Assembly: GCA_041742595.1 (NCBI GenBank)
Contig: JBGSIJ010000003.1
Coordinates: 107,409 to 171,408, forward strand
Source of the DNA: Fimbriimonadaceae bacterium
GTDB taxonomy: Bacteria > Armatimonadota > Fimbriimonadia > Fimbriimonadales > Fimbriimonadaceae
Direction: 5' to 3'
Length of the DNA stretch: 64,000 bases
Positions 1 through 64,000 of the stretch are shown here, one piece after another. The position numbers were made by a program, and so were the translations under genes. The stretch's first letter is position 1, and the number at the start of each line of letters is the position of its first letter. The notes under the pieces were generated by a model. The model worked only from the letters and a program-made list of their open reading frames with translations. It had not been told where the DNA came from and searched no databases.

Positions 1-198
1 CTTGAGCGTGGGGTGATCGACGGCTCCACGATGATGGTCGGCGACCGAGCCGTGGACTTGGCGGCGGCGCGAGAGAATGGGATTGCCGGCGTTGGAGTTC
101 TCTGGGGGTTCGGTTCGCGAGAGGAACTGCTGGCAGAGAGACCATCCCGTCTCCTTCAGGACCCGAGCGATCTGCCAAGTCTGGCGCCGCTGCCTTGA
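1..198 (+). CDS. HAD-family hydrolase (phosphoglycolate phosphatase-like), C-terminal fragment; 5' end lies outside the window
   Basis: The frame is open from base 1. The C-terminal motif GDRxxDLxAARxxGIxGVGVLWGFG is typical of HAD subfamily IA enzymes (Gph-like). Confidence 0.55.
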   Translation, partial: LERGVIDGSTMMVGDRAVDLAAARENGIAGVGVLWGFGSREELLAERPSRLLQDPSDLPSLAPLP

Positions 199-258
199 AG
201 AGTAGAAAGCAAGGCATTGAAGGGGGTTCCAACCGGATAGAATTCGGCTGAGGCAAAC

Positions 259-813
259 ATGGCGGTTACCAAACTCAATATCAATGGCGCAGTTCGATCC
301 GTAGACGTCCCGGCAGACATGCCACTCCTCTGGGTGTTGCGAGACGTGCTCGACCTGACGGGATCGAAGTACGGTTGCGGGATCGGGGTGTGCGGAGCCT
401 GCGCGGTGCTGATCGACGGGGAGGCCCGTCGAAGCTGCATGGTAACAGCAAGCGAGGTCGGGACCGGGAAGGTCGTGACCATCGAGGGAATCTCCAAGGA
501 TGGTAGCCACCCGCTACAGAAGGCCTGGATCGAGCACGACGTTCCCCAGTGTGGATACTGCCAGGCAGGGCAGATCATCGCGGCCGCTGCGTTGCTGAAG
601 GCCACCCCGAGGCCCACGAAGGCAGATTTGGATCTGGCAATGGGCGGGCACATCTGCCGATGCGGCACCTATCAACGCATCCAGGAAGCCATCCTTGCGG
701 TGGCAAGCGCCGCGCCCGTTGCGGTCAAGCCAACCGCAAAGAAACCCGCCGCTAAGCCGGCGTCCAAACCCGTCAAGCCCGCCAAGAAGTCGGGTGGGAA
801 GGTGATGGCATGA
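259..813 (+). CDS. (2Fe-2S)-binding small subunit of a molybdenum hydroxylase (IorA/CoxS-like)
   Basis: Two Cys clusters are present, CGxGxCGAC (plant-type 2Fe-2S) and CGYCxxG...CRCGTY (second 2Fe-2S). The length, including an Ala/Pro/Lys-rich tail, and the position directly upstream of a MoCo large subunit both fit. Confidence 0.85.
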   Translation: MAVTKLNINGAVRSVDVPADMPLLWVLRDVLDLTGSKYGCGIGVCGACAVLIDGEARRSCMVTASEVGTGKVVTIEGISKDGSHPLQKAWIEHDVPQCGYCQAGQIIAAAALLKATPRPTKADLDLAMGGHICRCGTYQRIQEAILAVASAAPVAVKPTAKKPAAKPASKPVKPAKKSGGKVMA

Positions 814-2855
814 GCGATCGAACCGAAATCACGCGTCGTAGCATCCTCAAACTGATGGGTGGAGCCGGAGCCAGCTTCATGCTCGGCAGCTTCAGCCTCG
901 CCTGCGCCGACCCGCTCCAGAAGTCGGGAGCCGCCGCCGGGCCGAGCTTTGTCCCCAATGTTTTCGTCAAGATCGATCCGGATGGCCAGGTGACGATCAC
1001 CGCAAGCCGATCCGACATGGGCCAGGGCATCCGCACCACGTTCGCGATGCTCGTGGCCGAGGAGATGGACGCGGACTGGAGCAAGGTCAAAGTCGTTCAG
1101 GCCCACGCGGACGCCGCCTTCGGCGGCCAGGGCACCGGCGGCAGTTCCAGCGTCACCAGCTCGCATCGACGTCTCCGAAAGATGGGCGCAACCACGCGGG
1201 CGATGCTGATCGAGGCAGCTGCCAAGACTTGGAACGTCGAGGCCAGTACCTGCCACACCGAGCCCGGCAAAGTTGTCCACAGCTCGGGCAAGTCGCTGAG
1301 TTACGGTGAGTTGGCGGGCGCCGCTTCCAAGCTCCAAGTTCCAACCGGAGACATTCCTCTCAAGAAACGGGCCGACTACCGGATCGTGGGCAAGCCCAAG
1401 AACCGGGTCGACAACCCAGCGGTGGTCACCGGCAAGGCGATCTACGCCCAAGACGTCAAGGTTGCCGGCGCCCTCTATGCGGTGATTGCGCGACCTCCAA
1501 AGTACGGCGCGACTCTGAAATCCGTCGACGATGCGGCCGCTCGCAAGGTGGCGGGGGTTGTGGACGTGGTCCGAGTGTCCAGCGGGGTCGCGGTTGTGGC
1601 CAAGAACACCTGGGCGGCGTTCCAGGGGCGCGACGCTCTGAAACTGGTCTGGGACGACGGCCCCAACGCCGGGGTGACCAGCGCCACCCTTCTGACCTCC
1701 CTCAAAGCGGCGGTTGGCCCGCATCGGGAGATGCCGGAAGGGAAGGTGGTCAGCGGAACCCTCGATTTCCCCTACCTGGCTCACGCCACGATGGAGCCGC
1801 AGAACGCGGTTGCCGACGTAAGGGAGGATTCCTGCACGATCTGGGCGCCAACCCAATCTCCGGAGGGCGTCCTCGGAATGGCCACGCGGCTAACCGGCTT
1901 GCCCAAGGAGAAGGTCCGCGTCAACGTCACGTTGCTTGGAGGAGGCTTCGGGCGCCGGTTCGATAGCTCGTTCGTGCAGGAGGCGGTGGAGATCTCCAAA
2001 GCGGTCAAGAAGCCGATCAAGCTCCAGTGGACCCGCGAGGACGACACCAAAAACGATAGCTATCGGCCCATGAGCCATCACGCCTTCCAGGCGACGCTTG
2101 GCCCTGACGGCATGCCCCTTGGTTGGAGCCACCAGGTCCTCTACGCGGGCGGCTGGGGGAACGGCAAGTTTGAGGGAGCCAACATCCCCTACGAGATCCC
2201 CAATTCCGGCCGAATGCAGAAGAGCGTAAACGCGCCGATCCCGGTTGGGGCGTGGCGCTCGGTCGAACACTCCCAGATTTCGGTTACCGACGAGTGCTTT
2301 ATCGACGAGTTGGCGAAGGCGGCCGGGCAAGATCCCTACCAGTACCGGCGCAAGCTGATCCGAAACCCGCGTCTCCTTGCGGTACTGGACCTTGCCGCCC
2401 AGAAGGCTGGCTGGGGCAAGCCGTTGGCCAAAGGCCGGGCGCAAGGCATCGCATGCTTCGAGGGCTACGGCTCCTACGCGGCGCACGTCGTGGAACTGAG
2501 CATTGTGGACGGCGAGGTCGTAGTCCACAAAGTGGTGTGCGCAGTCGACTGTGGCCTCGCCATCAATCCCAAGGGAGTCGAAGCGCAGATCCAGGGAGCT
2601 GCCTCCGATGCCCTCTCGACTTCGCTAAAGGCGAGGATCACCATCGAGGGCGGCGCGGTTCGACAGAGCAGCTTCTCCGACTACGAGTGGCTGACCTTCG
2701 ACCAGATGCCAAAGGTTGAGACCCACATCATCAGCGGTAGCGACGAGCCGGGCGGCATGGGTGAAGTTGGCTACCCTGGAGCGGTTGCGGCAACCGCCAA
2801 TGCGGTGGCTGCCCTCACGGGCTCCCGACCACGGCGTTTCCCGTTGCGTGTCTAG
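810..2855 (+). CDS. Molybdopterin-dependent oxidoreductase large subunit (aldehyde oxidase/xanthine dehydrogenase family, IorB-like) with a Tat signal
   Basis: There is an N-terminal twin-arginine motif, RRSILKLMGGAGASFMLGSFSLA. The 681-aa length fits, with a-b hammerhead and MoCo-binding regions. The ATGA start overlaps the small-subunit stop. Confidence 0.85.
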   Translation: MSDRTEITRRSILKLMGGAGASFMLGSFSLACADPLQKSGAAAGPSFVPNVFVKIDPDGQVTITASRSDMGQGIRTTFAMLVAEEMDADWSKVKVVQAHADAAFGGQGTGGSSSVTSSHRRLRKMGATTRAMLIEAAAKTWNVEASTCHTEPGKVVHSSGKSLSYGELAGAASKLQVPTGDIPLKKRADYRIVGKPKNRVDNPAVVTGKAIYAQDVKVAGALYAVIARPPKYGATLKSVDDAAARKVAGVVDVVRVSSGVAVVAKNTWAAFQGRDALKLVWDDGPNAGVTSATLLTSLKAAVGPHREMPEGKVVSGTLDFPYLAHATMEPQNAVADVREDSCTIWAPTQSPEGVLGMATRLTGLPKEKVRVNVTLLGGGFGRRFDSSFVQEAVEISKAVKKPIKLQWTREDDTKNDSYRPMSHHAFQATLGPDGMPLGWSHQVLYAGGWGNGKFEGANIPYEIPNSGRMQKSVNAPIPVGAWRSVEHSQISVTDECFIDELAKAAGQDPYQYRRKLIRNPRLLAVLDLAAQKAGWGKPLAKGRAQGIACFEGYGSYAAHVVELSIVDGEVVVHKVVCAVDCGLAINPKGVEAQIQGAASDALSTSLKARITIEGGAVRQSSFSDYEWLTFDQMPKVETHIISGSDEPGGMGEVGYPGAVAATANAVAALTGSRPRRFPLRV

Positions 2856-2856
2856 G

Positions 2857-3834
2857 ATGCGCGAGATTCTGGATGGGCTGGAGTCCTGGGCCGCGGCCGG
2901 CCATCGCTTTGCGGTGGCCACGGTGGTGGAAACCTGGGGCTCCTCTCCGCGTCCGGTTGGCGCGATGATGGCGGTTCGAGACGATGGCTTTACCATCGGC
3001 TCGGTGAGCGGCGGTTGCGTCGAGGGAGCGGTCACCCACGAGCTTGGCGAGTGCCTGGCCAATGGGCGATCGAGGGAGCTTAGGTTCGAGGCGATCTCCA
3101 ACGAACAAGCGTTCCAGGTCGGACTCTCCTGTGGCGGTGCCATTCGCCTATGGCTGGAGCCAGACCCCCATCGAGCCGCTCCGCAAGCCTGGAACGAACT
3201 TCTGGCCGCCTCCCGAGAAGGGCGGGCTGGCGCCACGATCATCTGGTTGGATACCGGGGAGCGCGCCTGGCGTCATGCGGAGCACCTGCCCGACGCCCTG
3301 CGCAGCCGGGCGGAAGGTGGAGTCGTCGAGGTCGATGGACGCCAGGCGTTCGTCCATCGGCTCGAGGTCCCTCCGCGCCTGATTATCGTGGGCGCGGGGC
3401 ATCTCTCTATCCCGCTCGTTGCCCTTGCGCAGGTTTTAGGCTTCCGAACGGTGGTGGTGGACCCTCGATCCGCCCTCGCCAATCCGGACCGCTTTGCGGT
3501 CCGACCAGACGAGATCCACCCTGTCTGGCCCAAGGCGGCATTCGAGAGCCTAGAGTTGCGGTCGGACGACTCCGTGGTGGTGCTGACCCACGATCCCAAG
3601 ATCGACGACGTGGCCCTCGCCATCGTCCTCAAGAGCCCGGTCCGCTACATCGGCGCGCTCGGCAGTCGCGGGACCCAGGCTGGCCGACGCAAATCGCTGC
3701 TGGACCAGGGCTTCTCGGAGAAGGAAGTCGATCGGATTCACGGGCCGGTTGGTCTCGCGATCGGGGCCAAGAGCCCGGAGGAGATCGCGCTCAGCATTTT
3801 GGCCGAGGTTGTCCAGGTTCGGCGTGCGGGTTAG
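2857..3834 (+). CDS. XdhC/CoxI-family molybdenum hydroxylase maturation factor
   Basis: An in-frame ATG lies 2 nt after the large-subunit stop. Both XdhC_CoxI and Rossmann-like C-terminal domains are present (…ATVVETWGSSPR…; …IIVGAGHLSIPLVALA…). Confidence 0.8.
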   Translation: MREILDGLESWAAAGHRFAVATVVETWGSSPRPVGAMMAVRDDGFTIGSVSGGCVEGAVTHELGECLANGRSRELRFEAISNEQAFQVGLSCGGAIRLWLEPDPHRAAPQAWNELLAASREGRAGATIIWLDTGERAWRHAEHLPDALRSRAEGGVVEVDGRQAFVHRLEVPPRLIIVGAGHLSIPLVALAQVLGFRTVVVDPRSALANPDRFAVRPDEIHPVWPKAAFESLELRSDDSVVVLTHDPKIDDVALAIVLKSPVRYIGALGSRGTQAGRRKSLLDQGFSEKEVDRIHGPVGLAIGAKSPEEIALSILAEVVQVRRAG

Positions 3835-4402
3835 CGCGGTTGTTCCCGCGGCGGGCCTCAGCCGCCGAATGGGCGGACCCAACAAGCTCCTCCTCCCCTG
3901 GGGCGACCTCACCGTGATCCGGTCAACCGTCCTCGCCCTCTGCGGCGAGGTCGACGACATCGTGGTGGTGACGGGTCGAGATTCGGAAGCGGTCGCTCGG
4001 CAGGTAGGCGACCTTGCCAGAACGGTGTTCAACCCCTCCTTCGAACTCGGCGCCGGCGGTTCGATCGCCATCGGAGTGCTGGAGTGCAACCCGGAGGACG
4101 CAATCCTGATCGCCCTTGGAGACATGCCGGGCCTTCAAGCGGCGGTAGTACAAGCACTCCGAGAAGGGCTGGAATCCGCGGGCCCGGATGCCATCCGGCG
4201 CCCCCGCTACCAGGATGATCCCGATGTTCCTGGACACCCTGTCCTTTTCGGTTCTGGCTATCGGGACGAGATGCTGGCTCTAGAGGGCGACGATGGGGCG
4301 AAGGATATTCTTGCTCGGCATGCTCAGCTTGTCCGTGAGATTCTGTGCCCGGGATGCCTGCCCGACCTCGATCGGCTCAACCCCCTGAATCTAGACTTGT
4401 AG
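3824..4402 (+). CDS. MobA-like NTP transferase (molybdenum cofactor cytidylyltransferase MocA-like)
   Basis: A GTG start overlaps the xdhC end. The motif VVPAAGLSRRMGGPNKLLLPWG is typical of MobA/MocA. Confidence 0.7.
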   Translation: MRVSAVVPAAGLSRRMGGPNKLLLPWGDLTVIRSTVLALCGEVDDIVVVTGRDSEAVARQVGDLARTVFNPSFELGAGGSIAIGVLECNPEDAILIALGDMPGLQAAVVQALREGLESAGPDAIRRPRYQDDPDVPGHPVLFGSGYRDEMLALEGDDGAKDILARHAQLVREILCPGCLPDLDRLNPLNLDL

Positions 4403-5152
4403 CCGCAGGCCGTCGTAGGCCAGCCGCATCCCTTGCGGCATGCCTGCCTCGAAGTCATCGTGGTCGTAATCGCCGCTGAGGTGGGTGAAGTAGGTCGTCT
4501 TGGCCCCGATCCGGAGGGCGGCTTCCACCGCGGCCTCGTAGTGGAAGTGGTTGGGGTGGGGCTTGATCCGAACCGCGTCCAGGACAAGCACGTCCAGGTT
4601 CTCCAGGTGTTCGAAGGCCGTAGCCGGTATCTCGCTCACGTCCGTGATGTAGGCAAATGCGTTCAGGCGAATTCCCGTTACCGGAATGGAGCCGTGGAGG
4701 ACGTCGAAGAATCGAAGCTCCATGCCGCAGACGGTGGCCGATTCTGGCGTATCGATCAGATCGAAGCGCGGGACGTGGACCTCGGGAGGAAACTCGCGGA
4801 AGGCGTACGGATAGATGCGGCGAATGTCGGCCTGGTCGCTGGGCCGGGCGAAGACTTTCATCGGCTGCCCGGTGCGAATGCAGATCGAGCGCAGATCGTC
4901 CATTCCCATCACGTGGTCGGCATGGGTGTGGGTGATCAGCACGTGATCGATGTCGAAGAGGCGCTCGCGGTGCATCTGGAGCCGGAGCTCCGGAGCGCAA
5001 TCCACCAGGAGGTTGCCCTCTGGCCCGCGGAGAATGATGGAGGACCGAGTTCGGTGGTTCTTGGGGTTCGCAAGGAAGGCTTCGGGGTACTGGACGCCAA
5101 GCATTGGCACCCCATTGCTGGTGCCGGAGCCCAGGAACACCGCCTCCGCCAC
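4391..5152 (-). CDS. MBL-fold metallo-hydrolase (PhnP/GPMC-like)
   Basis: The HTHADH metal-binding motif is present, with an FLGSGTSNGVP N-terminus. The start is assigned to an internal GTG (V29) that overlaps the upstream stop by 1 nt, because the longer ORF would run into the upstream gene. Confidence 0.7.
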   Translation of the reverse strand: MAEAVFLGSGTSNGVPMLGVQYPEAFLANPKNHRTRSSIILRGPEGNLLVDCAPELRLQMHRERLFDIDHVLITHTHADHVMGMDDLRSICIRTGQPMKVFARPSDQADIRRIYPYAFREFPPEVHVPRFDLIDTPESATVCGMELRFFDVLHGSIPVTGIRLNAFAYITDVSEIPATAFEHLENLDVLVLDAVRIKPHPNHFHYEAAVEAALRIGAKTTYFTHLSGDYDHDDFEAGMPQGMRLAYDGLRLQV

Positions 5153-5760
5153 TAGATCTCGCCGGCCCGTTCCAAAACCACGCGCGCCACGATCACGCTG
5201 GGCACCTCGGCGTACTGGGCTAGGCGCTCCAGGCATCGGGCAAAGTTACGCTCGCCGGCATCGTCGAAGGTTTCCTGTCCCTTCCGGGCTTCCACGATGA
5301 CCTCGACCGCTTCCTCAAAGAACCGGGCTCGGTTTTGCGGCAAAGACTTGTTGGTGATCGCGGCGAACCGCCGCCCGAGTTGCTCGTAGACCTGGTCCCA
5401 ACTCGTACGTGCCGTAAGCTCCGTCCGCATCTTCTCCAGCGACTGTTGCTGGAGGCGGGCCCGCTCGACTTCGCGTCGCTTGAAGGTCTCGTAGTCCTCT
5501 TGGCTGGTGCCGTCGATGATCCGCACGCCAATCTGCTCATGGAGGAGCGAGGCCAGAGTCATCTCGATCAGGCGCTTGGTGGCGTTCACCTTTAGGTGGC
5601 CCGCAAGCTCAGAGTCTTGGGGGGGCAGGCCGAGCACAAGGATGCCGTCTTCGAGTGCGACGGGACGGCAGGCGTTCAAGGCCGCCCAGACGCCCACGCC
5701 GGTTACTCCGTTCTTGACCTTAGGCAGAGCTTCTGCCCAGACTTGCGCGACATCCGCCAT
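5152..5760 (-). CDS. Hypothetical protein with a DnaA-N-terminal-like domain
   Basis: The N-terminus VWAEALPKVKNGVTGVGVWAALNACRPVALEDGILVLGLPP fits the DnaA domain-I pattern. The rest is of unknown function. Confidence 0.35.
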   Translation of the reverse strand: MADVAQVWAEALPKVKNGVTGVGVWAALNACRPVALEDGILVLGLPPQDSELAGHLKVNATKRLIEMTLASLLHEQIGVRIIDGTSQEDYETFKRREVERARLQQQSLEKMRTELTARTSWDQVYEQLGRRFAAITNKSLPQNRARFFEEAVEVIVEARKGQETFDDAGERNFARCLERLAQYAEVPSVIVARVVLERAGEI

Positions 5761-5784
5761 TCTGATCCCGAGTTTACTTGGTTC

Positions 5785-6258
5785 TTACGCCGTCTCAGGA
5801 TCGAGCTCAAACGTGTGGACGAGGGTGCCCTGGACGGTCGCCGTTCCGGTCTTGTGGATCTCGGCAACGCGGTAGATTTCGGGGCTGCACTCGTAGTCGC
5901 CGATATCGTCCGGCAGAAACTCCAGCTTCACCATCAGGCGCTGCTTGAGCTCGGGGTCGGGCATCTCGTTCACGAGGACCACCCCGTTCTCCCCCAGCAG
6001 GTAGCGCGCCATCACCTTGCAACGGCGCGTGGTCTTGGCGTGGGCTTTGTTTGGCGTGAAGCACAAGGTAAAGAGGAGCAACAACGCGTAGGCCAGGATG
6101 ACCGCTCCGATCGCCATCATCCCGTACGCCATGTAGAGGAACGCGTCGGGGACGTCCTGGCGGCGCGAGGCGTACATCAGCCCGACCCCGCCCACCGCAA
6201 GCACGAAGGCGGTGGTGAAGAGGCTGAACAGGTTGCGTTCCGTTCTCGAGCTAAGCAT
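5785..6258 (-). CDS. Hypothetical membrane protein (2 TM plus C-terminal soluble domain)
   Basis: It has hydrophobic helices and coding-like GC3, and is co-oriented in the operon. Confidence 0.45.
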   Translation of the reverse strand: MLSSRTERNLFSLFTTAFVLAVGGVGLMYASRRQDVPDAFLYMAYGMMAIGAVILAYALLLLFTLCFTPNKAHAKTTRRCKVMARYLLGENGVVLVNEMPDPELKQRLMVKLEFLPDDIGDYECSPEIYRVAEIHKTGTATVQGTLVHTFELDPETA

Positions 6259-6323
6259 TGCCTTCCGTTATATCGCTTCCGCAAGAAGATCGGGACGCTA
6301 GGTCGAAAGTCCTAGGGCCTAAC

Positions 6324-6917
6324 CTAGTAATCATTCCTGACCTGGGGCTTCCGATCATCGTCCTCGTCGTAGATTCCTGCGCCGATGTGGGCAGTGTACG
6401 CGCCGAGCCACATTCCTTGGGTGACCGCCTGGCCCCGGGTTCCTTCGCCGGCCGCCTCGAAGACCGGTCGCGAGGTCTCGAACTCGAGGACGTTGTTCTG
6501 GTCGATCCTCATCCGCACGTAGAACCGAGCATCGTCGTAGTCCCATTCCCAGGATTGGGTCAGGAGGTCCTGCTGGCGGTTCACGGCGTACTTGGCGACC
6601 ACCTGGGCGTTGGCGTGGGTGGTCTGCAGTCCGGAGTTCCGGCTTCGATGCTGAGAAACCCCATAGACGAGTCCGCCCAGAATCGCGAAGAATCCGAACC
6701 CCATGACGCCGAACGAGATCGGGAGAAGGCCGGTATCGCCGCTGCTTCCGATTGCGCCGCTGCTTGGGTCCCGGGTGAGGACCGAGGTGTGGACGCCCGC
6801 GGTAGCGAACATAAACGAGAGAATCGCGCCGATCACAAAGAGCACGATTCCGCCGACCACCAAGAAGCCGGTCAGCCCCTCCTTGAATGCTTCTTTGCGC
6901 TGCAACATTCCGTCCAT
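6324..6917 (-). CDS. Hypothetical membrane protein (2 TM plus acidic C-terminal domain)
   Basis: The start was moved to internal M30 to avoid overlapping the convergent GNAT gene. TM segments: FLVVGGIVLFVIGAILSFMF and GVMGFGFFAILGGLVYGV. Confidence 0.4.
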   Translation of the reverse strand: MDGMLQRKEAFKEGLTGFLVVGGIVLFVIGAILSFMFATAGVHTSVLTRDPSSGAIGSSGDTGLLPISFGVMGFGFFAILGGLVYGVSQHRSRNSGLQTTHANAQVVAKYAVNRQQDLLTQSWEWDYDDARFYVRMRIDQNNVLEFETSRPVFEAAGEGTRGQAVTQGMWLGAYTAHIGAGIYDEDDDRKPQVRNDY

Positions 6918-6944
6918 CGTAGCCCAGAGAGTTACACTTCGGAC

Positions 6945-7496
6945 ATGGCCTTTGGATACCACGGCGAAAGAATCTGCCTCGTGCCGCTCGACCCGGACCG
7001 CCATCTGGAAAGCTGCTATCGCTGGATCAACGATCCGGAGATGACCCAGTACCTGGCCGTGGGCGACGAGCCGATGTCCCTAAGCGCGGAACGCAAGTGG
7101 TTCGAGGGCCTGGACAGCCGCGAGGGCAATGTCATGTTTGCGATCGAGACCCTCGATGGCCGGTACCTCGGCAATTCGGGAATCCACCAGATCGACCGCA
7201 AGCACGGGACGGCCATCACCGGTAGTTTCATCGGCGACGAGGTGAATCGTGGCCAGGGGTACGGAACCGATGCCGCCAGGCTGCGAACCTGGTACGCCTT
7301 CCACGTTCTTGGACTGCGGATGCTGTATTCCAGCCACCTGGAGGGCAATGCCCGCTCGGCCAGGATGCAGGAGAAGGCGGGCTATCGGGTGTGGGGAATC
7401 CGTCCCAAAGCCATCTGGAAGCGCGGACGCTTCGTGGACATCGTGGAGACCTACCTGAGTCGCGACGATTGGGAAGCGGACAACCCGGCTAGCTAA
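6945..7496 (+). CDS. GNAT-family N-acetyltransferase (RimJ/RimL-like)
   Basis: An internal ATG gives the 183-aa protein MAFGYHGERICLVPL… with the acetyl-CoA binding motif RGQGYGTDAA. Confidence 0.7.
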   Translation: MAFGYHGERICLVPLDPDRHLESCYRWINDPEMTQYLAVGDEPMSLSAERKWFEGLDSREGNVMFAIETLDGRYLGNSGIHQIDRKHGTAITGSFIGDEVNRGQGYGTDAARLRTWYAFHVLGLRMLYSSHLEGNARSARMQEKAGYRVWGIRPKAIWKRGRFVDIVETYLSRDDWEADNPAS

Positions 7497-8398
7497 GCCT
7501 GCTCTAGGATCGCGTGCCGCCATCCCCGTACGCTGACTCGGCAGCCCAGCACCCGCTGGCAGAAGAGGAAGCGCTCGAGGATGAGCGCGCCGTAGTGAAG
7601 CGTCTTCTCACGACCCGGCTCCATGCCCACGATCGCTCCTCGTTCGGCGTCGGTCATGGGCATCATCCAGCCCGCCGCCTTGCTGACTTCCTCGTAATCC
7701 AGCCAGGCCCCGTGAACCTTCTCTGGTTGCCAGGTGGTCATGCCCTCTCGGATCGAGACAAGGTTGGTGCCGGTCGCGCCAAGGACTACCGAGACACCCG
7801 CCTGGCCGGGGCGGTAGCCCAGCCCGATCAGGTCGTCGATCTGGGCGGACGCCCGAAGCAGGTGAGGAATGTCCAGCGATTCGCCGAACTGTCCACGCAA
7901 TCCTAGCGTGCCCACCGGATAGCTGCGCCGGAACTTGGTCGCCCATCCAGCGCCTTCCCGCACGGCGGTCGCCATCTCCGTGCTCTGGCCGCCGGGATCG
8001 ATGATGGAAAGAATCTGGTGGTCGCGGAACAGCGGGTCGCTGGCAACCGCTTTGAACCCGAAGTCGGCCTCGTCCTCCCCCGAAAGGACCTTGACGGGAG
8101 TGCCCTGCGCGGCGGCCGCCTCCAGGAACACGCTCTGGTTGGTGGCGATTCGTACCGCCATGGTGGCGAACGCCTGCACGCTTTGGCAGCCCAGGTCCTT
8201 CGCATCTTGCCAGAACTCCTGGATGGCAAGGAGGGAACTCTCCCGAGCGGTTTGGCTGAGCAGGCCGGTCTCCTTGGTGCCCGCCCCAAGCGAGGTGACT
8301 GCGGTGCGCTCCAGCACCGGGGTCCAGTCCAGACCCGTTCGTTCTTCGACGGTGAGGAGGACGGAGTTGGACCCCACGTCGAGCACGGCCTTTCGCAT
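7493..8398 (-). CDS. ppx: Ppx/GppA-family phosphatase (exopolyphosphatase / guanosine pentaphosphate phosphohydrolase)
   Basis: The N-terminal AVLDVGSNSVLL actin-like fold and the DPGGQSTE motif are present. Confidence 0.75.
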   Translation of the reverse strand: MRKAVLDVGSNSVLLTVEERTGLDWTPVLERTAVTSLGAGTKETGLLSQTARESSLLAIQEFWQDAKDLGCQSVQAFATMAVRIATNQSVFLEAAAAQGTPVKVLSGEDEADFGFKAVASDPLFRDHQILSIIDPGGQSTEMATAVREGAGWATKFRRSYPVGTLGLRGQFGESLDIPHLLRASAQIDDLIGLGYRPGQAGVSVVLGATGTNLVSIREGMTTWQPEKVHGAWLDYEEVSKAAGWMMPMTDAERGAIVGMEPGREKTLHYGALILERFLFCQRVLGCRVSVRGWRHAILEQA

Positions 8399-8480
8399 TT
8401 CGGAAGGCTACCGTTCCAAGGGATGTTCCGGTTGGTCGCGCCGATCCACCCGAACCACCCGAACCAGTATCCTCCCAACC

Positions 8481-9926
8481 ATGGCAAAGCTCCTTGGCAT
8501 CGACGTCGGCACCTCTGGGTGCAAGGTGCTCCTCATCGACGAAACCGGGCGCATCCTGAAACAAGCCGGAGCCGAGTACCCGCTACTGGTGCCTCGCCCG
8601 CTTTGGTCGGAGCAGAATCCGGAGGACTGGTGGGCGGGAGTTTTGGCTTGCCTCAAGGAGATCAACGAGCCGAACCCCGATGCGATCGGCCTGACCGGCC
8701 AAATGCACGGCGCGGTATTCCTCGATGCCCAGGGCCAGGTGATTCGGCCAGCGATCCTGTGGAACGACCAGCGAACGGTGGCGGAGTGCGCCGAGATCGA
8801 CGCGACGGTCGGCGCCCAAGACGTTCGCGCCATCACCTGCAATCCACCCCTCACCGGTTTCCAGGCGCCCAAAGTGCTCTGGTTGCGGAACCACGAGCCC
8901 GAGAACTTTGCCAAGGTGAAACAGGTTCTGCTTCCCAAGGACTACATCCGTTACCGATTGAGCGGAGTGTTCGCCACCGAGGTCAGCGACGCGGCGGGCA
9001 CCGGTCTGCTCGACGTCCCGGCCCGGACGTGGTCCGAGACCATGCTGTCTAGGCTCAAGCTTGAGTCGCGCTGGTTCCCGCCGGTGTACGAATCCGACGA
9101 GGTGTCGGCTCGAACCGATGGGGCGGCTGGACTCGCGGCCGGGATTCCGATCGTGGGCGGAGGGGGGGACCAAGCCGCTGCCGCGGTGGGTACCGGAGCG
9201 GTCGCCCCCGGGGTCATTTCGGTGAGCCTTGGCACCAGCGGCGTTGTCTTCACCGCAATACCGGGCGCTTCGTTCGATCCGGGTGGAGCGGCCCACACCT
9301 TCTGCCATGCCAACCGTGGGTGGCACGCGATGGGCGTCATGCTCAGCTGCGGCGGGGCCTTGAGGTGGCTTCGAGACACGCTCTATCCGGGGGAGGACTA
9401 TGCCCGACTCAATGCAGAGGCCGCATCGGCTCCCGCTGGATCGAACGGTCTGACCTTTCTGCCCTATCTGACCGGTGAGCGCTGTCCTCACAACGATTCC
9501 TATGCGCGTGGAGGCTGGAACGGCCTGACTCTCGGCCATGGGCGCGGGCACCTGGCGCGGGCCGTCTTCGAAGGCGCGACGTTCGGCCTACTAGACGGAA
9601 TGAACCTTTTGCGAGGTTTGGGGGCGAGCGGCGATGAAGTGCGCGTTACCGGCGGCGGGGCCAAAAGCGCCCTATGGTTGCAGATGCTCGCAGATGCCTT
9701 CGAGGTGCCCTGCGTTACTCTGGAAACCGACGAGGGACCCGCGTTTGGCGCGGCCATCCTGGCCGGGGTTGGGCTCGGCGTTTGGGCCAGCGTCCAGGAA
9801 GCATGCGGCCAAGCGGTTCGCACGAAAAGCGTCGTCGAGCCATCCGGGCAAAACTACCGGCAAGCCTACATGCGCTACCAAACGCTGTATCCGGCGGTTA
9901 AGGACTGGAACCACGCCCTATCCTAA
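8481..9926 (+). CDS. xylB: Xylulokinase (FGGY carbohydrate kinase)
   Basis: The in-frame ATG gives MAKLLGIDVGTSGCKVLL…, followed by the FGGY N- and C-domains with GGGAKSALWLQMLAD. Confidence 0.85.
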   Translation: MAKLLGIDVGTSGCKVLLIDETGRILKQAGAEYPLLVPRPLWSEQNPEDWWAGVLACLKEINEPNPDAIGLTGQMHGAVFLDAQGQVIRPAILWNDQRTVAECAEIDATVGAQDVRAITCNPPLTGFQAPKVLWLRNHEPENFAKVKQVLLPKDYIRYRLSGVFATEVSDAAGTGLLDVPARTWSETMLSRLKLESRWFPPVYESDEVSARTDGAAGLAAGIPIVGGGGDQAAAAVGTGAVAPGVISVSLGTSGVVFTAIPGASFDPGGAAHTFCHANRGWHAMGVMLSCGGALRWLRDTLYPGEDYARLNAEAASAPAGSNGLTFLPYLTGERCPHNDSYARGGWNGLTLGHGRGHLARAVFEGATFGLLDGMNLLRGLGASGDEVRVTGGGAKSALWLQMLADAFEVPCVTLETDEGPAFGAAILAGVGLGVWASVQEACGQAVRTKSVVEPSGQNYRQAYMRYQTLYPAVKDWNHALS

Positions 9927-10028
9927 GCCCGGTAAAGGGAGTATTCTAACGTTTGGCCTAAGAGTCGCTGCCCTCTGCTTTCGGGTAGGATAAGCGCGAC
10001 TGAGACAGGCTCAGTCCCCTCAACCCTT

Positions 10029-11819
10029 ATGATGACCGACGAAATAAAGACGCTGACGCAGGAGGAGGCGGCCCCGCCGACTCCGACCGAAGCGGCGTCC
10101 GACGCGACCCCCGCTGCCGAGCAGCCCACTCCCGAAGCAATCGCCCCTCCGATGGAGGAGACGAAAGCCGAGGAGGTTGCCCCCGTAGCGACCGAGCCCC
10201 TTGCTGCCGAACCAGCAACTGCCGAGGCAGTTGCCGTGGTGGACGCTCCCGCCGACACGACCGTGGAGGACGCCATTACGGAAGCCTCGGGCCAGCCGGA
10301 ACCTCCGGCCGACGCTCCGGGCGAAACGGCCTCTCCCGAGCCCGTTGCGGTTGTCGCGCCAGTTCCCGCACCCGTTGCGGAGCCGGTAGCCCGCGACGCC
10401 AAGGCGGATGCCGACCTCTTCGAGTCCTACATGAGCTCCCTCGATGTCCAGCCGGACGTCGACGCTGGCGGCTACAAGCGACTTTCGAAGGGCGATCGCG
10501 TTGAGGCGACGGTCGTACAGGTTGAGGACGACCGCGTTTTCGTCGACCTTGGAACGAAGTCTGAAGGCATTGTCCCGCTCAGCGAGCTCACCGATACCAA
10601 CGCAGAGTCCGCCAAGGGCCTCGTCAAGATCGGCGACAAGATCCACGTCGTGGTCATCCGACCCGAGGGTGGCGGCGACAGCAATCCGATCGTTTCCAAG
10701 AAGCGAGCCGATTTCGAAGAGATTTGGGACCGCATCGAAGATGCCTTCAAGTCCCAGGAAATGATTACCGCACAGGTGATCGACCGGGTGAAGGGTGGCT
10801 TGGTGGTCGATGTAGGCGTTCGCGGCTTCGTGCCGGCAACCCACGTTGGCAGCGGCAAGCTTCGCAACATCGAGAAGTACGTTGGCCAGCCCCTCCAGCT
10901 GAAGGTCCTCGAGATCGACCGCGAGCGCAAGAAGGTCGTCCTCTCCAACCGAGAGGCCGAAGAGCAGCGCAAGGTCGAGGCCAAGGAGAACATTTTCCAG
11001 AACGCGAAGCCGGGCGACCGGTTGAGCGGAACGGTCCGACGGCTTGCCGATTACGGCGCTTTCGTCGACTTGGGCGGCGTGGATGGACTCCTGCACATCT
11101 CCGAGATGAGCTGGATGCGCATCAACCATCCCAAGGAGATGTTCAAGGAAGGCCAGAAGATCGACGTCATGGTCCTTCGTCTGGACCCGGCGGCGGGCAA
11201 GATCAGTCTTGGCCACCGGCAGGTTCTTCCGGATCCTTGGAATCTCATCAAAGAGAACTACAAGGTCGGCCAGAAGCTCACCGTCACCATCGGCCGACTC
11301 GTTCAGTCGGGTGCGTTCGTTCGGTTGCCGGAAGGCGCTGAGGCGTTCCTCCCGGTCAGCGAGATGTCGTTCCGACGCATCAAGCGACCTCAGGACGTGG
11401 TCGAAGAGAACCAGGAAGTCGAAGTCCAGATTCTGGACCTCCGCACCGAAGAGCGCCGCATGGTGCTTAGCATGCGCGCAACCGGGAACGTTCCGGCGGG
11501 CGGCGGCTACGAGGCGGGCGGAACCACCGGTTCCGAGTACGAAGACTTTAAGAACGCGGACAAGCGACGTGCCGGCCTTAAGAAGGCTGGACCGGGCGGC
11601 CCGGGTAAGAAGGGTCGTGGCGGACGCGACGAGTTCGACGATCTGGAAGAGATCAGTGGACGCCGTGGCTTCGCCACCGGGGGCGCCACCATCGGCGAGA
11701 GGCTTGGAATGCTCAAGGGCTTCCTAACCCGAGACGATGAGGAAGAAGAAGGCGCGGCCGCGCCGGCAGCGGAAGCGGTCGAAGCAGCCGCTCCGGAAGC
11801 AACCCCCGAAGGGGAATAA
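10029..11819 (+). CDS. rpsA: 30S ribosomal protein S1 with a ~125-aa Ala/Pro/Glu-rich N-terminal extension and a Gly/Arg/Glu-rich C-terminal tail
   Basis: Four S1 (OB) domains are present, with the hallmark motifs GxVV…GAFVDLGG…GLLHISE. The N-terminal extension has coding-like GC3, but no clear SD precedes either possible start. Confidence 0.85.
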   Translation: MMTDEIKTLTQEEAAPPTPTEAASDATPAAEQPTPEAIAPPMEETKAEEVAPVATEPLAAEPATAEAVAVVDAPADTTVEDAITEASGQPEPPADAPGETASPEPVAVVAPVPAPVAEPVARDAKADADLFESYMSSLDVQPDVDAGGYKRLSKGDRVEATVVQVEDDRVFVDLGTKSEGIVPLSELTDTNAESAKGLVKIGDKIHVVVIRPEGGGDSNPIVSKKRADFEEIWDRIEDAFKSQEMITAQVIDRVKGGLVVDVGVRGFVPATHVGSGKLRNIEKYVGQPLQLKVLEIDRERKKVVLSNREAEEQRKVEAKENIFQNAKPGDRLSGTVRRLADYGAFVDLGGVDGLLHISEMSWMRINHPKEMFKEGQKIDVMVLRLDPAAGKISLGHRQVLPDPWNLIKENYKVGQKLTVTIGRLVQSGAFVRLPEGAEAFLPVSEMSFRRIKRPQDVVEENQEVEVQILDLRTEERRMVLSMRATGNVPAGGGYEAGGTTGSEYEDFKNADKRRAGLKKAGPGGPGKKGRGGRDEFDDLEEISGRRGFATGGATIGERLGMLKGFLTRDDEEEEGAAAPAAEAVEAAAPEATPEGE

Positions 11820-11872
11820 GCAGAACGCAAGCGGGCCGGAGAGATCTCTCCGGCCCGCTTTGCTTTACGACC

Positions 11873-12415
11873 ATGCGAATCGCGGTAACTGGCGGGATTG
11901 CGGAAGGGAAGTCCACCGTCCTGGCGGAGATCGCGTCGCTGGGAATTCCCACGCTCTCTGCAGACGCCGTTGCCCGCGAGGTGCTGAGCACAGGGCAGGT
12001 CCAGCTGGAAGTTGGCGAGGCGCTTGGTTTGTCCTTACCCCTCGACCGCGCCGAGCTCCGTGCTCGCCTTGGGGACCCGTCCGCCCGGCGAGACCTCAAC
12101 CGAATCATGCATCCGCACGTTTGGGCAACGATATCTAGCTTCCAGCACGGGGCGGTCGAAGTACCTCTTTTGATCGAAGCCTGCCTCCACCCGGCCTTTG
12201 ATCAGGTTTGGGTTGTGACTTGTGGCGTCACCGAGCAACGGCGCAGGCTGACGGAAAGGCTAGGCGATGCTAGATTGGTGGACACGCTTCTGGCCACCCA
12301 ACTGCCAACCCGAGCCAAAATTCCGTTCGCAAGCGTGATCGTGCGAACGTTGGGCGCGCCCAACCTCGTCTCAGCTTACGTCCGAGAACAGTGTCGGTTC
12401 TCCTTTCCGCCGTGA
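11873..12415 (+). CDS. coaE: Dephospho-CoA kinase
   Basis: The P-loop IAVTGGIAEGKST is present. The position after rpsA is common in bacterial genomes. Confidence 0.85.
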   Translation: MRIAVTGGIAEGKSTVLAEIASLGIPTLSADAVAREVLSTGQVQLEVGEALGLSLPLDRAELRARLGDPSARRDLNRIMHPHVWATISSFQHGAVEVPLLIEACLHPAFDQVWVVTCGVTEQRRRLTERLGDARLVDTLLATQLPTRAKIPFASVIVRTLGAPNLVSAYVREQCRFSFPP

Positions 12416-12444
12416 TTGATTGCGGATCGGCATCGTGCTATACT
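12416..12444 (+). promoter_or_regulatory. Sigma70-like promoter TTGATT-N17-TATACT, followed by a ~200 nt leader
   Basis: Near-consensus -35 and -10 hexamers with a 17-nt spacer sit immediately after the coaE stop. They are upstream of a four-gene secreted-protein block. Confidence 0.5.
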
Positions 12445-12645
12445 CGGGCGGGCTTCAGGTAAGGCGGCCAGGGTGCCGATTGTCTGGAGTTTTAGGGACG
12501 AACCAAAAAAGGTCCTGTATGCGAGGCTAGGGATGAGGCGAAATCGCGACGATTGGGGCGCGCTCCGTCGTCTACTCACCCCTCACCTGCAGGCTTCCGG
12601 GGGCAGAATGAATTTGAAGAGGTTATACAAGGAGGACTCGTCACA

Positions 12646-14610
12646 GTGAGGCGATTCATCACATCGTTAACCGGGAAGATCGTGGGTCAGGTAGTTATCC
12701 TGGCGCTGTTACTTCCCTCGCTCACCCTTACGCTCGCTGGTCGAGCGGAGGCTCAGCAACTTGCGATGCCAACATGGGCAGTCGTTGAGTTCGAGAACAT
12801 GAAGCCGGGTGGGGGGAACCTGGGCGCGATCGCCGCGGAGGCCGTTGCTTCGGAGCTGGCAAAGCTCGGCAAGTACGACGTCGTTCCGCAAGAGAACGTC
12901 AAGCGAAAGCTGGACGATCTTGGCCTTCAGAGCCCGGTAACGAGCGAGGTCAGCCTTCTCCGGTTGGCACAGGAGCTCCGCGCTTCGACCATCGTGACCG
13001 GCCAGGTAGTGAACTACCGTGTCACCAACGTCGGCGGCGGCAAGCAGGCCGACGTTTTGATGCGCATCGTCGTTCGCGACGTCGCATCCGGCCTTGCGGT
13101 GAACGGCTCCGCTCTCTCGGCCTCGTCGACGGTTCGAACCGGCGACGTTGCAGACAGCACCGTCATCCAGGAAGCATTCCAGACCGCCGCCAACCGCGCC
13201 GTCAACGACGTTCAGTCGAAGACGCTTCCGTCGGCTACGGTTCTGAACACGCTGACCACCACCGCCCTCATCAACCAGGGCGCTCGCTCCGGCTTCGAGG
13301 TCGGAATGAATCTCGTCGTCCTTCGTGGACGTGAGCAGGTGGCCACGGCCAAGGTCTACAACGTGGAGCCTGACTCTGCGAACATCCGAGTTGAGCGATC
13401 CTACAAGGGTCTTCAGCCCGGAGACAAGGTCCGCGCGATCTTCACGCCTCCCACCATCAGCCCCGACTTTGCCAAGGGCGGTGGCGTCAACATTCAGAAG
13501 CCTCGCAAGTCTGGCAACAACGCCGGCGCGATCTCCACGATCCTCGTGGTTGGCCTTGTGCTTCTCCTCGCAGGCGGCATCGGCGGCGGCGGTGGCGGCA
13601 GCAGTGCCGGTACCTCGGCGCGGGTTGCCCGTGCCGAAGCCTTCGTTGACAATGCCGGCCGACCGGCCGTTCGGATCAGCTGGGCTACCGACGGCTTCGC
13701 CAAGGGTAGCTACAACCGCGTTGCATGGCAAGTCTGGCGCAGCGAGTGGCTGGACAGCCCGGTCCTCGTGGTTCCTGGCAACTCCACTTCGGCTATCGAC
13801 AACTCGCTGGCCCGCAACGTTTCGTACAGCGACTTCGGCCGCGTGAACGGATCGACCTGCGACTTCAGCGATGCGAACCTGACGGATGCGGCAGCAGTGC
13901 CGGGCGTCACGGCGGGACGATCTCTTCGCTACCAGGTCGAGTTGGTCTACAAGATCAATGCTCTCGACCTTCCGGGCGCTGGTGGCACGAGTGGCACCGG
14001 CGGCACGGGTGGTACCGGCGGCACTAGCGGCACCGGTGGCACGGGTGGAACTGGCGGTACGGGTGGTACCGGCGGAACCGGTGGCACGGGCGGTACGGGT
14101 GGTACTGGCGGGACCGGTGGCACGGCGGGCGACGGCGGAGACTGCTTCTTCGTCTCCGGTCGAAAGACGACTGACGGCTTCGCGACTCCGGTCGTCCGCT
14201 CTCAGCTCATCTCGCCGGCGCAGAACGCTTCGGTGGCCAGCCCGACCAATGCCGGCGGCGGACAGGTTCTTAACCAGAAGGTTACGTTCACGTTCTCCTC
14301 GGTGGTCACGCTCGACACGCTCCTGGCCGAGTACATCGTTCAGGTGTCCTCCAGCTCGGACTTCGCCAAGTCGCGAACCCGAACGGTTGGCGCTAAGCTC
14401 GTGAGCTCTTCTCAGGGACAGCTTTCGATCACGGCGGACAACGACTTCTACACGGCGGCCAAGGCGGTCGTCTGGTGGCGAGTCGGCGCACGCGTCATGG
14501 ACGACAAGCCCGGCCCCTCGCCGGATAAGGCGTCTGGACTGCGCTACGTGTTCAGCTCTCCCAACCGCTTCACGAGGCCGGACGCTCCTCCGCCCCCTCC
14601 TGCTCCCTAG
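12646..14610 (+). CDS. Secreted mosaic envelope protein: signal peptide, CsgG/LpoB/TolB-N-like domain, beta-sandwich domain, central TM-like segment, Fn3-like domain, (Gly-Thr-Gly)n linker, Fn3-like domain, Pro-rich tail
   Basis: A GTG start lies 7 nt after AAGGAGGA. The signal peptide is …LTLAGRAEA|QQ. The CsgG-like pattern is VVEFENMKPGG…ELAKLGKYDVVPQENVKRKLDDLGL…IVTGQV. The hydrophobic segment is ISTILVVGLVLLLAGGIGGGGGGS. A GTGGT-type repeat is encoded by a 9-bp tandem DNA repeat. Confidence 0.7.
   Translation: MRRFITSLTGKIVGQVVILALLLPSLTLTLAGRAEAQQLAMPTWAVVEFENMKPGGGNLGAIAAEAVASELAKLGKYDVVPQENVKRKLDDLGLQSPVTSEVSLLRLAQELRASTIVTGQVVNYRVTNVGGGKQADVLMRIVVRDVASGLAVNGSALSASSTVRTGDVADSTVIQEAFQTAANRAVNDVQSKTLPSATVLNTLTTTALINQGARSGFEVGMNLVVLRGREQVATAKVYNVEPDSANIRVERSYKGLQPGDKVRAIFTPPTISPDFAKGGGVNIQKPRKSGNNAGAISTILVVGLVLLLAGGIGGGGGGSSAGTSARVARAEAFVDNAGRPAVRISWATDGFAKGSYNRVAWQVWRSEWLDSPVLVVPGNSTSAIDNSLARNVSYSDFGRVNGSTCDFSDANLTDAAAVPGVTAGRSLRYQVELVYKINALDLPGAGGTSGTGGTGGTGGTSGTGGTGGTGGTGGTGGTGGTGGTGGTGGTGGTAGDGGDCFFVSGRKTTDGFATPVVRSQLISPAQNASVASPTNAGGGQVLNQKVTFTFSSVVTLDTLLAEYIVQVSSSSDFAKSRTRTVGAKLVSSSQGQLSITADNDFYTAAKAVVWWRVGARVMDDKPGPSPDKASGLRYVFSSPNRFTRPDAPPPPPAP
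13981..14130 (+). repeat. In-frame 9-bp tandem repeat (GGYGGCACN-like, ~16 units) encoding (G-T-G/S)n
   Basis: Imperfect tandem units are directly visible: ggtggcacg / ggtggtacc / ggcggcact / agcggcacc …. Confidence 0.8.
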
Positions 14611-14681
14611 GGAGCGTTGAACCTTCGCCTGCCTACGGAACGTCTTTCCGTAGGCAGGTTTCTTCGGACTGAGGACAAGGA

Positions 14682-17177
14682 ATGAACCGTCTGACTAGAA
14701 TTACATCAACCATGATTGCGGCCGGAGTGGCCGTGACCGGGGCATATGCCCAGGCAGACTTCGGGGTCTTCTGCTTTGACCCAGACCCGAACTTTAACCC
14801 GTTTAGCAACCCCTTCGGGATCAACGGGCAATTCAACGATCTATTCGAATTCACCATCGGTGGCGTTGGGACCGTTGGTTGGGATGGCCAGGCCGGTCGT
14901 TGCTTCAACCCGGACATCACGCTCGACGTCCCTGGGCGCATTGGATTCGCCGTTGGGCCGGTTGGCTCGACCCAGTCTGACTTCGACCAAGGAATGGCCC
15001 TGACCATGGGCTTCCCCTACCAGGGAGGCAACTGGTCGACCGCGGTGATTACCCGTGGTGGCCAGCAAGTTAGCTACTACGGAAAGGCGGGCATGCAGCT
15101 CTTCTTTGATGGCGCTAGCGACCGCTATGTGCTTGCCGATGCTAGCCCGAGCGACGATATCACGGTCAAGTGCCGACTCGATCTGGTCGGAGACGCGACG
15201 CGCGTCAGCTACCGCCTGATCAACAACCAAACGACGGCCGCTAACCTGGGGCTGTGGTTTGGCCAGTGGGTAGAGCTTCTTACGCGGAACTATCAGTCCG
15301 CTGGCGCGTTCGGCAAGACGCCCTACATCATGATGCCGGGACGCAAGCCCTTCCTCATCGAGCAGGAGGTTTCGCGAACCGTCGACGCGGCGAACTACCC
15401 GTCTTTCGTCAATTTCAACTTCAGCCAGACCAACGCCTATGGCCTCCAGGTCATTCTCGGTCCGAGTGAGACGACCTACGACGAGACTGGACAGAGCGAT
15501 GCGACGCAGTCCGACGAGTTCAAGTTCGGCGAGGGCACCTTCAATCTCGGCGGCATCGGCGCCAACCCGCCCTTTGCCGACAGCGATCCGATCGACATCA
15601 CGGTAGGTCGCCCGTCGTACATCGTCAAGTATCCGGAGCAGTCGGTTCCGGCCGGCGGATCCCGAACGATCGTCCAGTACTTCAAGTCCACTTGGAGCTT
15701 CGCGAACTACGCCAAGCCCTACGCGGTAGTCGTAGACGCCCCGCGCTTGCTGGCGCAGAGCGCGGCAGGCGTAAACGGCCTCACGCCCAACCCCTTCACG
15801 ATCCGGGTTTACGTCGACAACATTCGCGGCTACACCACCGTGAACGAGGAAGTGACGCTGAACGAAGTCAAGGTCAACCTGAACCTGCCTCAGGCCACCG
15901 GCCTCAAGCTGGCCACTGGTCAGTCCGCCACTCGGATCATCGATCGAATCGCGCCCCGCCAGATTCGGTTCGTAGACTTCGTTGTCGTTGCCAATGGCAA
16001 GACCTACGGTTCTCAGGGCTTCACCGTGAAGGTGACCCCCAACCCCGGTCCGGTGAAGACGGTTAAAGGCTCGATCATGATCGCAGCCACGCCCAAGCTC
16101 TTCCTGAAGCCCAAGGCCAACCTGGTTTCGATCCCGTTCAAGGTCAACAACACCAGCCTCTCGTCGGTGCTCGGCCTCAAGAGCCCAACCGAGTTCCAGG
16201 CCTTTGCCTACAGCCCGCAGCAGCGCGGCTACATCCTGCAGACCAACGTCCAGCGGGGTAAGGGCTACTGGGTCGTCTACAACAAGACGACTAACGCGGA
16301 GATCGACCTTCAGGGAAGCCCGACGACCCCGACGGATACGTCCACCGGCGCGCCGAACATCGTTCTGAAGTCCGGCTGGAACCTGATCGGCAATCCCTAC
16401 AACTACGTGTTCCCGCTTGGCCAACTGGTTGGCGTCAGCGGCTCCGCCCCCGGCGAAGCTCTGACCTGGGCGGAACTCGTGCAGCAGGGAATCGTGGGAC
16501 CGGCGCTCGCATACTGGGACAACTCGTTGCTCCCGGCCCGGGCCGCCGTCTACAAGTACCTGGAAGGCACGGAATCGCCCTTGGCGCCTAACACGGGCTA
16601 CTGGCTCTACGTGAACACTTCCGAGGATCTGACCCTTGCGTTCCCGCCCGTCTACCAGGAGTTCCTGCCTGGTTCGAGTCGGAGCCCCGAGAAGTTCACC
16701 GCAAAGGGACCCACCGTCCTCGCCTCCGCGCCTAAGCCCACCTATAGCGTTCAGATGATCGCAACGGCGGGAAGCGTTTCGGCTGGACAGTCGTCCTCCG
16801 TGGATGATCAGAACTTCTTTGGCCAGGCTTCTCATGCAGCCAAGCTCACGCTCCTTCAGCGGCCCAAGCCGCCAAAGGCCCCGGTTCAGTCCCTCAACGC
16901 CTACTTCAAGGAAGAGTCGCGAGGACAGAACCTGGCGATGAGCCGATACTACAAGCTGAACGGCAACACGACGTTCGACTTCGTAGTCGAGTCCGAGAGC
17001 AACGGTCTGGTGGTTCTCACCTGGCCCAACCTCGCCACGGCCCTCAAGACGGTGAAGTTCACCATCCGAGACCTGGCGACGGGTGTGACGCGAGACATGC
17101 GCGCTACGGACCGATTCGGTTACACGGCGAGCAAAGGCAAGCCGAGCACCTTCCGCATCACGGCCACCTGGCCCTAG
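14682..17177 (+). CDS. Large secreted hypothetical protein (831 aa)
   Basis: The signal peptide is MNRLTRITSTMIAAGVAVTGAYAQA. It is co-oriented 71 nt after the previous gene and is rich in Thr/Asn/Gly beta-strand-like sequence. No domain is recognised with confidence. Confidence 0.65.
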   Translation: MNRLTRITSTMIAAGVAVTGAYAQADFGVFCFDPDPNFNPFSNPFGINGQFNDLFEFTIGGVGTVGWDGQAGRCFNPDITLDVPGRIGFAVGPVGSTQSDFDQGMALTMGFPYQGGNWSTAVITRGGQQVSYYGKAGMQLFFDGASDRYVLADASPSDDITVKCRLDLVGDATRVSYRLINNQTTAANLGLWFGQWVELLTRNYQSAGAFGKTPYIMMPGRKPFLIEQEVSRTVDAANYPSFVNFNFSQTNAYGLQVILGPSETTYDETGQSDATQSDEFKFGEGTFNLGGIGANPPFADSDPIDITVGRPSYIVKYPEQSVPAGGSRTIVQYFKSTWSFANYAKPYAVVVDAPRLLAQSAAGVNGLTPNPFTIRVYVDNIRGYTTVNEEVTLNEVKVNLNLPQATGLKLATGQSATRIIDRIAPRQIRFVDFVVVANGKTYGSQGFTVKVTPNPGPVKTVKGSIMIAATPKLFLKPKANLVSIPFKVNNTSLSSVLGLKSPTEFQAFAYSPQQRGYILQTNVQRGKGYWVVYNKTTNAEIDLQGSPTTPTDTSTGAPNIVLKSGWNLIGNPYNYVFPLGQLVGVSGSAPGEALTWAELVQQGIVGPALAYWDNSLLPARAAVYKYLEGTESPLAPNTGYWLYVNTSEDLTLAFPPVYQEFLPGSSRSPEKFTAKGPTVLASAPKPTYSVQMIATAGSVSAGQSSSVDDQNFFGQASHAAKLTLLQRPKPPKAPVQSLNAYFKEESRGQNLAMSRYYKLNGNTTFDFVVESESNGLVVLTWPNLATALKTVKFTIRDLATGVTRDMRATDRFGYTASKGKPSTFRITATWP

Positions 17178-17229
17178 TGACTCCAAAGCTGCCGGACGCG
17201 AGTGATCGACGTCCGGCAGCTTCTTCCCT

Positions 17230-19233
17230 ATGAAGCGCTGGATCCTACTGCCCCTCGTTGTAGTCGCCGCCGTAGCGGCCTATGCGAGCCGGGCCTCGGT
17301 TCGGCTAGAGATCTTCCCGACCGTTAGCGTGGCCGATGCCCGCAGCACGGTTACCGTAACCGCCGAGATTCGCGACGCCAACGGCAAACGCGTTCCGAAC
17401 GGCACCCAGGTGATCTTCAACACCACCCTCGGCCAGTTCCGAGAAACCGTGGTGACCACCGAAAACGGATTTGCCCGAGGAATTCTCAAAGCAGGCGGTA
17501 TTCCGGGCAGCGCCAAGGTCACGGTCACCGTTCCTGCCTTTAGTACCGTCGGAACCACGGACTTCGAGTTCTTAAGCGATCGAAGCCTCCTGGCTAGCGC
17601 CAAGGAATACATCGAGATCGTCGCGCCGAGCGACCTTCGGTTCAGTCTGGACAACAACCTTCTTGGGGCGTCCGGCCCAGGCAAAACGGTCAAGCTTCGA
17701 TACCGAGAGGTTGAGATCGAGGCCGACGACATCCAGCTTGACATTTCGGCGTACACGGTTCGAGCGCGAAAGGCCACCCTACATATCAACAAGAAGGATT
17801 ACGAGTTTGGCGAGCTGTCCTTCCGGCTCAACACGCGCAAGGGGTTTGGTACCGCAGTTGTCCCAGCCGACGTGATCTCCAGCATCGAACTCGCTGGCTT
17901 CATGCCGATGATCCGCACGGAGAAGCGAGATCGCCTCTCGCTGGTTCAGGTGACCTCGAGCGGGATCACGGCCGCGACCGAGCCATTTCCGGCGGAAGGG
18001 TTCCTTTTCATGGATCCCTCCGAGAGCATTACCCAGATTTCCGCCAAGAAGGCCATCGTATTCCCCCGCAAGCTGATCCAGTTTCAGAAGGCGGAAGTCT
18101 ACGTTGGCCCCACGCGAGTCATGCAGATTCCGCTCTACCAGGTGAACCTGAACGGCAACAGCCAGATGTTCACGGAGCAGATCGTAAATGTGGCGGACAA
18201 CCAGCTCTCCGTCAACTATCCCTACTATCTCAGCATGCGACCCGGCGAAACCAGCCTGCTGCGCTTCCGTCTCGGCGGAAACGCGGGGCGAGGCTTCTCG
18301 GCGACCGGCGGCGCCTTCGTGGACTACGAACTTCGGTGGAACCGGGGCGACGAGTTCGACGGTGGCCTCACGTTCTCCGGTATCGGGCGAAACGACTGGA
18401 ACCTAGGCTTGCGCCAAAGCATTCAGATCGATCCTCACACCAATGCGTTCGCCCAGCTAGACATGCCGGCGGGCCGCTACCTCTATGGCAACGGCAGCAT
18501 TAGTCGCCAGTTCACGGGATTCCAGGTCAACCTGTCTGGGAACGCAAGTCGATCGCTCCGAGGGCTGAACTACGAAGACCAGCGCCTCTCGCTCAGCCTC
18601 GATACCGACGGCAGCAAGATCCGCAATCTGCCCGTGACGATGTACTACGGGATCGGGCTAACCAGCAACAAGACCCGCTACGATCTCCAGAACCGCCAGG
18701 ACGTAACCCGCAACTACCGGGACCTGGCGCTCACAACTCGGGCTCAACTCAACTCGATTACGATCGACTCCGACACCAACCTGAACGCCTCCATCAGCAC
18801 CAACGTGCGCCCCCATCGAAAGGACCGGGCGGTGGGCCTGTTGGGAAGTGTGACGGTCGCCCGACAACTGGGAACGGGCGCGAACCTGAATCTCACCTAC
18901 GACTACGTAGACGACCTCTTCGATGGCGGATTCCTCGGACGCCACCGTCTCAGCTTCCAGGGATTTCTCGGCAGCGGTCGAACCTCGTTCTCCATCTTTG
19001 GCACCAAGAGCCTCGATGCCGATCGGCTCAGCCTAAACGGCGACTTCAGTTACCAAGTCAGCGGGTTGTGGCGACTAAGCAGCATCTACACCTTCGACAA
19101 GTTCCTCGGGGACACGGTGCTGGACTACGGCCTCGGCATCGCTTACCGCCTGGGCTGGCGCGAAGTGGGCCTGACGTGGTCGAAGCGTACCGGCCGATTG
19201 GGAATCCAGGTCCTTGGTACGAGCTTTAACTAG
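17230..19233 (+). CDS. Putative outer-membrane protein with an N-terminal bacterial Ig-like (Big_1) domain and a C-terminal beta-barrel-like region
   Basis: The signal peptide is MKRWILLPLVVVAAVAAYA. The Big-like segment is TVTVTAEIRDANGKRVPNGTQVIFNTTLGQF…AKVTVTV. The C-terminal half has alternating hydrophobic residues, Gly/Asn/Ser-rich turns and an aromatic-rich C-terminus (…LGTSFN). Confidence 0.6.
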   Translation: MKRWILLPLVVVAAVAAYASRASVRLEIFPTVSVADARSTVTVTAEIRDANGKRVPNGTQVIFNTTLGQFRETVVTTENGFARGILKAGGIPGSAKVTVTVPAFSTVGTTDFEFLSDRSLLASAKEYIEIVAPSDLRFSLDNNLLGASGPGKTVKLRYREVEIEADDIQLDISAYTVRARKATLHINKKDYEFGELSFRLNTRKGFGTAVVPADVISSIELAGFMPMIRTEKRDRLSLVQVTSSGITAATEPFPAEGFLFMDPSESITQISAKKAIVFPRKLIQFQKAEVYVGPTRVMQIPLYQVNLNGNSQMFTEQIVNVADNQLSVNYPYYLSMRPGETSLLRFRLGGNAGRGFSATGGAFVDYELRWNRGDEFDGGLTFSGIGRNDWNLGLRQSIQIDPHTNAFAQLDMPAGRYLYGNGSISRQFTGFQVNLSGNASRSLRGLNYEDQRLSLSLDTDGSKIRNLPVTMYYGIGLTSNKTRYDLQNRQDVTRNYRDLALTTRAQLNSITIDSDTNLNASISTNVRPHRKDRAVGLLGSVTVARQLGTGANLNLTYDYVDDLFDGGFLGRHRLSFQGFLGSGRTSFSIFGTKSLDADRLSLNGDFSYQVSGLWRLSSIYTFDKFLGDTVLDYGLGIAYRLGWREVGLTWSKRTGRLGIQVLGTSFN

Positions 19234-21016
19234 CCTTCTCGTCGTGGCGGCTGCCACGGCGAGCATGGCTCAGGCCTTTGGCCGCTTCGGCTACTCGCCG
19301 TTTCCCGCCGTGCCAGGCTGGACCTTGGACGCCGAGGGAATCCGTGCCAATTTCCCCAGCGCAGACAAGCTGACCTTCCCCATGGCCCTCAAGAAGTGGC
19401 AGCCCGTGGAGACCTCTGACCTTAGGCAAGTGTCCCTCACCGGCGGCGGCGCAGGTTCGCCTTCAAAAGTCCGTGCTAGCCTGCTGAGCTTTGGAGTATC
19501 GATGTACTTTGAAGCGGGCGTTGCGTTGGGCCTCACCTCCACGGCCAGCCCCTACCTAAGTTGGGCCGAGGGCACGGTCGAGGACGGTGTCCCCACCCCC
19601 AACGCCAAATGGGTCTTGGTCTCGTTCCGAGACCGGCAACCGCCGATCCTCTTGGTCTTTGGCGGAGAGGCGCCGGGATTGGTGATCCAGGGCAAGCCTG
19701 GGGCATGGACCCTGAAAACGCCGGGCGTCTACAAGGGCTGGGTCCGCTTTTGCCTCCCCCGCGGCACCGAGGCTGCCGAGGCGAACTCTGCCGCGGGCCT
19801 TGGCAAACTGGTCAAGGCGGTAGAGGCAAATGAGGATCTTTGGGTGCGCGGGGATCCTGAAGTGACCAAGACCACCGTTCAGGAGGAATGGACGGCGGTG
19901 ACGGGCGACTTCCTGTACTCCGCAGCCGGCGTGCCGGTGCCGTCCCCGGTCGACTTGGCCCCTCTCGGGGGATACCCGGTCAAGGCCCTGACTAAGATCC
20001 GAAAGCTAGACTTCACTCTGGACGGTCAGTCGGTGTTTGTTACCGCCGAGCGATCGCTCAAGATTCGGTTTCCCGTAAAGCGAGTGCCCACGGGCCGTGG
20101 CCTTGCCGTGGGCAAACGCGCCCAAGAGCCCCTTGGCACCGTGTCCTCGCTAGACTTGCCGAGCGTGGCAGAACTTGCCCTGGAGAACCTCCTGGGCACC
20201 CGCGACCGCCGACTCCGTGAGACGGGCGAGCGGGCGATGGCAGAATTCGTCCAAGCCGCTTCCTCCTCACGCGAGCCCTGGACCAAGCAGACCATGCTGT
20301 ACGGGGAGGACGGAGCCGGGATCGATCTGGCCGCCTCCCACGCGCTCCTGATGCAGGCGCTCGCCGCAATCAACCAGGCTTCGAGCGAAGCCAACTCGCT
20401 CCTCACCTCGATCACGTGGCGTCGAGACTGGCTGAGTTGGCGTCTCTGGGGAGTCGATGCCGTCAAGGCGCGTCGCGCCGCGGCGCTGGCCAGCCTTGCC
20501 GGAGCGCTATGCCCGGAACCCGAACGAAGGCTGGAGGCGGCGATCCTCCAGGCTGGCCTTGCCGCCGAGCGGGGAGCGGCCATCCGCCGTGCCCGAGCAA
20601 CCCAAACCGAAGCCCCCGTCTTTCTGGAACCCATGGACGCCCTTCGCCAGAGCCTGTTTGGCTCCGTGATCCCGCCCGCCGCTGAGGATCCCTTTCTCAA
20701 GGTTCTTCTCAGTGAGATTCGCGCTTACGGCGACGCCGCTCTTGAACTGGCTTCTACTGAGGAGCGGGTCTACGTGGCCGCCTGGGAGGCCAAGGACACC
20801 TTGGCCGCAACGCTGACGCTTGCGGCGGGCTACCCAATCCAGGTGGAAAACCTGAACCTCGACAAGTTCGAGGTCGCCCAAGGCCTTGGGTTCACCAAAA
20901 TGACCGTGCGCCCCAAGGCGCCCGGGCGGTGCGAGATTAGGATTCGTATACCGGCCTGGGCCAAACTCCTCCCCGTATTCGTCGAGCCCTCCGCTTATTC
21001 AGAAACGTCGCGCTGA
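19214..21016 (+). CDS. Secreted hypothetical protein (600 aa)
   Basis: The start is a TTG that overlaps the previous gene's end by ~20 nt. The signal peptide is (M)VRALTSLLVVAAATASMAQA. The 3' end overlaps convergent nadB by 22 nt. Confidence 0.5.
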   Translation: MVRALTSLLVVAAATASMAQAFGRFGYSPFPAVPGWTLDAEGIRANFPSADKLTFPMALKKWQPVETSDLRQVSLTGGGAGSPSKVRASLLSFGVSMYFEAGVALGLTSTASPYLSWAEGTVEDGVPTPNAKWVLVSFRDRQPPILLVFGGEAPGLVIQGKPGAWTLKTPGVYKGWVRFCLPRGTEAAEANSAAGLGKLVKAVEANEDLWVRGDPEVTKTTVQEEWTAVTGDFLYSAAGVPVPSPVDLAPLGGYPVKALTKIRKLDFTLDGQSVFVTAERSLKIRFPVKRVPTGRGLAVGKRAQEPLGTVSSLDLPSVAELALENLLGTRDRRLRETGERAMAEFVQAASSSREPWTKQTMLYGEDGAGIDLAASHALLMQALAAINQASSEANSLLTSITWRRDWLSWRLWGVDAVKARRAAALASLAGALCPEPERRLEAAILQAGLAAERGAAIRRARATQTEAPVFLEPMDALRQSLFGSVIPPAAEDPFLKVLLSEIRAYGDAALELASTEERVYVAAWEAKDTLAATLTLAAGYPIQVENLNLDKFEVAQGLGFTKMTVRPKAPGRCEIRIRIPAWAKLLPVFVEPSAYSETSR

Positions 21017-22518
21017 AGGTCTTCGTTGAAGTGGAGGCCCACGTTCTCGCGTCTTGCAAGCGCACCCATGGCCACGTAGCGGGCGGCGACCAACAGATTC
21101 CGGGTCTCAAGAGCGTAGTCAGAGAAGGGGGCGGCGGGCTGAGCATCGTACTCGCCGAAGAGGCTATTGAGGGTGGCAACAGCGTCCTGAAGCCCGGCAT
21201 CATGGCGCACAATCCCCACTTCCTGAGTCATCTTGTGCTGCAGAGCCCGCCGAATCCTGATGGCCTCTGCTTCGGTGATGGAGTGAGCCTCGGAGACCGG
21301 CGCCTCCAGGGCAGCCGCTGGCTTCGGATCGTTCTGGCTCGCCTGGGCGGCGGCCGATGCAAAGACGAGCGCCTCGAGCAGGCTGTTGCTCGCGAGGCGG
21401 TTCGCGCCATGGACGCCGGTGCTGGCGACCTCTCCCGCCGCATAGAGGCCGGGAACGGTGGTCCTGCCCTCAAGATCGGTTGCCACCCCGCCGCACGAAT
21501 AGTGCTGGGCGGGAACCACCGGAATCCAGTCGTTCTCCATCTCGACTCCCACGGAAGCAAGGCGCTCGTAAACGGTCGGGAACTCCTCCGTAAGCTTTTC
21601 CTTGTCCAGATGCGTGGTGTCCAGGTACACGCACCAGGTCTCCCGCTTCTTCATTTCAGCCTCGATGCTCCGGGCCACCACGTCGCGCGGGGCGAGTTCG
21701 CGGCGCGGATCATAGTCCACCATGAAGCGGCGCCCAAGGTGGTTGCGCAAGGTGCCCCCGGCTCCACGCACCGCCTCCGAAATCAGGAAGCTCCGTGACT
21801 GTGGATGGAAGAGGGTAGTCGGGTGGAACTGCATGAACTCCATTCCCTCGACTCTCGCGCCGATCTCGGCGGCGAGGGCGATGCCGTCGGCGGTCGCGAC
21901 CCTGGGATTGGTGCTGTGCTGGTACATGCGGCCGCAGCCACCGGTGGCCAGCATGACGCTCCGGGCTTGGAAGGTGGTCATTCCGGTATCGAGATGGGCT
22001 AGGGCTCCGACGCATCGCCCCTCCGAAATCAGCAGGTTGGTGACAAACGCATGCTCGAAAACGGTGATCTTAGGGTTGCCGTGAACCGCCTCGCTGATGG
22101 CCCGCTCGATTTCCCAACCCGTACGGTCTTGGTGGTGGACGATCCGGTTCCGACTATGCCCGCCCTCTAGGCCTAGAGCAAGGTCGCCGTCTTTCTCCTG
22201 GTCGAATCTCGTTCCCAAGTTGACCAGCCAGTCGATCGCCGCCGGTGCTTGCTGGACCAGGAACCGTACCGCGTCCTTGTCGCAGAGCCCCGCTCCGGCA
22301 ATCAGGGTGTCCTCTTCGTGGAGCTTCCAGGAGTCGGCTTCGCCGACGGCTGCGGCAATCCCGCCCTGGGCCCAGGAGGTGTTGCTGTCCGTGATCTCCG
22401 CTTTGGTGAGCACGCAAACCGATCCGTGCTCCGAAGCGCGGATCGCAAACGTGAGCCCGGCGAGGCCGCTGCCGATCACCAGATAGTCGAATTCCTGAAG
22501 TCGCGACACGAGCCTCAT
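20995..22518 (-). CDS. nadB: L-aspartate oxidase
   Basis: The FAD-binding N-terminus is DYLVIGSGLAGL, with the characteristic succinate dehydrogenase/fumarate reductase flavoprotein fold. The length is 507 aa. Confidence 0.85.
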   Translation of the reverse strand: MRLVSRLQEFDYLVIGSGLAGLTFAIRASEHGSVCVLTKAEITDSNTSWAQGGIAAAVGEADSWKLHEEDTLIAGAGLCDKDAVRFLVQQAPAAIDWLVNLGTRFDQEKDGDLALGLEGGHSRNRIVHHQDRTGWEIERAISEAVHGNPKITVFEHAFVTNLLISEGRCVGALAHLDTGMTTFQARSVMLATGGCGRMYQHSTNPRVATADGIALAAEIGARVEGMEFMQFHPTTLFHPQSRSFLISEAVRGAGGTLRNHLGRRFMVDYDPRRELAPRDVVARSIEAEMKKRETWCVYLDTTHLDKEKLTEEFPTVYERLASVGVEMENDWIPVVPAQHYSCGGVATDLEGRTTVPGLYAAGEVASTGVHGANRLASNSLLEALVFASAAAQASQNDPKPAAALEAPVSEAHSITEAEAIRIRRALQHKMTQEVGIVRHDAGLQDAVATLNSLFGEYDAQPAAPFSDYALETRNLLVAARYVAMGALARRENVGLHFNEDLQRDVSE

Positions 22519-22570
22519 TCTACGTGTTAGGGCCTGGCGATGCCTCCCCTAGGGTTTCGAAGGACGTAGG

Positions 22571-23311
22571 ATGGGAAAGATGGAGAACACGAGCATCGCA
22601 TTGGTGACGGGGGCAAACAAGGGGCTGGGCCTTGAGACGGCGCGACAGTTGGCAGGGCTGGGCTACCAGGTGTGGGCCGGGTCTCGCGATCTGGCGCGAG
22701 GCGAGGCGGCCGTGGCAGCGCTCGGAGCGGATGGACGTAATGTTGTCGTTGTCCACTTAGACCTGGACGATCCTGCTTCTTTCCGAGCGGTGGCCGAGAG
22801 GCTGGAGTCGGAGTTTGGCAAGTTGGATGTCCTCGTGAACAACGCCGGGGTCTGCCTTCAGCCGTTCGGATCGTCCCTTGTAGGCATGTCGGACGCCGAT
22901 CTTCGACGCACCTTTGAGGTCAACTTCTTCCGCGTGGTCGAACTTACTTCGACTCTTTTGCCGCTCCTTCGCAAGAGCCCGGCCGGCCGGATCGTAAACG
23001 TCTCGAGCATCCTTGGAAGCCTGACTCTACACGCCGACTCGGCCCAGCCAATGTTCGACTTCCGAACGCCTGCTTACGACATCTCCAAGACCGCGCTCAA
23101 TGCATACACTGTCCACTTAGCCAACGACCTGCGGTCGGAAGGAATCAAAGTGAACGCCGCACACCCAGGTTGGGTGCAGACCGATTTGGGTGGAGACCAG
23201 GCGCCCCTAGAGGTGGAGGAGGGCGCCCGGACGGCGGTCGCCCTTGCCACCCTGTCGGAGGATGGGCCCACGGGCACCTTCGTCAACCAAGGCAAGCCCC
23301 TGCCTTGGTAG
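22571..23311 (+). CDS. SDR-family NAD(P)-dependent oxidoreductase
   Basis: The TGANKGLG Rossmann motif, NNAG and the catalytic YxxxK (YDISK) are present. Confidence 0.8.
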   Translation: MGKMENTSIALVTGANKGLGLETARQLAGLGYQVWAGSRDLARGEAAVAALGADGRNVVVVHLDLDDPASFRAVAERLESEFGKLDVLVNNAGVCLQPFGSSLVGMSDADLRRTFEVNFFRVVELTSTLLPLLRKSPAGRIVNVSSILGSLTLHADSAQPMFDFRTPAYDISKTALNAYTVHLANDLRSEGIKVNAAHPGWVQTDLGGDQAPLEVEEGARTAVALATLSEDGPTGTFVNQGKPLPW

Positions 23312-23336
23312 GGCCTTGCGAGATAAACTGAACTCG

Positions 23337-23423
23337 GAGGGGTGGCAGAGTGGTCGATTGCAACGGTCTTGAAAACCGTCAGGGCGCAAGTCCTCGGGGG
23401 TTCGAATCCCCCCTCCTCCGCCA
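23337..23423 (+). tRNA. tRNA-Ser (anticodon TGA), 87 nt, with a long variable arm and an encoded CCA
   Basis: The cloverleaf was folded by eye. The acceptor stem pairs GGAGGGG with CTCCTCC. The anticodon loop is CTTGAAA, giving UGA. The T-arm is GGGGG-TTCGAAT-CCCCC, the discriminator is G and CCA follows. Confidence 0.85.
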
Positions 23424-23433
23424 GTGCCCTCGC

Positions 23434-25416
23434 TTAGCTCTCTTTGTCCTCGTACTGACCCTTGAGCGCGTTGACCACGCTTGGATCGGCCAGGGTCGTC
23501 GTGTCGCCTAGGGCGCGCCCCTCTGCCACGTCCCGTAGCAGGCGGCGCATGATCTTGCCGGAGCGGGTCTTGGGCAAGTCGCCGCAGAGGAACAGATCGT
23601 CTGGACGTGCGATGGGGCCGATCTTGTGCCCGACGTGGGCCTTGAGCTCCGCGATCAGCTCCTTATCGGCGGCATATCCCTGGCGGAGCAGAACGAACGC
23701 GGCGATGGCTTGCCCCTTGATCTCGTGGGCCTTGCCGATGACCGCGGCCTCCGCGACCGCTGGGTGGTCTACGAGGGCCGACTCGACCTCCATGGTGGAG
23801 ATGTTGTGCCCGGCCACGAGCATGATGTCGTCCACGCGGCCCAGGAGCCAGAAATACCCCTCGTCGTCCACCTTCGCGCCGTCGCCCGCAAAATAGGCCT
23901 CTGGGAACTTCGACCAGTAGGTCTTGGCAAACCGCTCGGGATCGCGCCAAATTCCCCGCGTCATGGCGGGCCAGGGCTGGGTTAGCGCCAAGAACCCGCC
24001 AACTTCCTTTCCTGGCTCCAGAATGTTCCGACCCTCTTCGTTGAGGATCGCCGCGCCGATGCCAGGGAAGGGCTGGGTCGCGCTTCCGGGTTTGGTGGCG
24101 GTGATTCCGGGGAGGGGTGAGATCATGATCGCGCCGGTCTCGGTCTGCCACCAGGTGTCCACCACGGGGCAACGGCCCCCGCCGATCGTCTGCTGGTACC
24201 AGATCCAAGCTTCCGGGTTGATCGGCTCGCCTACCGAGCCAAGCAACCGAAGGGAACTCAAGTCGCAGCGCGCCGGGAACTCGTCGCCCCAGCGCATGAA
24301 CGATCGGATCGCGGTGGGAGCGGTGTAAAGGATGGTGGCCCGGTGCTTCTCGATGATCCGCCAGAAGCGGTCCTTGTCCGGCGTGTCCGGCGCTCCCTCG
24401 TACATGAGCACCGTGGCGCCGTTCGCCAGCGGGCCATACACGATGTAGCTGTGGCCGGTCACCCACCCGCAGTCCGCGGTGCAGAAGTGGACGTCGTCTT
24501 CCTTCAAGTCGAATACCCACTGGCTGGTGGCATAGACCCCGGTCAAGTAGCCGCCGGTCGTGTGGGTGATGCCCTTGGGATGGCCGGTGGAACCGCTGGT
24601 GTAGAGGATGAAGAGCAGGTCCTCGCTATCCATCGGCTCACAAGGGCAGTCGGTGGACTGAGAGCCCACAAGCTCGTGCCACCAAACGTCCCGACCTTCG
24701 TGCCAGATTCCGTGACTGTAGGTGGGAACCGAGCCTCCGGACGGACCGACCCGCTGTAGCACCAGGACATGCTGCACCGAAGGGCAGCCAAGGCGGATCG
24801 CCTCGTCTACGGTGTGCTTGAGGGGCACGATGCCGCCGCGCCGCCAACCACCGTCCGCCGTGATGATCAGCTTGGCTTCGGCGTCGTTCGTTCTCTCCGC
24901 AAGGGAGTCTGCGCTGAAGCCGCCAAAGACGACGCTGTGTGCCGCCCCGATCCGGGCGCAGGCCAGCATGGCGATCGCCAACTCCGGCACCATCGGCATG
25001 TAAATGCATACCCGGTCGCCCTTCTGGACGCCGAGGGCTTTGAGCGCATTGGCGGTTCGGGCTACCTCCTCCTGGAGTTCGCCAAAGGTGATCTTACGGA
25101 CGTCGCCCGGCTCACCTTCGCCGATGATGGCGACCTTGTCTCGGCGCGCGCCCTGGGCATGGCGGTCTACGCAGTTATGGGCGGCGTTTAGCTTGCCGCC
25201 GACGAACCACTTGGCGAAGGGCCGGTTCCATTCGAGAACCGCATGCCAGGGCTCAAACCAGTCCAGTTCCTTGGCCCACCCCTCCCAGAACCCTTCGGGA
25301 TCCTGTGAGGCCTTGGCGTAGATGCCGGGGTCGGAGATGTTCGCCTGGGCGACGAACGCGTCAGAAGGCGGAAAGTGGCGGTTTTCGGCGAGCAGGGTTT
25401 CGATCGTATCGGACAA
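23434..25416 (-). CDS. acs: Acetyl-CoA synthetase (acetate--CoA ligase)
   Basis: The AMP-binding signature [11 protein letters not shown] is present. The 660-aa length fits, with conserved termini (…WWQTETG…; [14 protein letters not shown]). Confidence 0.9.
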
Positions 25417-25523
25417 CGTTGACCTCGGAATTCGGGAAGTTGAACTCCGATTCTAGCCCGAATCCAACAAGAGGGCCGCGCCGCCCTCTTCGGGGCGACG
25501 CGGCCAATTCTAGTCGGAGAGGC

Positions 25524-26099
25524 TTACTTGCGTCGCTTGCGGGCAGCGGCGGCGAGGCCGAGTCCGAGGACGGCCATGGTGGCGGGCTCCGGAACGGCTT
25601 CCACGCTAACGTCGTCGATGAACGTGTTGCCGTTCGACGAGTTGTTGGGGTTGCTCCAAATGCTGATGTTCTCGGCGAGCGAGTTGGCGGTCGCCACGAA
25701 TGAGTACTGGGCCCAAGAAGTGGTGACGTTGAACTGCTGGGTAGTGGCCGCAAGCGAAGCGTTGACTTCGCTGTTGATGCTACCGCCGGTGTGGCGGGCC
25801 CAGAAGGAGACGGTGTACTGGCCGCCTGGGTTGGTCACGAGGGCCTGGCTTACCTGGCCGGGTCCGGGGGATCCTACGAGGTCGAGGGCGTAGCTGCCGC
25901 TCAAGGGCGAGTAGCTGGTTCCGACGATGTCCACGCTCTTGGCGCCGACCATCCAGTTGTTGATCCCGGTATCGCCCACATTGTAGGTCTTGTAAGCTGT
26001 ACCCGGGTAGTTGTTGGCTTCGAAGCCGCCATTAGAAACGAGGTTTGCCGAGGCACCGGCACCGACGGCGATCGCCGCCAACAAAATCAGACTCTTCAT
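25524..26099 (-). CDS. PEP-CTERM sorting-domain protein (secreted, exosortase substrate)
   Basis: It has a signal peptide and the C-terminal motif VPEPATMAVLGLGLAAAARKRRK (PEP, then TM, then basic tail). Confidence 0.8.
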   Translation of the reverse strand: MKSLILLAAIAVGAGASANLVSNGGFEANNYPGTAYKTYNVGDTGINNWMVGAKSVDIVGTSYSPLSGSYALDLVGSPGPGQVSQALVTNPGGQYTVSFWARHTGGSINSEVNASLAATTQQFNVTTSWAQYSFVATANSLAENISIWSNPNNSSNGNTFIDDVSVEAVPEPATMAVLGLGLAAAARKRRK

Positions 26100-26208
26100 A
26101 GGAAAAAACTCCGTTCAGGCGCACACGCGCCCTGCCCAATGAGGGTGCGCCATGATCTGGCATGTAGCCAGTCACCCTTTTGCGGTTCCAGAGAGTCCGA
26201 TTAACGAG

Positions 26209-26240
26209 AAAGCCCCTGCGAACGCGAGGTTCGCAGGGGC
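26209..26240 (-). terminator. Rho-independent-like terminator downstream of rpsO
   Basis: A 12-bp perfect stem GCCCCTGCGAAC/GTTCGCAGGGGC with a 5-nt loop is followed by TTT on the minus strand. Confidence 0.5.
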
Positions 26241-26260
26241 TAAGTTGTGTTGGAGCTAGG

Positions 26261-26542
26261 CTATCGAGCCTTGACTTCGCGGATGCCGAGCTTGGACATG
26301 AGAGCGCGGTATCGGGTGATGTCCTTTCGCTTGAGGTAACCCTCGAGGCGGCGGCGCTTGCCAACCAGGATCATCAGGCCACGGCGGGAGTGGAAGTCCT
26401 TACGGTTCTTCTTGAGGTGCTCGGTGATCTGGGTGATCCGAGCGTGCATGATGGCGATCTGTACTTCGGGCGAGCCCGTGTCGCCTTCCTGAACGGCGTT
26501 GTCCGCAATCGCGGCTTGCTTGACTACTTTATCGAGTGGCAT
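26261..26542 (-). CDS. rpsO: 30S ribosomal protein S15
   Basis: The sequence is typical of S15 (…TGSPEVQIAIMHARITQITEHLKKNRKDFHSRRGL…). AGGAGA lies upstream of the ATG. Confidence 0.9.
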   Translation of the reverse strand: MPLDKVVKQAAIADNAVQEGDTGSPEVQIAIMHARITQITEHLKKNRKDFHSRRGLMILVGKRRRLEGYLKRKDITRYRALMSKLGIREVKAR

Positions 26543-26801
26543 GTTTTTGAGGTCTCCTGAGACTTCAACGCGATCCCAATCTGGGCCGTCGACCCGACTC
26601 TCGTTTGCTCCTGGGATCTCAACCCAAGCGCAGAGCGCAGGTCGCCGCAGGACTTCTCCGACGGGCTGAACCTAGGAGGATACCTCATGACCACCAACGA
26701 GCCAATCGCCGCTGGAATTCGGAGCATGAGGTGAACGTCAATGCGGGTTTTCGCGTCTCTACGCAACTTCAAGGGCTCCCACTCAAGTAAGCATTCGCAG
26801 T

Positions 26802-29800
26802 ATGGGAGTGGGGATTGTATTACTCGCCGCCAGCCTTGGGGCCGGCGGACACCTTTCGGCAACGTCGTCTCAGGCGCCGTTGCTCCTTCGAAATCCGGCC
26901 ATTGGTCCGGATTCCATCGTTTTCAGCTTCGCCGGCGACCTCTGGTCGGTTCCTAGGAATGGTGGACGCGCGGGACGACTCACCGTTTCGCCCGGAGTCG
27001 AGACGGACGCCGCTTTCTCGCCGGATGGCAAGTGGATCGCCTTCAGCGGCACCTACGACGGAAACCCGGATGCGTACGTCATCCCGGCCAGCGGAGGGAC
27101 GCCCCGCCGGCTCACATATTTCCCGGGACCCGACGGCGTGGCCGGCTGGTCGCCCGACGGAAAGTCGGTGCTGGTGCTCTCCACCCGGGGCGGCTACCTT
27201 CCGATCCCCAAGATCTACAAGGTCCCCGCGCAAGGGGGAGTCGCCGAGATGCTCCCGTTCCCGCGAGTTCGCGAGGGATCCCTATCGCCAGATGGCGCTC
27301 GCCTGGCCTACAGCCCGGGATTCCAATTCCAGGAGGCCTGGAAGCGCTACCGGGGTGGCCAGACCTACCCGATCTGGATCGGCCAACTTGCAGACTCCAA
27401 GGTCAAGGAGATTCCGCGCAACAACTCCAACGACAAGAACCCGATGTGGGTGGGCAACTCGGTCTACTTCATCTCGGACCGCAATGCCGGCATCTTTGGC
27501 TTGTTCCGCTACGATGTCGCCAGCAACAAGGTCAGTGAGGTCGTGAAGGGCGAAGGCATGGACATCAAGTCCGCCACTGCTGGCTTTGGCGCTATCGCCT
27601 ACGAGAAGTTCGGTAGCCTCCGGGTCTACGACCTGGAAACCAAGACCGACAAGGAAGTCCCCGTTGAAATCGACGGCGATTTCGCCGAGGTTCGGCCCCA
27701 GTTCAAGACGGCCGGCCCGTCCAACCTGTCCATCTCGCCCAGCGGCGCCCGCGTCGCGGTCGAGGCGCGAGGCCATGTGGTCACCGTTCCCGCCGCCAAG
27801 GGAGACCCGCGGGATCTGACCCCCGAGCCGGGAGTGGCCAATCGCTATCCCGCGTGGTCGCCGGACGGAAAGACGCTGGCCTACTACTCGGACAAGGGCG
27901 GCGAGTACAAGCTCGTTCTCCGCAACTCGAACTCCGACGAGAGCCGAACCGTGGAGCTAGGCGAGGCGCCCGGCTACTATTATCAGCCCGTTTGGTCGCC
28001 GGACAGCAAGCGCATCGGCTACTGGGACAACAAGCACAACCTCTGGAGCCTAGACGTGGCGAGCGGGGTCAGCACCAAGATCGACACCGCCACCTACGAG
28101 GACCCAACCCGCGAAGCCAACATCGCTTGGTCGCCCGACTCGCAATGGATGGTTTGGTCACGGGACCTGGACACCCAGTTCAACGCGGTCTTCCTCTACA
28201 GCTTCGAGCAGAAGAAAAAGGTCCAGGTGACCGATGGCCTTAGCGATGCCAAATTCCCGGCATTCGACAACGGCGGCAAGTACCTGTACTTCATCGCCAG
28301 CACGGATACCGCTTCCAGCACGGCGTGGCTGGACCTTTCGGTTCTTGCCTTCCAGAACAAGACTAGCAGCGTCTACTGCGCGGTCCTCAAGGCCGACGAG
28401 CCAGACCCCCTCAAGCCGGAATCGGACGAGGAGGGCGTGGCTCCCGCCAAGCCTGCAGAATCCAAGTTCGGAATCGACCTGGAGGGTCTCGACCAGCGCG
28501 TGGTCACCCTTCCCGTACCGGCCCGTAACTACGTGGCGCTGAAGGCCGGCACGCCCGGATCGGTGCTTCTGCTCCACACCGGCCTCACCCCCACCACCCC
28601 GACCCCCGCGCCGGTGGCGCTCACGAAGTTCGACTTCGCCAGCAAGGCCAACATGCCTCTGGCCAACAACGTTCAGGCCATCGACGTCACCCCGAAAGGC
28701 GACAAGATGCTCCTGATCGTGGGCGGCCAGGCGCTCATCGCCTCGACCATGGCCCCGCCTCCTCCCGGCGCGGGAGCCATCAGCCTGAACCTCGACGTGA
28801 GAATCGATCCGCGAGCCGAGTGGCGGCAGATGTTCCACGAGGCCCTGCGTGTGCAGCGCGACTTCTTCTACGATCCCAACCTCCATGGCCAGGATGTGAA
28901 GAAGCTGGCAGCCCGCTACGAGCCGTACCTGGAGAACCTCAGCTCGCGCGCCGATCTGAACTACATCCTCGAGGACATGCTGGGCGAAATCAGCGTGGGC
29001 CACATGTACATCAGCGGCGGGGACATCCCCGGCGTTCGCGGTCCCGGCGGCGGACTCCTCGGCGCGGACTATGTGCTAGAGGCCAACCGCTACAAGCTAA
29101 GCAAGGTGCTTACCGGCGAGAGCTGGAATCCAGGCACCCGGGCTCCGCTGACCCAGCCGGGCGTGGCCGCCAAGGTCGGCGAGTTCATCCTCGCGATCGA
29201 CGGAAAAGAGCTCTACGCCAAGGACGACATCTACCAGGCGCTCGAGGGCAAGGCCGGAAAGCAGATCAAGGTGAAGATCGGCCCGAACGCCGACGGCACC
29301 GGCTCGCGAGAGGTCGTGGTGGTCCCGGTCGGCAGTGAGAGCGGCCTCCGCTACTTGGCTTGGCGTGAGGACAACCGGCGTACGGTTGCCAAGCTCAGCG
29401 GCGGCAAGTTGGGTTACGTTCACGTCCCCGACACGAACCTCGGCGGCTGGAACGGGTTCAACCGGTTCTACTACAGCCAGAAGGATCGCGACGGGCTGAT
29501 CATCGACGAGCGCTTCAACGGCGGCGGCAGCGTGGACGACTACATGGTCGACCAGATGATCCGACCGATGCGCAGCATGTGGACCGCGCGCTACGGCAAG
29601 GACTTCGCCAGTCCTGCCAGCCAGCACTTCGGCCCTAAGGTCATGATCATCGACCAGTACGCCGGCTCCGGCGGCGACTACTTCCCGTGGCACTTCCGAG
29701 AAGCCAAAGCGGGCCCGATCGTGGGCAAGCGAACGTGGGGCGGCCTCGTAGGCATCCTCATCTTCCCGCAACTGGTGGATGGCGGTAGCGTCACCTCGCC

Positions 29801-30017
29801 CAATATTGCCTTCTACAACCCAGACGGGAAGTGGGAGATCGAGAACTACGGCGTCCCGCCGGACGTCGAGGTCGAGTACGACCCGTTCCTCTGGCGGCAG
29901 GGCCGAGATGCCCAGCTCGAGAAGGCGGTCGAGGTCGCGATGGAGCGACTGAAGACCTGGAAGAAGCCGGAGATCAAGAAGCCGGCCTATCCCAACAAGA
30001 GCAAGCTCCCCGGCTAA
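26802..30017 (+). CDS. Tricorn-protease-type S41 peptidase (TolB-like beta-propellers, PDZ and C-terminal S41 catalytic domain)
   Basis: The protein is 1071 aa. The C-terminal region (…DERFNGGGSVDDYMV…GKRTWGGLVGI…NYGVPPDVEVEYDP) aligns with tricorn core protease motifs, including the catalytic Ser region. An N-terminal signal peptide is present. Confidence 0.8.
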   Translation: MGVGIVLLAASLGAGGHLSATSSQAPLLLRNPAIGPDSIVFSFAGDLWSVPRNGGRAGRLTVSPGVETDAAFSPDGKWIAFSGTYDGNPDAYVIPASGGTPRRLTYFPGPDGVAGWSPDGKSVLVLSTRGGYLPIPKIYKVPAQGGVAEMLPFPRVREGSLSPDGARLAYSPGFQFQEAWKRYRGGQTYPIWIGQLADSKVKEIPRNNSNDKNPMWVGNSVYFISDRNAGIFGLFRYDVASNKVSEVVKGEGMDIKSATAGFGAIAYEKFGSLRVYDLETKTDKEVPVEIDGDFAEVRPQFKTAGPSNLSISPSGARVAVEARGHVVTVPAAKGDPRDLTPEPGVANRYPAWSPDGKTLAYYSDKGGEYKLVLRNSNSDESRTVELGEAPGYYYQPVWSPDSKRIGYWDNKHNLWSLDVASGVSTKIDTATYEDPTREANIAWSPDSQWMVWSRDLDTQFNAVFLYSFEQKKKVQVTDGLSDAKFPAFDNGGKYLYFIASTDTASSTAWLDLSVLAFQNKTSSVYCAVLKADEPDPLKPESDEEGVAPAKPAESKFGIDLEGLDQRVVTLPVPARNYVALKAGTPGSVLLLHTGLTPTTPTPAPVALTKFDFASKANMPLANNVQAIDVTPKGDKMLLIVGGQALIASTMAPPPPGAGAISLNLDVRIDPRAEWRQMFHEALRVQRDFFYDPNLHGQDVKKLAARYEPYLENLSSRADLNYILEDMLGEISVGHMYISGGDIPGVRGPGGGLLGADYVLEANRYKLSKVLTGESWNPGTRAPLTQPGVAAKVGEFILAIDGKELYAKDDIYQALEGKAGKQIKVKIGPNADGTGSREVVVVPVGSESGLRYLAWREDNRRTVAKLSGGKLGYVHVPDTNLGGWNGFNRFYYSQKDRDGLIIDERFNGGGSVDDYMVDQMIRPMRSMWTARYGKDFASPASQHFGPKVMIIDQYAGSGGDYFPWHFREAKAGPIVGKRTWGGLVGILIFPQLVDGGSVTSPNIAFYNPDGKWEIENYGVPPDVEVEYDPFLWRQGRDAQLEKAVEVAMERLKTWKKPEIKKPAYPNKSKLPG

Positions 30018-30036
30018 CGTGCTGAGGAGATGTCAA

Positions 30037-30071
30037 ACGCCCGGTGCCGCGTTGGCGTCGGGCGTTTTTGC
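30037..30071 (+). terminator. Rho-independent terminator after the tricorn-type protease gene
   Basis: A GC-rich hairpin (AACGCCCG…CGGGCGTT) is followed by TTTTT. Confidence 0.55.
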
Positions 30072-30189
30072 TTGCTGCAATACGGTCACCCGTTGGGACC
30101 AATGCCCCGGTGGCTTGGAAGCATCCGGGTACTCTTGACGAGCGATGCTGCTGTAACTCTCCGGACCGTTTCTTCCCCATCGGCATCCC

Positions 30190-31488
30190 GTGCCGATCCG
30201 TCCGTACTTGAGGAGCATCCCCTTGTCAAAAGCCCTATCCGACCTAACTCCGCTTGAAACCGCCCTCCTTGTCCTCGTCAACGAGGATGAAGCCGACGAC
30301 CAGATGGTCGAGGAGGAGCTCATTGGCCTCTGCGAGGCCGCCCGCGTCGAACCCGTCGGCGTCATCCGTCAGCGCCTAGACCGACCGTACAAGCCAACCT
30401 ACGTGGGCTCCGGCAAAGTCGGCGAGATCGCCGCGATGGCGGCTGAGCTCGGCGTCGACCTTGTCCTCATCGACGGCGAAGTCTCTGGCATCCAACAGCG
30501 AAACCTAGAGGAAGCCATGGAGCGCAAGGTCGTGGATCGCACCCAGCTGATCCTGGACATCTTTGCGCGCCGTGCCCGGACCAAGGAGGGAATGCTCCAA
30601 GTAGAGCTTGCCCAGCTGACGTACATGATGCCCAAGCTCATGAGCGTCTACACGAAGTTCGAGCGCCAGAAGGGCGGCATCGGCATGCGCGGCCCGGGTG
30701 AAACGAAGCTGGAAAGCGATCGCCGCATGGTGAAGCAACGCGTGGCTCGACTCAAAGACGAGATCGACGAGGTCAAGCGCCACCGGGACCAGCAACGCGC
30801 CAGCCGTCGCAAGCACCCGTTCCCGTTCGCCTCGATCGTCGGCTACACGTCGGCGGGGAAGTCGACCCTGATGAACCGGCTTGCCGGCACCGACCTGCTT
30901 GCCGACGCCATGCCCTTCGCCACCCTGGACCCAACCACCCGCAAGGTGGACCTCCCCGATGGCTACGCCCTGTTCCTGACCGACACCGTCGGCTTCATTC
31001 GCAACCTGCCTACCCACCTGGTCGCGGCCTTCCAATCCACGCTTGAGGAGACGACGTTTTCGGACTTCATCCTCCACGTGGTGGACGTCAGCAACCCCGC
31101 CTGGGAGAGCCAGATGGATTCCGTTCTGGAAACCCTGCGCCTACTCGGCGCGGCCGATAAGCCGATGCTGAACCTCTTCAACAAGATCGACGCGGCGCCA
31201 GACCCGGTCCTGATCCAGCATCAGATCGCCGAGTTTCCCAACGCGGTCGGCATCAGCGCCCTCACCGGGCAGGGAATGCCCGAGTTGATGGCGCGGATCA
31301 AGGAGATGGTGCAGGAACTGCTTGGCTCGGTGAAGGCCCTCGTGCCCTACTCGGAGAACCGTCTCGTTCAGGAGTGCTACGACTTCGGCCGCGTGCTGAA
31401 AGAGGAGTACCGCGAGGACGGCATCTACGTAGAAGCCGAGCTTGTAGCGGAGATGCGCCGCAAGCTCGAGAAGTACGCGGTCGCCTAA
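30190..31488 (+). CDS. hflX: GTPase HflX
   Basis: The HflX N-domain and G-domain are present, with G1 GYTSAGKST, G3 DTVGF and G4 NKID. Confidence 0.85.
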   Translation: MPIRPYLRSIPLSKALSDLTPLETALLVLVNEDEADDQMVEEELIGLCEAARVEPVGVIRQRLDRPYKPTYVGSGKVGEIAAMAAELGVDLVLIDGEVSGIQQRNLEEAMERKVVDRTQLILDIFARRARTKEGMLQVELAQLTYMMPKLMSVYTKFERQKGGIGMRGPGETKLESDRRMVKQRVARLKDEIDEVKRHRDQQRASRRKHPFPFASIVGYTSAGKSTLMNRLAGTDLLADAMPFATLDPTTRKVDLPDGYALFLTDTVGFIRNLPTHLVAAFQSTLEETTFSDFILHVVDVSNPAWESQMDSVLETLRLLGAADKPMLNLFNKIDAAPDPVLIQHQIAEFPNAVGISALTGQGMPELMARIKEMVQELLGSVKALVPYSENRLVQECYDFGRVLKEEYREDGIYVEAELVAEMRRKLEKYAVA

Positions 31489-31541
31489 TTGGCGGCCGCT
31501 CCTTCAACCCTTTGGCGCCCGGTTTCGTCTGGATAGATGGA

Positions 31542-32459
31542 ATGACAGGAATCGCGTTCATAGGCTTTCTGCTTTTGTTGGTGGCCTTTGTGGTCCACGT
31601 GTCGCGTAGTCAGATGCCGGATCCCGCCCGTTCAAAGGGGCAGGCTTGGATTCTGGGTGTGATCGGCGTGCTGATGATCTTCGTCGGATCCATCGCGGGG
31701 GCGTTCACTCAGGTTCCTGCCGGTTACAGGGCGGTGCTCATGCGCTTCGGCGCGGTCCAGGGAATGCTCGGCGAGGGAATCCATTTCATCGTCCCCGGTG
31801 TAAACAGCGTGGAGTTGGTCGAAGTCCGCACCCAGAAGGAAGAGAGCACCGCGACGGCCGCCTCGCGCGACCTGCAGACCGTTTCCACCAGTCTCGCCCT
31901 AAACTTCCGCGTGGACCCGGCCAAGGTTGGCGAGCTCTACCAAAAGGTCGGCACCCAGTACAAGAGCCGAATCATCGACCCGGCGGTCCAGGAGTCGGTC
32001 AAGGTGGTCACCAGCCGCTACAGCGCGGAGGACCTGATCCGAAACCGCGCTCAGGTGAAAATGGAGGTCGAGGCCGAGATCACGAAGCGCCTCGGCGCCT
32101 ACAACCTGATCGTCGAGCCCAGCGGCCTGTCCATCACCAACTTCGACTTTTCGCCCGAGTTCAACAAGGCGATCGAAGCCAAGCAGGTCGCCCAGCAGCA
32201 ATCCGAGCAGCAGAAGTACGTACTGGCCCAGGCGCAACTGGAGCAGCAAACCGACATCGCCCGCGCCAAGGGTAAGGCGGAGGCCGCCAAACTCAACGCC
32301 GAAGCCCTGCGCGCCCAAGGAGGCTCGCTGGTCATCGCCCGCGAGTGGATCACCAAGTGGGACGGCAAACTCCCGCAGGTCGGCGGCGGCAACAACGGCT
32401 ACATGATCGACATCAAGTCGCTGATGGATTCCGCCAGCGAAGGCCGCCCTGGAAGGTAG
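31542..32459 (+). CDS. SPFH/band-7 (prohibitin/HflK/C-like) membrane protein
   Basis: The in-frame ATG gives MTGIAFIGFLLLLVAFVVH… (N-terminal TM), followed by an SPFH domain and a coiled-coil Ala/Gln/Glu tail. Confidence 0.8.
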   Translation: MTGIAFIGFLLLLVAFVVHVSRSQMPDPARSKGQAWILGVIGVLMIFVGSIAGAFTQVPAGYRAVLMRFGAVQGMLGEGIHFIVPGVNSVELVEVRTQKEESTATAASRDLQTVSTSLALNFRVDPAKVGELYQKVGTQYKSRIIDPAVQESVKVVTSRYSAEDLIRNRAQVKMEVEAEITKRLGAYNLIVEPSGLSITNFDFSPEFNKAIEAKQVAQQQSEQQKYVLAQAQLEQQTDIARAKGKAEAAKLNAEALRAQGGSLVIAREWITKWDGKLPQVGGGNNGYMIDIKSLMDSASEGRPGR

Positions 32460-32573
32460 TGATTGAGCCTTGAGGCAGGCGAGTTCTTCGGCCGCCATCG
32501 AAGGGTTGGGGGCATTCGTCGACCCCTAACTAGGCCTAGTCGCGAAGAGCTCGAAGTGGTTTAAGTCTCGAAT

Positions 32574-32636
32574 CCCAGTGCCTGCCCTGGGAATGGTGTC
32601 GCGACTCCAATCCCAACGGGTTTGCAGCCCCGGCCA
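32574..32636. repeat. Partial REP-like element (CCCAG…CCTGGG hairpin plus conserved tail)
   Basis: The sequence CCCAGTGCCTGCCCTGGG…GTGTCGCGACTCCAATCCCAACGGGTTTG resembles the tail of REP copy B. Confidence 0.45.
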
Positions 32637-32637
32637 C

Positions 32638-32734
32638 AACCCCTTTGGGGTTGGTGTTCTTGCGGACGAACCTCCCAGGGTAGGCACCGGCTGGTGCCAA
32701 CCCTGGGCTTCCGGGCCGAGAACCCCTTCGGGGT
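32638..32734. repeat. REP/BIME-like element, copy A (three hairpins)
   Basis: The three hairpins are AACCCCTTTGGGGTT, CCCAGGGTAGGCACCggctGGTGCCAACCCTGGG (with spacer CTTCCGGGCCGAG) and AACCCCTTCGGGGT. Copy A is near-identical in architecture to copy C. Confidence 0.7.
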
Positions 32735-32898
32735 AAATCCAAGGAGAAGATCACTGGATGTCAGCCAGAGCAAGTTCCATGGGCCGGCGCCGAAGCATTG
32801 AGGTCCTTGGCTGGACCCAAACTCGAGACCGAGCTGGCCCAAGGTCAAGTACTGGTGTTGATGCCCTGGATCCGCCTCTGACTCTGCCGCGTTCCGGC

Positions 32899-32993
32899 AA
32901 CCCCAAAGGGGTTCTGTCCCAAAAGCCCAGGGTTGGCACCCCGTGCCTACCCTGGGTGTGCCGTCGCGATTCTCAACCCCAACAGGGTTGTGG
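32899..32993. repeat. REP/BIME-like element, copy B (inverted orientation), immediately 3' of the RAYT gene
   Basis: The hairpins are AACCCCAAAGGGGTT, CCCAGGGTTGGCACcccGTGCCTACCCTGGG and AACCCCAACAGGGTTGTGG. Copy B is the reverse-complement arrangement of copies A and C. Confidence 0.7.
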
Positions 32994-32994
32994 C

Positions 32995-33441
32995 CTAATC
33001 CCACACGTAACGCTCATCCCAATTGAGGGAGTGCTCAAGGAGCAGGTCACGGAACTCGTCCTGGAAGGACCGAGTCTTGTGGTGCTCCTCCTGGGAAGCC
33101 ACGTATGCGCGGACGGCGGGTAGCTGAGCTTGGCCAACCGAGAAGGCCGCATACCCGCTCTGCCAGGAGAAGTCTGGGCGGTGCCCCTTCATCCATAGGC
33201 TTGATACACGTTTGAGTTCCTTAACCCAATCTGCGATGGCGGTTGTACGTCCCAGCCGGGCAAGAACGTGGACGTGATCCTCGACCCCTCCAACCAGCTC
33301 GGGCGGGCAGCCAAACTCGCGAGACACTCCTCCCATGTAAGCGTGCAAGTTCTGCCGAACCTCCTTTTCCTCTAGGTACACAATCCTGTTCTTCGTAGAG
33401 AAGACCAGGTGAACGTATGCGGCTGAGAAGGATTGGGGCAT
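32995..33441 (-). mobile_element. REP-associated tyrosine transposase (RAYT, IS200/IS605-like TnpA_REP), 148 aa
   Basis: The start is at internal M52 (MPQSFSAAYVHLVFSTKNR…). The HxH motif (HVHVL) and the catalytic Tyr region are present. The gene is flanked on both sides by inverted REP palindromes. Confidence 0.8.
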
Positions 33442-33465
33442 CGAAGCAATCCTACACTGGGCCGC

Positions 33466-33561
33466 AACCCCCCTTGGGGTTGGTGTTTGCCTACCAGCCA
33501 CCCAGGGTTGGCACGAAAACGTGCCAACCCTGGGCTTCCGGCTCCAGAACCCCTTCGGGGT
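33466..33561. repeat. REP/BIME-like element, copy C, 25 nt upstream of the RAYT start
   Basis: The hairpins are AACCCCCTTGGGGTT, CCCAGGGTTGGCACgaaaacGTGCCAACCCTGGG (a perfect 14-bp inverted repeat, with spacer CTTCCGGCTCCAG) and AACCCCTTCGGGGT. Confidence 0.75.
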
Positions 33562-33718
33562 AGGGCCAACGCGCGGGATCGAAGGCGTGGACAATGGCCA
33601 GTCTCAAGCGTCTCGCAGGATCCGGAAGTCGCTTAGCAGACTCACTGCGCGGCGTTACGCCGCCATCAACTGGCGAAGGTCTCGACGTCCTTGAGAGACC
33701 CAGATGCAAGCCACCACT

Positions 33719-36700
33719 CTACAGACCGAGCTTCTCGCGTTCCGCTTCTAGCTGCCGGAAGGCCTCGTCGAACGTCATTAGCAGCTTCTCGATCCCCAAG
33801 ATCGGGTTGCCGGTGTAGGGCCAGATGAACTGGCCCTGCGCCAGGTAGCACTCGCGGTTCTTCTTGGCCACGAGGCTGATGACTCGGGGTGGGACCGCTT
33901 CACGGTCGCTGAAGGTGATCGACAGCCGCCCCTGGCGGGCGTCCACCTTGCTCATCCCGAGATCGCGGGCGTGGATCCGCTGGCCCATAATCGCGAAGGC
34001 GTTGTGCACCTGCTCCGGCGGGTGGCCGTACCGATCCTCGATTTCGCCTTGCACCGCCGCCAGGCTCCCCTCGGTCCGGCAAGACATCATCTTCTGGTAG
34101 TAGTAGAGCCGCTGGGCTTGGTCCTTGATGTAGCCTTCGGGGAGCAGCGCCACTACGGGAACCTCGAACTGCGGAAGCGGCGTCAAGGACTCCAGCGGAT
34201 CCTTTACGTCGCCGGTGGACTGGCCGTCCACCGAATTCTTCAGCATCGCCACCGCCTCGTTGATGAGCTGGGTGTACAGCTCGTAGCCAACGTTGGCCAT
34301 CGCGCCATGCTGGCGTGCGCCAAGAAGCTCGCCGGCACCGCGAATCTGGAGGTCTCGGAAAGCCAAGGAGTAGCCGGAGCCAAGGGTCGAGAACTCCTGC
34401 AGCGCCTGCAAGCGAGCCATCCCTGATTCGGTCAGGTCCTTGCCGCTCGCATAGAGGAAGTAGGCGTAGGCTTGACGATCCGAGCGGCCGACCCGTCCAC
34501 GCAGTTGGTAGAGCTGCGAGAGGCCCAGACGGTCCGCGTTCTCCACGATCAGGGTGTTGGCGTTGGAGATGTCGATGCCGTTCTCGATGATCGTCGTGGA
34601 GAGCAAAATGTCGATCTCGCCCTTGATGAAGCCAATCATGATCGGCTCGAGCTCCTTTTCGTGCATCTGGCCGTGCCCGACGCCGATCCGGGCGGTGGGG
34701 ATTAGCTTGCGCAGCGACTCCGCGACGTGCTCGATCGACTCGACTCGGTTGTAGACGTAGAAGACCTGCCCGCCACGGGCAAGCTCGCGCAGAATCGCCT
34801 CGCGAATGACTTCTTTGCTGTAGGGCCGCAGGAAGGTACGGATCGGCAACCGGCCTGGAGGCGGGTCGTTGATCAGGGACATCTGTCGGATGTCCATCAG
34901 CGCCATGCTCAGGGTCCGGGGGATCGGGGTCGCGCTCAGGGTGAGCACGTCGACCTCGGTGCGGAGCTTCTTCAGAAGCTCCTTCTGCTTTACGCCGAAC
35001 TTCTGCTCCTCGTCAATGATCACCATCCCGAGGTCTTTGAACTCGATGCTAGAACCCAGAAGCGCGTGGGTGCCAAGGACGATATCGATCTCGCCGTTGC
35101 CCAGCCTCTTCTCCACGTCGCGCTTGTCGGGACCGGTGACGTAGCGGTTGATCAGACCAAGCTGAACGCCAAAACCGCCCAGGCGTTCCGCGAAGTTCCG
35201 GTAGTGCTGCTCGCTGAGGATCGTGGTGGGGCACAGAACGGCCACTTGCCGTTTGTCCTGCACCGCCTTGAAAGCGGCCCGGATCGCGACCTCGGTCTTT
35301 CCGAATCCAACGTCTCCGCAAACCAGTCGGTCCATGGGCCACTCCAGCTCCATGTCCTTCTTTGCTTCCTGGATTGCGGTGGCCTGGCTGGGGGTCTCCA
35401 CCCAGGGGAAGGTGGCCTCCATCTCGGCCTGCCAGGGGGTGTCCGGGCTATAGCGGGGACGGACGACCTTTTTGCGCGCCGCGTACAGCTTGACCAGGTC
35501 GCGGGCGAACTCCTTGGCTTCCTCCTTCGCTTTTCCCAGCGTGCGTTGCCACTCACCTCCCGTGAGCTTGTTTAGCTTCGGGTGCTCATCGCCCGGGTTC
35601 AGGTATTTCTGGATCCGATCCAGCTGGTCGGCTGGCACGAACAGCTTGTCGGGAGCCTGGTATTCGATGTAGAGGAACTCTTTCTCGACGCCCTGCTCGA
35701 TCCGCTTGACAAGTCCGCGGAAAACGCCTATCCCAAAGTGGATGTGGACCACGTAGTCGCCCGGCTTCAGGTCCAGCACGGTGGCGATCGGCGCGCCTTC
35801 CATAAAGCGCCGCTGAGGAAGTTTGAGCCGGGCAACGCCAAACAGCTCTCCATCCGTAACCACGGCCAACTTCTCGCCTTGGAGGATGAACCCTCCGCCG
35901 AGATTGCCGTGGGCCAGGAACTGCCCTCCCGATTCGCCCTCGGTGGGCATGCTGTCGAAAGGAAAGATCTCCGCCGCTTCCAGCACGCTCTTGGCGCGGT
36001 TGGGCTGATCCGTGGCAAAGACGCAGGAGACGCCCTCCTTGGTCCAGTTGCGCAGGGTGAGGGTAAGCGCCTCGCTTCGTCCGCGATAGGGATCGAGGCT
36101 TACCGCCTGGAGGTCGAGTTGGACGGGAAGCCTCAGCCAATCCGGAAGCGCGTTCATGGCGCTGAGGCTGACGATGCGGGAATGATCGGCGAAGTGCTCC
36201 GGCGGAAGCATGAAGTCGTTTGCCGTTGAGTGGAGGATCTCGCCGCGCTCCCGCCGAGCGGCGAGGGCTTGGCCGAGCTCCTCCTCGGAGCGCGCCGCGA
36301 TCGACTCCAATTCAAGCGGCTCGTCTAGGACGAGCAATCCGTCCTCGCCGAGCAAGTCGATTGCGCAACCCGAGTCTGGGTGGAGCATGGGTCGATAGAG
36401 GTCGAGGCGGTCGAAGTAGACCTTCGCCCCGAGAGCGTCGGCGTCTCCCGCAACCAGTTCCTCGAGGCGGGCCGAGGCTTCCGGGGCAAGCATCGCGGCC
36501 TCGCGCTCCATGCTTGAGGTCACCAGTTCGGCCAGCCCTTCGTGTCCTTCGACGTAGAGGGTTTCGCGAGAGGGTGCCATCGCCAGGCTCTCGATCTGTC
36601 CAACCGAGCGCTGGGAGTTCGGGTCGAACATCCTCAGGCTCTCGATCTCGTCGCCAAAGAACTCGATCCTGACGGGCAGGTCCCGCCCCGAGGCGTAGAT

Positions 36701-37249
36701 GTCCAAGATCCCACCTCGGCGGCTGAACTGCCCGGGCAGCCGAACCGGCTCCTGGTGCTCGTAACCGAGCCGGCCGAGCCTCCTCTGGAGCCCTTCGACG
36801 TCCACCACATCCCCCTTACGGAGCAAGAGAAAGGCGTCGTTTAGAACATCCGTCGGCAGAGTCCGCTCGAGGGCGGCTTGAGGCGTTGCCAGGATAATCG
36901 CGGGCTCTGGACTGGCAAGGACCCGAAGGGCGCCAAGGCGATCGGAAAGGGCGATGTGCTCGGGCGCCGCGTCCTCGAACAAAGCGGAAGAGCCGCTGGG
37001 AAGGATGTGGATGTCGCCGTGGCGCACGCCGCAGATCTCGAGCTTGGCCTGCCACTGGAGGGCTCGATCGTAGTTCGCCGCCACGATGAGGGTCTTTCTG
37101 GGACTCTGGAGGTGCCGAGCGGCGAGCAACACCGGGCGCGCCTCGGGACATACCGTCTGCCATTCGGCGGACTGTTGCTCCAAGGAGGCGAACGCTTCTT
37201 TCAGTGATGGGAGCGCGCCGATTCTGCGCGTCCAAGCCAAGAGGCTCAT
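33719..37249 (-). CDS. mfd: Transcription-repair coupling factor
   Basis: The protein is 1176 aa with UvrB-homology, RNAP-interaction (CarD-like), DEAD/DEAH helicase (GDVGFGKTEV; DEEQKFG) and TRCF C-domains. Confidence 0.9.
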   Translation of the reverse strand: MSLLAWTRRIGALPSLKEAFASLEQQSAEWQTVCPEARPVLLAARHLQSPRKTLIVAANYDRALQWQAKLEICGVRHGDIHILPSGSSALFEDAAPEHIALSDRLGALRVLASPEPAIILATPQAALERTLPTDVLNDAFLLLRKGDVVDVEGLQRRLGRLGYEHQEPVRLPGQFSRRGGILDIYASGRDLPVRIEFFGDEIESLRMFDPNSQRSVGQIESLAMAPSRETLYVEGHEGLAELVTSSMEREAAMLAPEASARLEELVAGDADALGAKVYFDRLDLYRPMLHPDSGCAIDLLGEDGLLVLDEPLELESIAARSEEELGQALAARRERGEILHSTANDFMLPPEHFADHSRIVSLSAMNALPDWLRLPVQLDLQAVSLDPYRGRSEALTLTLRNWTKEGVSCVFATDQPNRAKSVLEAAEIFPFDSMPTEGESGGQFLAHGNLGGGFILQGEKLAVVTDGELFGVARLKLPQRRFMEGAPIATVLDLKPGDYVVHIHFGIGVFRGLVKRIEQGVEKEFLYIEYQAPDKLFVPADQLDRIQKYLNPGDEHPKLNKLTGGEWQRTLGKAKEEAKEFARDLVKLYAARKKVVRPRYSPDTPWQAEMEATFPWVETPSQATAIQEAKKDMELEWPMDRLVCGDVGFGKTEVAIRAAFKAVQDKRQVAVLCPTTILSEQHYRNFAERLGGFGVQLGLINRYVTGPDKRDVEKRLGNGEIDIVLGTHALLGSSIEFKDLGMVIIDEEQKFGVKQKELLKKLRTEVDVLTLSATPIPRTLSMALMDIRQMSLINDPPPGRLPIRTFLRPYSKEVIREAILRELARGGQVFYVYNRVESIEHVAESLRKLIPTARIGVGHGQMHEKELEPIMIGFIKGEIDILLSTTIIENGIDISNANTLIVENADRLGLSQLYQLRGRVGRSDRQAYAYFLYASGKDLTESGMARLQALQEFSTLGSGYSLAFRDLQIRGAGELLGARQHGAMANVGYELYTQLINEAVAMLKNSVDGQSTGDVKDPLESLTPLPQFEVPVVALLPEGYIKDQAQRLYYYQKMMSCRTEGSLAAVQGEIEDRYGHPPEQVHNAFAIMGQRIHARDLGMSKVDARQGRLSITFSDREAVPPRVISLVAKKNRECYLAQGQFIWPYTGNPILGIEKLLMTFDEAFRQLEAEREKLGL

Positions 37250-37658
37250 GAAGCAACGAGGGTACCCCGAGCCTCAATGACCAGAATCTGCTTCCGAACG
37301 GGACGTTCCACCATCTCTAAAGAGTTCATTTACAAAGATAAATATAGGGCCAAAGACCCAATAAAGTCATGAGACCAATCGATAGGCGCGCCGAAGACCC
37401 CCAATGACAGGGGCCAACGAGGCGGAGTTGTCGCTTTTGCAGAGAAATCAAGCAATTCCGGCATGAACGCTTGGCATTTCAGGAATGTCGGCTTACCATT
37501 GCGCCATGACTTCTCGATCGCAATGGACCCCCGCAACTACCTCTTGAGAGGAGGTAGTTACTCCATGTGAGTACGTATTTATATAAGGTATTGGGATTGG
37601 TTGAGGAACGTCGTACACTTCACTACTCTTGACCCCATCGCGTTAAGGGCAGTGACTT

Positions 37659-38516
37659 ATGAAGAAAGCATTTACGCTCATCGAGCTCCTCGTCGTGATC
37701 GCGATCATCGCGATTCTTGCGGCGATTCTTTTCCCCGTCTTCGCCCAGGCTAAGGCTGCCGCCAAGAAGACCGCTTCGCTCAGCAACGTCAAGCAGAACA
37801 TGCTTGGCCTTCTGATGTACAACGGCGACAACGACGATCTGTTCGCTCCGGTTGTCTCCTGGAGCGGCCCGGCGCCCGCCTTCTTCGGCGGCACCCCCTA
37901 CCAGCCGTGGTCTTGGCTTGTGCTCCCCTACATGAAGAGCACGGACATCCTGCAGGACCCCCAGGCTCCTTCCATGGAAGCTTGGCCGGCCGTTTGGAAC
38001 GTCAACACCACCAAGGCGTTGGCTCCCCAGTACGGTCTCAACTACCAGGGCCTGAGCCCGGTCACTGCGGGAACGGACACTGCGTTCCAGATCACCCCGG
38101 TCAGCAGCACCTCCGTCGAGAGCCCGTCCGAGACGGTCGCCCTCGCGGCTAAGTTCTCCACTTCGGAGGACGCCCTCGGCGCTTCTGGCACCTACTGGGC
38201 CGGCGCTGGCTCCTGGACCACGGTCGTGACGGTTGAAGGCCCCGAGTGCTTCACCATCGTTCCCTACTGCTTCGTCAACTGGGGCGTTGGTTCCTGGTAC
38301 GACACCGACTACCTGAACCAGAACAAGGCTGCCGGCGCCAAGACGGGCGGCGTTTCGCTGCGCAACGCGGACCGCTCGATCGTCTCCTGGGTTGACGGCC
38401 ATGCTTCCGCGAACTCCGCCGGACAGCTTGCGAAGGGAACGAACTTCACGTTCGACACCGCCGAAGCTTCCGTCGTCTTCACGGACGAAACCCTGTACCT
38501 CTGGGACTCTAAGTAA
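37659..38516 (+). CDS. Prepilin-type N-terminal cleavage/methylation-domain protein of the DUF1559 (H-X9-DG) family, copy 1
   Basis: The N-terminus MKKAFTLIELLVVIAIIAILAAILFPVF is a class III signal with a type IV pilin-like helix. The C-terminus is RNADRSIVSWVDGH. Confidence 0.8.
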   Translation: MKKAFTLIELLVVIAIIAILAAILFPVFAQAKAAAKKTASLSNVKQNMLGLLMYNGDNDDLFAPVVSWSGPAPAFFGGTPYQPWSWLVLPYMKSTDILQDPQAPSMEAWPAVWNVNTTKALAPQYGLNYQGLSPVTAGTDTAFQITPVSSTSVESPSETVALAAKFSTSEDALGASGTYWAGAGSWTTVVTVEGPECFTIVPYCFVNWGVGSWYDTDYLNQNKAAGAKTGGVSLRNADRSIVSWVDGHASANSAGQLAKGTNFTFDTAEASVVFTDETLYLWDSK

Positions 38517-38737
38517 TGAAGTCCCTGCTCGGCGCCATCGCTACGATCGCGATTGCCGCAGCCCTTATGGGTTGCGGCTCCGAGCCGGTGGCCAAGGAAG
38601 ATCCGGAAGCGGCCGCGAAGCCTAAGGTTTCGAAGGGTGGCAACGCGGATCTCGCCCAGCAGGCTCCGGAAATGACTCCTCCGCCCAACGCACCGACCGC
38701 CGACCAGGTAGTTGGTTCAAAGGGTGGCGGAAACTAG
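38516..38737 (+). CDS. Small lipoprotein (73 aa) translationally coupled to DUF1559 copy 1
   Basis: An ATGA stop/start overlap joins it to the upstream gene. The signal plus lipobox is …AALMGC|GS. The conserved C-terminal motif is APEMTPPPNAPTADQVVGSKGGGN. Confidence 0.65.
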   Translation: MKSLLGAIATIAIAAALMGCGSEPVAKEDPEAAAKPKVSKGGNADLAQQAPEMTPPPNAPTADQVVGSKGGGN

Positions 38738-38759
38738 CCGGAACCACTGAACATCTCGC

Positions 38760-38793
38760 GATCCCTTCCGTCGCTTCATAGCCGGAAGGGATC
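38760..38793 (+). other. Intergenic stem-loop between the two DUF1559-lipoprotein modules (possible terminator/attenuator, no U-tract)
   Basis: An 11-bp perfect inverted repeat GATCCCTTCCG/CGGAAGGGATC surrounds a 12-nt loop. Confidence 0.35.
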
Positions 38794-38883
38794 CGGGAAC
38801 CAACTTTCCCAGGATCGGGCACCTTACTGCAGGTTAGATTGCGGTGAGCGGCTTAATTTTTCCTGAACAAATCACGAAATCCC

Positions 38884-38910
38884 TTGCAAGGGAACAGAGG
38901 CCGCTATACA
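38884..38910 (+). promoter_or_regulatory. Weak candidate promoter TTGCAA-N15-TATACA upstream of DUF1559 copy 2
   Basis: Hexamers are visible but the spacer is short (15 nt), so this is speculative. Confidence 0.25.
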
Positions 38911-38951
38911 ATGGTCACTGTCTTTGGGGCGTTTGCCCCGGGTGATTTTTC

Positions 38952-39800
38952 ATGAAGAAAGCTTTTACGCTCATTGAACTCCTAGTAGTCATCGCCATCA
39001 TCGCGATCCTCGCCGCCATCCTCTTCCCGGTTTTCGCCCAGGCGAAGGCTGCTGCGAAGAAGACCTCCTCGCTCAGCAACGTCAAGCAGGAGATGCTTGG
39101 CCTCCTCATGTACGCAGGCGACAACGACGACGTGTTCGCGCCGGTCGTTTCCTGGAGCGACCCTGCTCCGGCATACCTCGGCGGCGGCCCTTACCAGCCG
39201 TGGTCCTGGCTCATCCTCCCCTACATGAAGAACACGGACATCATGCAGGACCCGCAGGCTCCGGCCATGCAGGCTTGGCCGGCCGTTTGGAACGTCAACA
39301 CCACCAAGGCGTTGGCCCCCCAGTACGGTCTCAACTACGTCGGTCTTAGCCCGGTCACCGGTTCGCCGTTCGTCATCACGCCGAACAGCTCCACCTCGAT
39401 CGCCGCTCCGGCCGAGACGGTTGCCATCGCAGCCAAGTTCTCCACCTCCGAGGACAGCCTCGGCGCGACCGGCACCTACTGGGCTGGCGCTGGCTCCTGG
39501 ACCACGACCCAGACGGTCGAAGGCCCCGAGTGCTGGACCATTCCTGAGTGGTGCTTCGTCAACTGGGGCGTCGGTTCCTGGTACGACACCAGCTACCTCC
39601 TTGGCAACAAGGCTGCTGGCGCCAAGACCGGCGGCGTCTCGCTCCGCAACGCCGATCGCTCGATCGTTGCTTGGGTCGATGGCCACGCCACCGCCAACTC
39701 CGCTGGCCAGCTCGCCAAGGGTACGAACTTCACGTTCACGACCAACGAGCCGGACGTGGTGTTCACGGACGAGACCGTATACCTCTGGGACAAGAAGTAG
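38952..39800 (+). CDS. Prepilin-type N-terminal cleavage/methylation-domain protein of the DUF1559 family, copy 2 (paralog of 37659-38516)
   Basis: The first ~45 residues are almost identical to copy 1. Similarity is high throughout and the C-terminus is RNADRSIVAWVDGH. Confidence 0.8.
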   Translation: MKKAFTLIELLVVIAIIAILAAILFPVFAQAKAAAKKTSSLSNVKQEMLGLLMYAGDNDDVFAPVVSWSDPAPAYLGGGPYQPWSWLILPYMKNTDIMQDPQAPAMQAWPAVWNVNTTKALAPQYGLNYVGLSPVTGSPFVITPNSSTSIAAPAETVAIAAKFSTSEDSLGATGTYWAGAGSWTTTQTVEGPECWTIPEWCFVNWGVGSWYDTSYLLGNKAAGAKTGGVSLRNADRSIVAWVDGHATANSAGQLAKGTNFTFTTNEPDVVFTDETVYLWDKK

Positions 39801-40027
39801 TGAAAAGAAGCCTCCTCTCTGGATTCCTGATGGTCGTCGGAGCTTTGGCTCTGGTGGGATGTTCAACCGAACCGGCAGCGCCTGAGACTCCGGTCGGCCA
39901 GGCTCCCGCACAAACGGCTAAGGGCGGAAACGAGGGATTGGCTAAGGAAGCCCCCGAGATGACCCCTCCTCCCGGTGCACCCACCGCGGACGAGATCGTC
40001 GGATCGAAGGCAAAGGGCGGCAACTAG
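39800..40027 (+). CDS. Small lipoprotein (75 aa) translationally coupled to DUF1559 copy 2 (paralog of 38516-38737)
   Basis: A GTG start overlaps the TAG stop (TAGTG). The lipobox is LVGC|ST and the conserved C-terminal motif is APEMTPPPGAPTADEIVGSKAKGGN. Confidence 0.6.
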   Translation: MKRSLLSGFLMVVGALALVGCSTEPAAPETPVGQAPAQTAKGGNEGLAKEAPEMTPPPGAPTADEIVGSKAKGGN

Positions 40028-40049
40028 CCACTCTCCCGCTACCAAGACC

Positions 40050-40085
40050 GGCCCCTTCGCAGAATTCTGCGGAGGGGCCTTTTTC
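40050..40085 (+). terminator. Rho-independent terminator after the second module
   Basis: A near-perfect 15-bp palindrome GGCCCCTTCGCAGAA/TTCTGCGGAGGGGCC is followed by TTTTT. Confidence 0.65.
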
Positions 40086-40137
40086 TGCGCTGAGATCGAT
40101 GACGCGGTATTCTGCGTAGGTTCCGGTAGTTCCCACC

Positions 40138-41358
40138 ATGTCAAACGCAAACGTTTTCATGCCCTCCACCGAAACGCTCTTCGAGCGGGTCGGCGAGAAC
40201 ACGATGATCGTGAACATGGGGCCTCAACACCCCTCGACCCACGGCGTCCTCCGAGTCATCTGCGAGCTTGAGGGCGAAGTCATCGTCCAGTGCAAGAGCG
40301 TGATCGGCTACCTCCATACCGGAATGGAGAAGGAAGCCGAGTACCAGCAGTATCACAAGTGCGTGGTCATGACCGACCGCATGGACTACCTGAACGCGAA
40401 CGGCAACAACCTTGCCCACGCGCTCGCGGTCGAGAAGCTTCTCGGCGTTGAAGTCCCAAAGCGGGCTCAGTACCTGCGGGTCATTTTGGCGGAGCTCAGC
40501 CGTCTCGCCAGCCACTGCGTGTGGCTCGGTACCCACGGCCTAGACCTGGGGGCGATGACCCCGTTCTTCTACATCATGCAGCAGCGCGAATACATTCTCG
40601 ACATGTTCGAGATGTTCAGCGGCGTGCGCATGATGCCCTCCTGGATCGTTCCCGGCGGACTTCGCGGGGACATGCCGCCGGAGTTTCCGGCCCGCCTGAA
40701 CAAGTTCCTTGCCGAGTTCCCGTCCGAGTTGAAGGTTGTTGAAGACCTCCTCGTGGGCAATCCGATCTGGAAGGAGCGAACCTACGACGTAGGTGTTCTC
40801 ACCGCTAACCAAGCCCTCTCGCTGGGATGTAGCGGCCCCATCGCCCGTGCCAGCGGCGTAGCCATGGACCTGCGGAAGTTGATGCCGTATAGCAGCTACG
40901 AGGACTTCGAGTTCTCGATCCCGGTTGGATCTCGCGGAGACGTCTACGATCGCTTCCTCGTCCGCCTTGCCGAGATGCACGAGAGCTGTAAGATCATTCG
41001 CCAGGCTATCGATAACCTGCCGGACGGCGATTGGACCACCCCAGACCGGAAGATTTCGCCTCCGCCGCGCGCCGAGCTTGACAACTCCATGGAGTCGCTC
41101 ATCCACCACTTCAAGCTGTTCACCGAGGGCTATCGCCCGCCGGTGGGAGAGGCGTACGGAGCCGTGGAAGGCTCCAAGGGCGAACTCGGGTTCTACGTGA
41201 TCTCGGACGGCAGCAACCGGCCCTACCGCTGGCACGAGCGACCGTCGAGCTTCATGAACCTCAAGTCGCTGGAGGTCCTTGCGATCGGACGCCTTCTCTC
41301 TGACGTCATCGCAATCATTGGTTCGATCGACATCGTCCTCGGCGAAATCGACCGGTAG
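40138..41358 (+). CDS. nuoD: NADH-quinone oxidoreductase subunit D (49-kDa subunit), encoded away from any nuo operon in this window
   Basis: There is strong end-to-end similarity to Nqo4/NuoD motifs (MNMGPQHPSTHGVLR; RMDYL; LAVEKLLG; GVRMMPSWIVPGGLR; GDVYDR; ELGFYV). Confidence 0.85.
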   Translation: MSNANVFMPSTETLFERVGENTMIVNMGPQHPSTHGVLRVICELEGEVIVQCKSVIGYLHTGMEKEAEYQQYHKCVVMTDRMDYLNANGNNLAHALAVEKLLGVEVPKRAQYLRVILAELSRLASHCVWLGTHGLDLGAMTPFFYIMQQREYILDMFEMFSGVRMMPSWIVPGGLRGDMPPEFPARLNKFLAEFPSELKVVEDLLVGNPIWKERTYDVGVLTANQALSLGCSGPIARASGVAMDLRKLMPYSSYEDFEFSIPVGSRGDVYDRFLVRLAEMHESCKIIRQAIDNLPDGDWTTPDRKISPPPRAELDNSMESLIHHFKLFTEGYRPPVGEAYGAVEGSKGELGFYVISDGSNRPYRWHERPSSFMNLKSLEVLAIGRLLSDVIAIIGSIDIVLGEIDR

Positions 41359-41387
41359 GGCCTCTTCCGTGGACGAGAAACCACGTA

Positions 41388-41416
41388 TTGCCAAGCGGGG
41401 CTAGATGTCCTACACT
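41388..41416 (+). promoter_or_regulatory. Sigma70-like promoter TTGCCA-N17-TACACT upstream of a PEP-CTERM gene
   Basis: Hexamers with a 17-nt spacer are followed by a short hairpin CAAGGGCT/AGCCCTTG and GGAGGA 9 nt before the ATG. Confidence 0.45.
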
Positions 41417-41471
41417 AGCAAGAGTTGCTTGAAGACAAGGGCTCAAGCCCTTGCAGTGGAGGAGATCGATC

Positions 41472-42437
41472 ATGCTCAGTCGCACGAACATTGCGTCGCT
41501 ACTACTCTTGGCCATTCCCGCGCTGGTGGGTGCTCAGAATTTCGGAATAAAGACGGATGCCCAAGCCTACTATCAAGGAAACAATGGGGGCTTGCAGAGC
41601 CACCAGGTAAAATTCCCAGCTCCAACGTTGCCCGCGGTTTCCGAATCTCGGAGCTATGTTCCGGTCGGTGGCGCAACGAGCTTCGGGCGCGCGGACCGCA
41701 TTTCGGCGTATGACGACGCTGATGCATGGGTCAAGATCACTCATCCTGGCATTGAACAGTCCTACGCACGCGTAGGTGGTCCGACTCCACAGGGAGGATC
41801 GCCGAATGGCGTGTTCGCTAGTACTTTTGCCGAATCCTACACGAAGTGGATGGCGGTGGGCCCCGAGAACCAGATGGTTTCGGTGGACTTGGCCTACTTC
41901 CTAGACGGCTGGCTGTTCGCCGCCAAGGCCGCTGGAACGAACGCGAGTCTCGGCTCACAAGTAAACGTAGTCATGCGCATTGACTTGGGCAATGGGGCGG
42001 GCCTCGAGGAGATCTTCTTTGCCCGAGGAGCTTTGTGGCAGTCAACAGGGCTCAGCCCCTTCTTCCGGACCAAGAACGGATGGTCGGACTCCAAGTGGAA
42101 CTCCTCGTGGACCGATACTACGAGTACCCTCACCTCGCCGGTCGGTAACGACCGCATGTTCGATCTGGACTACGCAGACGTGATTCCTGGCATCTTTCAG
42201 GTCATGTCCAACACGCCGTTTGTGCTGGACTACACCGTGACGGTCAGCGCGTACAACAATGCGGGACTGACCGACGCCTTCGCTACCGCCGACTTTTCGA
42301 ATACGGCTGGCATGGACTTCACGACTACGACGCCAGGGTTCACGATGGAGGAGGTTGGCCTTGTGCCCGAGCCGTCCGCAACGGTTGCCTTGGCCCTGGG
42401 AGTCTGCGGCATGTGTGCACGCCGCCGTCGCAGGTGA
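41472..42437 (+). CDS. PEP-CTERM sorting-domain protein
   Basis: The start is taken at M8 after the GGAGGA RBS (MLSRTNIASLLLLAIPALVGAQN). The C-terminus is VPEPSATVALALGVCGMCARRRRR. Confidence 0.75.
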   Translation: MLSRTNIASLLLLAIPALVGAQNFGIKTDAQAYYQGNNGGLQSHQVKFPAPTLPAVSESRSYVPVGGATSFGRADRISAYDDADAWVKITHPGIEQSYARVGGPTPQGGSPNGVFASTFAESYTKWMAVGPENQMVSVDLAYFLDGWLFAAKAAGTNASLGSQVNVVMRIDLGNGAGLEEIFFARGALWQSTGLSPFFRTKNGWSDSKWNSSWTDTTSTLTSPVGNDRMFDLDYADVIPGIFQVMSNTPFVLDYTVTVSAYNNAGLTDAFATADFSNTAGMDFTTTTPGFTMEEVGLVPEPSATVALALGVCGMCARRRRR

Positions 42438-42596
42438 GCGGCCCGCCCAGGGAAGCCGTCGGTCCACTGGCTTACCCGGGCTCCCGCTTCTGGCGAAGGC
42501 TGAAGAAGATTCCCGCTTTTCCGCGACTTGATCCCGCTCGGGACCGGTGCCTAGACTGGGCCAACCCCTAGCCACGGGCAACGGGTTGGAGGCGAC

Positions 42597-43159
42597 ATGA
42601 GAATCCTTGTCCTCTCGTTGTTGGTCGGATTCACCGCTTGCGGTTCCGCAACAACCCTCTCCTTTGCCGGCACGGTCGACGATGGCTTCGAGGCTTACAT
42701 CAGTACCGACGACTCCGTGCCCGGCACCCTCATCGCATCGAGCGACTGGTGGCAGACCACCCAGTACGCCAACGTTGCGCTGGCGCCAAACGCCGTTCAC
42801 TACTTGCACATCGTCGGTAGGGACCTCTATGGCGGCCCCAGATGGCGATCGCTTCGCTCTCGCTCAGCGACTCGCTGTTCGAGTTCGCCAACGGGACCCA
42901 GGCTCTCAACACCGATGTTGACCACTGGAAGGCGAGCCTGACCGGATTCGGCCTCGACTACGTGGCCCCTGACGACCTTGGCCCCAATGGGGGCATGGTC
43001 TGGGGGATGGTCAACGGCGTCGACCCTGCCGCACGCCATATCTGGACTGGAGGCTCCGCGGGGGAGCACTACTTCTCTACCGAAATCCGGCCGGTTCCCG
43101 AGCCAACCTCCTTGGCCGCCCTCGCTCTCTGCCTCGCCGCGATGCGCCGCCGACGCTGA
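42597..43159 (+). pseudogene. PEP-CTERM protein gene interrupted by a frameshift near a C-run (~42828-42845)
   Basis: The 5' ORF (42597-42941) carries a signal peptide. A 3' ORF in another frame (42842-43159) ends in VPEPTSLAALALCLAAMRRRR. They overlap at GGCGGCCCCAGATGG. Confidence 0.5.
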
Positions 43160-43244
43160 TCGAATCGCCAACTCGTATCCCGGAGCATAATGTTTCGGGA
43201 TACGAAACGCCCCCCTAGGGTGCGTCGTAGGGACGCTTCACAAC

Positions 43245-44354
43245 ATGGGCAAGGCAAACAACGGCAACGGATTGCGGTTCTTCTCGGCGTTTGCCGCGAT
43301 CTGTTTCGCGCTGGGAGTGCTGGTCGTCCTGCCCTTCGTCCCGGCGATCCTCTGGGCCATCGTCCTCAGCGTTCTCATGTGGCCGATCCACCAGAAGGTG
43401 CATCGAATGATCGCAGGCACTCGGTTGCCTGCAGGCGTGAAACTGAACCTCGGCCCCATGGTCACCGTGATCGCCACGCTCCTGATCATCTGCGTGCCTT
43501 TCATCCTGGTCGGCATCGGCTTGTTCGTGCAGCTCAGCGGAGTGTCTTCGGATCTGGGCGCAACCACGGCAGGAGCTGCCCCCAAGGCGGGAGGCTTCTC
43601 CCTCGATGCCATCCTTCAGCAGGTCGATACCGCGGCCAAGCCCTTCTTCGTCCAGATCGGACAGAAAGACTTCAGCATCTTGACCTATGTGAACGAGAAT
43701 CGGGAGTCGCTGGTGGCGGGAATCCGGGCGCCCGCAGCGAAGTTCGCCCAATCCGCCGGGTTCACCATCCTAACGATGGTCATCGCGCTGCTCACCCAGT
43801 TCTTCATGATCCGGGACGGGCATCGCCTGCTGGAGCCCGCCCTGGACCTCATTCCGCTCCCGCGCGACAAGGCGGAGGACATGCTCCTGAAGGTCCGAGA
43901 CACCATCCGCGCCGTCTTTATCGGCGTCGTCCTGGTGGCCCTCGTTCAGAGTGGCGTCATCGGGATCACCTATGCCGCGCTGGGAATTCCCAACGCGCTG
44001 CTCCTCTCCGTAGCGTCGTTCCTGTTGTGCTGCCTTCCATTGTTGGGCGCGCCCGTCCTCTACATCCCGGTAGGGCTGGGCATGCTGTTGGCGGGAAAGA
44101 CTACGGAAGCGCTTTGGATCCTGGGAATTGGGTTCCTTGTGGTCAGCCAGATCGACAACTTGCTCCGCCCCTTCGTGATCGGAGCCCGGGTCAACCTGCA
44201 CCCCATGGCGATCTTCTTCAGCCTCCTTGGCGGAGTCCTGGCGATCGGCCCGATCGGGCTCATGGCAGGGCCGATGCTCCTCACCGTGCTCCTTGCCGTG
44301 GTGGACGTCATGCGTGAGCGTGCCAAAGTCGACGCTGCCGAGGCACCCGGCTAG
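43245..44354 (+). CDS. AI-2E family transporter (PerM/UPF0118 permease)
   Basis: There are about 8 TM helices and the family-typical C-terminal region (…NLLRPFVIGARVNLHP…). The length is 369 aa. Confidence 0.75.
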   Translation: MGKANNGNGLRFFSAFAAICFALGVLVVLPFVPAILWAIVLSVLMWPIHQKVHRMIAGTRLPAGVKLNLGPMVTVIATLLIICVPFILVGIGLFVQLSGVSSDLGATTAGAAPKAGGFSLDAILQQVDTAAKPFFVQIGQKDFSILTYVNENRESLVAGIRAPAAKFAQSAGFTILTMVIALLTQFFMIRDGHRLLEPALDLIPLPRDKAEDMLLKVRDTIRAVFIGVVLVALVQSGVIGITYAALGIPNALLLSVASFLLCCLPLLGAPVLYIPVGLGMLLAGKTTEALWILGIGFLVVSQIDNLLRPFVIGARVNLHPMAIFFSLLGGVLAIGPIGLMAGPMLLTVLLAVVDVMRERAKVDAAEAPG

Positions 44355-44533
44355 GTCCAGCCTCGCCCCTTCAGGGTCTTTACTGGGGCCGTTAGTCGAC
44401 GGCTCCGGATCTCCTGGATTTTGTCTCGGTAATCCTCGGAGGCCCAAAGCGCACTTGAGCAGGCCGGAGATCCGTGGGGAGTGGAAACCGCTCCCGCGAC
44501 AAGGATAGCGAACACAACAACAACCTTCTTCAT
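44351..44533 (-). CDS. Small secreted hypothetical protein (60 aa)
   Basis: GGAGGT lies 8 nt upstream of the ATG. The signal peptide is MKKVVVVFAILVAGAVS. Confidence 0.35.
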   Translation of the reverse strand: MKKVVVVFAILVAGAVSTPHGSPACSSALWASEDYRDKIQEIRSRRLTAPVKTLKGRGWT

Positions 44534-44617
44534 CTTTCGGACCTCCGGACTTCGGTAGGTTCGAGACCCGTCGTCGGGCGTCCAAGTTCCTAAACTCGGT
44601 CCTTTGACCCAGTGACT

Positions 44618-45133
44618 CTAGTCCTGGATCACGACGATCAGTTCTTTGGGACCGTGAATCCCCCGAACCAGGATTCCCGCGATGTCCGCTGTTCGGCTTG
44701 GTCCGGTGATCAGAACGCTGGTCCTTCCGCTGAGAGCGGCGAGTCCCTCCTCCAGCGTCGCTACGATTTGGCTGCGACGAACGAGAACAACGTGGCGTGG
44801 CGGAGCCAGGCTTGCCAGTCGCGCCCGTCCGGGTCCCGCTGCGATCAGCAGGGACCCGGTTTCCGCGATCGCCAAGTCCGCGACCGTAACCCCCGTCTCG
44901 GCCTCCCAGACGTCGGACTGAGATCCCGTGGCAGGAAAGTCCACTCCCCCGTCCAAGTAGGTCTGGCCAAGGTCGGATGGCAAGTCGCCAAGCCGTCCTC
45001 CCACCGCCTCCAACCTTTCCCGGAATCGCTCCCAAAGGTCTTCCTGCGGAAGCGGAGCCCGTACCCAGACGGGTGGGCAAGCACCGGAAGCTGGCCTTGG
45101 CAGGCGAGCCAAAACACGACTACGAGCGTCCAC
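44618..45133 (-). CDS. lutC: Lactate utilization protein C (LUD domain, YkgG/LutC)
   Basis: The LUD domain is present and the gene overlaps the lutB stop. Confidence 0.75.
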   Translation of the reverse strand: MDARSRVLARLPRPASGACPPVWVRAPLPQEDLWERFRERLEAVGGRLGDLPSDLGQTYLDGGVDFPATGSQSDVWEAETGVTVADLAIAETGSLLIAAGPGRARLASLAPPRHVVLVRRSQIVATLEEGLAALSGRTSVLITGPSRTADIAGILVRGIHGPKELIVVIQD

Positions 45134-46469
45134 GCTGCCACCTCCGAAAGTCGCGTCCCGTTCGCGCCGGGAGTTCGCGGAACTCCGCCCATCCGCTCTT
45201 CATGGGATGCACTGCCACCTTACTGGCTAGGGGCAGCATGGTCAGACCCGCCCGCCAGAGCGCTGGTCTTGTCGCGCCCAACGCGTATGCGGCCCAAGGA
45301 GCGCTGTCCGATTCTGACTCCGCCGCTTGCCGACGGATGTCCAGCAACATTGCCGGAATTGGGATCTTCACCGGGCAGACTTCCTCGCACGCTCCGCAGA
45401 GCGTGGAAGCCTTGGCAAGATCGCCGAGAGCCGCAACGCCTTCGAGCGCCGGCGCCAACACCGCACCGAGGGGGCCAGAGTACACGTGCCCGTACGCGTG
45501 CCCGCTCGCCTGGCGGTAGACCGGGCACACGTTGAGGCAAGCCCCGCACCGAATGCAGCGCAGAATGTCCCGGTACGGCCCCTCCAGAATCCGGGATCGG
45601 CCGTTATCCAGAATGACCAGATGGACCTCTCTGGGCCCATCCGTCTCGTCGCCGCGCCGAGGCCCGGCGATGAAGTGGGTGTAGGTGGTCACCTGCTGCC
45701 CGGTGGCCGAGGCCGCAAGGAGTCGCAGGAAGAGCGCAAGGTCGGTTTCCCGAGGCAACACCTTCTCCAGGCCCATCAGGGCGATGTGGACCTCGGGAGC
45801 GGTGGTGGAGAACCGGTTGTTTCCCTCGTTCTCCACCAGGACCAGCCTCCCGGTCTCGGCGATCGCGAAGTTGACCCCGCTAATCCCGACCTCGGCTTCG
45901 CGGAACTTTGAGCGCAGCTTTGCGCGCGCCTGCATGGTCAGCTCCTCCGCAACCTCGCTATAGGGCCCAAGCCCTTCGCGTGAGAAGCTCTCGGCCACCT
46001 GCTTCAGGCTCTTGTGGATGATCGGGGCCACGATGTGGCTGGGGCGGTCGCCGTCGATCTGGACCACGTATTCGCCCAGGTCGGTCTCCGTGACCTCAAA
46101 TCCTCGCTCCTCCAGATACGGGTTGAGATGGATCTCCTCCGTAGCCATGGATTTGGCTTTAACCACTCGGCGTCGGTCCCCCGCCAGCCGCAGGATGATC
46201 TCGCGAGCCTCACGAGCATCCTCCGCCCAGTGGACCTGAATGCCGTTGCGTTCGCAGTTGGCCTCGAGTTGTTCCAGAAGCGGGCCGAGGTTGTCCAGGA
46301 CGTGGCTCTTGAGCTGAGCAGCGGCGGTCCGCGCCGCTTCCACGTCCCCCACGCTCTGGGGCAACATCGCCAGCCGCCGAACCACCTGGTTGACGGTGGC
46401 GGCACGGACGCTGTCCGTGGTCGACGGCGCGAGCTGACGGGCAAACCCTTCTACTCTCGAAGCCTTCAT
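45120..46469 (-). CDS. lutB: Lactate utilization protein B (iron-sulfur, YkgF/LutB)
   Basis: Two 4Fe-4S motifs (CIRCGACLNVCPV and CGACEEVCPVKIP) and a LUD/DUF162 N-domain are present. Confidence 0.8.
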   Translation of the reverse strand: MKASRVEGFARQLAPSTTDSVRAATVNQVVRRLAMLPQSVGDVEAARTAAAQLKSHVLDNLGPLLEQLEANCERNGIQVHWAEDAREAREIILRLAGDRRRVVKAKSMATEEIHLNPYLEERGFEVTETDLGEYVVQIDGDRPSHIVAPIIHKSLKQVAESFSREGLGPYSEVAEELTMQARAKLRSKFREAEVGISGVNFAIAETGRLVLVENEGNNRFSTTAPEVHIALMGLEKVLPRETDLALFLRLLAASATGQQVTTYTHFIAGPRRGDETDGPREVHLVILDNGRSRILEGPYRDILRCIRCGACLNVCPVYRQASGHAYGHVYSGPLGAVLAPALEGVAALGDLAKASTLCGACEEVCPVKIPIPAMLLDIRRQAAESESDSAPWAAYALGATRPALWRAGLTMLPLASKVAVHPMKSGWAEFRELPARTGRDFRRWQRGRS

Positions 46470-47176
46470 GGAAGCGTCTCCGCCAGAACCTCGGCAAAGT
46501 GACGAATCCGGAGAGTGCCTCCATCCCGGTCCTGCAACCCTTTAAGGTGCAGCAGACAGCCCATGTCCGTGCCAACCAGTTCCTCCGGTTGCGCGGCCAG
46601 AACGTTGAGTAGCTTCTCCTTGCCAATCCCTTGGCTGAGCTTTCCATGGGTCGCCGCGAAAGCTCCCCCGAATCCGCAGCACTGCTCGGGCTGGAGGAAC
46701 TCGACCAGCTCCAGTCCAGGAATCGAGGTAAGGAGCTGTCGATGCTCATCCCGAAGTCCGAGGCTGCGCCCGTGGCATCCGGGGTGAAGGGCTACTTTGC
46801 GCGGATACGGCTTGCTTGCCGGCCAAGTCGTGACCCCAAGCACGCGAACGATGAACTCACCCAGCTCGAACGCCCGCGCTGGGCCGTGCTGGCCGAAGAG
46901 TTGTGCGTACCCTTCGCGGACCATAGCCGTACAGGAACCGCTTGGCGCCACCAGGGGCACATCGTCGGTTTCCGGGAGTAGAACCGACCGGCAATGTTGG
47001 GCGATCTCCCGCGCCGCTTTCCAGTCTCCCGAGTTGAAAGGGGGCTGCCCGCAGCAGGTCTGGTTGGGCTCGAAGGCCACCTCGCAACCCAGATGCTCTA
47101 ACACGCGAACCGTGGCGATGCCCACCTCCCCGGCGAAGGCGTCGCAAAGACACGTGAGCATCAGGCGTACTTTCAT
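46466..47176 (-). CDS. lutA: Lactate utilization protein A (CCG-domain Fe-S oxidoreductase, YkgE/LutA)
   Basis: Two cysteine-rich CCG domains are present (…CLCDAF…, …CCGFGG…). The start overlaps the stop of the adjacent lutB. Confidence 0.8.
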   Translation of the reverse strand: MKVRLMLTCLCDAFAGEVGIATVRVLEHLGCEVAFEPNQTCCGQPPFNSGDWKAAREIAQHCRSVLLPETDDVPLVAPSGSCTAMVREGYAQLFGQHGPARAFELGEFIVRVLGVTTWPASKPYPRKVALHPGCHGRSLGLRDEHRQLLTSIPGLELVEFLQPEQCCGFGGAFAATHGKLSQGIGKEKLLNVLAAQPEELVGTDMGCLLHLKGLQDRDGGTLRIRHFAEVLAETLP

Positions 47177-48519
47177 TGGGGAAGGTACGTTCGCCGCTCG
47201 TAGGATCGGTCAAGGAGGGAAGCGAGTTCGTCGAGGCTGGAGACTCGCCCGCTCGCTAGCAATTGAAGTCCAAGGTTGCCAAGAACGGTGGCCTCCACCG
47301 GCCCGGCTACCACCGGCAAGCCGCTGAGGTTGGCGAGGCCTTGGCAGAAAGTCTCGCTCTGCGAGCCGCCACCGGCTACCCGGATGCGCGAGACCTTGCG
47401 GCCCGTAACCATCTCGACCGCCGCGGGCTGGGCCGCTACCGCGCGGGCAAGGCTCTGAACGGCAAGGTGCGCCCACTGGCCATGGGTCTGCGGACACTGC
47501 TTGAGCAGGCCCGTACAGGTCTCCACCATCGAGGCCGGATTGAAGAAATCCTCGTGGAAAAGGTCCACCGTGTCCTCGAAAGGCATCGCGGAGGCCAACC
47601 ACTGCGGCACCGGCACTGGGATCTCCAACTCCTCATGGAGCCGATTGATCACGTAGAAACCGGGGATGTTCCGAAGAAGGCGAACCCGCCCATCGACCGT
47701 GCGCTCGTTGGTGAAGCCGAGGGAGTCCGCCAGCGGGGTCGCGATCGGCTTGTCGACCACGATCCCGGCCAGCGACCAGGTGCCAACATTGAGGAAGAGA
47801 TCGTCTTCCGCCAAGTGCCCAAACCCCGCCACCGCCGAGGCGGTGTCGTGGCTGCCTACGCTCACCAACCGACCGGTGCCCGAGACCGCTCCGCCAACTT
47901 GGCCAGCCCGCGACGGAGCAAGCGCGGGCACGGGCCATCCTGCGATTGCATAGGCCTCCCCGCACCATTGGTCGTCTAGCCCCATGAGCTGGGTGGTGCT
48001 GGCCTGGCTGGCCTCGAATCGGCGGTCTCCGCTCAGGAAGAATCCCAGAAGGTCGGGGAGCATCAGCCAGTCGCACGCCGTAAGCGCGGGGTTCTCCTGT
48101 CGCCTCGCCGCCAGCTGGTAGACAGTGTTGAAGGGCTGGTGTTGGATTCCCGTGAGCTCATAGAGCCGCGAGCGGTGCTCCCTGAGCGCGGCAAACTGCT
48201 GTGCGTGGCTGAGGTCTCGGTAGCAGACCACCGGCTGGGCAAGTCCGCCGTCCGCATCCAGGAACCCGTGGTCCACGCCCCAGGTGTCGATGCCGAGAGT
48301 CGAGGTCTTAAAGGTCGATTCCCCGTATTGCGCTGCGGATTGGCATAGCCCGAGAAGGGCTTGAAAGTCCCAACAAAGCCTGCCACCGATCTCGCTGGCA
48401 TGGTGGGAGCGTTGCTCGACCACGCGGAACTCGAGGCGACCGTCCTCGATCCAGCCCTCGGCGAACCGCCCCGAACTCGCCCCCAGATCCACCGCGATCG
48501 CGCCGAACTCCCGTGCCAC
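47173..48519 (-). CDS. rhaB: Rhamnulokinase (FGGY family)
   Basis: The motifs align well with E. coli RhaB: AVDLGASSGR, GIDTWGVD, VCYRD, GIQHQPFNT, VGSHDTASAV, AGPVEATVLGNLGLQL. Confidence 0.75.
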   Translation of the reverse strand: MAREFGAIAVDLGASSGRFAEGWIEDGRLEFRVVEQRSHHASEIGGRLCWDFQALLGLCQSAAQYGESTFKTSTLGIDTWGVDHGFLDADGGLAQPVVCYRDLSHAQQFAALREHRSRLYELTGIQHQPFNTVYQLAARRQENPALTACDWLMLPDLLGFFLSGDRRFEASQASTTQLMGLDDQWCGEAYAIAGWPVPALAPSRAGQVGGAVSGTGRLVSVGSHDTASAVAGFGHLAEDDLFLNVGTWSLAGIVVDKPIATPLADSLGFTNERTVDGRVRLLRNIPGFYVINRLHEELEIPVPVPQWLASAMPFEDTVDLFHEDFFNPASMVETCTGLLKQCPQTHGQWAHLAVQSLARAVAAQPAAVEMVTGRKVSRIRVAGGGSQSETFCQGLANLSGLPVVAGPVEATVLGNLGLQLLASGRVSSLDELASLLDRSYERRTYLPQ

Positions 48520-48558
48520 GCGCGTGAGCTTACACCCCGCCCGGTACCCTTGTTAGCT

Positions 48559-49527
48559 ATGGCGATCACCCCGATGCGATGGCATGACGGAGAACTCCTC
48601 CTGCTTGACCAGCGCGTTCTCCCTCGGCAAACGGTCTGGCTGACGCTGAGGACGTCGGTCGACGTCGTCCACGCCATCAAGGACATGGCGGTCCGGGGCG
48701 CCCCCGCCATTGGGATCGCCGCCGCCTACGGGATGGCCCTCGCCGCTCAGGGTGGGGAAGACCTCGCTCAAGCCAGCGAGGATCTGGCTGCCTCTCGACC
48801 AACCGCGGTCAACCTGTTCTGGGCCCTCGACCGTATCGCGAAGCTAGGCGCCACGGACCCCGAGGCCATCCTCGCGGAGGCCCAAGCCATCGAACGAGAG
48901 GATCTCGCCATGAATCAAGCGATCGGCGACCATGGTGCTTTCGTTATCAAGAATGGCTGGAACGTCCTCACCATCTGCAACACCGGCGCCCTGGCCACCG
49001 CTGGGCACGGCACGGCGCTCGGGGTGATCCGATCTGCCCACCAGCAGGGCAAAGCCATCCACGTCTACTCGTGCGAAACCCGCCCCCGGCAGCAGGGCCT
49101 GCGCCTTACCGCCTACGAGCTGCTCGACGAAGGAATACCCTTCCACAGCATCGCCGACGGGGCTGCGGCGAGCCTCATGCGCGCTGGCAAGGTGGACTGC
49201 GTGATCGCCGGAGCCGATCGGATCACCGCCAACGGAGACACCGCCAACAAGCTCGGAACCTACATGCTGGCGGTCCTCGCCATGCACCACGGCATCCCGT
49301 TCTACATTGCCGCGCCTTCCTCGACCCTGGACCCGAGCCTTGCTACCGGCGACCTGATTCCGATCGAGGAACGCTCGGGCGAGGAACTCACCCACATCGA
49401 GGGTGTACCGGTGGGGCCGGAGGGATGCCCGGTGTTCAACCCCGCCTTCGACGTCACCCCGGGCGAGCTGATCACCGCAATCATTACAGAAAGAGGCATA
49501 TTCACCGAACCTTATCGATTCCAGTGA
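48559..49527 (+). CDS. mtnA: S-methyl-5-thioribose-1-phosphate isomerase (eIF-2B alpha/beta/delta family)
   Basis: The start is at internal M67 (MAITPMRWHDGELLLLDQR…). Motifs GAPAIG, CNTGALAT and GADRITANGDTANKLGTY are present. Confidence 0.75.
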   Translation: MAITPMRWHDGELLLLDQRVLPRQTVWLTLRTSVDVVHAIKDMAVRGAPAIGIAAAYGMALAAQGGEDLAQASEDLAASRPTAVNLFWALDRIAKLGATDPEAILAEAQAIEREDLAMNQAIGDHGAFVIKNGWNVLTICNTGALATAGHGTALGVIRSAHQQGKAIHVYSCETRPRQQGLRLTAYELLDEGIPFHSIADGAAASLMRAGKVDCVIAGADRITANGDTANKLGTYMLAVLAMHHGIPFYIAAPSSTLDPSLATGDLIPIEERSGEELTHIEGVPVGPEGCPVFNPAFDVTPGELITAIITERGIFTEPYRFQ

Positions 49528-49541
49528 ACACTGAATAGACG

Positions 49542-50360
49542 ATGGTCCAACTCGCGGCCTTGTTGGTTCTGACAACTCTCTCCGCCCCAATGGACGGCGA
49601 GGATGCCGTGGCCAGAGCGCGCGGCTGGCTTGCCAAGGTTGGCGTGCGAGACAAACTCCTTACGACCCAGCTGTCCCACAGTCCCGCCAAGTGGCTAGGG
49701 GCGCCCAAGGCCTGGTGGGTGGGATTCCGCTCGGAGAAGGGGCGAACTTGGTCGCTCATCATGGCCGATGACGGCACGGTTCTGAAAATGAACTCGTTCC
49801 CAGACCGGACGCCGGTAGCGGCCGGCACGAATCCTGCGATCGCCCAGGATCTGCTGCAACGTGCCGCGGGCAAGCTTCCTGTTCGCTTATCCAACTGCGG
49901 CGGGGCCAACGCGAGGTTCGCCTCGACCCACAAAGGGAAGCCCTACTTCAACCTCAATCCGCTCTGGGGAGTGTTGATTTCCTTCGACCCGGCCAAGGGT
50001 GAACTCCTTTCGTATCTTCGCCAGACAGCGGTGCCCGAAGTGCATTCGGAGCAACCCTTAGTTTCTGAGGGCGTCGCCAAGTCCAAGCTCGTGGCCTGGG
50101 CGAAGTCCAACGCCAAAACGAATACCGTGGCAGGTTGGCTAGTCGAGCCCTGGCCCGGTCTTCGTCGCTACCCTCGGATCGAGCTGGGCTACTACCGATT
50201 CCGGAACGCCAAAAAAGCAGACCTGGTGTATCGGGCCCAGGTGATGCAGCAGGCAGGGACTGGCGAGCCTTTCGAGCAAGGCCCTCTTCCCGTTTATGTC
50301 GACGCCCGAACCGGCGCGCTCCGCGACCACGACGACCCCGCAACGGGAGGAAAGCGATGA
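49542..50360 (+). CDS. Secreted hypothetical protein with PepSY-like repeats
   Basis: It has a signal peptide and a C-terminal PepSY-like segment (…PVYVDARTGALRD). Confidence 0.45.
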   Translation: MVQLAALLVLTTLSAPMDGEDAVARARGWLAKVGVRDKLLTTQLSHSPAKWLGAPKAWWVGFRSEKGRTWSLIMADDGTVLKMNSFPDRTPVAAGTNPAIAQDLLQRAAGKLPVRLSNCGGANARFASTHKGKPYFNLNPLWGVLISFDPAKGELLSYLRQTAVPEVHSEQPLVSEGVAKSKLVAWAKSNAKTNTVAGWLVEPWPGLRRYPRIELGYYRFRNAKKADLVYRAQVMQQAGTGEPFEQGPLPVYVDARTGALRDHDDPATGGKR

Positions 50361-51193
50361 ACCTGCTGATCGCCCTGTTGCTCCTTGGCCCGATCACCGG
50401 CGACCAAGCCGACCAGATCGCCCGACGCTTCTTGGCCAAAGCCTCCGTACCCGGGCCGTACCGGCTCCAGCGCCTCAACGGAATCGATGGCTCGATGATG
50501 TCGGCGTTCAACCTGGCGTACACAACCAAAGCCGGTGCTTACGAACTCTATGTTCGCCGCAACGATGGGGGCGTGAGGCTCGCCATCCAGACTCATCCGC
50601 CGCTCAAGGACCTCGGCACGATGCCCGCGGGGCGCAAGGATTACCTCCCGGCTGGCCGCATGGACATCCAAGCCGTTCGATTTGCCCTCAAGAAGCTAGG
50701 CCTTCCTGGGGACGCAATGGGCGAAGCCCCGGGCTCTACCCGAGGTCAGGGGTGCGTTTCGGTCCGAATGGCGTTTCTTGCCGGCGGTCGACGAGTGTTT
50801 GTCGGACCCATGATGGTTGGAGTTGGCCTGATCTTGGCCGGCAAACGAGTTCTCTCCTACGACGACTCGATCAGCATGCCTCGAGTCGCCCTTGCCGAGC
50901 CCCGCATCTCCGCCGACAAGGCGGTCGAAGCCCTCCGCGCTGCGGCGACGCCGAAGGATGGTCGGGCCAAGCTCTTTTCGTTTCAGCCGGTTCGCACGCC
51001 GGAGTTGATCTACTACACCCCCCAAGCCAGTGAGCCTGCCCGGCTGTGTTGGTATGTGCCCGCCGTCGTCCAGATCGATGTGGGCTATAGCGTTCGCGGC
51101 GGTGGTCGCACGGTACTGGTCGATGCCCAAACCGGTGTGCCCGTCGAGGTTGCCGTGCAGCTCTCGGACGGCGACGTCTGGCGAAGGCCGTAA
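50357..51193 (+). CDS. Secreted PepSY-domain protein (paralogous architecture to the upstream gene)
   Basis: An ATGA overlap joins it to the upstream gene. The N-terminus is MNLLIALLLLGPITG. PepSY-like motifs are ISADKAVEALRAA… and VLVDAQTGVPVEV. Confidence 0.5.
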   Translation: MNLLIALLLLGPITGDQADQIARRFLAKASVPGPYRLQRLNGIDGSMMSAFNLAYTTKAGAYELYVRRNDGGVRLAIQTHPPLKDLGTMPAGRKDYLPAGRMDIQAVRFALKKLGLPGDAMGEAPGSTRGQGCVSVRMAFLAGGRRVFVGPMMVGVGLILAGKRVLSYDDSISMPRVALAEPRISADKAVEALRAAATPKDGRAKLFSFQPVRTPELIYYTPQASEPARLCWYVPAVVQIDVGYSVRGGGRTVLVDAQTGVPVEVAVQLSDGDVWRRP

Positions 51194-51203
51194 ACTCCCA
51201 GGC

Positions 51204-52496
51204 ATGGACATCCAGAGCATCCTTGCCAAGCGTCGCGACGCCGGGCAACACACACCCGAGGAACTATGGTTCTTGGCAACCGGGGCAGGGAAGGGGACCA
51301 TCCCCGACTACCAGCTCGCCGCCTGGTTGATGGCCGCCTACCTGAACCCTCTGGATGTCGACGAGACCGCTTGGCTAACCGTTGCCATGGCGGACAGCGG
51401 GGAGAGGATGGACCTGGAAGGTTTGCCCAAGCCATGGGTAGACAAGCACAGCACCGGCGGAGTCGGAGACAAAACCACGCTGGTCCTCTTGCCGCTCCTA
51501 GCCGCCTGCGGCCTAACCGTCCTTAAAATGAGCGGCCGCGGCCTTGGGATCACGGGTGGGACGATCGATAAGCTGTCGGCGGTCCCCGGCTTTCGTACCG
51601 ATCTTGCGCCCTCGGAGCTGAAGGAGCAGGCGAAGCGCATCGGCATCGCCCTCACCGGCCAGACCCCGGACCTTGCGCCTGCCGACAAGGCGCTCTACGC
51701 ATTGCGCGATGTGACCGCGACCGTCGCCAGCATCCCGCTCATCGTAAGCAGCATCCTCAGCAAGAAGATCGCCGGCGGCGCGGAGACGATCGTGCTGGAC
51801 GTGAAATGCGGCTCCGGTGCGTTCATGCCGAACCTCGCGGAGGCGCGCAAGCTAGCCGATGCCCTACAGGAGACGGGGACGCGCTGCGGGGTGACCGTGC
51901 GAGTGGCGATTAGCGATATGGACCAGCCCCTGGGCTCGGCCTGCGGGAACGCGTTGGAGGTCGAGGAAGCCCGCCGGATCCTCACCAACGCTTCGCTCAA
52001 TCCAAACGAGGCTCGCTTCCGTCAACTCTGCGTTTCGCTCTGCGCCCTGACCCTGACGGCCAGCGGGCAGACCCCCACAGAGGAGGCAGGGTCGGCGATG
52101 GCAGAAGCCGCGCTCACCTCCGGGAGGGCCGCGAACAAGGCCCGTGAATGGTTCTCCGCCCAGGGCGGCGACTTCGGAGCAAACTGGCTAGAGTCGCGCA
52201 CGGAGGCCGTCTTTGTCGCAGACACCGCGGGCTGGATCTCCGAGATTCACGCTGGGAAGGTGGGTGAGTTGGTCGTCGAACTCGGCGGCGGTCGCCGCCG
52301 CAAGGAGGACGTCCTCGATCTCCAGGTTGGGGTCACGATCCCCCAGCCCGTGGGTTCGCGTGTAGAGGCCGGCGATCTTTTGGCTACGGTATACGCCAAG
52401 GATCAGCGTGCGGCAGACCAGGCCATGGCCGCCCTGCGCGAAGCCATCCGCGTGACCCCGGTCCAAGTGACAGAGCGACCCCTCTTTCTAGGCTGA
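51204..52496 (+). CDS. pdp: Pyrimidine-nucleoside (thymidine) phosphorylase
   Basis: The start is at internal M59 (MDIQSILAKRR…). The motif HSTGGVGDKT and glycosyl transferase family 3 domains are present. Confidence 0.85.
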   Translation: MDIQSILAKRRDAGQHTPEELWFLATGAGKGTIPDYQLAAWLMAAYLNPLDVDETAWLTVAMADSGERMDLEGLPKPWVDKHSTGGVGDKTTLVLLPLLAACGLTVLKMSGRGLGITGGTIDKLSAVPGFRTDLAPSELKEQAKRIGIALTGQTPDLAPADKALYALRDVTATVASIPLIVSSILSKKIAGGAETIVLDVKCGSGAFMPNLAEARKLADALQETGTRCGVTVRVAISDMDQPLGSACGNALEVEEARRILTNASLNPNEARFRQLCVSLCALTLTASGQTPTEEAGSAMAEAALTSGRAANKAREWFSAQGGDFGANWLESRTEAVFVADTAGWISEIHAGKVGELVVELGGGRRRKEDVLDLQVGVTIPQPVGSRVEAGDLLATVYAKDQRAADQAMAALREAIRVTPVQVTERPLFLG

Positions 52497-52514
52497 GCAT
52501 CTGGAGCGCGGGAT

Positions 52515-52787
52515 TCAGCCCGCATTCGGACTCCGGACTTCAGTCCGGTCCGAACCAGATCTGAAGCTCCGCCCCAGGTAAGCGTAGCCAAGCCCCAAGT
52601 TGACTAGGATAAGTACCTTTGCCACAATCTCCCAGGGCGAGACTACCACTCCCACTTTACGACCACCGGGACCGGGGAAGTCCGTGTACAACCAGCCCAT
52701 GAAGTGCGGAAGGTCGGAAAGCAGGAACCCAATGAGTACGAATCCAAACGTGGCTAGGAGCGCAAAGCGAAACCCCTTCATCTCCAT
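52515..52787 (-). CDS. Possible small membrane protein (low confidence)
   Basis: It has hydrophobic segments but starts immediately downstream of the rpsI terminator with no room for a promoter. It may be spurious. Confidence 0.2.
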   Translation of the reverse strand: MEMKGFRFALLATFGFVLIGFLLSDLPHFMGWLYTDFPGPGGRKVGVVVSPWEIVAKVLILVNLGLGYAYLGRSFRSGSDRTEVRSPNAG

Positions 52788-52800
52788 AACATCGTAATGC

Positions 52801-52840
52801 AAAAACAAAACCCCGCCTGCCCGAAAAGGACAAGCGGGGC
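52801..52840 (-). terminator. Rho-independent terminator after rpsI
   Basis: On the minus strand, the stem CCCCGC…GCGGGG is followed by TTTTGTTTTT. Confidence 0.55.
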
Positions 52841-52860
52841 CATGGGCAGAGCGTGACGGC

Positions 52861-53256
52861 TCAGCGCTTAACGAACTGGAAGCCACGGCGTGCTTTCTTG
52901 CGGCCGTACTTCTTGGATTCCTTGATGCGCGAATCGCGCGTCAGGAAGCCGGCGGGCTTGAGGTCCTTGCGGAACTCGGCGTCGATCTCGAGCAGGGCGC
53001 GAGAAATGCCAAGGCGGATTGCGCCGGCCTGGCCGCTGATACCGCCGCCCTTGGCGGTGGCCTTGATGTCGTAGCGTCCGTCGAGTCCGAGGTGGACGAG
53101 CGGGCTCTTGACGAGGATCTCCAGCACGGGGCGGCCGAGATAGGCCTTGAACTCCTTGCCGTTGATGATGATGTTGCCTTCGCCCGGGCTAACCCAGACG
53201 CGGGCTACCGCTCGCTTGCGGCGTCCGGTTCCGTAGGGGGTGCTTGCTGCTGCCAT
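52861..53256 (-). CDS. rpsI: 30S ribosomal protein S9
   Basis: The canonical S9 sequence is present, ending …[14 protein letters not shown]. Confidence 0.9.
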
Positions 53257-53259
53257 AGG

Positions 53260-53697
53260 TTAGTCCTTCTTAATGCTAAGCGGCTCCGGATTCTGGGCCG
53301 CGTGCGGGTGGTCGGGGCCTGCGTAGACCTTGAGCTTGGTGATGATCTGCTTGCCGAGCTTGGTCTTGGGGGTCATGCCCCAAACGGCCTTTTCGATCAG
53401 CTGAACGGGATCCTTCTCGAGCAGGGTGCCTCGCGAAACGTTGCGAAGACCGCCGGGCCAGCCGGTGTGCCAGTAGATGAGCTCGTCCTGCTTGTTTCCG
53501 GTGAGCACCGCCTTATCGGCGTTGATGATCACCACGAAGTCGCCAGCGTCCACGTTGTAGGCGAACGTCGGTTTGTGCTTGCCGCGGATGACCTGGGCAA
53601 CTTGGCCAGCCAGTCGGCCGACGGGGATCCCGGCGGCGTCCACGACGTACCACTTGCGGTCGACGCTCCCTCCTTTCGGGGTAGTAGTTCTGTTCAT
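53260..53697 (-). CDS. rplM: 50S ribosomal protein L13
   Basis: The canonical L13 motifs are present (…KWYVVDA…; …HTGWPGGL…). Confidence 0.9.
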   Translation of the reverse strand: MNRTTTPKGGSVDRKWYVVDAAGIPVGRLAGQVAQVIRGKHKPTFAYNVDAGDFVVIINADKAVLTGNKQDELIYWHTGWPGGLRNVSRGTLLEKDPVQLIEKAVWGMTPKTKLGKQIITKLKVYAGPDHPHAAQNPEPLSIKKD

Positions 53698-53878
53698 GAT
53701 TTCTTCTTTCTTGAGTTGGGCGGGGCCCGGTCAGGCATAGGGTGCGTCGTTCCTCCGAGGTCGTCGCGATGGATCGCGGCGCGGGTGCCGACCTTCCTTG
53801 GGAACGAGTAAAGGAAGATCGCTTCCGGCAATTGCGGGCGATGGTTCTGGCCGGGGGCCGGTCGCTTGCGCAGTAAGC

Positions 53879-54658
53879 CTAGAGAGAAGTCGTTCGCGAG
53901 TCTTTGGGATGGCGTCCGTAGCGGATGCGCATCAGGCAGAGTCCTTTGGCGGGCAATACAACCGGCCATTGGAGGCGGTCCCTTTCGGGGCCGAGGAGGA
54001 GTTGGGCGTCGGAGGCGGGGCGAAATCCCCGTCCAACTTCAAGGAGAAATCCGGAGATGCGGCGCATCATTCCACGAAGGAACGCGGTGCCCACTACATC
54101 GATCTGCACTTCGTCTGCCTTGGCCTTCACCTGGATGGAGTAAAGGGTGCGACGGGTGTTCTCGATGTGGTCGGGGAGTTCTTCGGTGAATGCGCGGTAG
54201 TCGTTTTCTCCCTGAAGGGTTCGAGCGACTTCCTGCATCTTGTCGAGATCGAGAGGTCTTCCGTAGCGATGCGCATAGCGCTCGCGAAACGGATCGCGCG
54301 GGCCCACTAGGATTCGGTATCGGTAGTGTCGGTCCTGCGCGCAGAAACGGCTATCGAAGTCGGAAGCGGCGTGGGTTGATTTCAGGACGCATAGGTCCGT
54401 GGGCAACAGTCGGTTCAGAACTTCGGGCCACTTGGGAACCGGCATTGCACACTCCGTATCGAAGTGGCAAACCTGGCCCCGGGCGTGCGCACCGCCATCG
54501 GTACGACTTGCCCCTTGAATCTCATTCTCCTCGCCCGAGATTTGGCGAACGGCTTCTGTCAATGTGCTCTGAACGGTTCTCCGTCCAGATTGCGCGGCCC
54601 AGCCGCTGAAGTCTGTGCCGTCGTAAGCGACGGCCAGACGAACTCGTTTAGTCGACAA
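53879..54658 (-). CDS. truA: tRNA pseudouridine(38-40) synthase
   Basis: The N-terminus RLAVAYDGTDFSGWA and the catalytic RTDGGAHARGQV motif are present. Confidence 0.85.
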   Translation of the reverse strand: MSTKRVRLAVAYDGTDFSGWAAQSGRRTVQSTLTEAVRQISGEENEIQGASRTDGGAHARGQVCHFDTECAMPVPKWPEVLNRLLPTDLCVLKSTHAASDFDSRFCAQDRHYRYRILVGPRDPFRERYAHRYGRPLDLDKMQEVARTLQGENDYRAFTEELPDHIENTRRTLYSIQVKAKADEVQIDVVGTAFLRGMMRRISGFLLEVGRGFRPASDAQLLLGPERDRLQWPVVLPAKGLCLMRIRYGRHPKDSRTTSL

Positions 54659-55097
54659 GCTCCAGGACGGCGACCGGGGCGGCGTCTCCGCGGCGCGGTC
54701 CGATCTTGGTCAGGCGGGTGTAGCCGCCGTTCCGGTCCTTGAAGCGAGGGCCGACGTTGTCGAAAAGGTGCTTGACCAGGTCCTCGCCGTTGATCAGCGA
54801 GTGCTTGGCCAGAAGCTCCGTCTTCTCGATCGCGGTCTTCCCGGCCAGAAGCTTTTCCGGCTTGGGCGTGGACGCGGAGTGGCCGACGAGGACCTTGCGA
54901 GCCTGTCGTCGTGCGTTCACGGTGTCCTCTCGGGAAAGCGTGATCAGCTTTTCGACGACGCGCTGCAGTTCCTTCGCTCGGCCCAACGTGGTTCGCACGT
55001 AGCCATGTCGAATGAACTGGCGCTGGAGATTGGTCAGCAACGCTCGTCGCTGATCGCTGGGGAGGCCCAGCTTCCTGCGGTCAACCTTATGTCTCAT
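54648..55097 (-). CDS. rplQ: 50S ribosomal protein L17
   Basis: The N-terminus MRHKVDRRKLG… is canonical for L17. Confidence 0.9.
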   Translation of the reverse strand: MRHKVDRRKLGLPSDQRRALLTNLQRQFIRHGYVRTTLGRAKELQRVVEKLITLSREDTVNARRQARKVLVGHSASTPKPEKLLAGKTAIEKTELLAKHSLINGEDLVKHLFDNVGPRFKDRNGGYTRLTKIGPRRGDAAPVAVLELVD

Positions 55098-56089
55098 TAG
55101 AAATCGTCATCCTCGTCGTCTAGAGTATCGAGGGCTCGGTAGCCGCCCTTCGGTGGCTTCAGCTCAAGCCCATGCTCGTTGAGCTTGTCTCGGACCTCCA
55201 GCAACGACTTCTTGCCGAAGCCGCGGATGCTGGTCAGGTCGCTCTCGTTCGCCGTCGCCAGGGCGCGCAGGCTCATGAGCCCGGCGCGTCGGAGACAGTT
55301 GAACGTTCGCTGGGAGAAGTCCATCTCCTCGATCCGAATATCAGGAATGTTCGCCAGCTCGGGGAGCATGTCGTCGGCGCTGTCGAAGTCGGCTTCGAAG
55401 CCGGCTTGGCCGAGATCGCGGAACATCTGGAAGTACTTGACCAGGATGTTGCTTGCCTGGCTGAGCGCGTCGTTGGGCTTCACGGAACCGTTGGTCCAGA
55501 TGTCCAAGACAAGCCGCTCGTAGTCCGTACGCATTCCCACGCGGGTCTGCTCTACGGTGTAGTTGACCTTGGTGGTGGGGGTGTACTGGCTACCGGTGGA
55601 CAGGATGCCGATGATGCCTCGGTAGCGCTCCTGCTTCTCGGGAAGCGTGTAACCGCTGCCCCAGCCCACGTAGAGTTCCATGCTGAGCGAAACCTTTTCG
55701 TCGCTCGAAGTCGCAATGTAGACCTCGGGGTTGACGATCTCAACGCCGGGAGGGCACTGGATGTCTCCACCGGTGATGCGGCCCGCGCCGGTGATCTCAA
55801 GGGTAAGGACCTTGTCCTCCAGAGGGAGACCGTTTTCGGTGTCCACGCGGATCGCGAGGTTCTTGAGGTTGAGCAGCAGTTCGGTGACGTCCTCTTTGAC
55901 TCCCGGGATTGGCGAGAATTCGTGGTTGACCTTGTCGATCTTGATGGCAGCCACGGCGGCGCCTTGGATCGATCCGAGGAGCACGCGTCGGAGGGCATTG
56001 CCGATCGTCTGGCCGTAGCCGCGCTCGAGCGGCTCCAGAACGAACTTGCCGAATTCCTGATTGAGTTCGAGGGTGGAGATCTGTGGCAT
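55097..56089 (-). CDS. rpoA: DNA-directed RNA polymerase subunit alpha
   Basis: The N-terminal domain (…LEPLERGYGQTIGNALRRVLL…) and the C-terminal helix-hairpin-helix (…LNEHGL…) are present. The length is 330 aa. Confidence 0.9.
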   Translation of the reverse strand: MPQISTLELNQEFGKFVLEPLERGYGQTIGNALRRVLLGSIQGAAVAAIKIDKVNHEFSPIPGVKEDVTELLLNLKNLAIRVDTENGLPLEDKVLTLEITGAGRITGGDIQCPPGVEIVNPEVYIATSSDEKVSLSMELYVGWGSGYTLPEKQERYRGIIGILSTGSQYTPTTKVNYTVEQTRVGMRTDYERLVLDIWTNGSVKPNDALSQASNILVKYFQMFRDLGQAGFEADFDSADDMLPELANIPDIRIEEMDFSQRTFNCLRRAGLMSLRALATANESDLTSIRGFGKKSLLEVRDKLNEHGLELKPPKGGYRALDTLDDEDDDF

Positions 56090-56116
56090 GGAGTTAATGG
56101 GGAGCGGGGAAAGGAC

Positions 56117-56512
56117 TTAGACGCGTCGTCGCTTCGGCGGTCGGCATCCGTTGTGGGGAACCGGGGTCACGTCGCAGATACTCGTGACTTCCAATCCGGA
56201 AGCCTGGAGGGCTCGGATTGCGGTCTCGCGGCCAGATCCGGGTCCGCGAACCTGAACCTCCACCTTGCGAAGGCCATGCTCTTGGGCAAGGCGAGAAGCC
56301 TTATCGGCGGCAACCTGGGCGGCAAACGGAGTTCCTTTGCGGCTGCCCTTGAAGTTGACGTTGCCCGCACTGGCCCAACTGATAACGTTGCCGTTGGGGT
56401 CCGTGAGCGAAACGATCGTGTTGTTGAAGGAGGCACGGATGTGAGCAACCCCAACCGGGATGTTCTTTCGTTCCTTCTGCTTGCCTTTCTGAACTTGCTT
56501 TCGAGCCATGGG
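56117..56512 (-). CDS. rpsK: 30S ribosomal protein S11
   Basis: The start is at internal M ([11 protein letters not shown]…), followed by canonical S11 sequence. Confidence 0.9.
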
Positions 56513-56554
56513 TTTGTGGTGGATAGGGTGGGCTCCCAATGGGAGCCCGGAAAA

Positions 56555-56932
56555 CTACTTCTTCGCCTTCTTCTTGCCGGCCACGGTCTTCGGCTTGCCC
56601 TTCCGGGTTCGCGCGTTGTGGCGGGTGTTCTGGCCGCGGGTGGGAAGGCCACGTCGATGACGGAGACCGCGGTAGCAGTTGATCTCGATCAGGCGACGGA
56701 TGTTCGCGTTGACTTCTCGGCGAAGGTCTCCTTCCACCTGATAGTCGCGGTCGATGATCTCACGAAGTCGAGTGATGTCCTGGTCGGACAACTCCTTAAC
56801 CTTCGTGCGAGGATCGATCTCCGCTTTCTCGATCACCTCGATCGCGTTGTGCTTTCCGATGCCGTAAAGCACCGGCAAGGCGTAAAGGATCGCCTTTTCT
56901 CGAGGGAGGTCAACACCTGCAATACGTGCCAT
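56555..56932 (-). CDS. rpsM: 30S ribosomal protein S13
   Basis: The N-terminus [13 protein letters not shown]… is canonical for S13. Confidence 0.9.
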
Positions 56933-56964
56933 TCTTTTCTTGGATTCTCCGTTTTTTGCCCGGC

Positions 56965-57078
56965 TTAGCCCTGGCGCTGCTTATGCTTTGGGTTCACGCA
57001 GATCACTCGGACCACGCCTTCACGCTTGATGATCTTGCACTTGTCGCAGATCTTTTTTACACTTGCTCGTACTTTCAT
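56965..57078 (-). CDS. rpmJ: 50S ribosomal protein L36
   Basis: The 37-aa protein [37 protein letters not shown] carries the zinc-ribbon CxxC…CxxxxH. Confidence 0.9.
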
Positions 57079-57264
57079 CGTCAAAATCCGTTCTTCAAAC
57101 GTCCTCAAGAGGAGAAGCGCGGTCAAGCGTGCCCTGCTTAGGGGCAATCTCTGCCTGACGCAACGGTGGATTATACCTAGCCCTTTCCGGTTCGGGCAAG
57201 GTTTCGGCGTCGGTCTTTTCCCGACGACCCTCTTTCGTGCCGTTTGGCTTCGCGGCCAGGCCCG

Positions 57265-57588
57265 CTACCAGTCGCTTTCGCGTTCTTCCTGCTCTTCTTT
57301 CATCACGGCCCACACCTTGCTATAGGCGCCGTGCCGGTAATAGTCCTCAATGCTCGCTTTGAAGTTCGTGTAGTTGATCTGCCGAACCCGCAGCGCAACC
57401 GCCTCGCTAACCCGCTCGCGGGTGAGAGAGGCGCGGAATCGGTAGTCCGCGTCCGGCGTCTCCGCGATCTCCGCTTCCGGGAACCAGTGCTCGATGTCGC
57501 CGGGGAACCGGGCGCGTACCAAGAGCAGTCGGGGCTCCTGGCTGTGCTCGACGATCGAGAGAAAGCTGCGGCGGGAGAAGATCCACAT
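57265..57588 (-). CDS. Hypothetical protein inserted between infA and rpmJ
   Basis: The 107-aa ORF is co-oriented within the operon and has coding-like composition. Its function is unknown. Confidence 0.4.
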   Translation of the reverse strand: MWIFSRRSFLSIVEHSQEPRLLLVRARFPGDIEHWFPEAEIAETPDADYRFRASLTRERVSEAVALRVRQINYTNFKASIEDYYRHGAYSKVWAVMKEEQEERESDW

Positions 57589-57604
57589 GGGCGGGTCTCC
57601 GAAC

Positions 57605-57865
57605 CTACTTAAAGCGGTAGACGATGCGGCCCATCGTAAGGTCGTACGGGCTCAGCTCTACCTTTACTCGGTCGCCCGGCAAGATCCTGATGTAGTGCAT
57701 GCGCATCTTGCCGCTCACGTGGGCCAATATCTCGAGGGCGCCTTCATCCAGCTTGACCCGGAAACGAGCATTCGGCAGGTTCTCGAGGACTACGCCCTCG
57801 ACTTCAATGCCCTGCTCCTTGTCGTCCTTAGGTTTCTGAATGTGCCGATTAAATCGCCTCGCCAT
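57605..57865 (-). CDS. infA: Translation initiation factor IF-1 (with a ~14-aa N-terminal extension)
   Basis: The S1-like OB-fold sequence is …[63 protein letters not shown]. Confidence 0.9.
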
Positions 57866-57996
57866 GAACTAGAGAGTGTACCGTGTGCAGAGCGCCAGAC
57901 CGCCATTTCGGGGGTCCTGAAGCCCGGCGAGCGAGGTCCAACAACGCAAATCGCCCCGCCCAGCAAAGCTGGACGGGGCGAATTGCCAGGGTCTTC

Positions 57997-58407
57997 TCAG
58001 CGAGAAACGCGAGCCGCGCGGACGCGGTTCATGGCACGCTCGATCTCAACGACGGCTTCGTCGCTTGTGAACCGGGAGGACTCTCCCCGTAGCGAGCGTC
58101 GCGCTTCCTCAAGCTCTTCCTCGGCCTTGGAGAGGTCGATTTCGTGGCTGGGGATGGCGTCGTCCGCCAAGATCGTCACGTGCTCGCCCGTGATCTCCGC
58201 GAAGCCGCCGCCCATCGCCACGTAGCGACGGTTGTTCGCGGTGTCCTGGTACTCCAGAACGCCCGGCCGTAACGTCGCGATAAGGGGCTGGTGCCCGGCC
58301 AGGATGCCAAAGTAGCCATCCAGTCCGGGCGCAACCACCGAGTGAGCTTCCGTCTCCACAACGGAGCGGTCCGGGGCCACGATTGAGAGGTGGAACGCCC
58401 GCGCCAT
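57997..58407 (-). CDS. atpC: F0F1 ATP synthase subunit epsilon
   Basis: The N-terminal beta-sandwich (…LSIVAPDRSVVETEA…) and C-terminal helices are present. Confidence 0.85.
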   Translation of the reverse strand: MARAFHLSIVAPDRSVVETEAHSVVAPGLDGYFGILAGHQPLIATLRPGVLEYQDTANNRRYVAMGGGFAEITGEHVTILADDAIPSHEIDLSKAEEELEEARRSLRGESSRFTSDEAVVEIERAMNRVRAARVSR

Positions 58408-58412
58408 GTTGT

Positions 58413-60032
<1,620 letters not shown>

Positions 60033-60067
60033 TTATGCCTGTACCTTAGTCTCGGGGAACATCCGAC

Positions 60068-60403
60068 ATGCGACTAACAACTCTGATTATTGGCCTTGGA
60101 CTGGTGGCGGCGATCTTGACCGCCGTCAACTCCGCAATCGGGTCGCCTGAGGAAGCCGCGAAGCACGAGACGGCTGCGGCACGCGTTGCCGTCTCCAAGC
60201 TTCAGCCTGGGCTGGCGAGAATGGACGCCGAGCGTCAGATGAGAGCAATGGGCTACGAGCTCGTCTACAGCCGCAACGGCCAGGACGGCTATCGCCAGAC
60301 CCGAACCTACTTCGACTTCTTTCAGCAGAGCCGCCGACCAGTCACCGTGGTCCTCGGCATGGATGGCGACGGCAAGCTACGGGACTACATCTTCCAGCAG
60401 TAG
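60068..60403 (+). CDS. Small secreted or membrane-anchored hypothetical protein
   Basis: The N-terminus MRLTTLIIGLGLVAAILTAVNSA is signal-like. No homology was recognised. Confidence 0.4.
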   Translation: MRLTTLIIGLGLVAAILTAVNSAIGSPEEAAKHETAAARVAVSKLQPGLARMDAERQMRAMGYELVYSRNGQDGYRQTRTYFDFFQQSRRPVTVVLGMDGDGKLRDYIFQQ

Positions 60404-60480
60404 ACCCCCCAAAAACTGCAGCATTCGGCTCCCTTCGCGAAGGCGAAGGGGGCCGTTTTCGTTTCAGGTAGCGTTCCAAC

Positions 60481-62244
60481 ATGCTTGGCCTACTCCTCGC
60501 CCTGGTTTCGACCCAAGTCCCCGCCGGAGTGGACCTTATCGGGGATGCACCCATGAGGCTCTCGCTGGGCACGATCGCCTCGGGTCAGGCACGGTTAGGC
60601 TCAGCAGAGATCACCATCAAGAAGCGGGGTGAGAACGCTTACTCTGCCGAGATGAAGAGCCCCGCCTTTCGGCTGGATCTGCACAAGGGAGAGGTTGTAT
60701 ACGTGACCTACCAAGCCCGCGGTCCTGCGTCCAAGCACGAGAGCGGAACCGCCTTCTGGGGCGTCCAGTTCCAGCGAACCACTTCTCCGTGGGATGGCTT
60801 CGGCTCGACTTCGGCCAGCGCCGCCAAAGACTGGCGCACCTTCCACCATGCGTTCCGAGTGGACAAGGACTATCCGGCTGGCCAGACCGAGATGACCATG
60901 CACGTCGGCGCAGTAGAGCAAACCATCGAGGTGAAGGGTCTTAAGGCAGTCCTTCTGCCACCTGAAACCGACATGGCCAAGCTGCCAACCACCCTCCTCA
61001 CGTACGAGGGGCGCGACCCTAAGGCTCGCTGGCGCGCTAAAGCCGCCGCAATGATCGAAAAGAATCGCAAGGGGAACCTAGAGATTGTGGTCACCCGCAA
61101 TGGCAAGCCCGTCCAGAACGAGGTTGTTCGGTTCTCGATGACCCGCCACGCCTATCCGTTCGGCACGTTCGCGGAGTACCACTACGGCCGCACCGACGCC
61201 GACAGTGTTCGCTACAACCGGCTCCTAACTACCAAACTCTTCAGCCGCATCACCGTCCCGGTTTACTGGGCGGACTGGGGCTGGGAGAATCCCAAGACGC
61301 GAGCCGAGTGGATCGGGCAGATCGAGTGGGCCGAGAAGCTAGGGCTTCGCATGAAAGCGCACAATCTCCTCTGGCCGAGCGACAAGTGGCTGCCCGCCCG
61401 GGTTCGGCCCATGAGAGGCAACGAGTTGCGCAACGCGATGAGCGAAGCCCTGAACGATCGCCTGGCCGCCCTCAAGGGCAAGCCCTTCGAGAACATCGAC
61501 GTGGTCAACGAACTCCGCACCGAGCGAGATGTGTACGACCGAGTTGGTCTCAGTCCGATCGTGGACTACTTCCGCAAGACCCGAGCCGCCTATCCCAAGG
61601 CAGAACTGGTCTACAACGACTACGCCACCTTCGAAGGGGCCGCCGGAGGCGGCCAAGGCTTCCTCCTATCACTCGAATGGACAAAGCGCCTCCTCGCCGC
61701 AAAGGCGCCCGTAACCCTTAGCGGCTGGCAAGGCCACTTCGGCGAGGACCTCACCCCGCCAGAGAAGGTCTGGGCTCTCATTGATAAGTGGAAGAAGCAA
61801 ACCGGCCTCCCGCTCGAGATCACCGAGTTCGATATCAACACGCGCGACGAGCGGGCCCAGGCTGACTACACCCGAGACCTGCTGACCGCTTGGTTTGCGC
61901 ACCCCCAAACCAAGGGCTTCACCATGTGGGGTTTCTGGGAAGGGTCGCATTGGATCCCAAACGGAGCCATGTACCGGAAGGACTGGAGCCGTAAGCCCAA
62001 CGCCGATGCCTACGAGAACCTCGTCAACAAGGCTTGGTGGACCGACGTCACCGTGCGAACGGACGCCAGAGGGCGAGCCAAAGTACGCGGATTCCAAGGC
62101 GACTACGAGGTGGCCATCGGTCGGGCCAAGGTGAAGGCTCAGATCAAGCCCGGCAGCAGCACCGTCGGCATCACGCTATACACACGCAGCCAAATGGCCC
62201 TGAGGAGTGATCTCCACAGGGCCGAGCGGGTTCCGACGCGCTAG
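60481..62244 (+). CDS. Glycoside hydrolase family 10 (endo-1,4-beta-xylanase-like) with an N-terminal carbohydrate-binding-like domain
   Basis: There is an N-terminal signal peptide. The (beta/alpha)8 hallmarks are …HNLLWPS…, …VVNE…, …ITEFDI… (catalytic Glu) and …WGFWEG…. Confidence 0.7.
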   Translation: MLGLLLALVSTQVPAGVDLIGDAPMRLSLGTIASGQARLGSAEITIKKRGENAYSAEMKSPAFRLDLHKGEVVYVTYQARGPASKHESGTAFWGVQFQRTTSPWDGFGSTSASAAKDWRTFHHAFRVDKDYPAGQTEMTMHVGAVEQTIEVKGLKAVLLPPETDMAKLPTTLLTYEGRDPKARWRAKAAAMIEKNRKGNLEIVVTRNGKPVQNEVVRFSMTRHAYPFGTFAEYHYGRTDADSVRYNRLLTTKLFSRITVPVYWADWGWENPKTRAEWIGQIEWAEKLGLRMKAHNLLWPSDKWLPARVRPMRGNELRNAMSEALNDRLAALKGKPFENIDVVNELRTERDVYDRVGLSPIVDYFRKTRAAYPKAELVYNDYATFEGAAGGGQGFLLSLEWTKRLLAAKAPVTLSGWQGHFGEDLTPPEKVWALIDKWKKQTGLPLEITEFDINTRDERAQADYTRDLLTAWFAHPQTKGFTMWGFWEGSHWIPNGAMYRKDWSRKPNADAYENLVNKAWWTDVTVRTDARGRAKVRGFQGDYEVAIGRAKVKAQIKPGSSTVGITLYTRSQMALRSDLHRAERVPTR

Positions 62245-63446
62245 AAGCGGCCGGCGGGACGTCGCTGACCGTAAGGGCGCCCATTGTTGCGGCCGCCAGA
62301 GCGGGCGCCCGGGTGCGGCATCGCGGCGGGGAACACCGCCGTAGAGAGTCGCGAGCGCGGGATCTCCATGCGGATCATCCGCTCGAGGGCGAGAACGTCC
62401 TTGTGCTGGTCCGGCGTGGCCAGTGTGATCGAGCGGCCAGACATCCCGGCGCGGCCCGTTCGGCCGATGCGGTGGACGTAATCTTCGTGCTGGTCCGGCA
62501 TATCGTAGTTCACGACGAGTTCGATGTTCTTCACATCGATCCCGCGAGCGGCGATATCGGTTGCCACCAGGATGCGACTGCGACCGGACTTGAAGTTCTC
62601 CATCGCGCTGCGGCGTTGAGCAAGGGTTCGGTCAGAGTGCAACTCGGAAGCGTCGTGCCCCATCGCGCTCACCGCTCGGGCGACCTTGCGGGCGCCGTGC
62701 CGAGTGCGAACGAAGACAAGCACCGGGCCGGTGGTGTCGGCCAAGATGTCGCGCAGAAGCGTTCCCCGGTCGTCCTTGTCCACTACCACGAGCTCTTGCT
62801 CGACGAGTTCGGTGGTCATGGTCGGTCGCTCGATCTCCACGCGGATCGGGTCCTTCTGGACGTTCTTTGCGAGGTCGGCGATCTCGGGAGGCATCGTGGC
62901 CGAGAACAGCAGAGTCTGCCGGTTCTGAGGCGTGCGGCCTAGGATGAACTTGATGTCCGGCGCAAAGCCCATGTCCAGCATCCGGTCGGCTTCGTCGAGA
63001 ACGACGACGACGGCTCGGTCGAGCTGCAAGGTGCGCTGATTCAGGTGGTCCTTCATCCGGCCCGGCGTCCCGACGATAACGGCGGGTCGGCTACGAAGCT
63101 GGTTGATCTGGCGGTTCATCGGCGCGCCGCCGATAAGCAGGGCGGTCTTGAGGCCGATCTTGACCAGGACTTCCTCGACCTGGATCGCAAGTTCTCGGGT
63201 CGGAACGATTACTACGGAGAGGTTGCCTTCTTTCTTGAATCGCTCAAGGATCGGCAACCCAAAGGCGAGGGTCTTGCCGGTACCGGTTTGAGCGAGGCCG
63301 ACCACGTCGCGGCCTTGAAGCACATGCGGGATCGCCTGGGCTTGGATCGGGGTAGGAGTTACGAATCCGAGCCGGTCTAGGATCGAAAGCGTGGAAGACG
63401 AGAGGTTGAGGTCGGCAAAGCGCACCTCGGCGGTCTGAGATTGCAT
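62241..63446 (-). CDS. DEAD-box ATP-dependent RNA helicase (RhlE-like)
   Basis: The start is at internal M92 (MQSQTAEVRFADL…). Q-motif, AQTGTGKT, DEAD, SAT and HRIGRTGR motifs are present, with a Gly/Arg-rich C-tail. Confidence 0.85.
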   Translation of the reverse strand: MQSQTAEVRFADLNLSSSTLSILDRLGFVTPTPIQAQAIPHVLQGRDVVGLAQTGTGKTLAFGLPILERFKKEGNLSVVIVPTRELAIQVEEVLVKIGLKTALLIGGAPMNRQINQLRSRPAVIVGTPGRMKDHLNQRTLQLDRAVVVVLDEADRMLDMGFAPDIKFILGRTPQNRQTLLFSATMPPEIADLAKNVQKDPIRVEIERPTMTTELVEQELVVVDKDDRGTLLRDILADTTGPVLVFVRTRHGARKVARAVSAMGHDASELHSDRTLAQRRSAMENFKSGRSRILVATDIAARGIDVKNIELVVNYDMPDQHEDYVHRIGRTGRAGMSGRSITLATPDQHKDVLALERMIRMEIPRSRLSTAVFPAAMPHPGARSGGRNNGRPYGQRRPAGRF

Positions 63447-63546
63447 AAGGGGGACCTTCCGCAATTCTGCAGAAGAACGTGTAGTGTGACACATCAGTCT
63501 CCCGTTTAGTTCCTCTGAAGCCCGAACGGTGCTACGATGTCGGGCG

Positions 63547-64000
63547 ATGTATGCCCTTGCCAGAGCGTTGCCCCTGCTCCTTGCCGTCCTCGTGACGAAC
63601 CAGGTCCATGCCCAGGCGCCCGAGCCCAGCCTGATCCCAACCGAGGTCTCTCGCCTAGCGTTCTTGCTGGGCGACTGGTCTGGCGAAGAGGAGTTCATCA
63701 TGATGGGCCAGAGCACCAAGAGTAAGGGAGTCCTTCAGGGAACGAAGGCGGTGGGCGGCAGGTATGTCCAGCTCAAGCAGTCCTATCAAATGGATTCCGA
63801 TCGGCTGGAAGGGATGAACCTTTTTACCTTCGACCCCGGTGCCAAGAAGTACCGCGGTTGGTGGTTCGACCAGTTGTCTGGTGAAGCAGTCGAGCTGCGG
63901 GGCGACTTCGAGGGCGAGAAGCTCATCCTTACCAGCCAGCCCGCGCCCTTGCCGGGTAGCCCGGAGAAAGTGGTTCTGCGAGCCACCTACTGGTTGCAGG
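63547..64000 (+). CDS. DUF1579-family secreted protein, 3' end beyond the window
   Basis: The ATG at 63547 gives a signal peptide MYALARALPLLLAVLVTNQVHA, followed by LGDWSGEEEF…YRGWWFDQ… The frame is open to the window end. It is not in the ORF track because no stop lies within the window. Confidence 0.55.
   Translation, partial: MYALARALPLLLAVLVTNQVHAQAPEPSLIPTEVSRLAFLLGDWSGEEEFIMMGQSTKSKGVLQGTKAVGGRYVQLKQSYQMDSDRLEGMNLFTFDPGAKKYRGWWFDQLSGEAVELRGDFEGEKLILTSQPAPLPGSPEKVVLRATYWLQ

Follow-up and report, generated by a model that had tools for sequence, protein, structure and literature searches.

A putative envelope protein of Fimbriimonadales with an outer-membrane-lipoprotein-type fold, a central hydrophobic helix and a double Fn3-like cassette, encoded near a predicted LptD-like gene

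The locus and the protein family

We analyzed a window of 64,000 nucleotides from a Fimbriimonadaceae bacterium (assembly GCA_041742595.1, contig JBGSIJ010000003.1, forward-strand positions 107,409 to 171,408). On its plus strand, an open reading frame of 654 codons (12646-14610, stop at 14608-14610) is followed by three further genes, denoted g2, g3, and g4, and the block also holds the housekeeping genes S1, coaE, and nadB. The features of the locus are listed in Table 1. The same 654-aa product was called independently on a public contig that is nearly identical. The coordinates given in an earlier note on this DNA were right. A promoter-like site was found directly past the coaE stop codon, approximately 200 nt 5' of the start codon. 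An Rfam search of 12380-12700 gave no match, including in the 230-nt leader. An antisense reading frame at 12709-13731 was dismissed as an ordinary spurious frame of 62% G+C DNA.

Table 1 Positions of the features in the window, with the basis on which each was assigned
Feature	Position	Strand	Description	Basis
Promoter-like site	12416..12444	+	TTGATT-17-TATACT, extended TG	Consensus scan only
Translation start	12629..12648	+	AAGGAGG ribosome-binding site (12629-12635), GTG start codon (12646-12648)	Sequence read directly
Signal peptide	12646..12753	+	aa 1-36; MRRFITSLTGK, ~20 hydrophobic residues, RAEA/Q	Family consensus, conservation
Alpha/beta domain	12763..13230	+	aa ~40-195; PelC/CsgG/FlgT-N/LpoB/TolB-N/LptE fold
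Small beta-barrel domain	13231..13500	+	aa ~196-285; with the preceding domain, a FlgT-like two-domain module
Hydrophobic helix and flanks	13501..13611	+	KPRK basic flank; helix aa ~292-312 (nt 13519-13581); Gly-rich exit GGIGGGGGGSS
First Fn3-like beta-sandwich	13612..13980	+	aa ~323-445; invariant C405 (nt 13858-13860)	AlphaFold2, Fn3 tandem matches
G/T-rich low-complexity loop	13981..14136	+	aa 446-497	pLDDT <50; tandem array
Returning strand and second beta-sandwich	14137..14580	+	Strand with invariant C500 (nt 14143-14145); aa ~498-645	AlphaFold2
Proline tail and stop codon	14581..14610	+	PDAPPPPPAP	PPPPP in family consensus
g2	14682..17177	+	821-831 aa; N-terminal signal-like sequence, no family assignment
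g3	17230..19233	+	LptD-like by predicted fold	AlphaFold2 (pLDDT 79.4), Foldseek, Pfam
g4	19214..21016	+	583-600 aa; N-terminal signal-like sequence, no detectable family	Overlaps or abuts g3

We found approximately 90 full-length homologues with 36-62% identity and 103 relatives among species-representative genomes, all of them from Armatimonadota and mainly from Fimbriimonadales. These homologues and relatives confirm that the reading frame is a genuine gene and not a chance ORF. The earlier note had called the protein a mosaic. Homologues are present in over 100 genomes at the species level, and the protein is no recent mosaic but belongs to an old family that is spread across the order within a conserved gene block. 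The carrier order consists of soil bacteria and includes Fimbriimonas ginsengisoli as a cultured member.

Most of the family statistics below come from an alignment of 72 homologues. Searches of Pfam, NCBIfam, and PDB sequences, the last with both the single protein and the family profile, returned nothing above threshold. The phmmer matches to PDB sequences were rejected, as all were artefacts of the G/T-rich stretch. An AlphaFold2 model of the protein was confident (mean pLDDT 85.7). It places a signal peptide, an alpha/beta domain, a small beta-barrel, a hydrophobic helix, a double Fn3-like cassette, and a PPPPP end in this order.

Domain architecture

The N-terminal signal noted earlier is present and ends in a conserved AxA-Q site. 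The family consensus reads MRRFIxSLPGK...RAxAQ, with A34, A36, and Q37 at least 90% conserved, and A-x-[AG]-Q is found in 64 of the 72 members. Sequence inspection and family statistics identified the features of a Sec-type cleavable signal, namely a positive n-region, a hydrophobic h-region, and AxA at -3/-1. The summed Hessa energy of the h-region (about +0.7 kcal/mol) is signal-peptide-like and not anchor-like. There is no lipobox Cys in the cleavage region. Some features recall Tat signals: an RR pair (53 of 57 complete N-termini), a length of approximately 36 aa, and a basic residue before AxA (57/72). The motif is RRF[IL]x[ST], compared with RRxFLK ((S/T)RRxFLK) for Tat, and the h-region is fairly hydrophobic. 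Dual Sec/Tat schemes were rejected, as none puts both the N-terminal and the C-terminal modules outside without an extra membrane crossing.

The alpha/beta domain begins approximately five residues past the AxA-Q site. In the model it has the alpha/beta sandwich fold of the CsgG/LpoB/PelC/TolB-N/LptE class, and the best structural matches of the N-terminal module (aa ~40-285) were PelC, CsgG, FlgT, LpoB, TolB, LptE, PqiC, and TraT. These families are periplasmic or associated with the outer membrane, and most are lipoproteins. The likeness to CsgG and LpoB reported in the earlier note therefore holds at the level of fold, as shown by the Foldseek matches, but does not extend to family membership, since there is no lipobox, no Pfam match at threshold, and no barrel hairpin. 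That note described a single N-terminal domain; the alpha/beta domain is there, but the small beta-barrel behind it had been overlooked. The arrangement of the two domains is closest to FlgT (Foldseek 8z5n, E 2.8e-11; 3w1e, E 2.5e-10; 267-268 columns). A homologue search using the N-terminal module alone returned only fragments of the protein's own family.

We compared the module with each of these systems. FlgT, the H-ring protein of the Vibrio flagellum (3w1e, 8z5n), shares the alpha/beta N-domain followed by a C-terminal beta-barrel, but it lacks the hydrophobic helix and the Fn3-like cassette. No FlgT Pfam model matched at threshold (FlgT_M and FlgT_C each matched 2 of 72 members with E ~0.02), and no flagellar genes were identified among the neighbors (S1, coaE, g2-g4, nadB). 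PelC and CsgG are ring-forming outer-membrane lipoproteins of secretion systems that carry a lipobox, whereas our protein has AxA-Q with no Cys at this site. CsgG also builds its own 36-strand barrel from hairpins, while our model has no transmembrane beta-hairpins. The CsgG model PF03783 did not match the protein and reached only 1 of 72 members (E 0.075), and there is no pel or csg context. LptE, the plug lipoprotein of the LptDE LPS translocon, is lipidated and about four times shorter, and it lacks the helix and cassette. Its fold match scored below those of PelC, CsgG, and FlgT, and PF04390 matched 2 of 72 members below threshold (E 0.056), with no lipobox in our protein. LpoB, the activator of PBP1b, has a lipobox and a long disordered N-terminal tether, neither of which is found here; PF13036 matched 14 of 72 members below threshold (best E 0.0017), and there is no PBP context.

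The C-terminal cassette consists of two beta-sandwiches that match Fn3 tandems, so that the two Fn3-like modules of the earlier note stand at the level of fold. The fn3 Pfam model PF00041 did not match the protein, and it is absent from the 25 families that members hit most frequently. Two cysteines, C405 and C500, are invariant in all 72 members, and the mature protein has hardly any other Cys. Distant homologues keep both, apart from one that has neither. It is well supported that the cassette is a disulfide-type double Fn3-like unit with a putative C405-C500 pair. The second sandwich carries a W-R-V-G-A-R-x-x-D-x-P-G-P motif, in which R612, G614, D620, and P624 are invariant.

A disordered G/T-rich stretch does exist where the earlier note placed a GTG-repeat linker. 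Its DNA is a 9/18/54-bp imperfect tandem array at 13981-14128 (TRF), and its length varies across the family from 9 to 114 aa (median 64; 77% G+T+S). Homologous cassettes have a turn of approximately 7 aa at this place. The stretch is thus an expandable loop before the C500 strand and not an inter-domain hinge. The PPPPPAP tail described earlier was also present and is conserved in the family consensus.

A profile of the second-sandwich domain retrieved 1046 proteins (E<=1e-3), among which the domain is repeated in proteins with a signal peptide and in giant multi-repeat proteins. The uncharacterized proteins P0239, P0240, and P0294, together with the giant repeat proteins, are true sequence homologues of the whole cassette. 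The cassette occurs in tandem behind signal-like N-termini in P0239, P0240, and P0294, with no intervening hydrophobic segment by eye, and 7-26 times in the giant proteins, one of which has a T9SS sorting domain. These multi-cassette and giant proteins share the WRVGARxxDxPGP motif and the PPPP motif, which in P0239 and P0240 forms the joint between cassettes. In contrast to our protein, they have 2-26 cassettes straight after the signal peptide, and neither the Cys pair nor the G/T-rich loop, helix, or N-terminal module is present in them. The composition of the cassette is rich in Ser (12%) and poor in Glu (1.4%) and Lys (3.2%).

The gene block and its LptD-like member

Among 80 species-level loci, the order of the 654-aa gene, g2, g3, and g4 was found in nearly all loci that were long enough. 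The g2 gene follows in nearly all of these; it was missing in four loci, where g3 comes directly after the 654-aa gene. In most loci g4 follows g3. An LptD-like gene, as judged by fold, is therefore conserved one or two genes downstream. The earlier note had overlooked this conserved neighborhood. Homologues of g2 have a weak C-terminal FlgD_ig-type domain, and zero relatives of g2 and g4 were found in PDB, Pfam, or NCBIfam.

The predicted g3 protein consists of a signal peptide, a Big_1/Invasin_D3 Ig domain, a beta-jellyroll, and a large beta-barrel of approximately 22-26 strands. This fold has the layout of LptD, with an N-terminal beta-jellyroll and a very large C-terminal beta-barrel. In a Foldseek search of PDB, each of the top 13 matches was a full-length LptD of an LptDE complex (E 5e-14 to 8e-11, 675-835 columns), and the next class, the ushers, followed at approximately 1e-7. 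At the sequence level, Pfam detected Big_1/Invasin_D3 only, none of 60 g3 family members matched the LptD/OstA Pfam models at E<=1, and the g3 profile found only the Ig domains of intimin and invasin, and no LptD, among PDB sequences. Based on the modelled fold, g3 is predicted to be an LptD-like outer-membrane protein.

Since the block holds the housekeeping genes S1, coaE, and nadB, plain shared descent within one order may account for some of the synteny. The 654-aa protein could then have a function unrelated to g3, either in regulating peptidoglycan synthases as LpoB does or as a PelC-like exopolysaccharide funnel. We consider this quite improbable. Of the surrounding ORFs that were examined, none was identified as a pel, PBP, or polysaccharide-synthesis gene, no terminator-like site was found between the 654-aa gene and the end of g4, and its linkage to g3 within the same gene order is kept in a 30%-identical relative despite inserted genes.

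The central helix and placement in the envelope

The glycine-flanked hydrophobic helix reported earlier was found in all 72 homologues. It is uniformly hydrophobic and not amphipathic (Kyte-Doolittle 19-mer score 1.6-2.8; summed Hessa insertion energy with a family median of -1.85 kcal/mol), and is followed by a helix-breaking Gly run. The core bounded by ILVFMW is short (median 15 aa). AlphaFold2 models a free helix at 292-309 with low pLDDT. With this helix and the insertion energy, the alternative of a buried beta-hairpin, which would have removed the topology puzzle, does not apply. The N-terminal flank of the helix is richer in K+R than the C-terminal flank (3.25 and 1.07, respectively) in 66 of 72 members, with the reverse in none. 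This bias would favor an N-in/C-out orientation, at odds with the signal peptide.

The earlier note had called the topology ambiguous. The conflict is real and is sharper than that note had it, because each half of the protein bears independent extracytoplasmic signatures. For the N-terminal module, these are the n-h-c signal with AxA-Q, the marginal h-region, and the fold matches to periplasmic or outer-membrane-associated proteins. For the cassette, they are the invariant C405 and C500, the occurrence of homologous cassettes behind signal-like N-termini, the composition, and the K+R bias. The signal peptide, positive-inside bias, conserved Cys pair, and compartment history of the domains are jointly incompatible with one inner-membrane helix, and the protein is therefore a clean natural test of topology rules, independent of the LptD question.

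By the textbook, a protein with a cleavable signal and, after it, a single strongly hydrophobic segment would be a type I inner-membrane protein. The signal would be cleaved, the FlgT/PelC-like module would be periplasmic, the helix would be a Sec stop-transfer anchor, and the cassette and proline tail would be cytoplasmic. No unknown pathway is needed, and the hydrophobicity of the helix in all members and its insertion energy agree with an anchor. However, this would leave the cassette in the wrong compartment, given a Cys pair that is invariant apart from the one distant homologue, a Ser-rich and Glu/Lys-poor composition, and homologous cassettes that directly follow signal peptides or occur in giant proteins of the T9SS type. 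The K+R bias is also opposite to the prediction in 66 of 72 members and agrees with it in none. We regard a type I protein as unlikely.

The reverse arrangement, in which the N-terminal stretch is not a working export signal, would leave the N-terminal module in the cytoplasm, with the central helix as an N-in/C-out signal-anchor that exports the cassette alone. This is the sole topology that fits both the positive-inside bias at the helix and an exported cassette. For a signal peptide, the degree of conservation of MRRFIxSLPGK is unusual. The N-terminal stretch is also less hydrophobic than the central helix, which could thus be the first to engage SRP. Even so, we give this arrangement little credence.

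Two further routes were rejected. Internal cleavage at an 'AEA' past the helix was discarded because this site aligns to 'ARAG' in the first strand of all cassette homologues and is a beta-strand in the model. Sortase, exosortase, and rhombosortase sorting signals lie at the C-terminus and have their basic residues past the helix, whereas here the basic cluster precedes the helix and 340 residues come after it.

The extracytoplasmic signatures on both halves would also be consistent with both modules being periplasmic and the helix not spanning a bilayer. It could lie in a ring bundle (PelC/CsgG/TraT-like), in the groove of a partner (e.g. the g3 jellyroll or g4), or in one leaflet. Several structural neighbors of the N-terminal module assemble into 9-12-mer rings, and the helix core is short, ends in a Gly run, and is modelled with low confidence. 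TraT, a conjugative surface-exclusion lipoprotein, is a decamer (PMC11733297). TraT is lipidated and has three amphipathic helices in a decameric helical barrel (PMC11733297), while our protein has a single helix that is uniformly hydrophobic and, unlike TraT, has its alpha/beta domain on the N-terminal side of the helix. Against two periplasmic modules, the helix is uniformly hydrophobic and not amphipathic, and it would still need to pass SecYEG without arrest. We doubt that both modules are periplasmic.

The best explanation is that this is an envelope protein specific to Fimbriimonadales (Armatimonadota). We tentatively favor, as plausible though somewhat short of probable, that it is a helix-anchored, non-lipoprotein counterpart of outer-membrane subunits of the LptE/PelC type. 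Both modules would then end outside the cytoplasm. The N-terminal module might sit at the periplasmic face of the outer membrane as an accessory, plug, or ring subunit of the LptD-like g3 barrel. The link to this partner is suggested by the top 13 fold matches of g3, the conserved gene order, and the block free of terminator-like sites. The central helix would replace the N-terminal lipid of Lol-containing bacteria and would cross or embed in the outer membrane, which would place the cassette and its variable loop on the cell surface; we count the short core in support of this. Against it, a summed insertion energy near -1.9 kcal/mol means that the helix should be a Sec stop-transfer anchor in the inner membrane. 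LptM, a lipoprotein, can be passed by LptDE with its polypeptide inside the barrel lumen while its acyl chains stay outside (PMC12065857). By analogy, the helix might be handed over along the Lpt pathway and in this way escape arrest.

Core LPS genes (PMC5007114) and OmpM (bioRxiv 10.1101/2021.05.31.446380) are present in Armatimonadetes. Diderm Terrabacteria are reported in reviews to build their outer membrane with Bam and Lpt homologues (PMC11784454, PMC13018214), and to lack Lol and any outer-membrane lipoproteins, LptE included (PMC11784454; bioRxiv 10.1101/2021.05.31.446380; PMC13018214). As the gene lies beside the LptD-like g3 gene, it may reveal how the translocon is equipped in bacteria that have no outer-membrane lipoproteins, and the locus is a concrete, testable candidate for how LptD-type barrels work in their absence. 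The locus would pair a Gracilicute outer-membrane-lipoprotein fold, with a peptide helix in place of the lipid, and a barrel whose fold is LptD-like but which sequence models do not detect. The pairing is kept throughout an order with F. ginsengisoli as a cultured member. In its fullest form, the proposal is that the family is the functional equivalent of LptE, or of another accessory subunit of the outer-membrane-lipoprotein type, in a diderm Terrabacterium. The protein would adopt the PelC/LptE fold without being lipidated, a single alpha-helix would keep it in the outer membrane, and a strongly diverged LptD would deliver it or assemble with it, with the variable Fn3-like cassette on the surface. 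We think that this full form is rather unlikely to be correct. If true, it would mean that an alpha-helix of uniform hydrophobicity can get past the inner membrane during export and serve as an outer-membrane anchor.

In 1992, Engel and colleagues (cited in PMC10160955) reportedly proposed that Omp-alpha of Thermotoga, an exported protein of a deep-branching diderm, is anchored in the outer membrane through one hydrophobic helix. Omp-alpha is not homologous to our protein. Its helix is C-terminal with nothing after it, and the rest consists of an SLH domain and a coiled coil.

Gene, family and predicted fold

The target, a putative envelope protein of Fimbriimonadales, starts at a GTG codon inside a longer open reading frame that is the longest across the region. 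An AAGGAGG site lies 10 nt 5' of this start, an independent gene call on a near-identical public contig gave the same product, and the third-position G+C of the frame was 0.74. No terminator-like sites were found between the promoter-like site and the end of g4, the fourth downstream gene. The putative leader, about 200 nt from the promoter-like site to the start codon, is unusually long; the 230-nt leader had no Rfam match.

The target family is real and conserved. Among 5.8 billion proteins searched, about 90 were full-length homologues (36-62% identity, 585-753 aa); all were unannotated, and every named one was from Fimbriimonadaceae or Fimbriimonas. The architecture was also kept in four more distant relatives with about 30% identity. 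Scanning one genome per GTDB species gave 103 relatives, and all of the retained loci (80/80) belonged to Armatimonadota, mainly Fimbriimonadales, with a few being mislabelled bins. The target itself had only a sub-threshold Pfam match (DUF3280, E 0.09) and no NCBIfam match. Its PDB sequence matches were rejected as artefacts of a low-complexity stretch.

The AlphaFold2 model, built from a 72-sequence alignment, was confident (mean pLDDT 85.7). The best fold match in the PDB by Foldseek was FlgT (8z5n, E 2.8e-11; 3w1e, E 2.5e-10), covering both N-terminal domains over 267-268 columns, followed by PelC, GNA1162, CT253, CsgG and LpoB. Individual members (n = 72) had weak Pfam matches to LpoB (14/72), TolB_N (7/72), FlgT_M, FlgT_C and LptE (2/72 each) and CsgG (1/72). 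The earlier note had called this part CsgG/LpoB-like, which holds for the fold and not for membership of any such family, because the sequence matches are sub-threshold and a lipobox is absent; CsgG also has barrel hairpins that the target model lacks. The target would work most like the LptE/PelC/FlgT class, yet is a member of none of those families. The Fn3-like modules proposed for the C half were recovered as matches to Fn3 tandems in the PDB. No described counterpart was found for an architecture in which a signal peptide is followed by a FlgT-like module, a hydrophobic helix and a cassette with a putative disulfide.

Features of the target protein and of the surrounding window
Feature	Position	Strand	Remarks
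Ribosomal protein S1 homologue	10029-11819	+	
Sigma-70-like promoter site	12416-12444	+	directly after coaE
Putative target leader	12416-12645	+	
Longest ORF	12553-14610	+	
Target	12646-14610	+	654 aa
Signal, helical	aa 1-36		AlphaFold2
Alpha/beta domain	aa 40-195		AlphaFold2, pLDDT >93
Small beta-barrel	aa 196-285		AlphaFold2
Central helix	aa 292-309		AlphaFold2, low pLDDT
First beta-sandwich	aa 323-440		AlphaFold2
Disordered stretch	aa 448-495		AlphaFold2
Second beta-sandwich, then proline tail	aa 499-645		AlphaFold2
g2	14682-17177	+	821-831 aa, signal-like N-terminus
g3	17230-19233	+	667 aa
g4	19214-21016 (alternative start 19265)	+	583-600 aa, signal-like N-terminus, conserved after g3
Tricorn-type protease homologue	26802-30017	+	1071 aa
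Prepilin-motif proteins	37659-38516, 38952-39800	+	~285 aa each

C-terminal cassette and topology

The C half of the target is a cassette of the exported type. A profile of the second sandwich had 1046 matches at E ≤ 1e-3 among 1.84 billion representative proteins. The complete cassette, comprising both sandwiches and a PPPP joint, was found two to four times in tandem directly behind the signal-like N-termini of P0239, P0240 and P0294, and a MAFFT alignment showed the target to be colinear with cassettes of this type over its entire C half. Other proteins of 900-4100 aa carried it as 7-26 repeats, some with fn3 or SusE-like segments and one with a T9SS sorting domain. The cassette, with its WRVGARxxDxPGP motif and PPPP joints, is a widespread repeat (up to 26 copies per protein, with lengths reaching ~4100 aa; also in P0270, P0272 and P0353), and Pfam has no model for it. 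By composition, the target cassette is high in Ser (12.3%), with little Glu (1.4%) or Lys (3.2%).

Two cysteines of the cassette, C405 and C500, were invariant (72/72 members), while other cysteines were sporadic and mostly within the signal peptide. The distant homologues P0092-P0094 retained both and P0091 neither. The pattern fits a putative structural disulfide, C405-C500, that would pin a returning strand.

The disordered G/T-rich stretch had been described as a flexible linker separating the Fn3 modules. It is disordered in the AlphaFold2 model and is an insertion between the 'YxVxxVYK' and 'CFFVS' strands. Homologous cassettes have only a turn of about 7 residues at this position. Within the family the length varies between 9 and 114 residues, and the coding DNA is an imperfect 9/18/54-bp array. 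The stretch is therefore an expandable loop and not an inter-domain hinge.

At the N-terminus, the n-region is positive (RR in 53 of 57 complete N-termini), the h-region spans about 20 residues with marginal insertion energy (median +0.68 kcal/mol), and A-x-[AG]-Q is present in 64/72 members. The segment looks like a cleaved signal, judging from these motifs, with some features that may be Tat-like. The central hydrophobic segment was present in 72/72 members, with a median summed Hessa energy of -1.85 kcal/mol and a short core (median 15 residues). Within 15 residues on either side, mean K+R was 3.25 on the N side vs 1.07 on the C side; the N side was the richer one in 66 of the 72 members, and the C side in none.

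The topology puzzle raised earlier, that a single central TM helix after a cleaved signal would place the Fn3-like modules in the cytoplasm, was confirmed. Given these features, three statements cannot all hold: that the N-module (the two N-terminal domains) is exported, that the cassette is extracytoplasmic, and that the central helix crosses the inner membrane (IM) once, as an ordinary span. The first two are each supported by at least two independent lines of evidence and the third is a strong prior only, so we judged, without computing it, that the helix is probably not an ordinary span. By the same kind of judgement, a type I protein, with the signal cleaved, the N-module periplasmic, the helix as a Sec stop-transfer and the cassette cytoplasmic, would preserve that prior at the expense of the cassette evidence and is a rather unlikely second. 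A non-exported N-module, at odds with the evidence for its export, comes third and is quite improbable.

Conserved neighbourhood and an LptD-like partner candidate

The order S1 - coaE - target - g2 - g3 - g4, with nadB convergent, was found in almost every locus of sufficient length; g2 was missing from four. Linkage of target and g3 homologues was kept in a 30%-identical relative, which has extra genes between them and another large gene upstream of the target, with products carrying FlgD_ig-type domains. No family was detected for g2 or g4, and g4 had no Pfam, NCBIfam or PDB relative.

By sequence, g3 matched only Big_1/Invasin_D3, and no LptD relation was detectable at this level. It is a predicted outer-membrane protein: in its AlphaFold2 model (pLDDT 79.4), an Ig domain and a beta-jellyroll accompany a barrel of about 22-26 strands. 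The top 13 PDB fold matches were all full-length LptD (E 5e-14 to 8e-11), with ushers next (~1e-7). This model suggests that g3 may be the LptD of Fimbriimonadales that sequence models miss.

In Gracilicutes, the fold of the first target domain occurs mainly in outer-membrane (OM) lipoproteins that partner barrels or trans-envelope machines, such as LptE, PelC, CsgG, PqiC, LpoB and TraT. We infer that the target family could be a non-lipidated version of an LptE/PelC-type OM subunit, with the LptD-like g3 as its partner. The central peptide helix would take the place of the lipid anchor and the cassette would be exposed beyond the OM. The helix would then have to escape arrest at the IM. Armatimonadetes carry core LPS genes (PMC5007114) and OmpM (bioRxiv 10.1101/2021.05.31.446380). 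In Terrabacteria, Lol is practically absent and the Bam and Lpt machines are without OM lipoprotein subunits (bioRxiv 10.1101/2021.05.31.446380; PMC11784454), and LptD of diderm Firmicutes is without LptE (PMC13018214). A helix-anchored OM subunit is conceivable because TraT, a structural neighbour of the target, is OM-anchored through alpha-helices and has an extracellular ring (PMC11733297), and LptDE can pass the lipoprotein LptM with its protein part in the lumen and its acyl chains outside (PMC12065857).

Several further observations were made around these loci. Homologues of g2 have a weak FlgD_ig-type domain at the C-terminus. The target homologue of the distant relative L004 is surrounded by several proteins with a FlgD_ig tail, among them an S8 peptidase and a Tricorn/PD40 protein of 1963 aa, and this clustering hints at a shared sorting tag. 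In a Fimbriimonas MAG (locus L003, 2216-7878, minus strand), coaE and the target are directly preceded by a pilMNO-secretin cluster that is encoded on the other strand; such a cluster was not seen in the window. Within the window, the S1 homologue has an Ala/Pro/Glu-rich N-terminal extension of about 150 aa before its S1 domains, and the Tricorn-type homologue has PD40 repeats, Tricorn C1, PDZ and Peptidase_S41. The two neighbouring proteins with prepilin-type N-terminal methylation motifs are unusually long for pilin-like proteins.

Follow-up and report, generated by a model that had tools for sequence, protein, structure and literature searches.

The window, by which we mean the whole 64-kb stretch of DNA that was analyzed, contains a locus that is probably REPtron-like and built on TnpAY1 subclass 1.2, an IS200-related, non-IS branch of the Y1 HUH endonucleases. 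Only the home cluster of this system is seen in the window, namely, one gene and four copies of a three-hairpin module, three of them full and one decayed. The original prediction had described a canonical RAYT/REP arrangement; the REPtron-like layout, together with an adjoining gene-less inverted pair, was recovered, but neither the enzyme nor the repeat turned out to be canonical.

The gene is an intact ATG-to-TAG open reading frame (ORF) located at positions 32995 to 33441 of the minus strand, and it encodes a 148-amino-acid (aa) Y1 HUH single-stranded DNA (ssDNA) endonuclease/transposase assigned to TnpAY1 subclass 1.2. It is the only Y1 gene copy in the 64 kb. In agreement with the IS200-like ORF of this size that had been predicted, the proposed profile check gave a Pfam Y1_Tnp match of 75.9 bits (cutoff, 23). 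The expected HuH and catalytic tyrosine residues are present as H56, H58, and Y113, and in an alignment with 15 homologues (60 to 66% identity) they were invariant along with D55, W93, Q94, Q117, H120, and H121. The codons of D55-H56-V57-H58 (DHVH) occupy positions 33268 to 33279 and that of Y113 positions 33103 to 33105, the latter within the tyrosine motif Y113-V-A-S-Q117-E-E-H-H, that is, Y-x3-Q-x2-HH. A C-terminal tail of approximately 30 aa was also conserved in the same alignment, with F126, Q127, E129, R131, L134, H137, E143, W147, and D148 invariant. Judged from these residues, the protein has a predicted IS608-type catalytic set, in which H56 and H58 are the putative HUH metal ligands and Y113 the putative nucleophile, with Q117 four residues further on.

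The survey of Quentin, Siguier, Chandler, and Fichant (2018) characterizes subclass 1.2 by DH[IV]H, WQ, and Y-x3-Q-x2-HH, a median length of 148 aa, and a specific conserved C-terminal domain of approximately 30 aa, and reports no REPs for it (PMC6006769). The protein matches this subclass by its published motifs (DHVH, W93-Q94, and Y113-x3-Q117-x2-H120-H121), its length of 148 aa, and its C-terminal tail. To the limited extent covered by the window and the contexts of identical proteins, it also resembles subclass 1.2 in its low copy number and absence of IS behavior. Subclass 1.1 of IS200/IS605 has W[TS] and Y[IV]ENQ, whereas WQ and YVASQ..HH are found here. An AF2 model of the protein (pLDDT, 83.7) was matched to the ISDra2 and IS608 TnpA structures with an E value of 4e-7 and to TnpAREP (4er8) with an E value of 2e-4 (TMq, 0.61). 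Among PDB sequences, the family profile matched IS608 and ISDra2 TnpA, and it did not match E. coli TnpAREP even at E = 10.

The gene is surrounded by copies of a module of approximately 105 nt that comprises three hairpins: hairpin 1 (CAACCCCnnnGGGGTTG); a central hairpin, CCCAGGGT(A/T)GGCAC-loop-GTGCCAACCCTGGG, followed by CT; and hairpin 3 (AACCCCTTCGGGGT). A search of the 64-kb window with R1, a covariance model built from 20 module copies, yielded three full copies and one decayed copy, in line with the three or more palindromic copies first proposed. Copy A (32626 to 32749, plus strand; R1, 92.7 bits; ssDNA fold, -33.8 kcal/mol, z of -4.5) has hairpin 1 at 32637 to 32653, the central hairpin at 32674 to 32707, CT at 32708 to 32709, and hairpin 3 at 32721 to 32734, and its central hairpin shows GTAG/CAAC with an A.A mismatch. 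Directly 3' of the gene lies the inverted copy B (32885 to 33001, minus strand; R1, 92.1 bits; fold z of -3.4), which takes part in the inverted-repeat pairs I1, I2, and I6. In plus-strand coordinates, its hairpin 3 spans 32900 to 32913, its central hairpin 32926 to 32956, and its hairpin 1 32974 to 32990, with 4 nt between the end of hairpin 1 and the gene's stop codon. Copy C (33454 to 33576, plus strand; R1, 84.3 bits; fold z of -4.7) lies immediately 5' of the gene, with the end of mfd on its other side; it has hairpin 1 at 33465 to 33482, the central hairpin at 33501 to 33534, CT at 33535 to 33536, and hairpin 3 at 33548 to 33561. Its central hairpin is a perfect palindrome in which T-A replaces the A.A mismatch (inverted repeat I10, 15 of 15 nt). 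The copies flanking the gene therefore stand in the predicted opposite orientations (B, minus; C, plus), and hairpin 1 is nearest the gene on either side. Copies A and C are 84% identical to each other and at most 73% identical to any outside copy.

The decayed copy (32533 to 32635, minus strand; R1, 19.9 bits; E = 0.0015) retains remnants of the central hairpin (CCCAGTGCCTGCCCTGGG, 32574 to 32591) and of hairpin 1 (CAATCCCAACGGGTTTG, 32608 to 32624), and its half-site at 32578 to 32591 (minus strand) has two mismatches to CCCAGGGTTGGCAC and one to the degenerate CCCAGGGTWGGCAC. Together with copy A, it forms a gene-less head-to-head doublet (32533 to 32749) adjoining the gene-bearing unit. 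When folded as ssDNA, each copy gave the three hairpins, with z scores of -3.4 to -5.3 relative to shuffles. With up to two mismatches, the half-site CCCAGGGTTGGCAC occurred 8 times in the window versus 0.82 expected, a count reached in none of 100 shuffles, and seven of the eight lie within 32578 to 33534; AACCCCTTCGGGGT occurred 5 times versus 0.69 expected, with four of these in the gene/module region. Neither R1 nor the half-site and hairpin-3 pattern searches found a module copy in the other approximately 63 kb of the window. Extra module sites occur family-wide at approximately 1.45 per 100 kb; since only about 0.9 is predicted in 63 kb, the absence of further copies in the window is uninformative either way.

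That this is a canonical class 2 RAYT (TnpAREP) with classical REP/BIME sequences, as first proposed, seems very improbable. Inverted flanking palindromes are present, as are GTAG and CT motifs, and many homologues are labeled "REP element-mobilizing transposase RayT" by JGI, which we take to be a generic COG name. However, the TnpA_REP identity is contradicted by the failure of the family profile to match TnpAREP among PDB sequences at E = 10 and by a tyrosine motif of Y-x3-Q-x2-HH instead of Y-x3-N-P, and the window holds no dispersed copies. The reading of the repeat as a classical REP also had to be given up: such a REP is a palindrome of 20 to 40 nt whose 5' foot carries GT[AG]G, a feature that is absent here, whereas the unit described above is a three-hairpin module with GTAG within a stem. 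The Y-x-x-x-N-P motif is common to all class 2 TnpAY1 members (PMC6006769).

The central hairpin usually carries GTAG in its 5' arm and CAAC in its 3' arm, producing a conserved A.A mismatch by which the strand is marked, a detail absent from the original prediction. Copies were counted by the covariance model, nhmmer, and column-based counts. The metagenome sample was picked by a pattern fixing part of the central hairpin; of 29 copies not chosen by that pattern, 24 showed the A.A mismatch and every one had the 3' CT. RNAalifold predicted 25 pairs from a MAFFT alignment of 20 copies, and compensatory changes occurred at 16 of these pairs. Over 115 copies, 96.8% of the cells were paired versus 38 to 44% in slid controls, and double changes were found in 17 of the 25 pairs, values that none of 500 shuffles reached. 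Module identity was 72.5% within loci versus 61.6% between loci. A literal full-text literature search with the core sequences gave nothing relevant, only 10-mer primer coincidences, and the core sequence is absent from the supplements of PMC3733652 and PMC6006769.

Such covariation suits RNA as well as ssDNA, and the module might be mainly a transcribed RNA element (a terminator, an mRNA stabilizer, or a regulator of the Y1 gene) whose spread is incidental, a reading that we consider improbable. It is consistent with the location of the modules in both untranslated regions (5' and 3') of the gene, in which they would be mutually complementary, with the terminator-like score of hairpin 1 of copy A, and with the known effects of REPs on mRNA stability (PMC3733652). 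Against it, modules occur in both orientations, in inverted doublets, and in alternating arrays regardless of the direction of the neighboring genes, and they are linked to a gene for an HUH nuclease, with deletion derivatives. Moreover, one terminator-like site was found versus 1.8 expected, with no promoter-like site, and Rfam gave no family match to the module, either at gathering thresholds over the whole window or at E values up to 10 over 32450 to 33650. The Rfam yield consisted of one tRNA elsewhere in the window and chance miRNA/lncRNA matches.

The layout of gene plus modules recurs at homologues of approximately 60% identity in Verrucomicrobiota, Acidobacteriota, and unassigned metagenome contigs, as would suit a REPtron-like system. 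The order hairpin 3'-central'-hairpin 1'-gene-hairpin 1-central-hairpin 3 was observed at L009, L010, L011, L013, and L015 and at the metagenome loci L034, L059, L070, and L112, the metagenome scan comprising at least 120 loci. The gene was seen in Armatimonadota, Verrucomicrobiota, Planctomycetota, and Acidobacteriota, orphan modules also in Chloroflexota and Lentisphaerota, and the module spans at least six phyla. Some IMG/VR contigs carry modules as well; a protein search of viral contigs returned no homologue.

Among the matches listed, approximately 90% of the module copies elsewhere are without the gene, and of 152 modules for which 800 bp or more of sequence was at hand on the hairpin-1 side, only 15 have the gene on that side. 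Gene-less modules take the form of head-to-head doublets, alternating arrays, and singles between genes; at least 55 are doublets with their hairpin-1 ends facing and a median gap of approximately 22 nt. Six genome loci with modules, from Victivallales, Armatimonadota, Verrucomicrobiota, and Chloroflexota, held no Y1 gene, the orphan-module loci being short stretches of metagenome-assembled genomes or metagenome contigs. The expectation that copies elsewhere would be intergenic and paired was borne out in other genomes, where doublets and singles lie between genes: L030 and L132 each have three separate intergenic module sites within 10 to 15 kb, and in L011 a doublet sits between COX2 and COX1, 8 kb from the Y1 gene. 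Module dispersal is shown at the level of the family, from these other genomes. Two doublets hold a gene fragment between their arms (aa 125 to 148 only in L119 and aa 75 to 143 in L049), which shows that the gene-bearing unit gives rise to doublets through internal deletions.

In a collection of 185,579 species representatives, no genome had more than two occurrences of the exact GGCAC-type palindrome, so copy number would be well below that of classical REPs, unless the inner stems diversify; module sites are estimated at tens per genome. No insertion or copy-number polymorphism was seen where L013 and L014, identical over the upstream module array, or L001 and L002, identical to the window, were compared. 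No orthologous unoccupied site could be aligned in the Mfd relatives L143 and L144 (72 to 74% identity), because their neighbors differ.

An ordinary autonomous IS200/IS605 insertion sequence, in which the gene and its two flanking modules move as a unit and the gene-less doublets are MITEs, would also account for some of these observations, and we regard it as unlikely. The unit is found in unrelated contexts in different genomes, the internal-deletion derivatives in L119 and L049 resemble MITE genesis, and modules are present on some IMG/VR contigs. In addition, the nearest solved relatives of the protein are IS608 and ISDra2 TnpA, and it passes the NCBIfam equivalog transpos_IS200 (NF033573) with 56.1 bits (cutoff, 55), a margin of only 1 bit. 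Nevertheless, a single module, present in inverted copies, makes up both ends, whereas the subterminal hairpins of IS200/IS605 elements differ between left and right, lie on the same strand, and are not accompanied by inverted repeats; tnpB is absent. Identical proteins were always found in a single genomic context, no near-identical second gene copy was seen in the window or in those contexts, the 90% identity cluster of the protein has one member, and its best relatives are just 60 to 66% identical. Low copy number and no duplicates have likewise been reported for this enzyme branch (PMC6006769, PMC5581495).

The REPtron-like reading of the subclass 1.2 locus can be compared with known systems. 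Like E. coli TnpAREP/REPtron and Pseudomonas RAYT-REPIN (class 2; RAYT Groups 2 and 3), it has a single HUH Y1 gene between inverted palindromes, and its intergenic gene-less copies include REPIN-like inverted doublets and BIME-like alternating arrays. The hairpin stem likewise shows GTAG and an irregularity, and CT is close by. A REPIN, as reportedly defined by Bertels and Rainey in 2011, consists of two inverted units with a short spacer and no gene, at many intergenic sites. The doublets of the family (at least 55; median gap, 22 nt), intergenic in L011, L030, and L132, fit this definition, and the window has only the one decayed doublet (32533 to 32749) adjoining the gene. Unlike class 2 systems, the enzyme here has Y-x3-Q and not Y-x3-N-P, the unit has three hairpins over approximately 105 nt with GTAG inside the central stem and not one hairpin, and copy number appears lower. 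Furthermore, the core CCCAGGGTAG...CAACCCTGGGCT hardly varies from phylum to phylum, whereas REP families are particular to individual tnpAREP genes. IS608 and ISDra2 (IS200/IS605, subclass 1.1) are the closest solved structures and share the HUH plus Y-x3-Q arrangement and, by analogy, probably the recognition of imperfect ssDNA hairpins; in contrast, their ends are asymmetric (left and right) on one strand, and they are multicopy and often have tnpB, none of which was seen here. A flanking conserved three-hairpin module, as found at this gene and its homologues, also sets the locus apart from subclass 1.2 as published.

Bertels, Gallie, and Rainey (2017) described IS200 Group 3 as RAYT-like genes that cluster with IS200, show no duplicates, do not occur on plasmids, and are flanked by 16-mers recurring approximately 21 times per replicon (PMC5581495). 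This description agrees with what was found here, namely, genes in a single context and module sites estimated at tens per genome, the repeated element itself not being described there. We infer that this family corresponds to IS200 Group 3, equating the two by published description rather than by sequence comparison.

If it works as IS608/ISDra2 TnpA and E. coli TnpAREP do, the protein would bind the folded central hairpin on ssDNA, e.g., on the lagging-strand template. For TnpAREP, the substrate is a single strand of the folded REP, GTAG and an irregular stem are required, and cleavage takes place at CT; ISDra2 TnpA touches a mismatched stem base (PMC8266576). The protein may similarly read the strand via the conserved A.A mismatch within GTAG/CAAC and cut the DNA at the invariant CT of the 3' foot or close to it, with Y113 becoming joined to the DNA by a 5'-phosphotyrosine link. 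Rejoining of the strands would then lead to gene-less doublets copied or moved in trans, while the gene itself would remain single-copy. Hairpins 1 and 3 may be selected for structure and not sequence, and they probably position or stabilize the complex or delimit the unit. The cleavage site, the choice of strand, and the roles of hairpins 1 and 3 are thus proposed from these better-studied enzymes.

We tentatively propose that the three-hairpin module is the previously unrecognized cognate substrate of subclass 1.2, which would make this a third REPIN/RAYT-like partnership, outside class 2; this further step is possible but less secure than the REPtron-like nature of the locus. To our knowledge, work on REP/RAYT systems has dealt almost exclusively with Proteobacteria, and solely with enzymes of class 2. 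The single survey defining subclass 1.2 recorded no associated repeats (PMC6006769), and the present result is a covariation-supported module tied to this subclass, with gene-less doublets, arrays, and deletion intermediates. The covariance model provides a search tool for mapping these elements in poorly studied phyla, and the hairpin, A.A mismatch, GTAG, and CT offer a concrete candidate substrate for the first biochemistry of subclass 1.2. For annotation, the labels "IS200/IS605 family transposase" and "RayT" are both imprecise for these genes. The family also allows one to ask whether domestication of HUH transposases happened a single time or repeatedly. If the module is indeed the cognate substrate, a recognition core (CCCAGGGTAG...CAACCCTGGGCT plus the A.A mismatch) would have stayed almost invariant over at least six phyla, whereas classical REPs are tnpAREP specific. 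The system may then reflect the domestication of an IS200-type enzyme, either as an independent event or as the ancestral one, and would supply the intermediate that has been missing between IS200 and RAYTs, a role about which Bertels et al. speculated in the case of IS200 Group 3 (PMC5581495).

Two short palindromic motifs were strongly over-represented around the ORF, which runs from ATG to TAG on the minus strand (32995-33441) and encodes a 148-aa protein. The half-site CCCAGGGTTGGCAC occurred 8 times versus 0.82 expected and the small hairpin AACCCCTTCGGGGT 5 times versus 0.69 expected, and nearly all matches of both fell within positions 32578-33561; the palindromic repeats reported in the original prediction were therefore a correct observation. 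These palindromes are not independent but belong to a single module of ~105 nt with three hairpins. Hairpin 1, CAACCCCnnnGGGGTTG, is followed by ~20 variable nt; the central hairpin consists of CCCAGGGT(A/T)G, 4-5 variable bp, a loop, and CAACCCTGGG, followed by an invariant CT; and hairpin 3, of 5 bp, lies ~10 nt beyond the CT. Using a covariance model (R1) built from 20 copies drawn from the window and other phyla (alignment A2), we identified copy A (32626-32749, plus strand), copy B (32885-33001, minus strand), copy C (33454-33576, plus strand), and a decayed copy (32533-32635, minus strand), with no further copies in the 64-kb window. The gene is bracketed by the inverted copies B and C, with hairpin 1 gene-proximal, which agrees with the opposite orientation predicted across the gene, and the decayed copy and copy A form an inverted pair of this kind that holds no gene. 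Folding as single-stranded DNA yielded three hairpins in every window copy (z-scores of -3.4 to -5.3). Identity between copies A and C is 84%, whereas neither exceeds 73% identity to a copy from outside the window, and module copies share 72.5% identity within a locus versus 61.6% between loci.

The locus is flanked by a Band_7/SPFH gene ending at 32459 (plus strand) and by mfd (33719-37249, minus strand), whose product is 68-71% identical to Fimbriimonas sequences, placing the host within Armatimonadota near Fimbriimonadaceae. Just past mfd, a ~1.29-kb tandem duplication (37659-39804) has segments 80-84% identical, so that it probably represents two paralogous genes. Elsewhere in the window, a 9-nt tandem repeat, (GGT GGC ACN)n, with ~22 units (13945-14147) would, if coding, give a Gly-Gly-Thr repeat.

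The structure of the module is genuine and under selection. In a MAFFT alignment, RNAalifold predicted 25 pairs, with compensatory double changes in 16. In a 115-copy alignment (A4), which was fitted to the model and with which the independent MAFFT alignment agrees, 96.8% of cells were paired versus 38 to 44% when partners were slid by 1-3 columns, double changes were seen in 17 of 25 pairs (301 cells), and none of 500 shuffles matched any observed measure. In the homologue loci, the inner (GCCGC/GCGGC) and outer (CCAACG/CGTTGG) stems covary. The central stem is near-invariant in sequence over its outer 8 bp; in its inner part, as in hairpins 1 and 3, the sequence varies with pairing kept. 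GTAG in the 5' arm stands opposite CAAC, therefore leaving an A.A mismatch, found in 24 of the 29 copies not picked by the search pattern; the 3' CT was present in all 29. The module is strand-asymmetric, and the central stem, the A.A mismatch in GTAG/CAAC, and the CT at the 3' foot are its most conserved features. Two gene-adjacent copies (window 33501-33534 and L009:10493-10525, a homologue locus) carry a perfect T-A pair in place of the mismatch present in almost all others. That the module is an RNA element seems improbable given its orientation independence and its link with a nuclease gene, even if RNA and DNA roles need not exclude each other. No Rfam family matches the module; the sole Rfam match in the window is a tRNA gene (23336-23420, 57.1 bits).

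The ORF matched Pfam Y1_Tnp at 75.9 bits, as the original prediction anticipated, and NCBIfam transpos_IS200 at 56.1 bits, barely over the cutoff of 55. In 15 homologues (60-66% identity), D55, H56, H58, W93, Q94, Y113, Q117, H120, and H121 are invariant, including the expected HuH residues (H56, H58) and catalytic tyrosine (Y113), as is the C-terminal tail from F126 to W147-D148. In IS608, the metal is bound by both histidines of the HUH motif together with the glutamine at the fourth position past the tyrosine, and the window enzyme is intact with an IS608-type catalytic set. Searching PDB sequences with the family profile retrieved IS608 TnpA (1.3e-7) and ISDra2 TnpA; at a threshold relaxed to E = 10, E. 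coli TnpAREP was still not among the matches. The AlphaFold model (pLDDT 83.7) was closest to ISDra2/IS608 TnpA (E 4e-7), with TnpAREP 4er8 a weaker match (E 2e-4, TMq 0.61). TnpAY1 subclass 1.2 is listed with DHVH, WQ, and Y-x3-Q-x2-HH motifs, a 148-aa length, and a ~30-aa tail (Quentin et al., PMC6006769), all present in the window protein; it is recorded as low-copy, not IS-like, and "REP: no" (Quentin et al. 2018, PMC6006769). Class 2 proteins, the TnpAREP/RAYT enzymes, all carry Y-x3-N-P (PMC6006769), so the window protein, with Y-x3-Q-x2-HH, is not the canonical RAYT that had been proposed, and a canonical class-2 system is a highly improbable explanation of the locus. IS200 Group 3 is RAYT-like, has no duplicates or plasmid members (Bertels et al. 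2017, PMC5581495), and has flanking 16-mers that recur ~21 times (PMC5581495); we infer that it forms one branch with the window family. The protein search returned 4270 relatives, reduced by 50% clustering to 166 representatives at ≤1e-30, and the 90% cluster of the window protein has a single member. IS608-type Y1 enzymes act as dimers. Some ~290-aa relatives (P0122, P0125-P0127, P0129, and others) have two matched stretches each, and are thus two Y1 domains in tandem fusion; given the dimeric enzymes, such a covalent "single-chain dimer" would be unusual.

The gene is likewise bracketed by inverted modules, hairpin 1 proximal, in L009 (a 3.4-Mb JGI contig), L010 (a Verrucomicrobiota-type contig), L011 (a Pyrinomonadaceae MAG), L012 (Luteolibacter), L013, L015, and L017. 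Identical proteins had a single genomic context in each case examined: P0082 lies on 8 contigs with neighbours all alike, and P0050 and P0117 lie on 2 contigs each, with one context per protein. Both the inverted ends and these single contexts argue against an ordinary IS200/IS605 element with MITEs, which we consider unlikely, if less so than the other alternatives. At L010:7759-10664, at least seven modules are grouped around the Y1 gene, and a DDE_3-family transposase gene (7960-9372) lies between two doublets, as if the cluster had been hit by insertion of an unrelated IS.

The palindrome is not confined to the window. An exact search across 185,579 species, each represented by one genome, located it at six loci, in Victivallales, Armatimonadota, Verrucomicrobiota (three, two from one MAG), and Limnocylindria, all lacking a Y1 gene in the examined stretch. 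The inspected loci were intergenic, as predicted, or else at the 3' end of a gene. In an Armatimonadota MAG (L004:2432-3688), a 418-aa ORF (C-terminus ...GVPTLG*) crosses the 5' arm of an orphan central hairpin and stops inside its 3' arm, so the module overlaps the 3' end of the gene; in Opitutus terrae, REPs are known to have inserted into the ends of coding sequences (PMC3733652). A metagenome scan with CCCAGGGTAG-N8-24-CAACCCTGGGCT, followed by nhmmer and tblastn, gave at least 120 loci. Among the matches listed, 10 loci had a Y1 gene or remnant, 50 held the predicted pairs as one or more head-to-head doublets (55 doublets, median gap 22 nt), L056 and L079 held alternating arrays, and the remaining ones were single modules. 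Most modules are gene-less: among 152 whose hairpin-1 side extended for 800 bp or more, only 15 had the gene on that side. The doublets at L119:3591-3891 and L049:12935-13367 enclose Y1 gene fragments (aa 125-148 and aa 75-143, respectively), as would be expected of intermediates on the way from the gene-bearing unit to doublets that have no gene, indicating that doublets arise by internal deletion of that unit.

At L056:1619-3436 and L079:2947-4266, three to four doublets per array alternate strictly, ~440-640 nt apart; these arrays, on contigs of 0.39 Mb and 2.3 Mb, resemble BIME clusters. L030 and L132 have three intergenic sites each in 10-15 kb, and in L011 a doublet occupies the COX2-COX1 spacer, 8 kb away from the gene. 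L147 (one module) and L150 (three modules ~4 kb apart, 71-76 bits) are parts of one 34.8-kb contig, viral by database class only (IMGVR_UViG_3300035696_002904), with at least 4 full modules, which share one orientation within each part; a protein search of the viral collection found no Y1 homologue.

Sequence searches of full texts, with subscription journals outside their coverage, found no description of the module, and its sequence is absent from the supplements of PMC3733652 and PMC6006769. Of the closest published accounts, one records this branch as having no repeats (Quentin 2018), and the other mentions no more than abundant flanking 16-mers (Bertels 2017).

Y1 HUH enzymes bind imperfect single-stranded DNA hairpins, with stem irregularities serving strand recognition, and TnpAREP requires GTAG and cleaves at CT (PMC8266576). 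In the window family, the protein would bind the central hairpin on one strand and cleave near the CT through Y113, doublets may be copied or moved in trans by the protein, and hairpins 1 and 3 could have structural or delimiting roles. Should recognition depend on the mismatch, the perfect T-A copies may be inactive ends, which could help hold the gene immobile. Among the matches listed, loci 8 kb or longer contain 1.45 additional sites per 100 kb; at this family-wide density, the remaining 63 kb should hold only ~0.9 further sites, so finding 0 is uninformative. Overall, the family resembles a REPtron/REPIN system in its behaviour, and the window shows the home cluster only.

Follow-up and report, generated by a model that had tools for sequence, protein, structure and literature searches.

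Pilotins (PulS/GspS, PilF/PilW/Tgl) are folded lipoproteins that bind the secretin rather than the pilin, and LpoB, an outer-membrane lipoprotein with a long disordered linker, reaches its inner-membrane partner PBP1B. Prepilin-type proteins related to DUF1559 rank among the largest families of paralogues in Armatimonadota, Planctomycetota, and Verrucomicrobiota, and in the literature searched DUF1559 is mentioned by only four papers. In Pseudomonas aeruginosa, TfpY has been proposed to interact with pilins and to promote assembly without entering the fibre, and a conserved structure is described for TfpY-like proteins (PMC11841053). The locus described here, from a soil-type bacterium that probably belongs to Fimbriimonadaceae (Armatimonadota), joins a prepilin-type gene (A) to an overlapping gene for a mini-lipoprotein (B), an arrangement for which our literature searches found no published account. 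A conserved, co-translated partner of this kind offers a concrete experimental handle on one prepilin subfamily; the finding covers that subfamily in one bacterial family, and the function that we give the pair is a proposed one.

Organisation of the duplicated unit

Two A-B gene pairs lie head-to-tail at 37659-40027 of the window, the whole 64-kb stretch of DNA that was analysed (Table 1). The sequence-only reading had proposed that a two-gene module with overlapping stop and start codons was duplicated in tandem, and the open reading frames bear this out in position and extent. The codons share one nucleotide in both pairs: the second junction is TAGTG, as had been claimed, and the first is TAATG (a TAA stop and an ATG start with one A in common) rather than the ATGA given for it. 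DNA identity between the units is ~82% across the whole unit and the flanking DNA is unalignable; protein identity is 84% between A1 and A2 and 55% between B1 and B2. In the public annotation B2 (P0122, 65 aa) begins at an internal ATG at 39830, and we prefer the GTG at 39800 since with it B2 regains the K/R n-region that every homologue has.

Table 1. Features of the two units and of the adjoining gene.
Feature	Position	Strand	Description	Basis
Promoter match 5' of pair 1	37471..37499	+	weak, sigma-70-like, TTGGCA-17-TACCAT, 9/12 positions	consensus scan, pattern only
A1	37659..38516	+	prepilin-type, pilin-fold protein, 285 aa
B1	38516..38737	+	mini-lipoprotein, 73 aa, lipobox LMG/C, 54-aa mature part predicted disordered
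B1 C-terminal motif	38663..38722	+	APEMTPPPNAPTADQVVGSK	alignments
Hairpin just 3' of B1	38754..38798	+	strong, without T-run, arms GATCCCTTCCG / CGGAAGGGATC
Promoter match 5' of pair 2	38884..38912	+	sigma-70-like, TTGCAA-17-TACAAT, 9/12 positions	pattern only
Terminator-like hairpin and T-run	38923..38951	+	TTTGGGGCGTTTGCCCCGGG then TGATTTTTCA, abuts A2 start codon	candidate
A2	38952..39800	+	A1 paralogue, 282 aa, domain matches as for A1
B2	39800..40027	+	mini-lipoprotein, 75 aa, GTG start, lipobox LVG/C
B2 C-terminal motif	39950..40009	+	APEMTPPPGAPTADEIVGSK	alignments
Intrinsic terminator closing unit 2	40050..40085	+	13-bp stem, 10 GC pairs, loop 4, TTTTT
nuoD	40138..41358	+	complex I 49-kDa subunit; neighbour, outside unit	PF00346, 373.7 bits

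The A-B unit is insulated by terminators. The clean intrinsic terminator that had been noted 3' of the second pair was recovered by a terminator scan, as a hairpin at 40050-40079 followed by a T-run, and an equivalent hairpin with T-run lies 3' of B in four related loci (L082, L084, L086, and L093). The interval between the units (38738-38951) folds with -87.8 kcal/mol (z = -4.9), and the hairpin just 3' of B1, whose exact arm sequence is unique to this site within the window (once per arm), may serve as a partial terminator or RNA-stability element between them. Rfam gave no matches in 37200-40300.

The gene next to the second unit is nuoD, which also neighbours the pair in L084, L086, and L093, and one could suppose that respiratory complex I is what the module works for, perhaps by helping to assemble or anchor it. 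The module lies between nuoC and nuoD, or beside nuoA or nuoD, in several genomes; nuo genes adjoin five of the ten loci with enough flank (the window, L082, L084, L086, and L093), with a placement relative to nuoA-nuoC that differs between L082 and L084/L093. We judge a role in complex I highly improbable because a strong intrinsic terminator stands between B and nuoD or nuoA in all five nuo-linked loci. Against it also are a -10-like TAGAAT just 5' of nuoD in L084 and L093, the five loci without a nuo neighbour (L090, L091, L094, L096, and L098), and the simpler explanation of a synteny common to one family; moreover, we know of no role for pilin-fold proteins in complex I.

A pilin-fold protein and a lipoprotein of predicted disorder

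A is a pilin-fold protein, in which a long alpha-helix at the N-terminus packs against a beta-sheet head. The prepilin motif is recognised in A1 and A2 by PF07963 (30.4 and 30.5 bits, cut-off 21.2) and in A by TIGR02532 (31.8 bits, cut-off 16.3), and the cleavage-site sequence is KKA/FTLIELLVV, with Glu at +5. Residue -1 is Ala in both proteins where Gly is canonical, which counts against the reading that we propose below; Ala at this position is common in this family. Foldseek returned no PDB structural match for A, and sequence similarity to solved pilins is confined to the helix, with none beyond. The paralogues are constrained (dN/dS = 0.19) and their GC3 is 0.83-0.85. Among 30 proteins scanned in the 64-kb window there were no domains of type IV pilus or T2SS machinery (ATPase, platform, secretin), which is weak evidence against that reading given that pilin genes are often unlinked from their assembly machinery.

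A had been labelled a DUF1559/H-X9-DG protein, a label that our searches do not bear out. A1 and A2 score 17.4 and 21.3 bits against DUF1559 (PF07596), below the gathering threshold of 23.3 bits, and cover only positions 2-73 of the 268 in the profile, whereas true DUF1559 members taken as controls score 188-195 bits over positions 1-267. When A was aligned with 15 true members (hhalign), only ~96 N-terminal columns matched (probability 99.7%): homology extends over the first ~100 residues, comprising the helix and a W..ILPY segment, and the rest of the head is unalignable. A regular-expression search found no H-X9-DG in A1 or A2, which have R-X10-DGH instead; H-X9-DG is present in the DUF1559 controls, and TIGR04294 is missing from the NCBIfam matches of A at E <= 1.

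B1 (AALMG/C) and B2 (LALVG/C) carry a lipoprotein signal, here a K/R n-region, a hydrophobic h-region, and a lipobox of the form [LVI][ASTVIM][GAS]C, and these features are seen in all 14 B homologues, where G, S, or N, but never D, occupies position +2. The mature part of B (~54 aa) is predicted to be disordered: the AF2 model of B1 has a pLDDT of 58.7 and a pTM of 0.19, small or polar residues make up 87% of mature B1, and 84-91% of residues in the B proteins are disorder-promoting. B1 and B2 have no Pfam or NCBIfam family assignment, their PDB sequence matches are only to signal and linker regions of other lipoproteins, and B homologues are annotated 'hypothetical protein' everywhere. A reading of B as a RiPP precursor, based on a weak NCBIfam match (E = 0.032, 15 bits vs a cut-off of 40), was rejected, and P0127 (151 aa, E = 7e-4) was not taken as a B homologue, its match being to the signal peptide only. 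The GC3 of B (0.63-0.68) is below that of A and counts against the reading that we propose below.

B1 and B2 share the C-terminal motif APEMTPPP(N/G)APTAD(Q/E)(V/I)VGSK, so that the earlier description of B as a lipoprotein with a conserved C-terminal motif stands. The sole strongly constrained segment of B is (A/G)-E-(M/L)-x-P-P-P-x-A-P-x-(A/P)-(D/E)-x-(V/I)-(V/A)-G-S-K, and purifying selection on B is concentrated there (dN of 0.13 within the motif vs ~0.60 in the remainder). Nor is the motif a low-complexity tail that turns up commonly: when 1.84 billion representatives were searched by HMM, only four credible matches came up, each beside an A gene. Its conservation holds for the closer pairs and decays in the distant ones. 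The motif is gone in L091, L094, and L096, and at 47-56% A identity all that B retains is its position, length, composition, and lipobox. Two explanations offer themselves: an interface that drifts with A, or a conserved role for B that requires no specific motif.

Conservation of the pairing

In each of the 14 distinct A-subfamily loci, among which A identity falls to about 47%, an open reading frame of 65-85 aa with a lipobox starts between -16 and +18 nt from the A stop, and in seven of the 14 the overlap is -1 or -4 nt. Look-ups seeded by A homologues alone were paired in seven of seven cases, compared with three of ~93 generic prepilin genes from Armatimonadota and the PVC phyla (Planctomycetota-Verrucomicrobiota) with a lipoprotein follower, among the matches listed (Fisher p about 1e-8), and with one of 442 other open reading frames of at least 200 aa. 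The control set came from a scan seeded by the A alignment, which selected only the universal N-terminal peptides ILFPVFAQ and FTLIELLV; among the matches listed were 80 generic prepilin loci in place of the A subfamily. The pairing is genuine, yet confined to the A subfamily: this pilin-like gene has the small lipoprotein gene as a conserved and dedicated neighbour, as the sequence-only reading held. A partnership general to DUF1559 proteins is not supported, the few followers of generic prepilin genes being unrelated, larger lipoproteins.

These counts also bear on whether B is a gene at all. That the B frames arose by chance in GC-rich DNA 3' of A might be argued from their shortness, low complexity, lack of family annotation, and GC3 below that of neighbouring genes. 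We reject this explanation as barely conceivable, since lipobox position, length, and frame relation to A are constant in every locus, such a follower is found so rarely after control open reading frames, and the motif residues are conserved despite saturated synonymous change (26 of the 40 codons for residues identical between B1 and B2 differ).

Every independently recovered B homologue adjoins an A gene, whether it came from the HMM search, the metagenome scan, or a search with a 13-sequence profile. The B-family searches yielded three proteins (one of them new), five by HMM, two loci by metagenome scan, and eight by profile; so few are recovered because B evolves too rapidly to be traced by sequence, and distant partners were found by position only. 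Identities of A and B co-vary across loci (Mantel r = 0.62, p = 0.001), a pattern that is also expected from plain co-inheritance of neighbours. B might be an independent filler, spacer, or stress lipoprotein that is co-transcribed and co-inherited with A and does not bind it. Adjacent genes have one phylogeny, so the Mantel correlation does not discriminate, and the motif decays in distant pairs while adjacency persists, as an independent neighbour would allow. Yet adjacency outlasts the divergence of A to ~47% identity and moves to at least five genomic contexts, the stop/start overlap is kept in most of the loci, B is never found apart from an A gene, and a second pilin subfamily, A', carries its own, different mini-lipoprotein (B'); on balance we think an independent B rather unlikely.

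Proposed mechanism and comparison with known systems

The most likely reading, to which we give a probability of about 0.5, is that B is a pilin-specific accessory lipoprotein that would bind A at its periplasmic head. Promoter, A, B, and terminator would then make up a unit that encodes a two-protein envelope module. A has a class III (prepilin) signal and is probably cut by prepilin peptidase before Phe+1; what would remain is a hydrophobic or amphipathic helix of ~50 residues, lodged in the inner membrane, and a periplasmic pilin-fold head of ~230 aa with a single conserved Cys pair. From there A may either join a type IV filament or T2SS-type pseudopilus or prime one. B would be made from the mRNA of A, and because its start overlaps the A stop, expression of the two should stay linked, near 1:1. 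Lipidated at Cys+1, B would expose an intrinsically disordered chain of ~50 residues whose C-terminal short linear motif may dock onto the head of the cognate A, making B a lipid-anchored tether or chaperone that could hold, localise, or gate A until assembly. Because Asp never occurs at +2 of B, its anchor may lie in the outer membrane, with the chain spanning the periplasm. The cultured relative Fimbriimonas ginsengisoli possesses T2SS genes and PilB/C/D/Q/M/T, and its PulG-like genes number 79 (PMC4072686).

The relation could also run the other way, with B as cargo or a surface lipopeptide and A as a dedicated pseudopilin that exports or presents it through a T2SS-type machine, much as T2SS exports pullulanase, a lipoprotein substrate. 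Joint encoding of a lipoprotein and a pseudopilin-like protein fits such a role, as do the absence of Asp at +2 and the T2SS genes of Fimbriimonas (PMC4072686). It appears unlikely to us, as mature B, ~54 residues long and disordered, contains neither an enzyme domain nor a binding domain, and no machinery genes lie nearby. T2SS substrates are, besides, normally folded proteins.

Compared with type IV pilins and T2SS pseudopilins (PilA, PilE, GspG/PulG/EpsG), A has a head about twice as large, a gene not clustered with assembly genes, and Ala at -1. Like the pilotins, which serve a type IV filament or T2SS, B is a small dedicated lipoprotein; Pfam, NCBIfam, and PDB sequence searches gave no match of B to pilotin families. 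With LpoB it shares a lipid anchor and a disordered chain, of ~50 residues, that could span the periplasm. B has no folded effector domain, however, only a short linear motif, and against the LpoB model (TIGR02722, cut-off 110.55 bits) B1 and B2 score 17.2 and 13.0 bits, in the signal/linker region only.

The DUF1559/H-X9-DG proteins of Planctomycetota and Verrucomicrobiota resemble A as massively expanded families of ~300-aa prepilin-type proteins, and in Planctomycetota some true DUF1559 genes likewise have a lipoprotein gene behind them, whose offset is -1 nt in L046 and +21 nt in L026. That lipoprotein, of 130-165 aa, is unrelated to B and probably folded; it has sub-threshold CarboxypepD_reg and Big_1 matches and follows a minority of the DUF1559 genes sampled (L026, L046, and L053), and literature searches found no paper on the pairing. 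A speculative extension, which we consider doubtful, is that prepilin-type families of Armatimonadota and the PVC phyla are not filament subunits but inner-membrane-anchored periplasmic heads paired with cognate lipoproteins, so that an outer-membrane-anchored, disordered mini-lipoprotein would grip a pilin-fold head by a short linear motif as a trans-envelope tether. If true, A-B, A'-B', and planctomycete DUF1559 with its CarboxypepD_reg-like lipoprotein would express one principle.

A parallel in gene arrangement is offered by P. aeruginosa, where TfpY, TfpZ, TfpX, TfpW, and TfpO, like B, are encoded by small, lineage-bound genes directly 3' of the pilin gene. B shares this defining trait of TfpY-like proteins, a lineage-specific gene just 3' of a pilin gene, in 14 of 14 loci against three of ~93 among the matches listed. 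A, however, is not a known major pilin, and no sequence relationship of B to these proteins emerged from the Pfam and NCBIfam searches; by their description the TfpY-like proteins are also set apart from B by a conserved structure, as opposed to ~54 mature residues of predicted disorder. The A-B pairs further show that fast-evolving short lipoprotein genes labelled 'hypothetical' are recognisable by position where sequence does not serve.

The tandem module in the window

A1 and A2 are the only prepilin-type genes in the window, and each is followed directly by a mini-lipoprotein gene, B1 and B2. In both pairs the A stop codon and the B start codon have one nucleotide in common, and the two units resemble each other in DNA sequence from the first codon of A to the stop codon of B but not in the flanks. 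The sequence-only reading had proposed a tandem two-gene module with stop/start overlaps and a clean terminator after the second pair, and the open reading frames, the similarity across the unit, and the terminator were all found; the overlap holds for both pairs and the TAGTG junction for the second, but the first junction, given as ATGA, is actually TAATG. The public gene call for B2 (P0122, 65 aa) begins at an internal ATG at 39830 and cuts the signal peptide short; a start at the GTG at 39800 is in better agreement with the family.

Features of the module, its surroundings, and related loci (window positions unless a locus is named)
Feature	Position	Size or gene order	Remark
A1	37659-38516	285 aa	ORF list and sequence
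B1	38516-38737	73 aa	ORF list and sequence
A2	38952-39800	282 aa	ORF list and sequence
B2	39800-40027	75 aa, counted from GTG start	ORF list and sequence
Hairpin	38754-38798	12-bp perfect, no T-run	directly 3' of B1
Terminator-like hairpin + TGATTTTTC	38923-38951		ends exactly at A2 start codon
Terminator	40050-40079 + TTTTT		3' of B2
Window, nuo linkage	nuoD 40138-41358	[AB][AB]-nuoD	
L084, nuo linkage	1195-6439	nuoA-nuoC-[A'B']-[AB]-nuoD	
L093, nuo linkage	2669-6454	nuoA-nuoC-[AB]-nuoD-[A'B']	
L086, nuo linkage	207-1321	[AB]-nuoD	
L082, nuo linkage	657-2894	[AB]-nuoA-nuoC	
A'-B' module	L084 2510-3633; L093 6549-7681		adjoins A-B module and nuo genes
True DUF1559 gene + 3' lipoprotein	L046 2992-4403; L026 2956-4452; L053 2959-4442		Planctomycetota
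-10-like TCTCGTAGAAT	within L084 5098-5218; L093 5136-5233		between post-B terminator and nuoD
Similar element CTGCGTAGGTT	within 40086-40137		
PEP-CTERM proteins	41451-42437; 42842-43159		directly 3' of nuoD
Four consecutive large ORFs	12553-21016	685, 831, 667, 600 aa	plus strand

The two genes of the unit differ in how far their copies have diverged, with protein identity of 84-85% for A1 and A2 vs 55-61% for B1 and B2. The dN/dS ratio of 0.19 between A1 and A2 indicates that selection maintains both copies. Among codons for identical residues, synonymous change affects 72 of 239 in A (30%) and 26 of 40 in B (65%; Fisher p = 5e-5), and between A1 (37659-38513) and A2 (38952-39797) it varies as a mosaic from 8% to 52% per 30-codon window. 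This mosaic, well below the divergence of B1 and B2, suggests gene-conversion tracts within an old duplication. In comparison with the metagenomic locus L088, B2 is as near to its B (67%) as to B1 (61%), and A2 is nearer to A1 (85%) than to its A (77%). An old duplication with later gene-conversion patches, or with strong codon constraint, in A explains this most simply. Both pairs have promoter-like sites on their 5' side; B1 is followed by a strong hairpin and B2 by a canonical terminator. Folding of the spacer between B1 and A2 is much more stable than that of shuffled sequence (z = -4.9), and neither of its hairpins matches an Rfam family.

The two proteins

A has a pilin fold and a class III signal: its prepilin cleavage/methylation motif is significant (PF07963, TIGR02532), and its sequence similarity to solved structures is confined to the N-terminal helix of pilins. 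In the family alignment Cys197 and Cys204 are invariant, a GDxDD segment closes the helix, and R235-X10-D246-G-H248 is present. The label of DUF1559/H-X9-DG protein given to A from the sequence had to be rejected. A1 and A2 fall below the Pfam threshold of 23.3 bits (17.4 and 21.3 bits, over profile positions 2-73 only), A has no TIGR04294 match, and neither A1 nor A2 has the H-X9-DG seen in planctomycete controls, which match PF07596 over its full length at 188-195 bits. Profile-profile comparison of A with true DUF1559 proteins aligns about 96 N-terminal columns and no more.

B has no Pfam family, gives only sub-threshold matches in NCBIfam and PDB, to signal-peptide or linker regions of unrelated lipoproteins, and is annotated 'hypothetical protein' in every homologue. 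A K/R n-region, a hydrophobic core, and a lipobox are present in all homologues, and the mature protein is 51-67 aa, with 84-91% small or polar residues. It is predicted to be disordered (pLDDT 58.7, pTM 0.19), the only hint of structure in the model being a weak helix over ADQVVGSK. The B1-B2 comparison gives a dN of about 0.6 for signal peptide and mid-protein vs 0.13 for the C-terminal motif, APEMTPPP(N/G)APTAD(Q/E)(V/I)VGSK, with synonymous sites saturated. B is therefore a genuine gene that evolves fast and in which constraint falls on a short linear motif. B is thus, as first proposed, a lipobox protein with a constrained C-terminal motif, borne on a disordered tail.

Conservation, specificity, and setting of the pair

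Loci were gathered in two independent ways. Seeded with B, a word-index search gave one additional protein (P0123), an exhaustive HMM search of 1.84 billion representatives gave P0123 to P0126, a metagenome scan gave L088 and L089, and a 13-sequence profile search gave P0129 and P0133; all finds whose contig was examined (P0129 left out) lie directly 3' of an A-family gene. Seeded with A only, at 47-70% identity (P0005, P0020, P0026, P0047, P0058, P0105, and P0083), a 70-85 aa lipobox ORF follows A in all seven homologues. The pair is present in 14 of 14 distinct loci, a small sample, most of it metagenomic fragments of a single bacterial family, and all named A and B homologues belong to metagenome-assembled genomes of Fimbriimonadaceae or Fimbriimonas (Armatimonadota). 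Junction distances are -1 nt (five loci), -4 nt (three), -16, +1, +2, +10, and +18 nt, with a 4-nt overlap in the partial locus L086. Closer pairs show a clear motif, such as GELQPPPNAPNPDNMMGSKAGGN in L098. In L090 and L093 it is degraded (..AEMTP....D.RVG..), and in L091, L094, and L096 it is essentially gone, leaving only lipobox, length, composition, and position. The A and B genes are translationally linked and the pair is kept across the subfamily; we put the probability that A-B is a real, conserved two-gene module at about 0.9.

As controls we used 80 generic prepilin loci outside the A subfamily, among the matches listed, from PVC (Planctomycetota-Verrucomicrobiota) and Armatimonadota, plus the other ORFs of all loci. 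A small lipoprotein gene lies downstream of 3 of about 93 generic prepilin ORFs, its product being 124-130 aa and unrelated to B, and of 1 of the 442 remaining ORFs that are 200 aa or longer. In the control loci that are from Armatimonadota or unassigned, all 18 prepilin ORFs checked lack one, as does a second prepilin gene in L096 from another subfamily. The contrast between A-only seeds and generic genes (7/7 vs 3/~90, Fisher p ~1e-8) makes the pairing a property of the A subfamily, so that the dedicated lipoprotein partner proposed for DUF1559 proteins stands for this subfamily but not for DUF1559 generally. Two related observations widen the pairing theme. A', a prepilin protein of 313-316 aa from a second subfamily (58% identity between L084 and L093), resembles A over the first ~100 residues only. 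It is paired with a separate acidic mini-lipoprotein, B' (59-60 aa), which does not share the motif of B. In Planctomycetota, a lipoprotein sometimes, not always, follows a true DUF1559 gene: in three loci it is 130-175 aa, at a gap of -1 nt in L046 and +21 nt in L026, whose DUF1559 genes score 188-195 bits and whose lipoproteins have sub-threshold CarboxypepD_reg, Big_1, and DUF6795 matches; that of L053 has no Pfam match. These planctomycete pairs may be analogous, non-homologous pairings.

The window is ordinary chromosomal DNA, with HflX, an SPFH protein, and Mfd upstream of the module and NuoD, two PEP-CTERM (exosortase-sorted) proteins, an AI-2E transporter, LutB-like proteins, RpoA, an ATP synthase subunit, and others downstream; no pilus or type II secretion machinery genes lie within its 64 kb. 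Of the four large ORFs in the table, one carries a Big_1/invasin D3 domain at its N-terminus and the other three are without a Pfam match at E <= 1e-5; together they may be a cluster of uncharacterised surface proteins. The module adjoins complex I genes in five of the ten loci with enough flank, which could be read as a functional link. Since a GC-rich hairpin and T-run lie 3' of B in all five, a -10-like TAGAAT stands just 5' of nuoD in L084 and L093, and five further loci have unrelated contexts, we tentatively treat the position as inherited synteny of an insulated cassette rather than as such a link. The nuoD of the window is an orphan, with no nuoA or nuoC in 64 kb, and nuoB is absent between nuoA and nuoC in L084 and L093. 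The -10-like elements end ~11 nt (L084) and 8 nt (L093) ahead of the nuoD start, which suggests a very short leader on the nuoD transcript.

Proposed role and known systems

Prepilin peptidase would process A. The protein would then either remain in the inner membrane by its helix, the head facing into the periplasm, or become a subunit of a filament or pseudopilus; Fimbriimonas ginsengisoli, the cultured relative, has the pilus/secretion machinery (PMC4072686). B would be lipid-anchored, and the anchor may lie in the outer membrane, because residue +2 is never Asp, by extrapolation of the E. coli rule. The motif of B could bind the head of A, with B serving this particular pilin as an accessory factor, whether by tethering, chaperoning, or gating it. 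We give about even odds to binding through the C-terminal motif combined with such an accessory role, and lower odds to any particular outcome for assembly.

The closest working analogues of B are the accessory genes downstream of pilA in Pseudomonas and LpoB-type lipoproteins with disordered linkers. LpoB is an outer-membrane lipoprotein with such a linker. In Pseudomonas, pilin accessory genes lie immediately 3' of pilA, and TfpY has been proposed to contact pilins and promote assembly (PMC11841053). B belongs to neither the TfpY-like pilin accessory family nor the LpoB-type family, and our literature search found no description of a lipoprotein partner for these pilin-like proteins. The A-B pair fits the known theme of a pilin gene with a lineage-specific accessory gene and, as a variant of it, is new.
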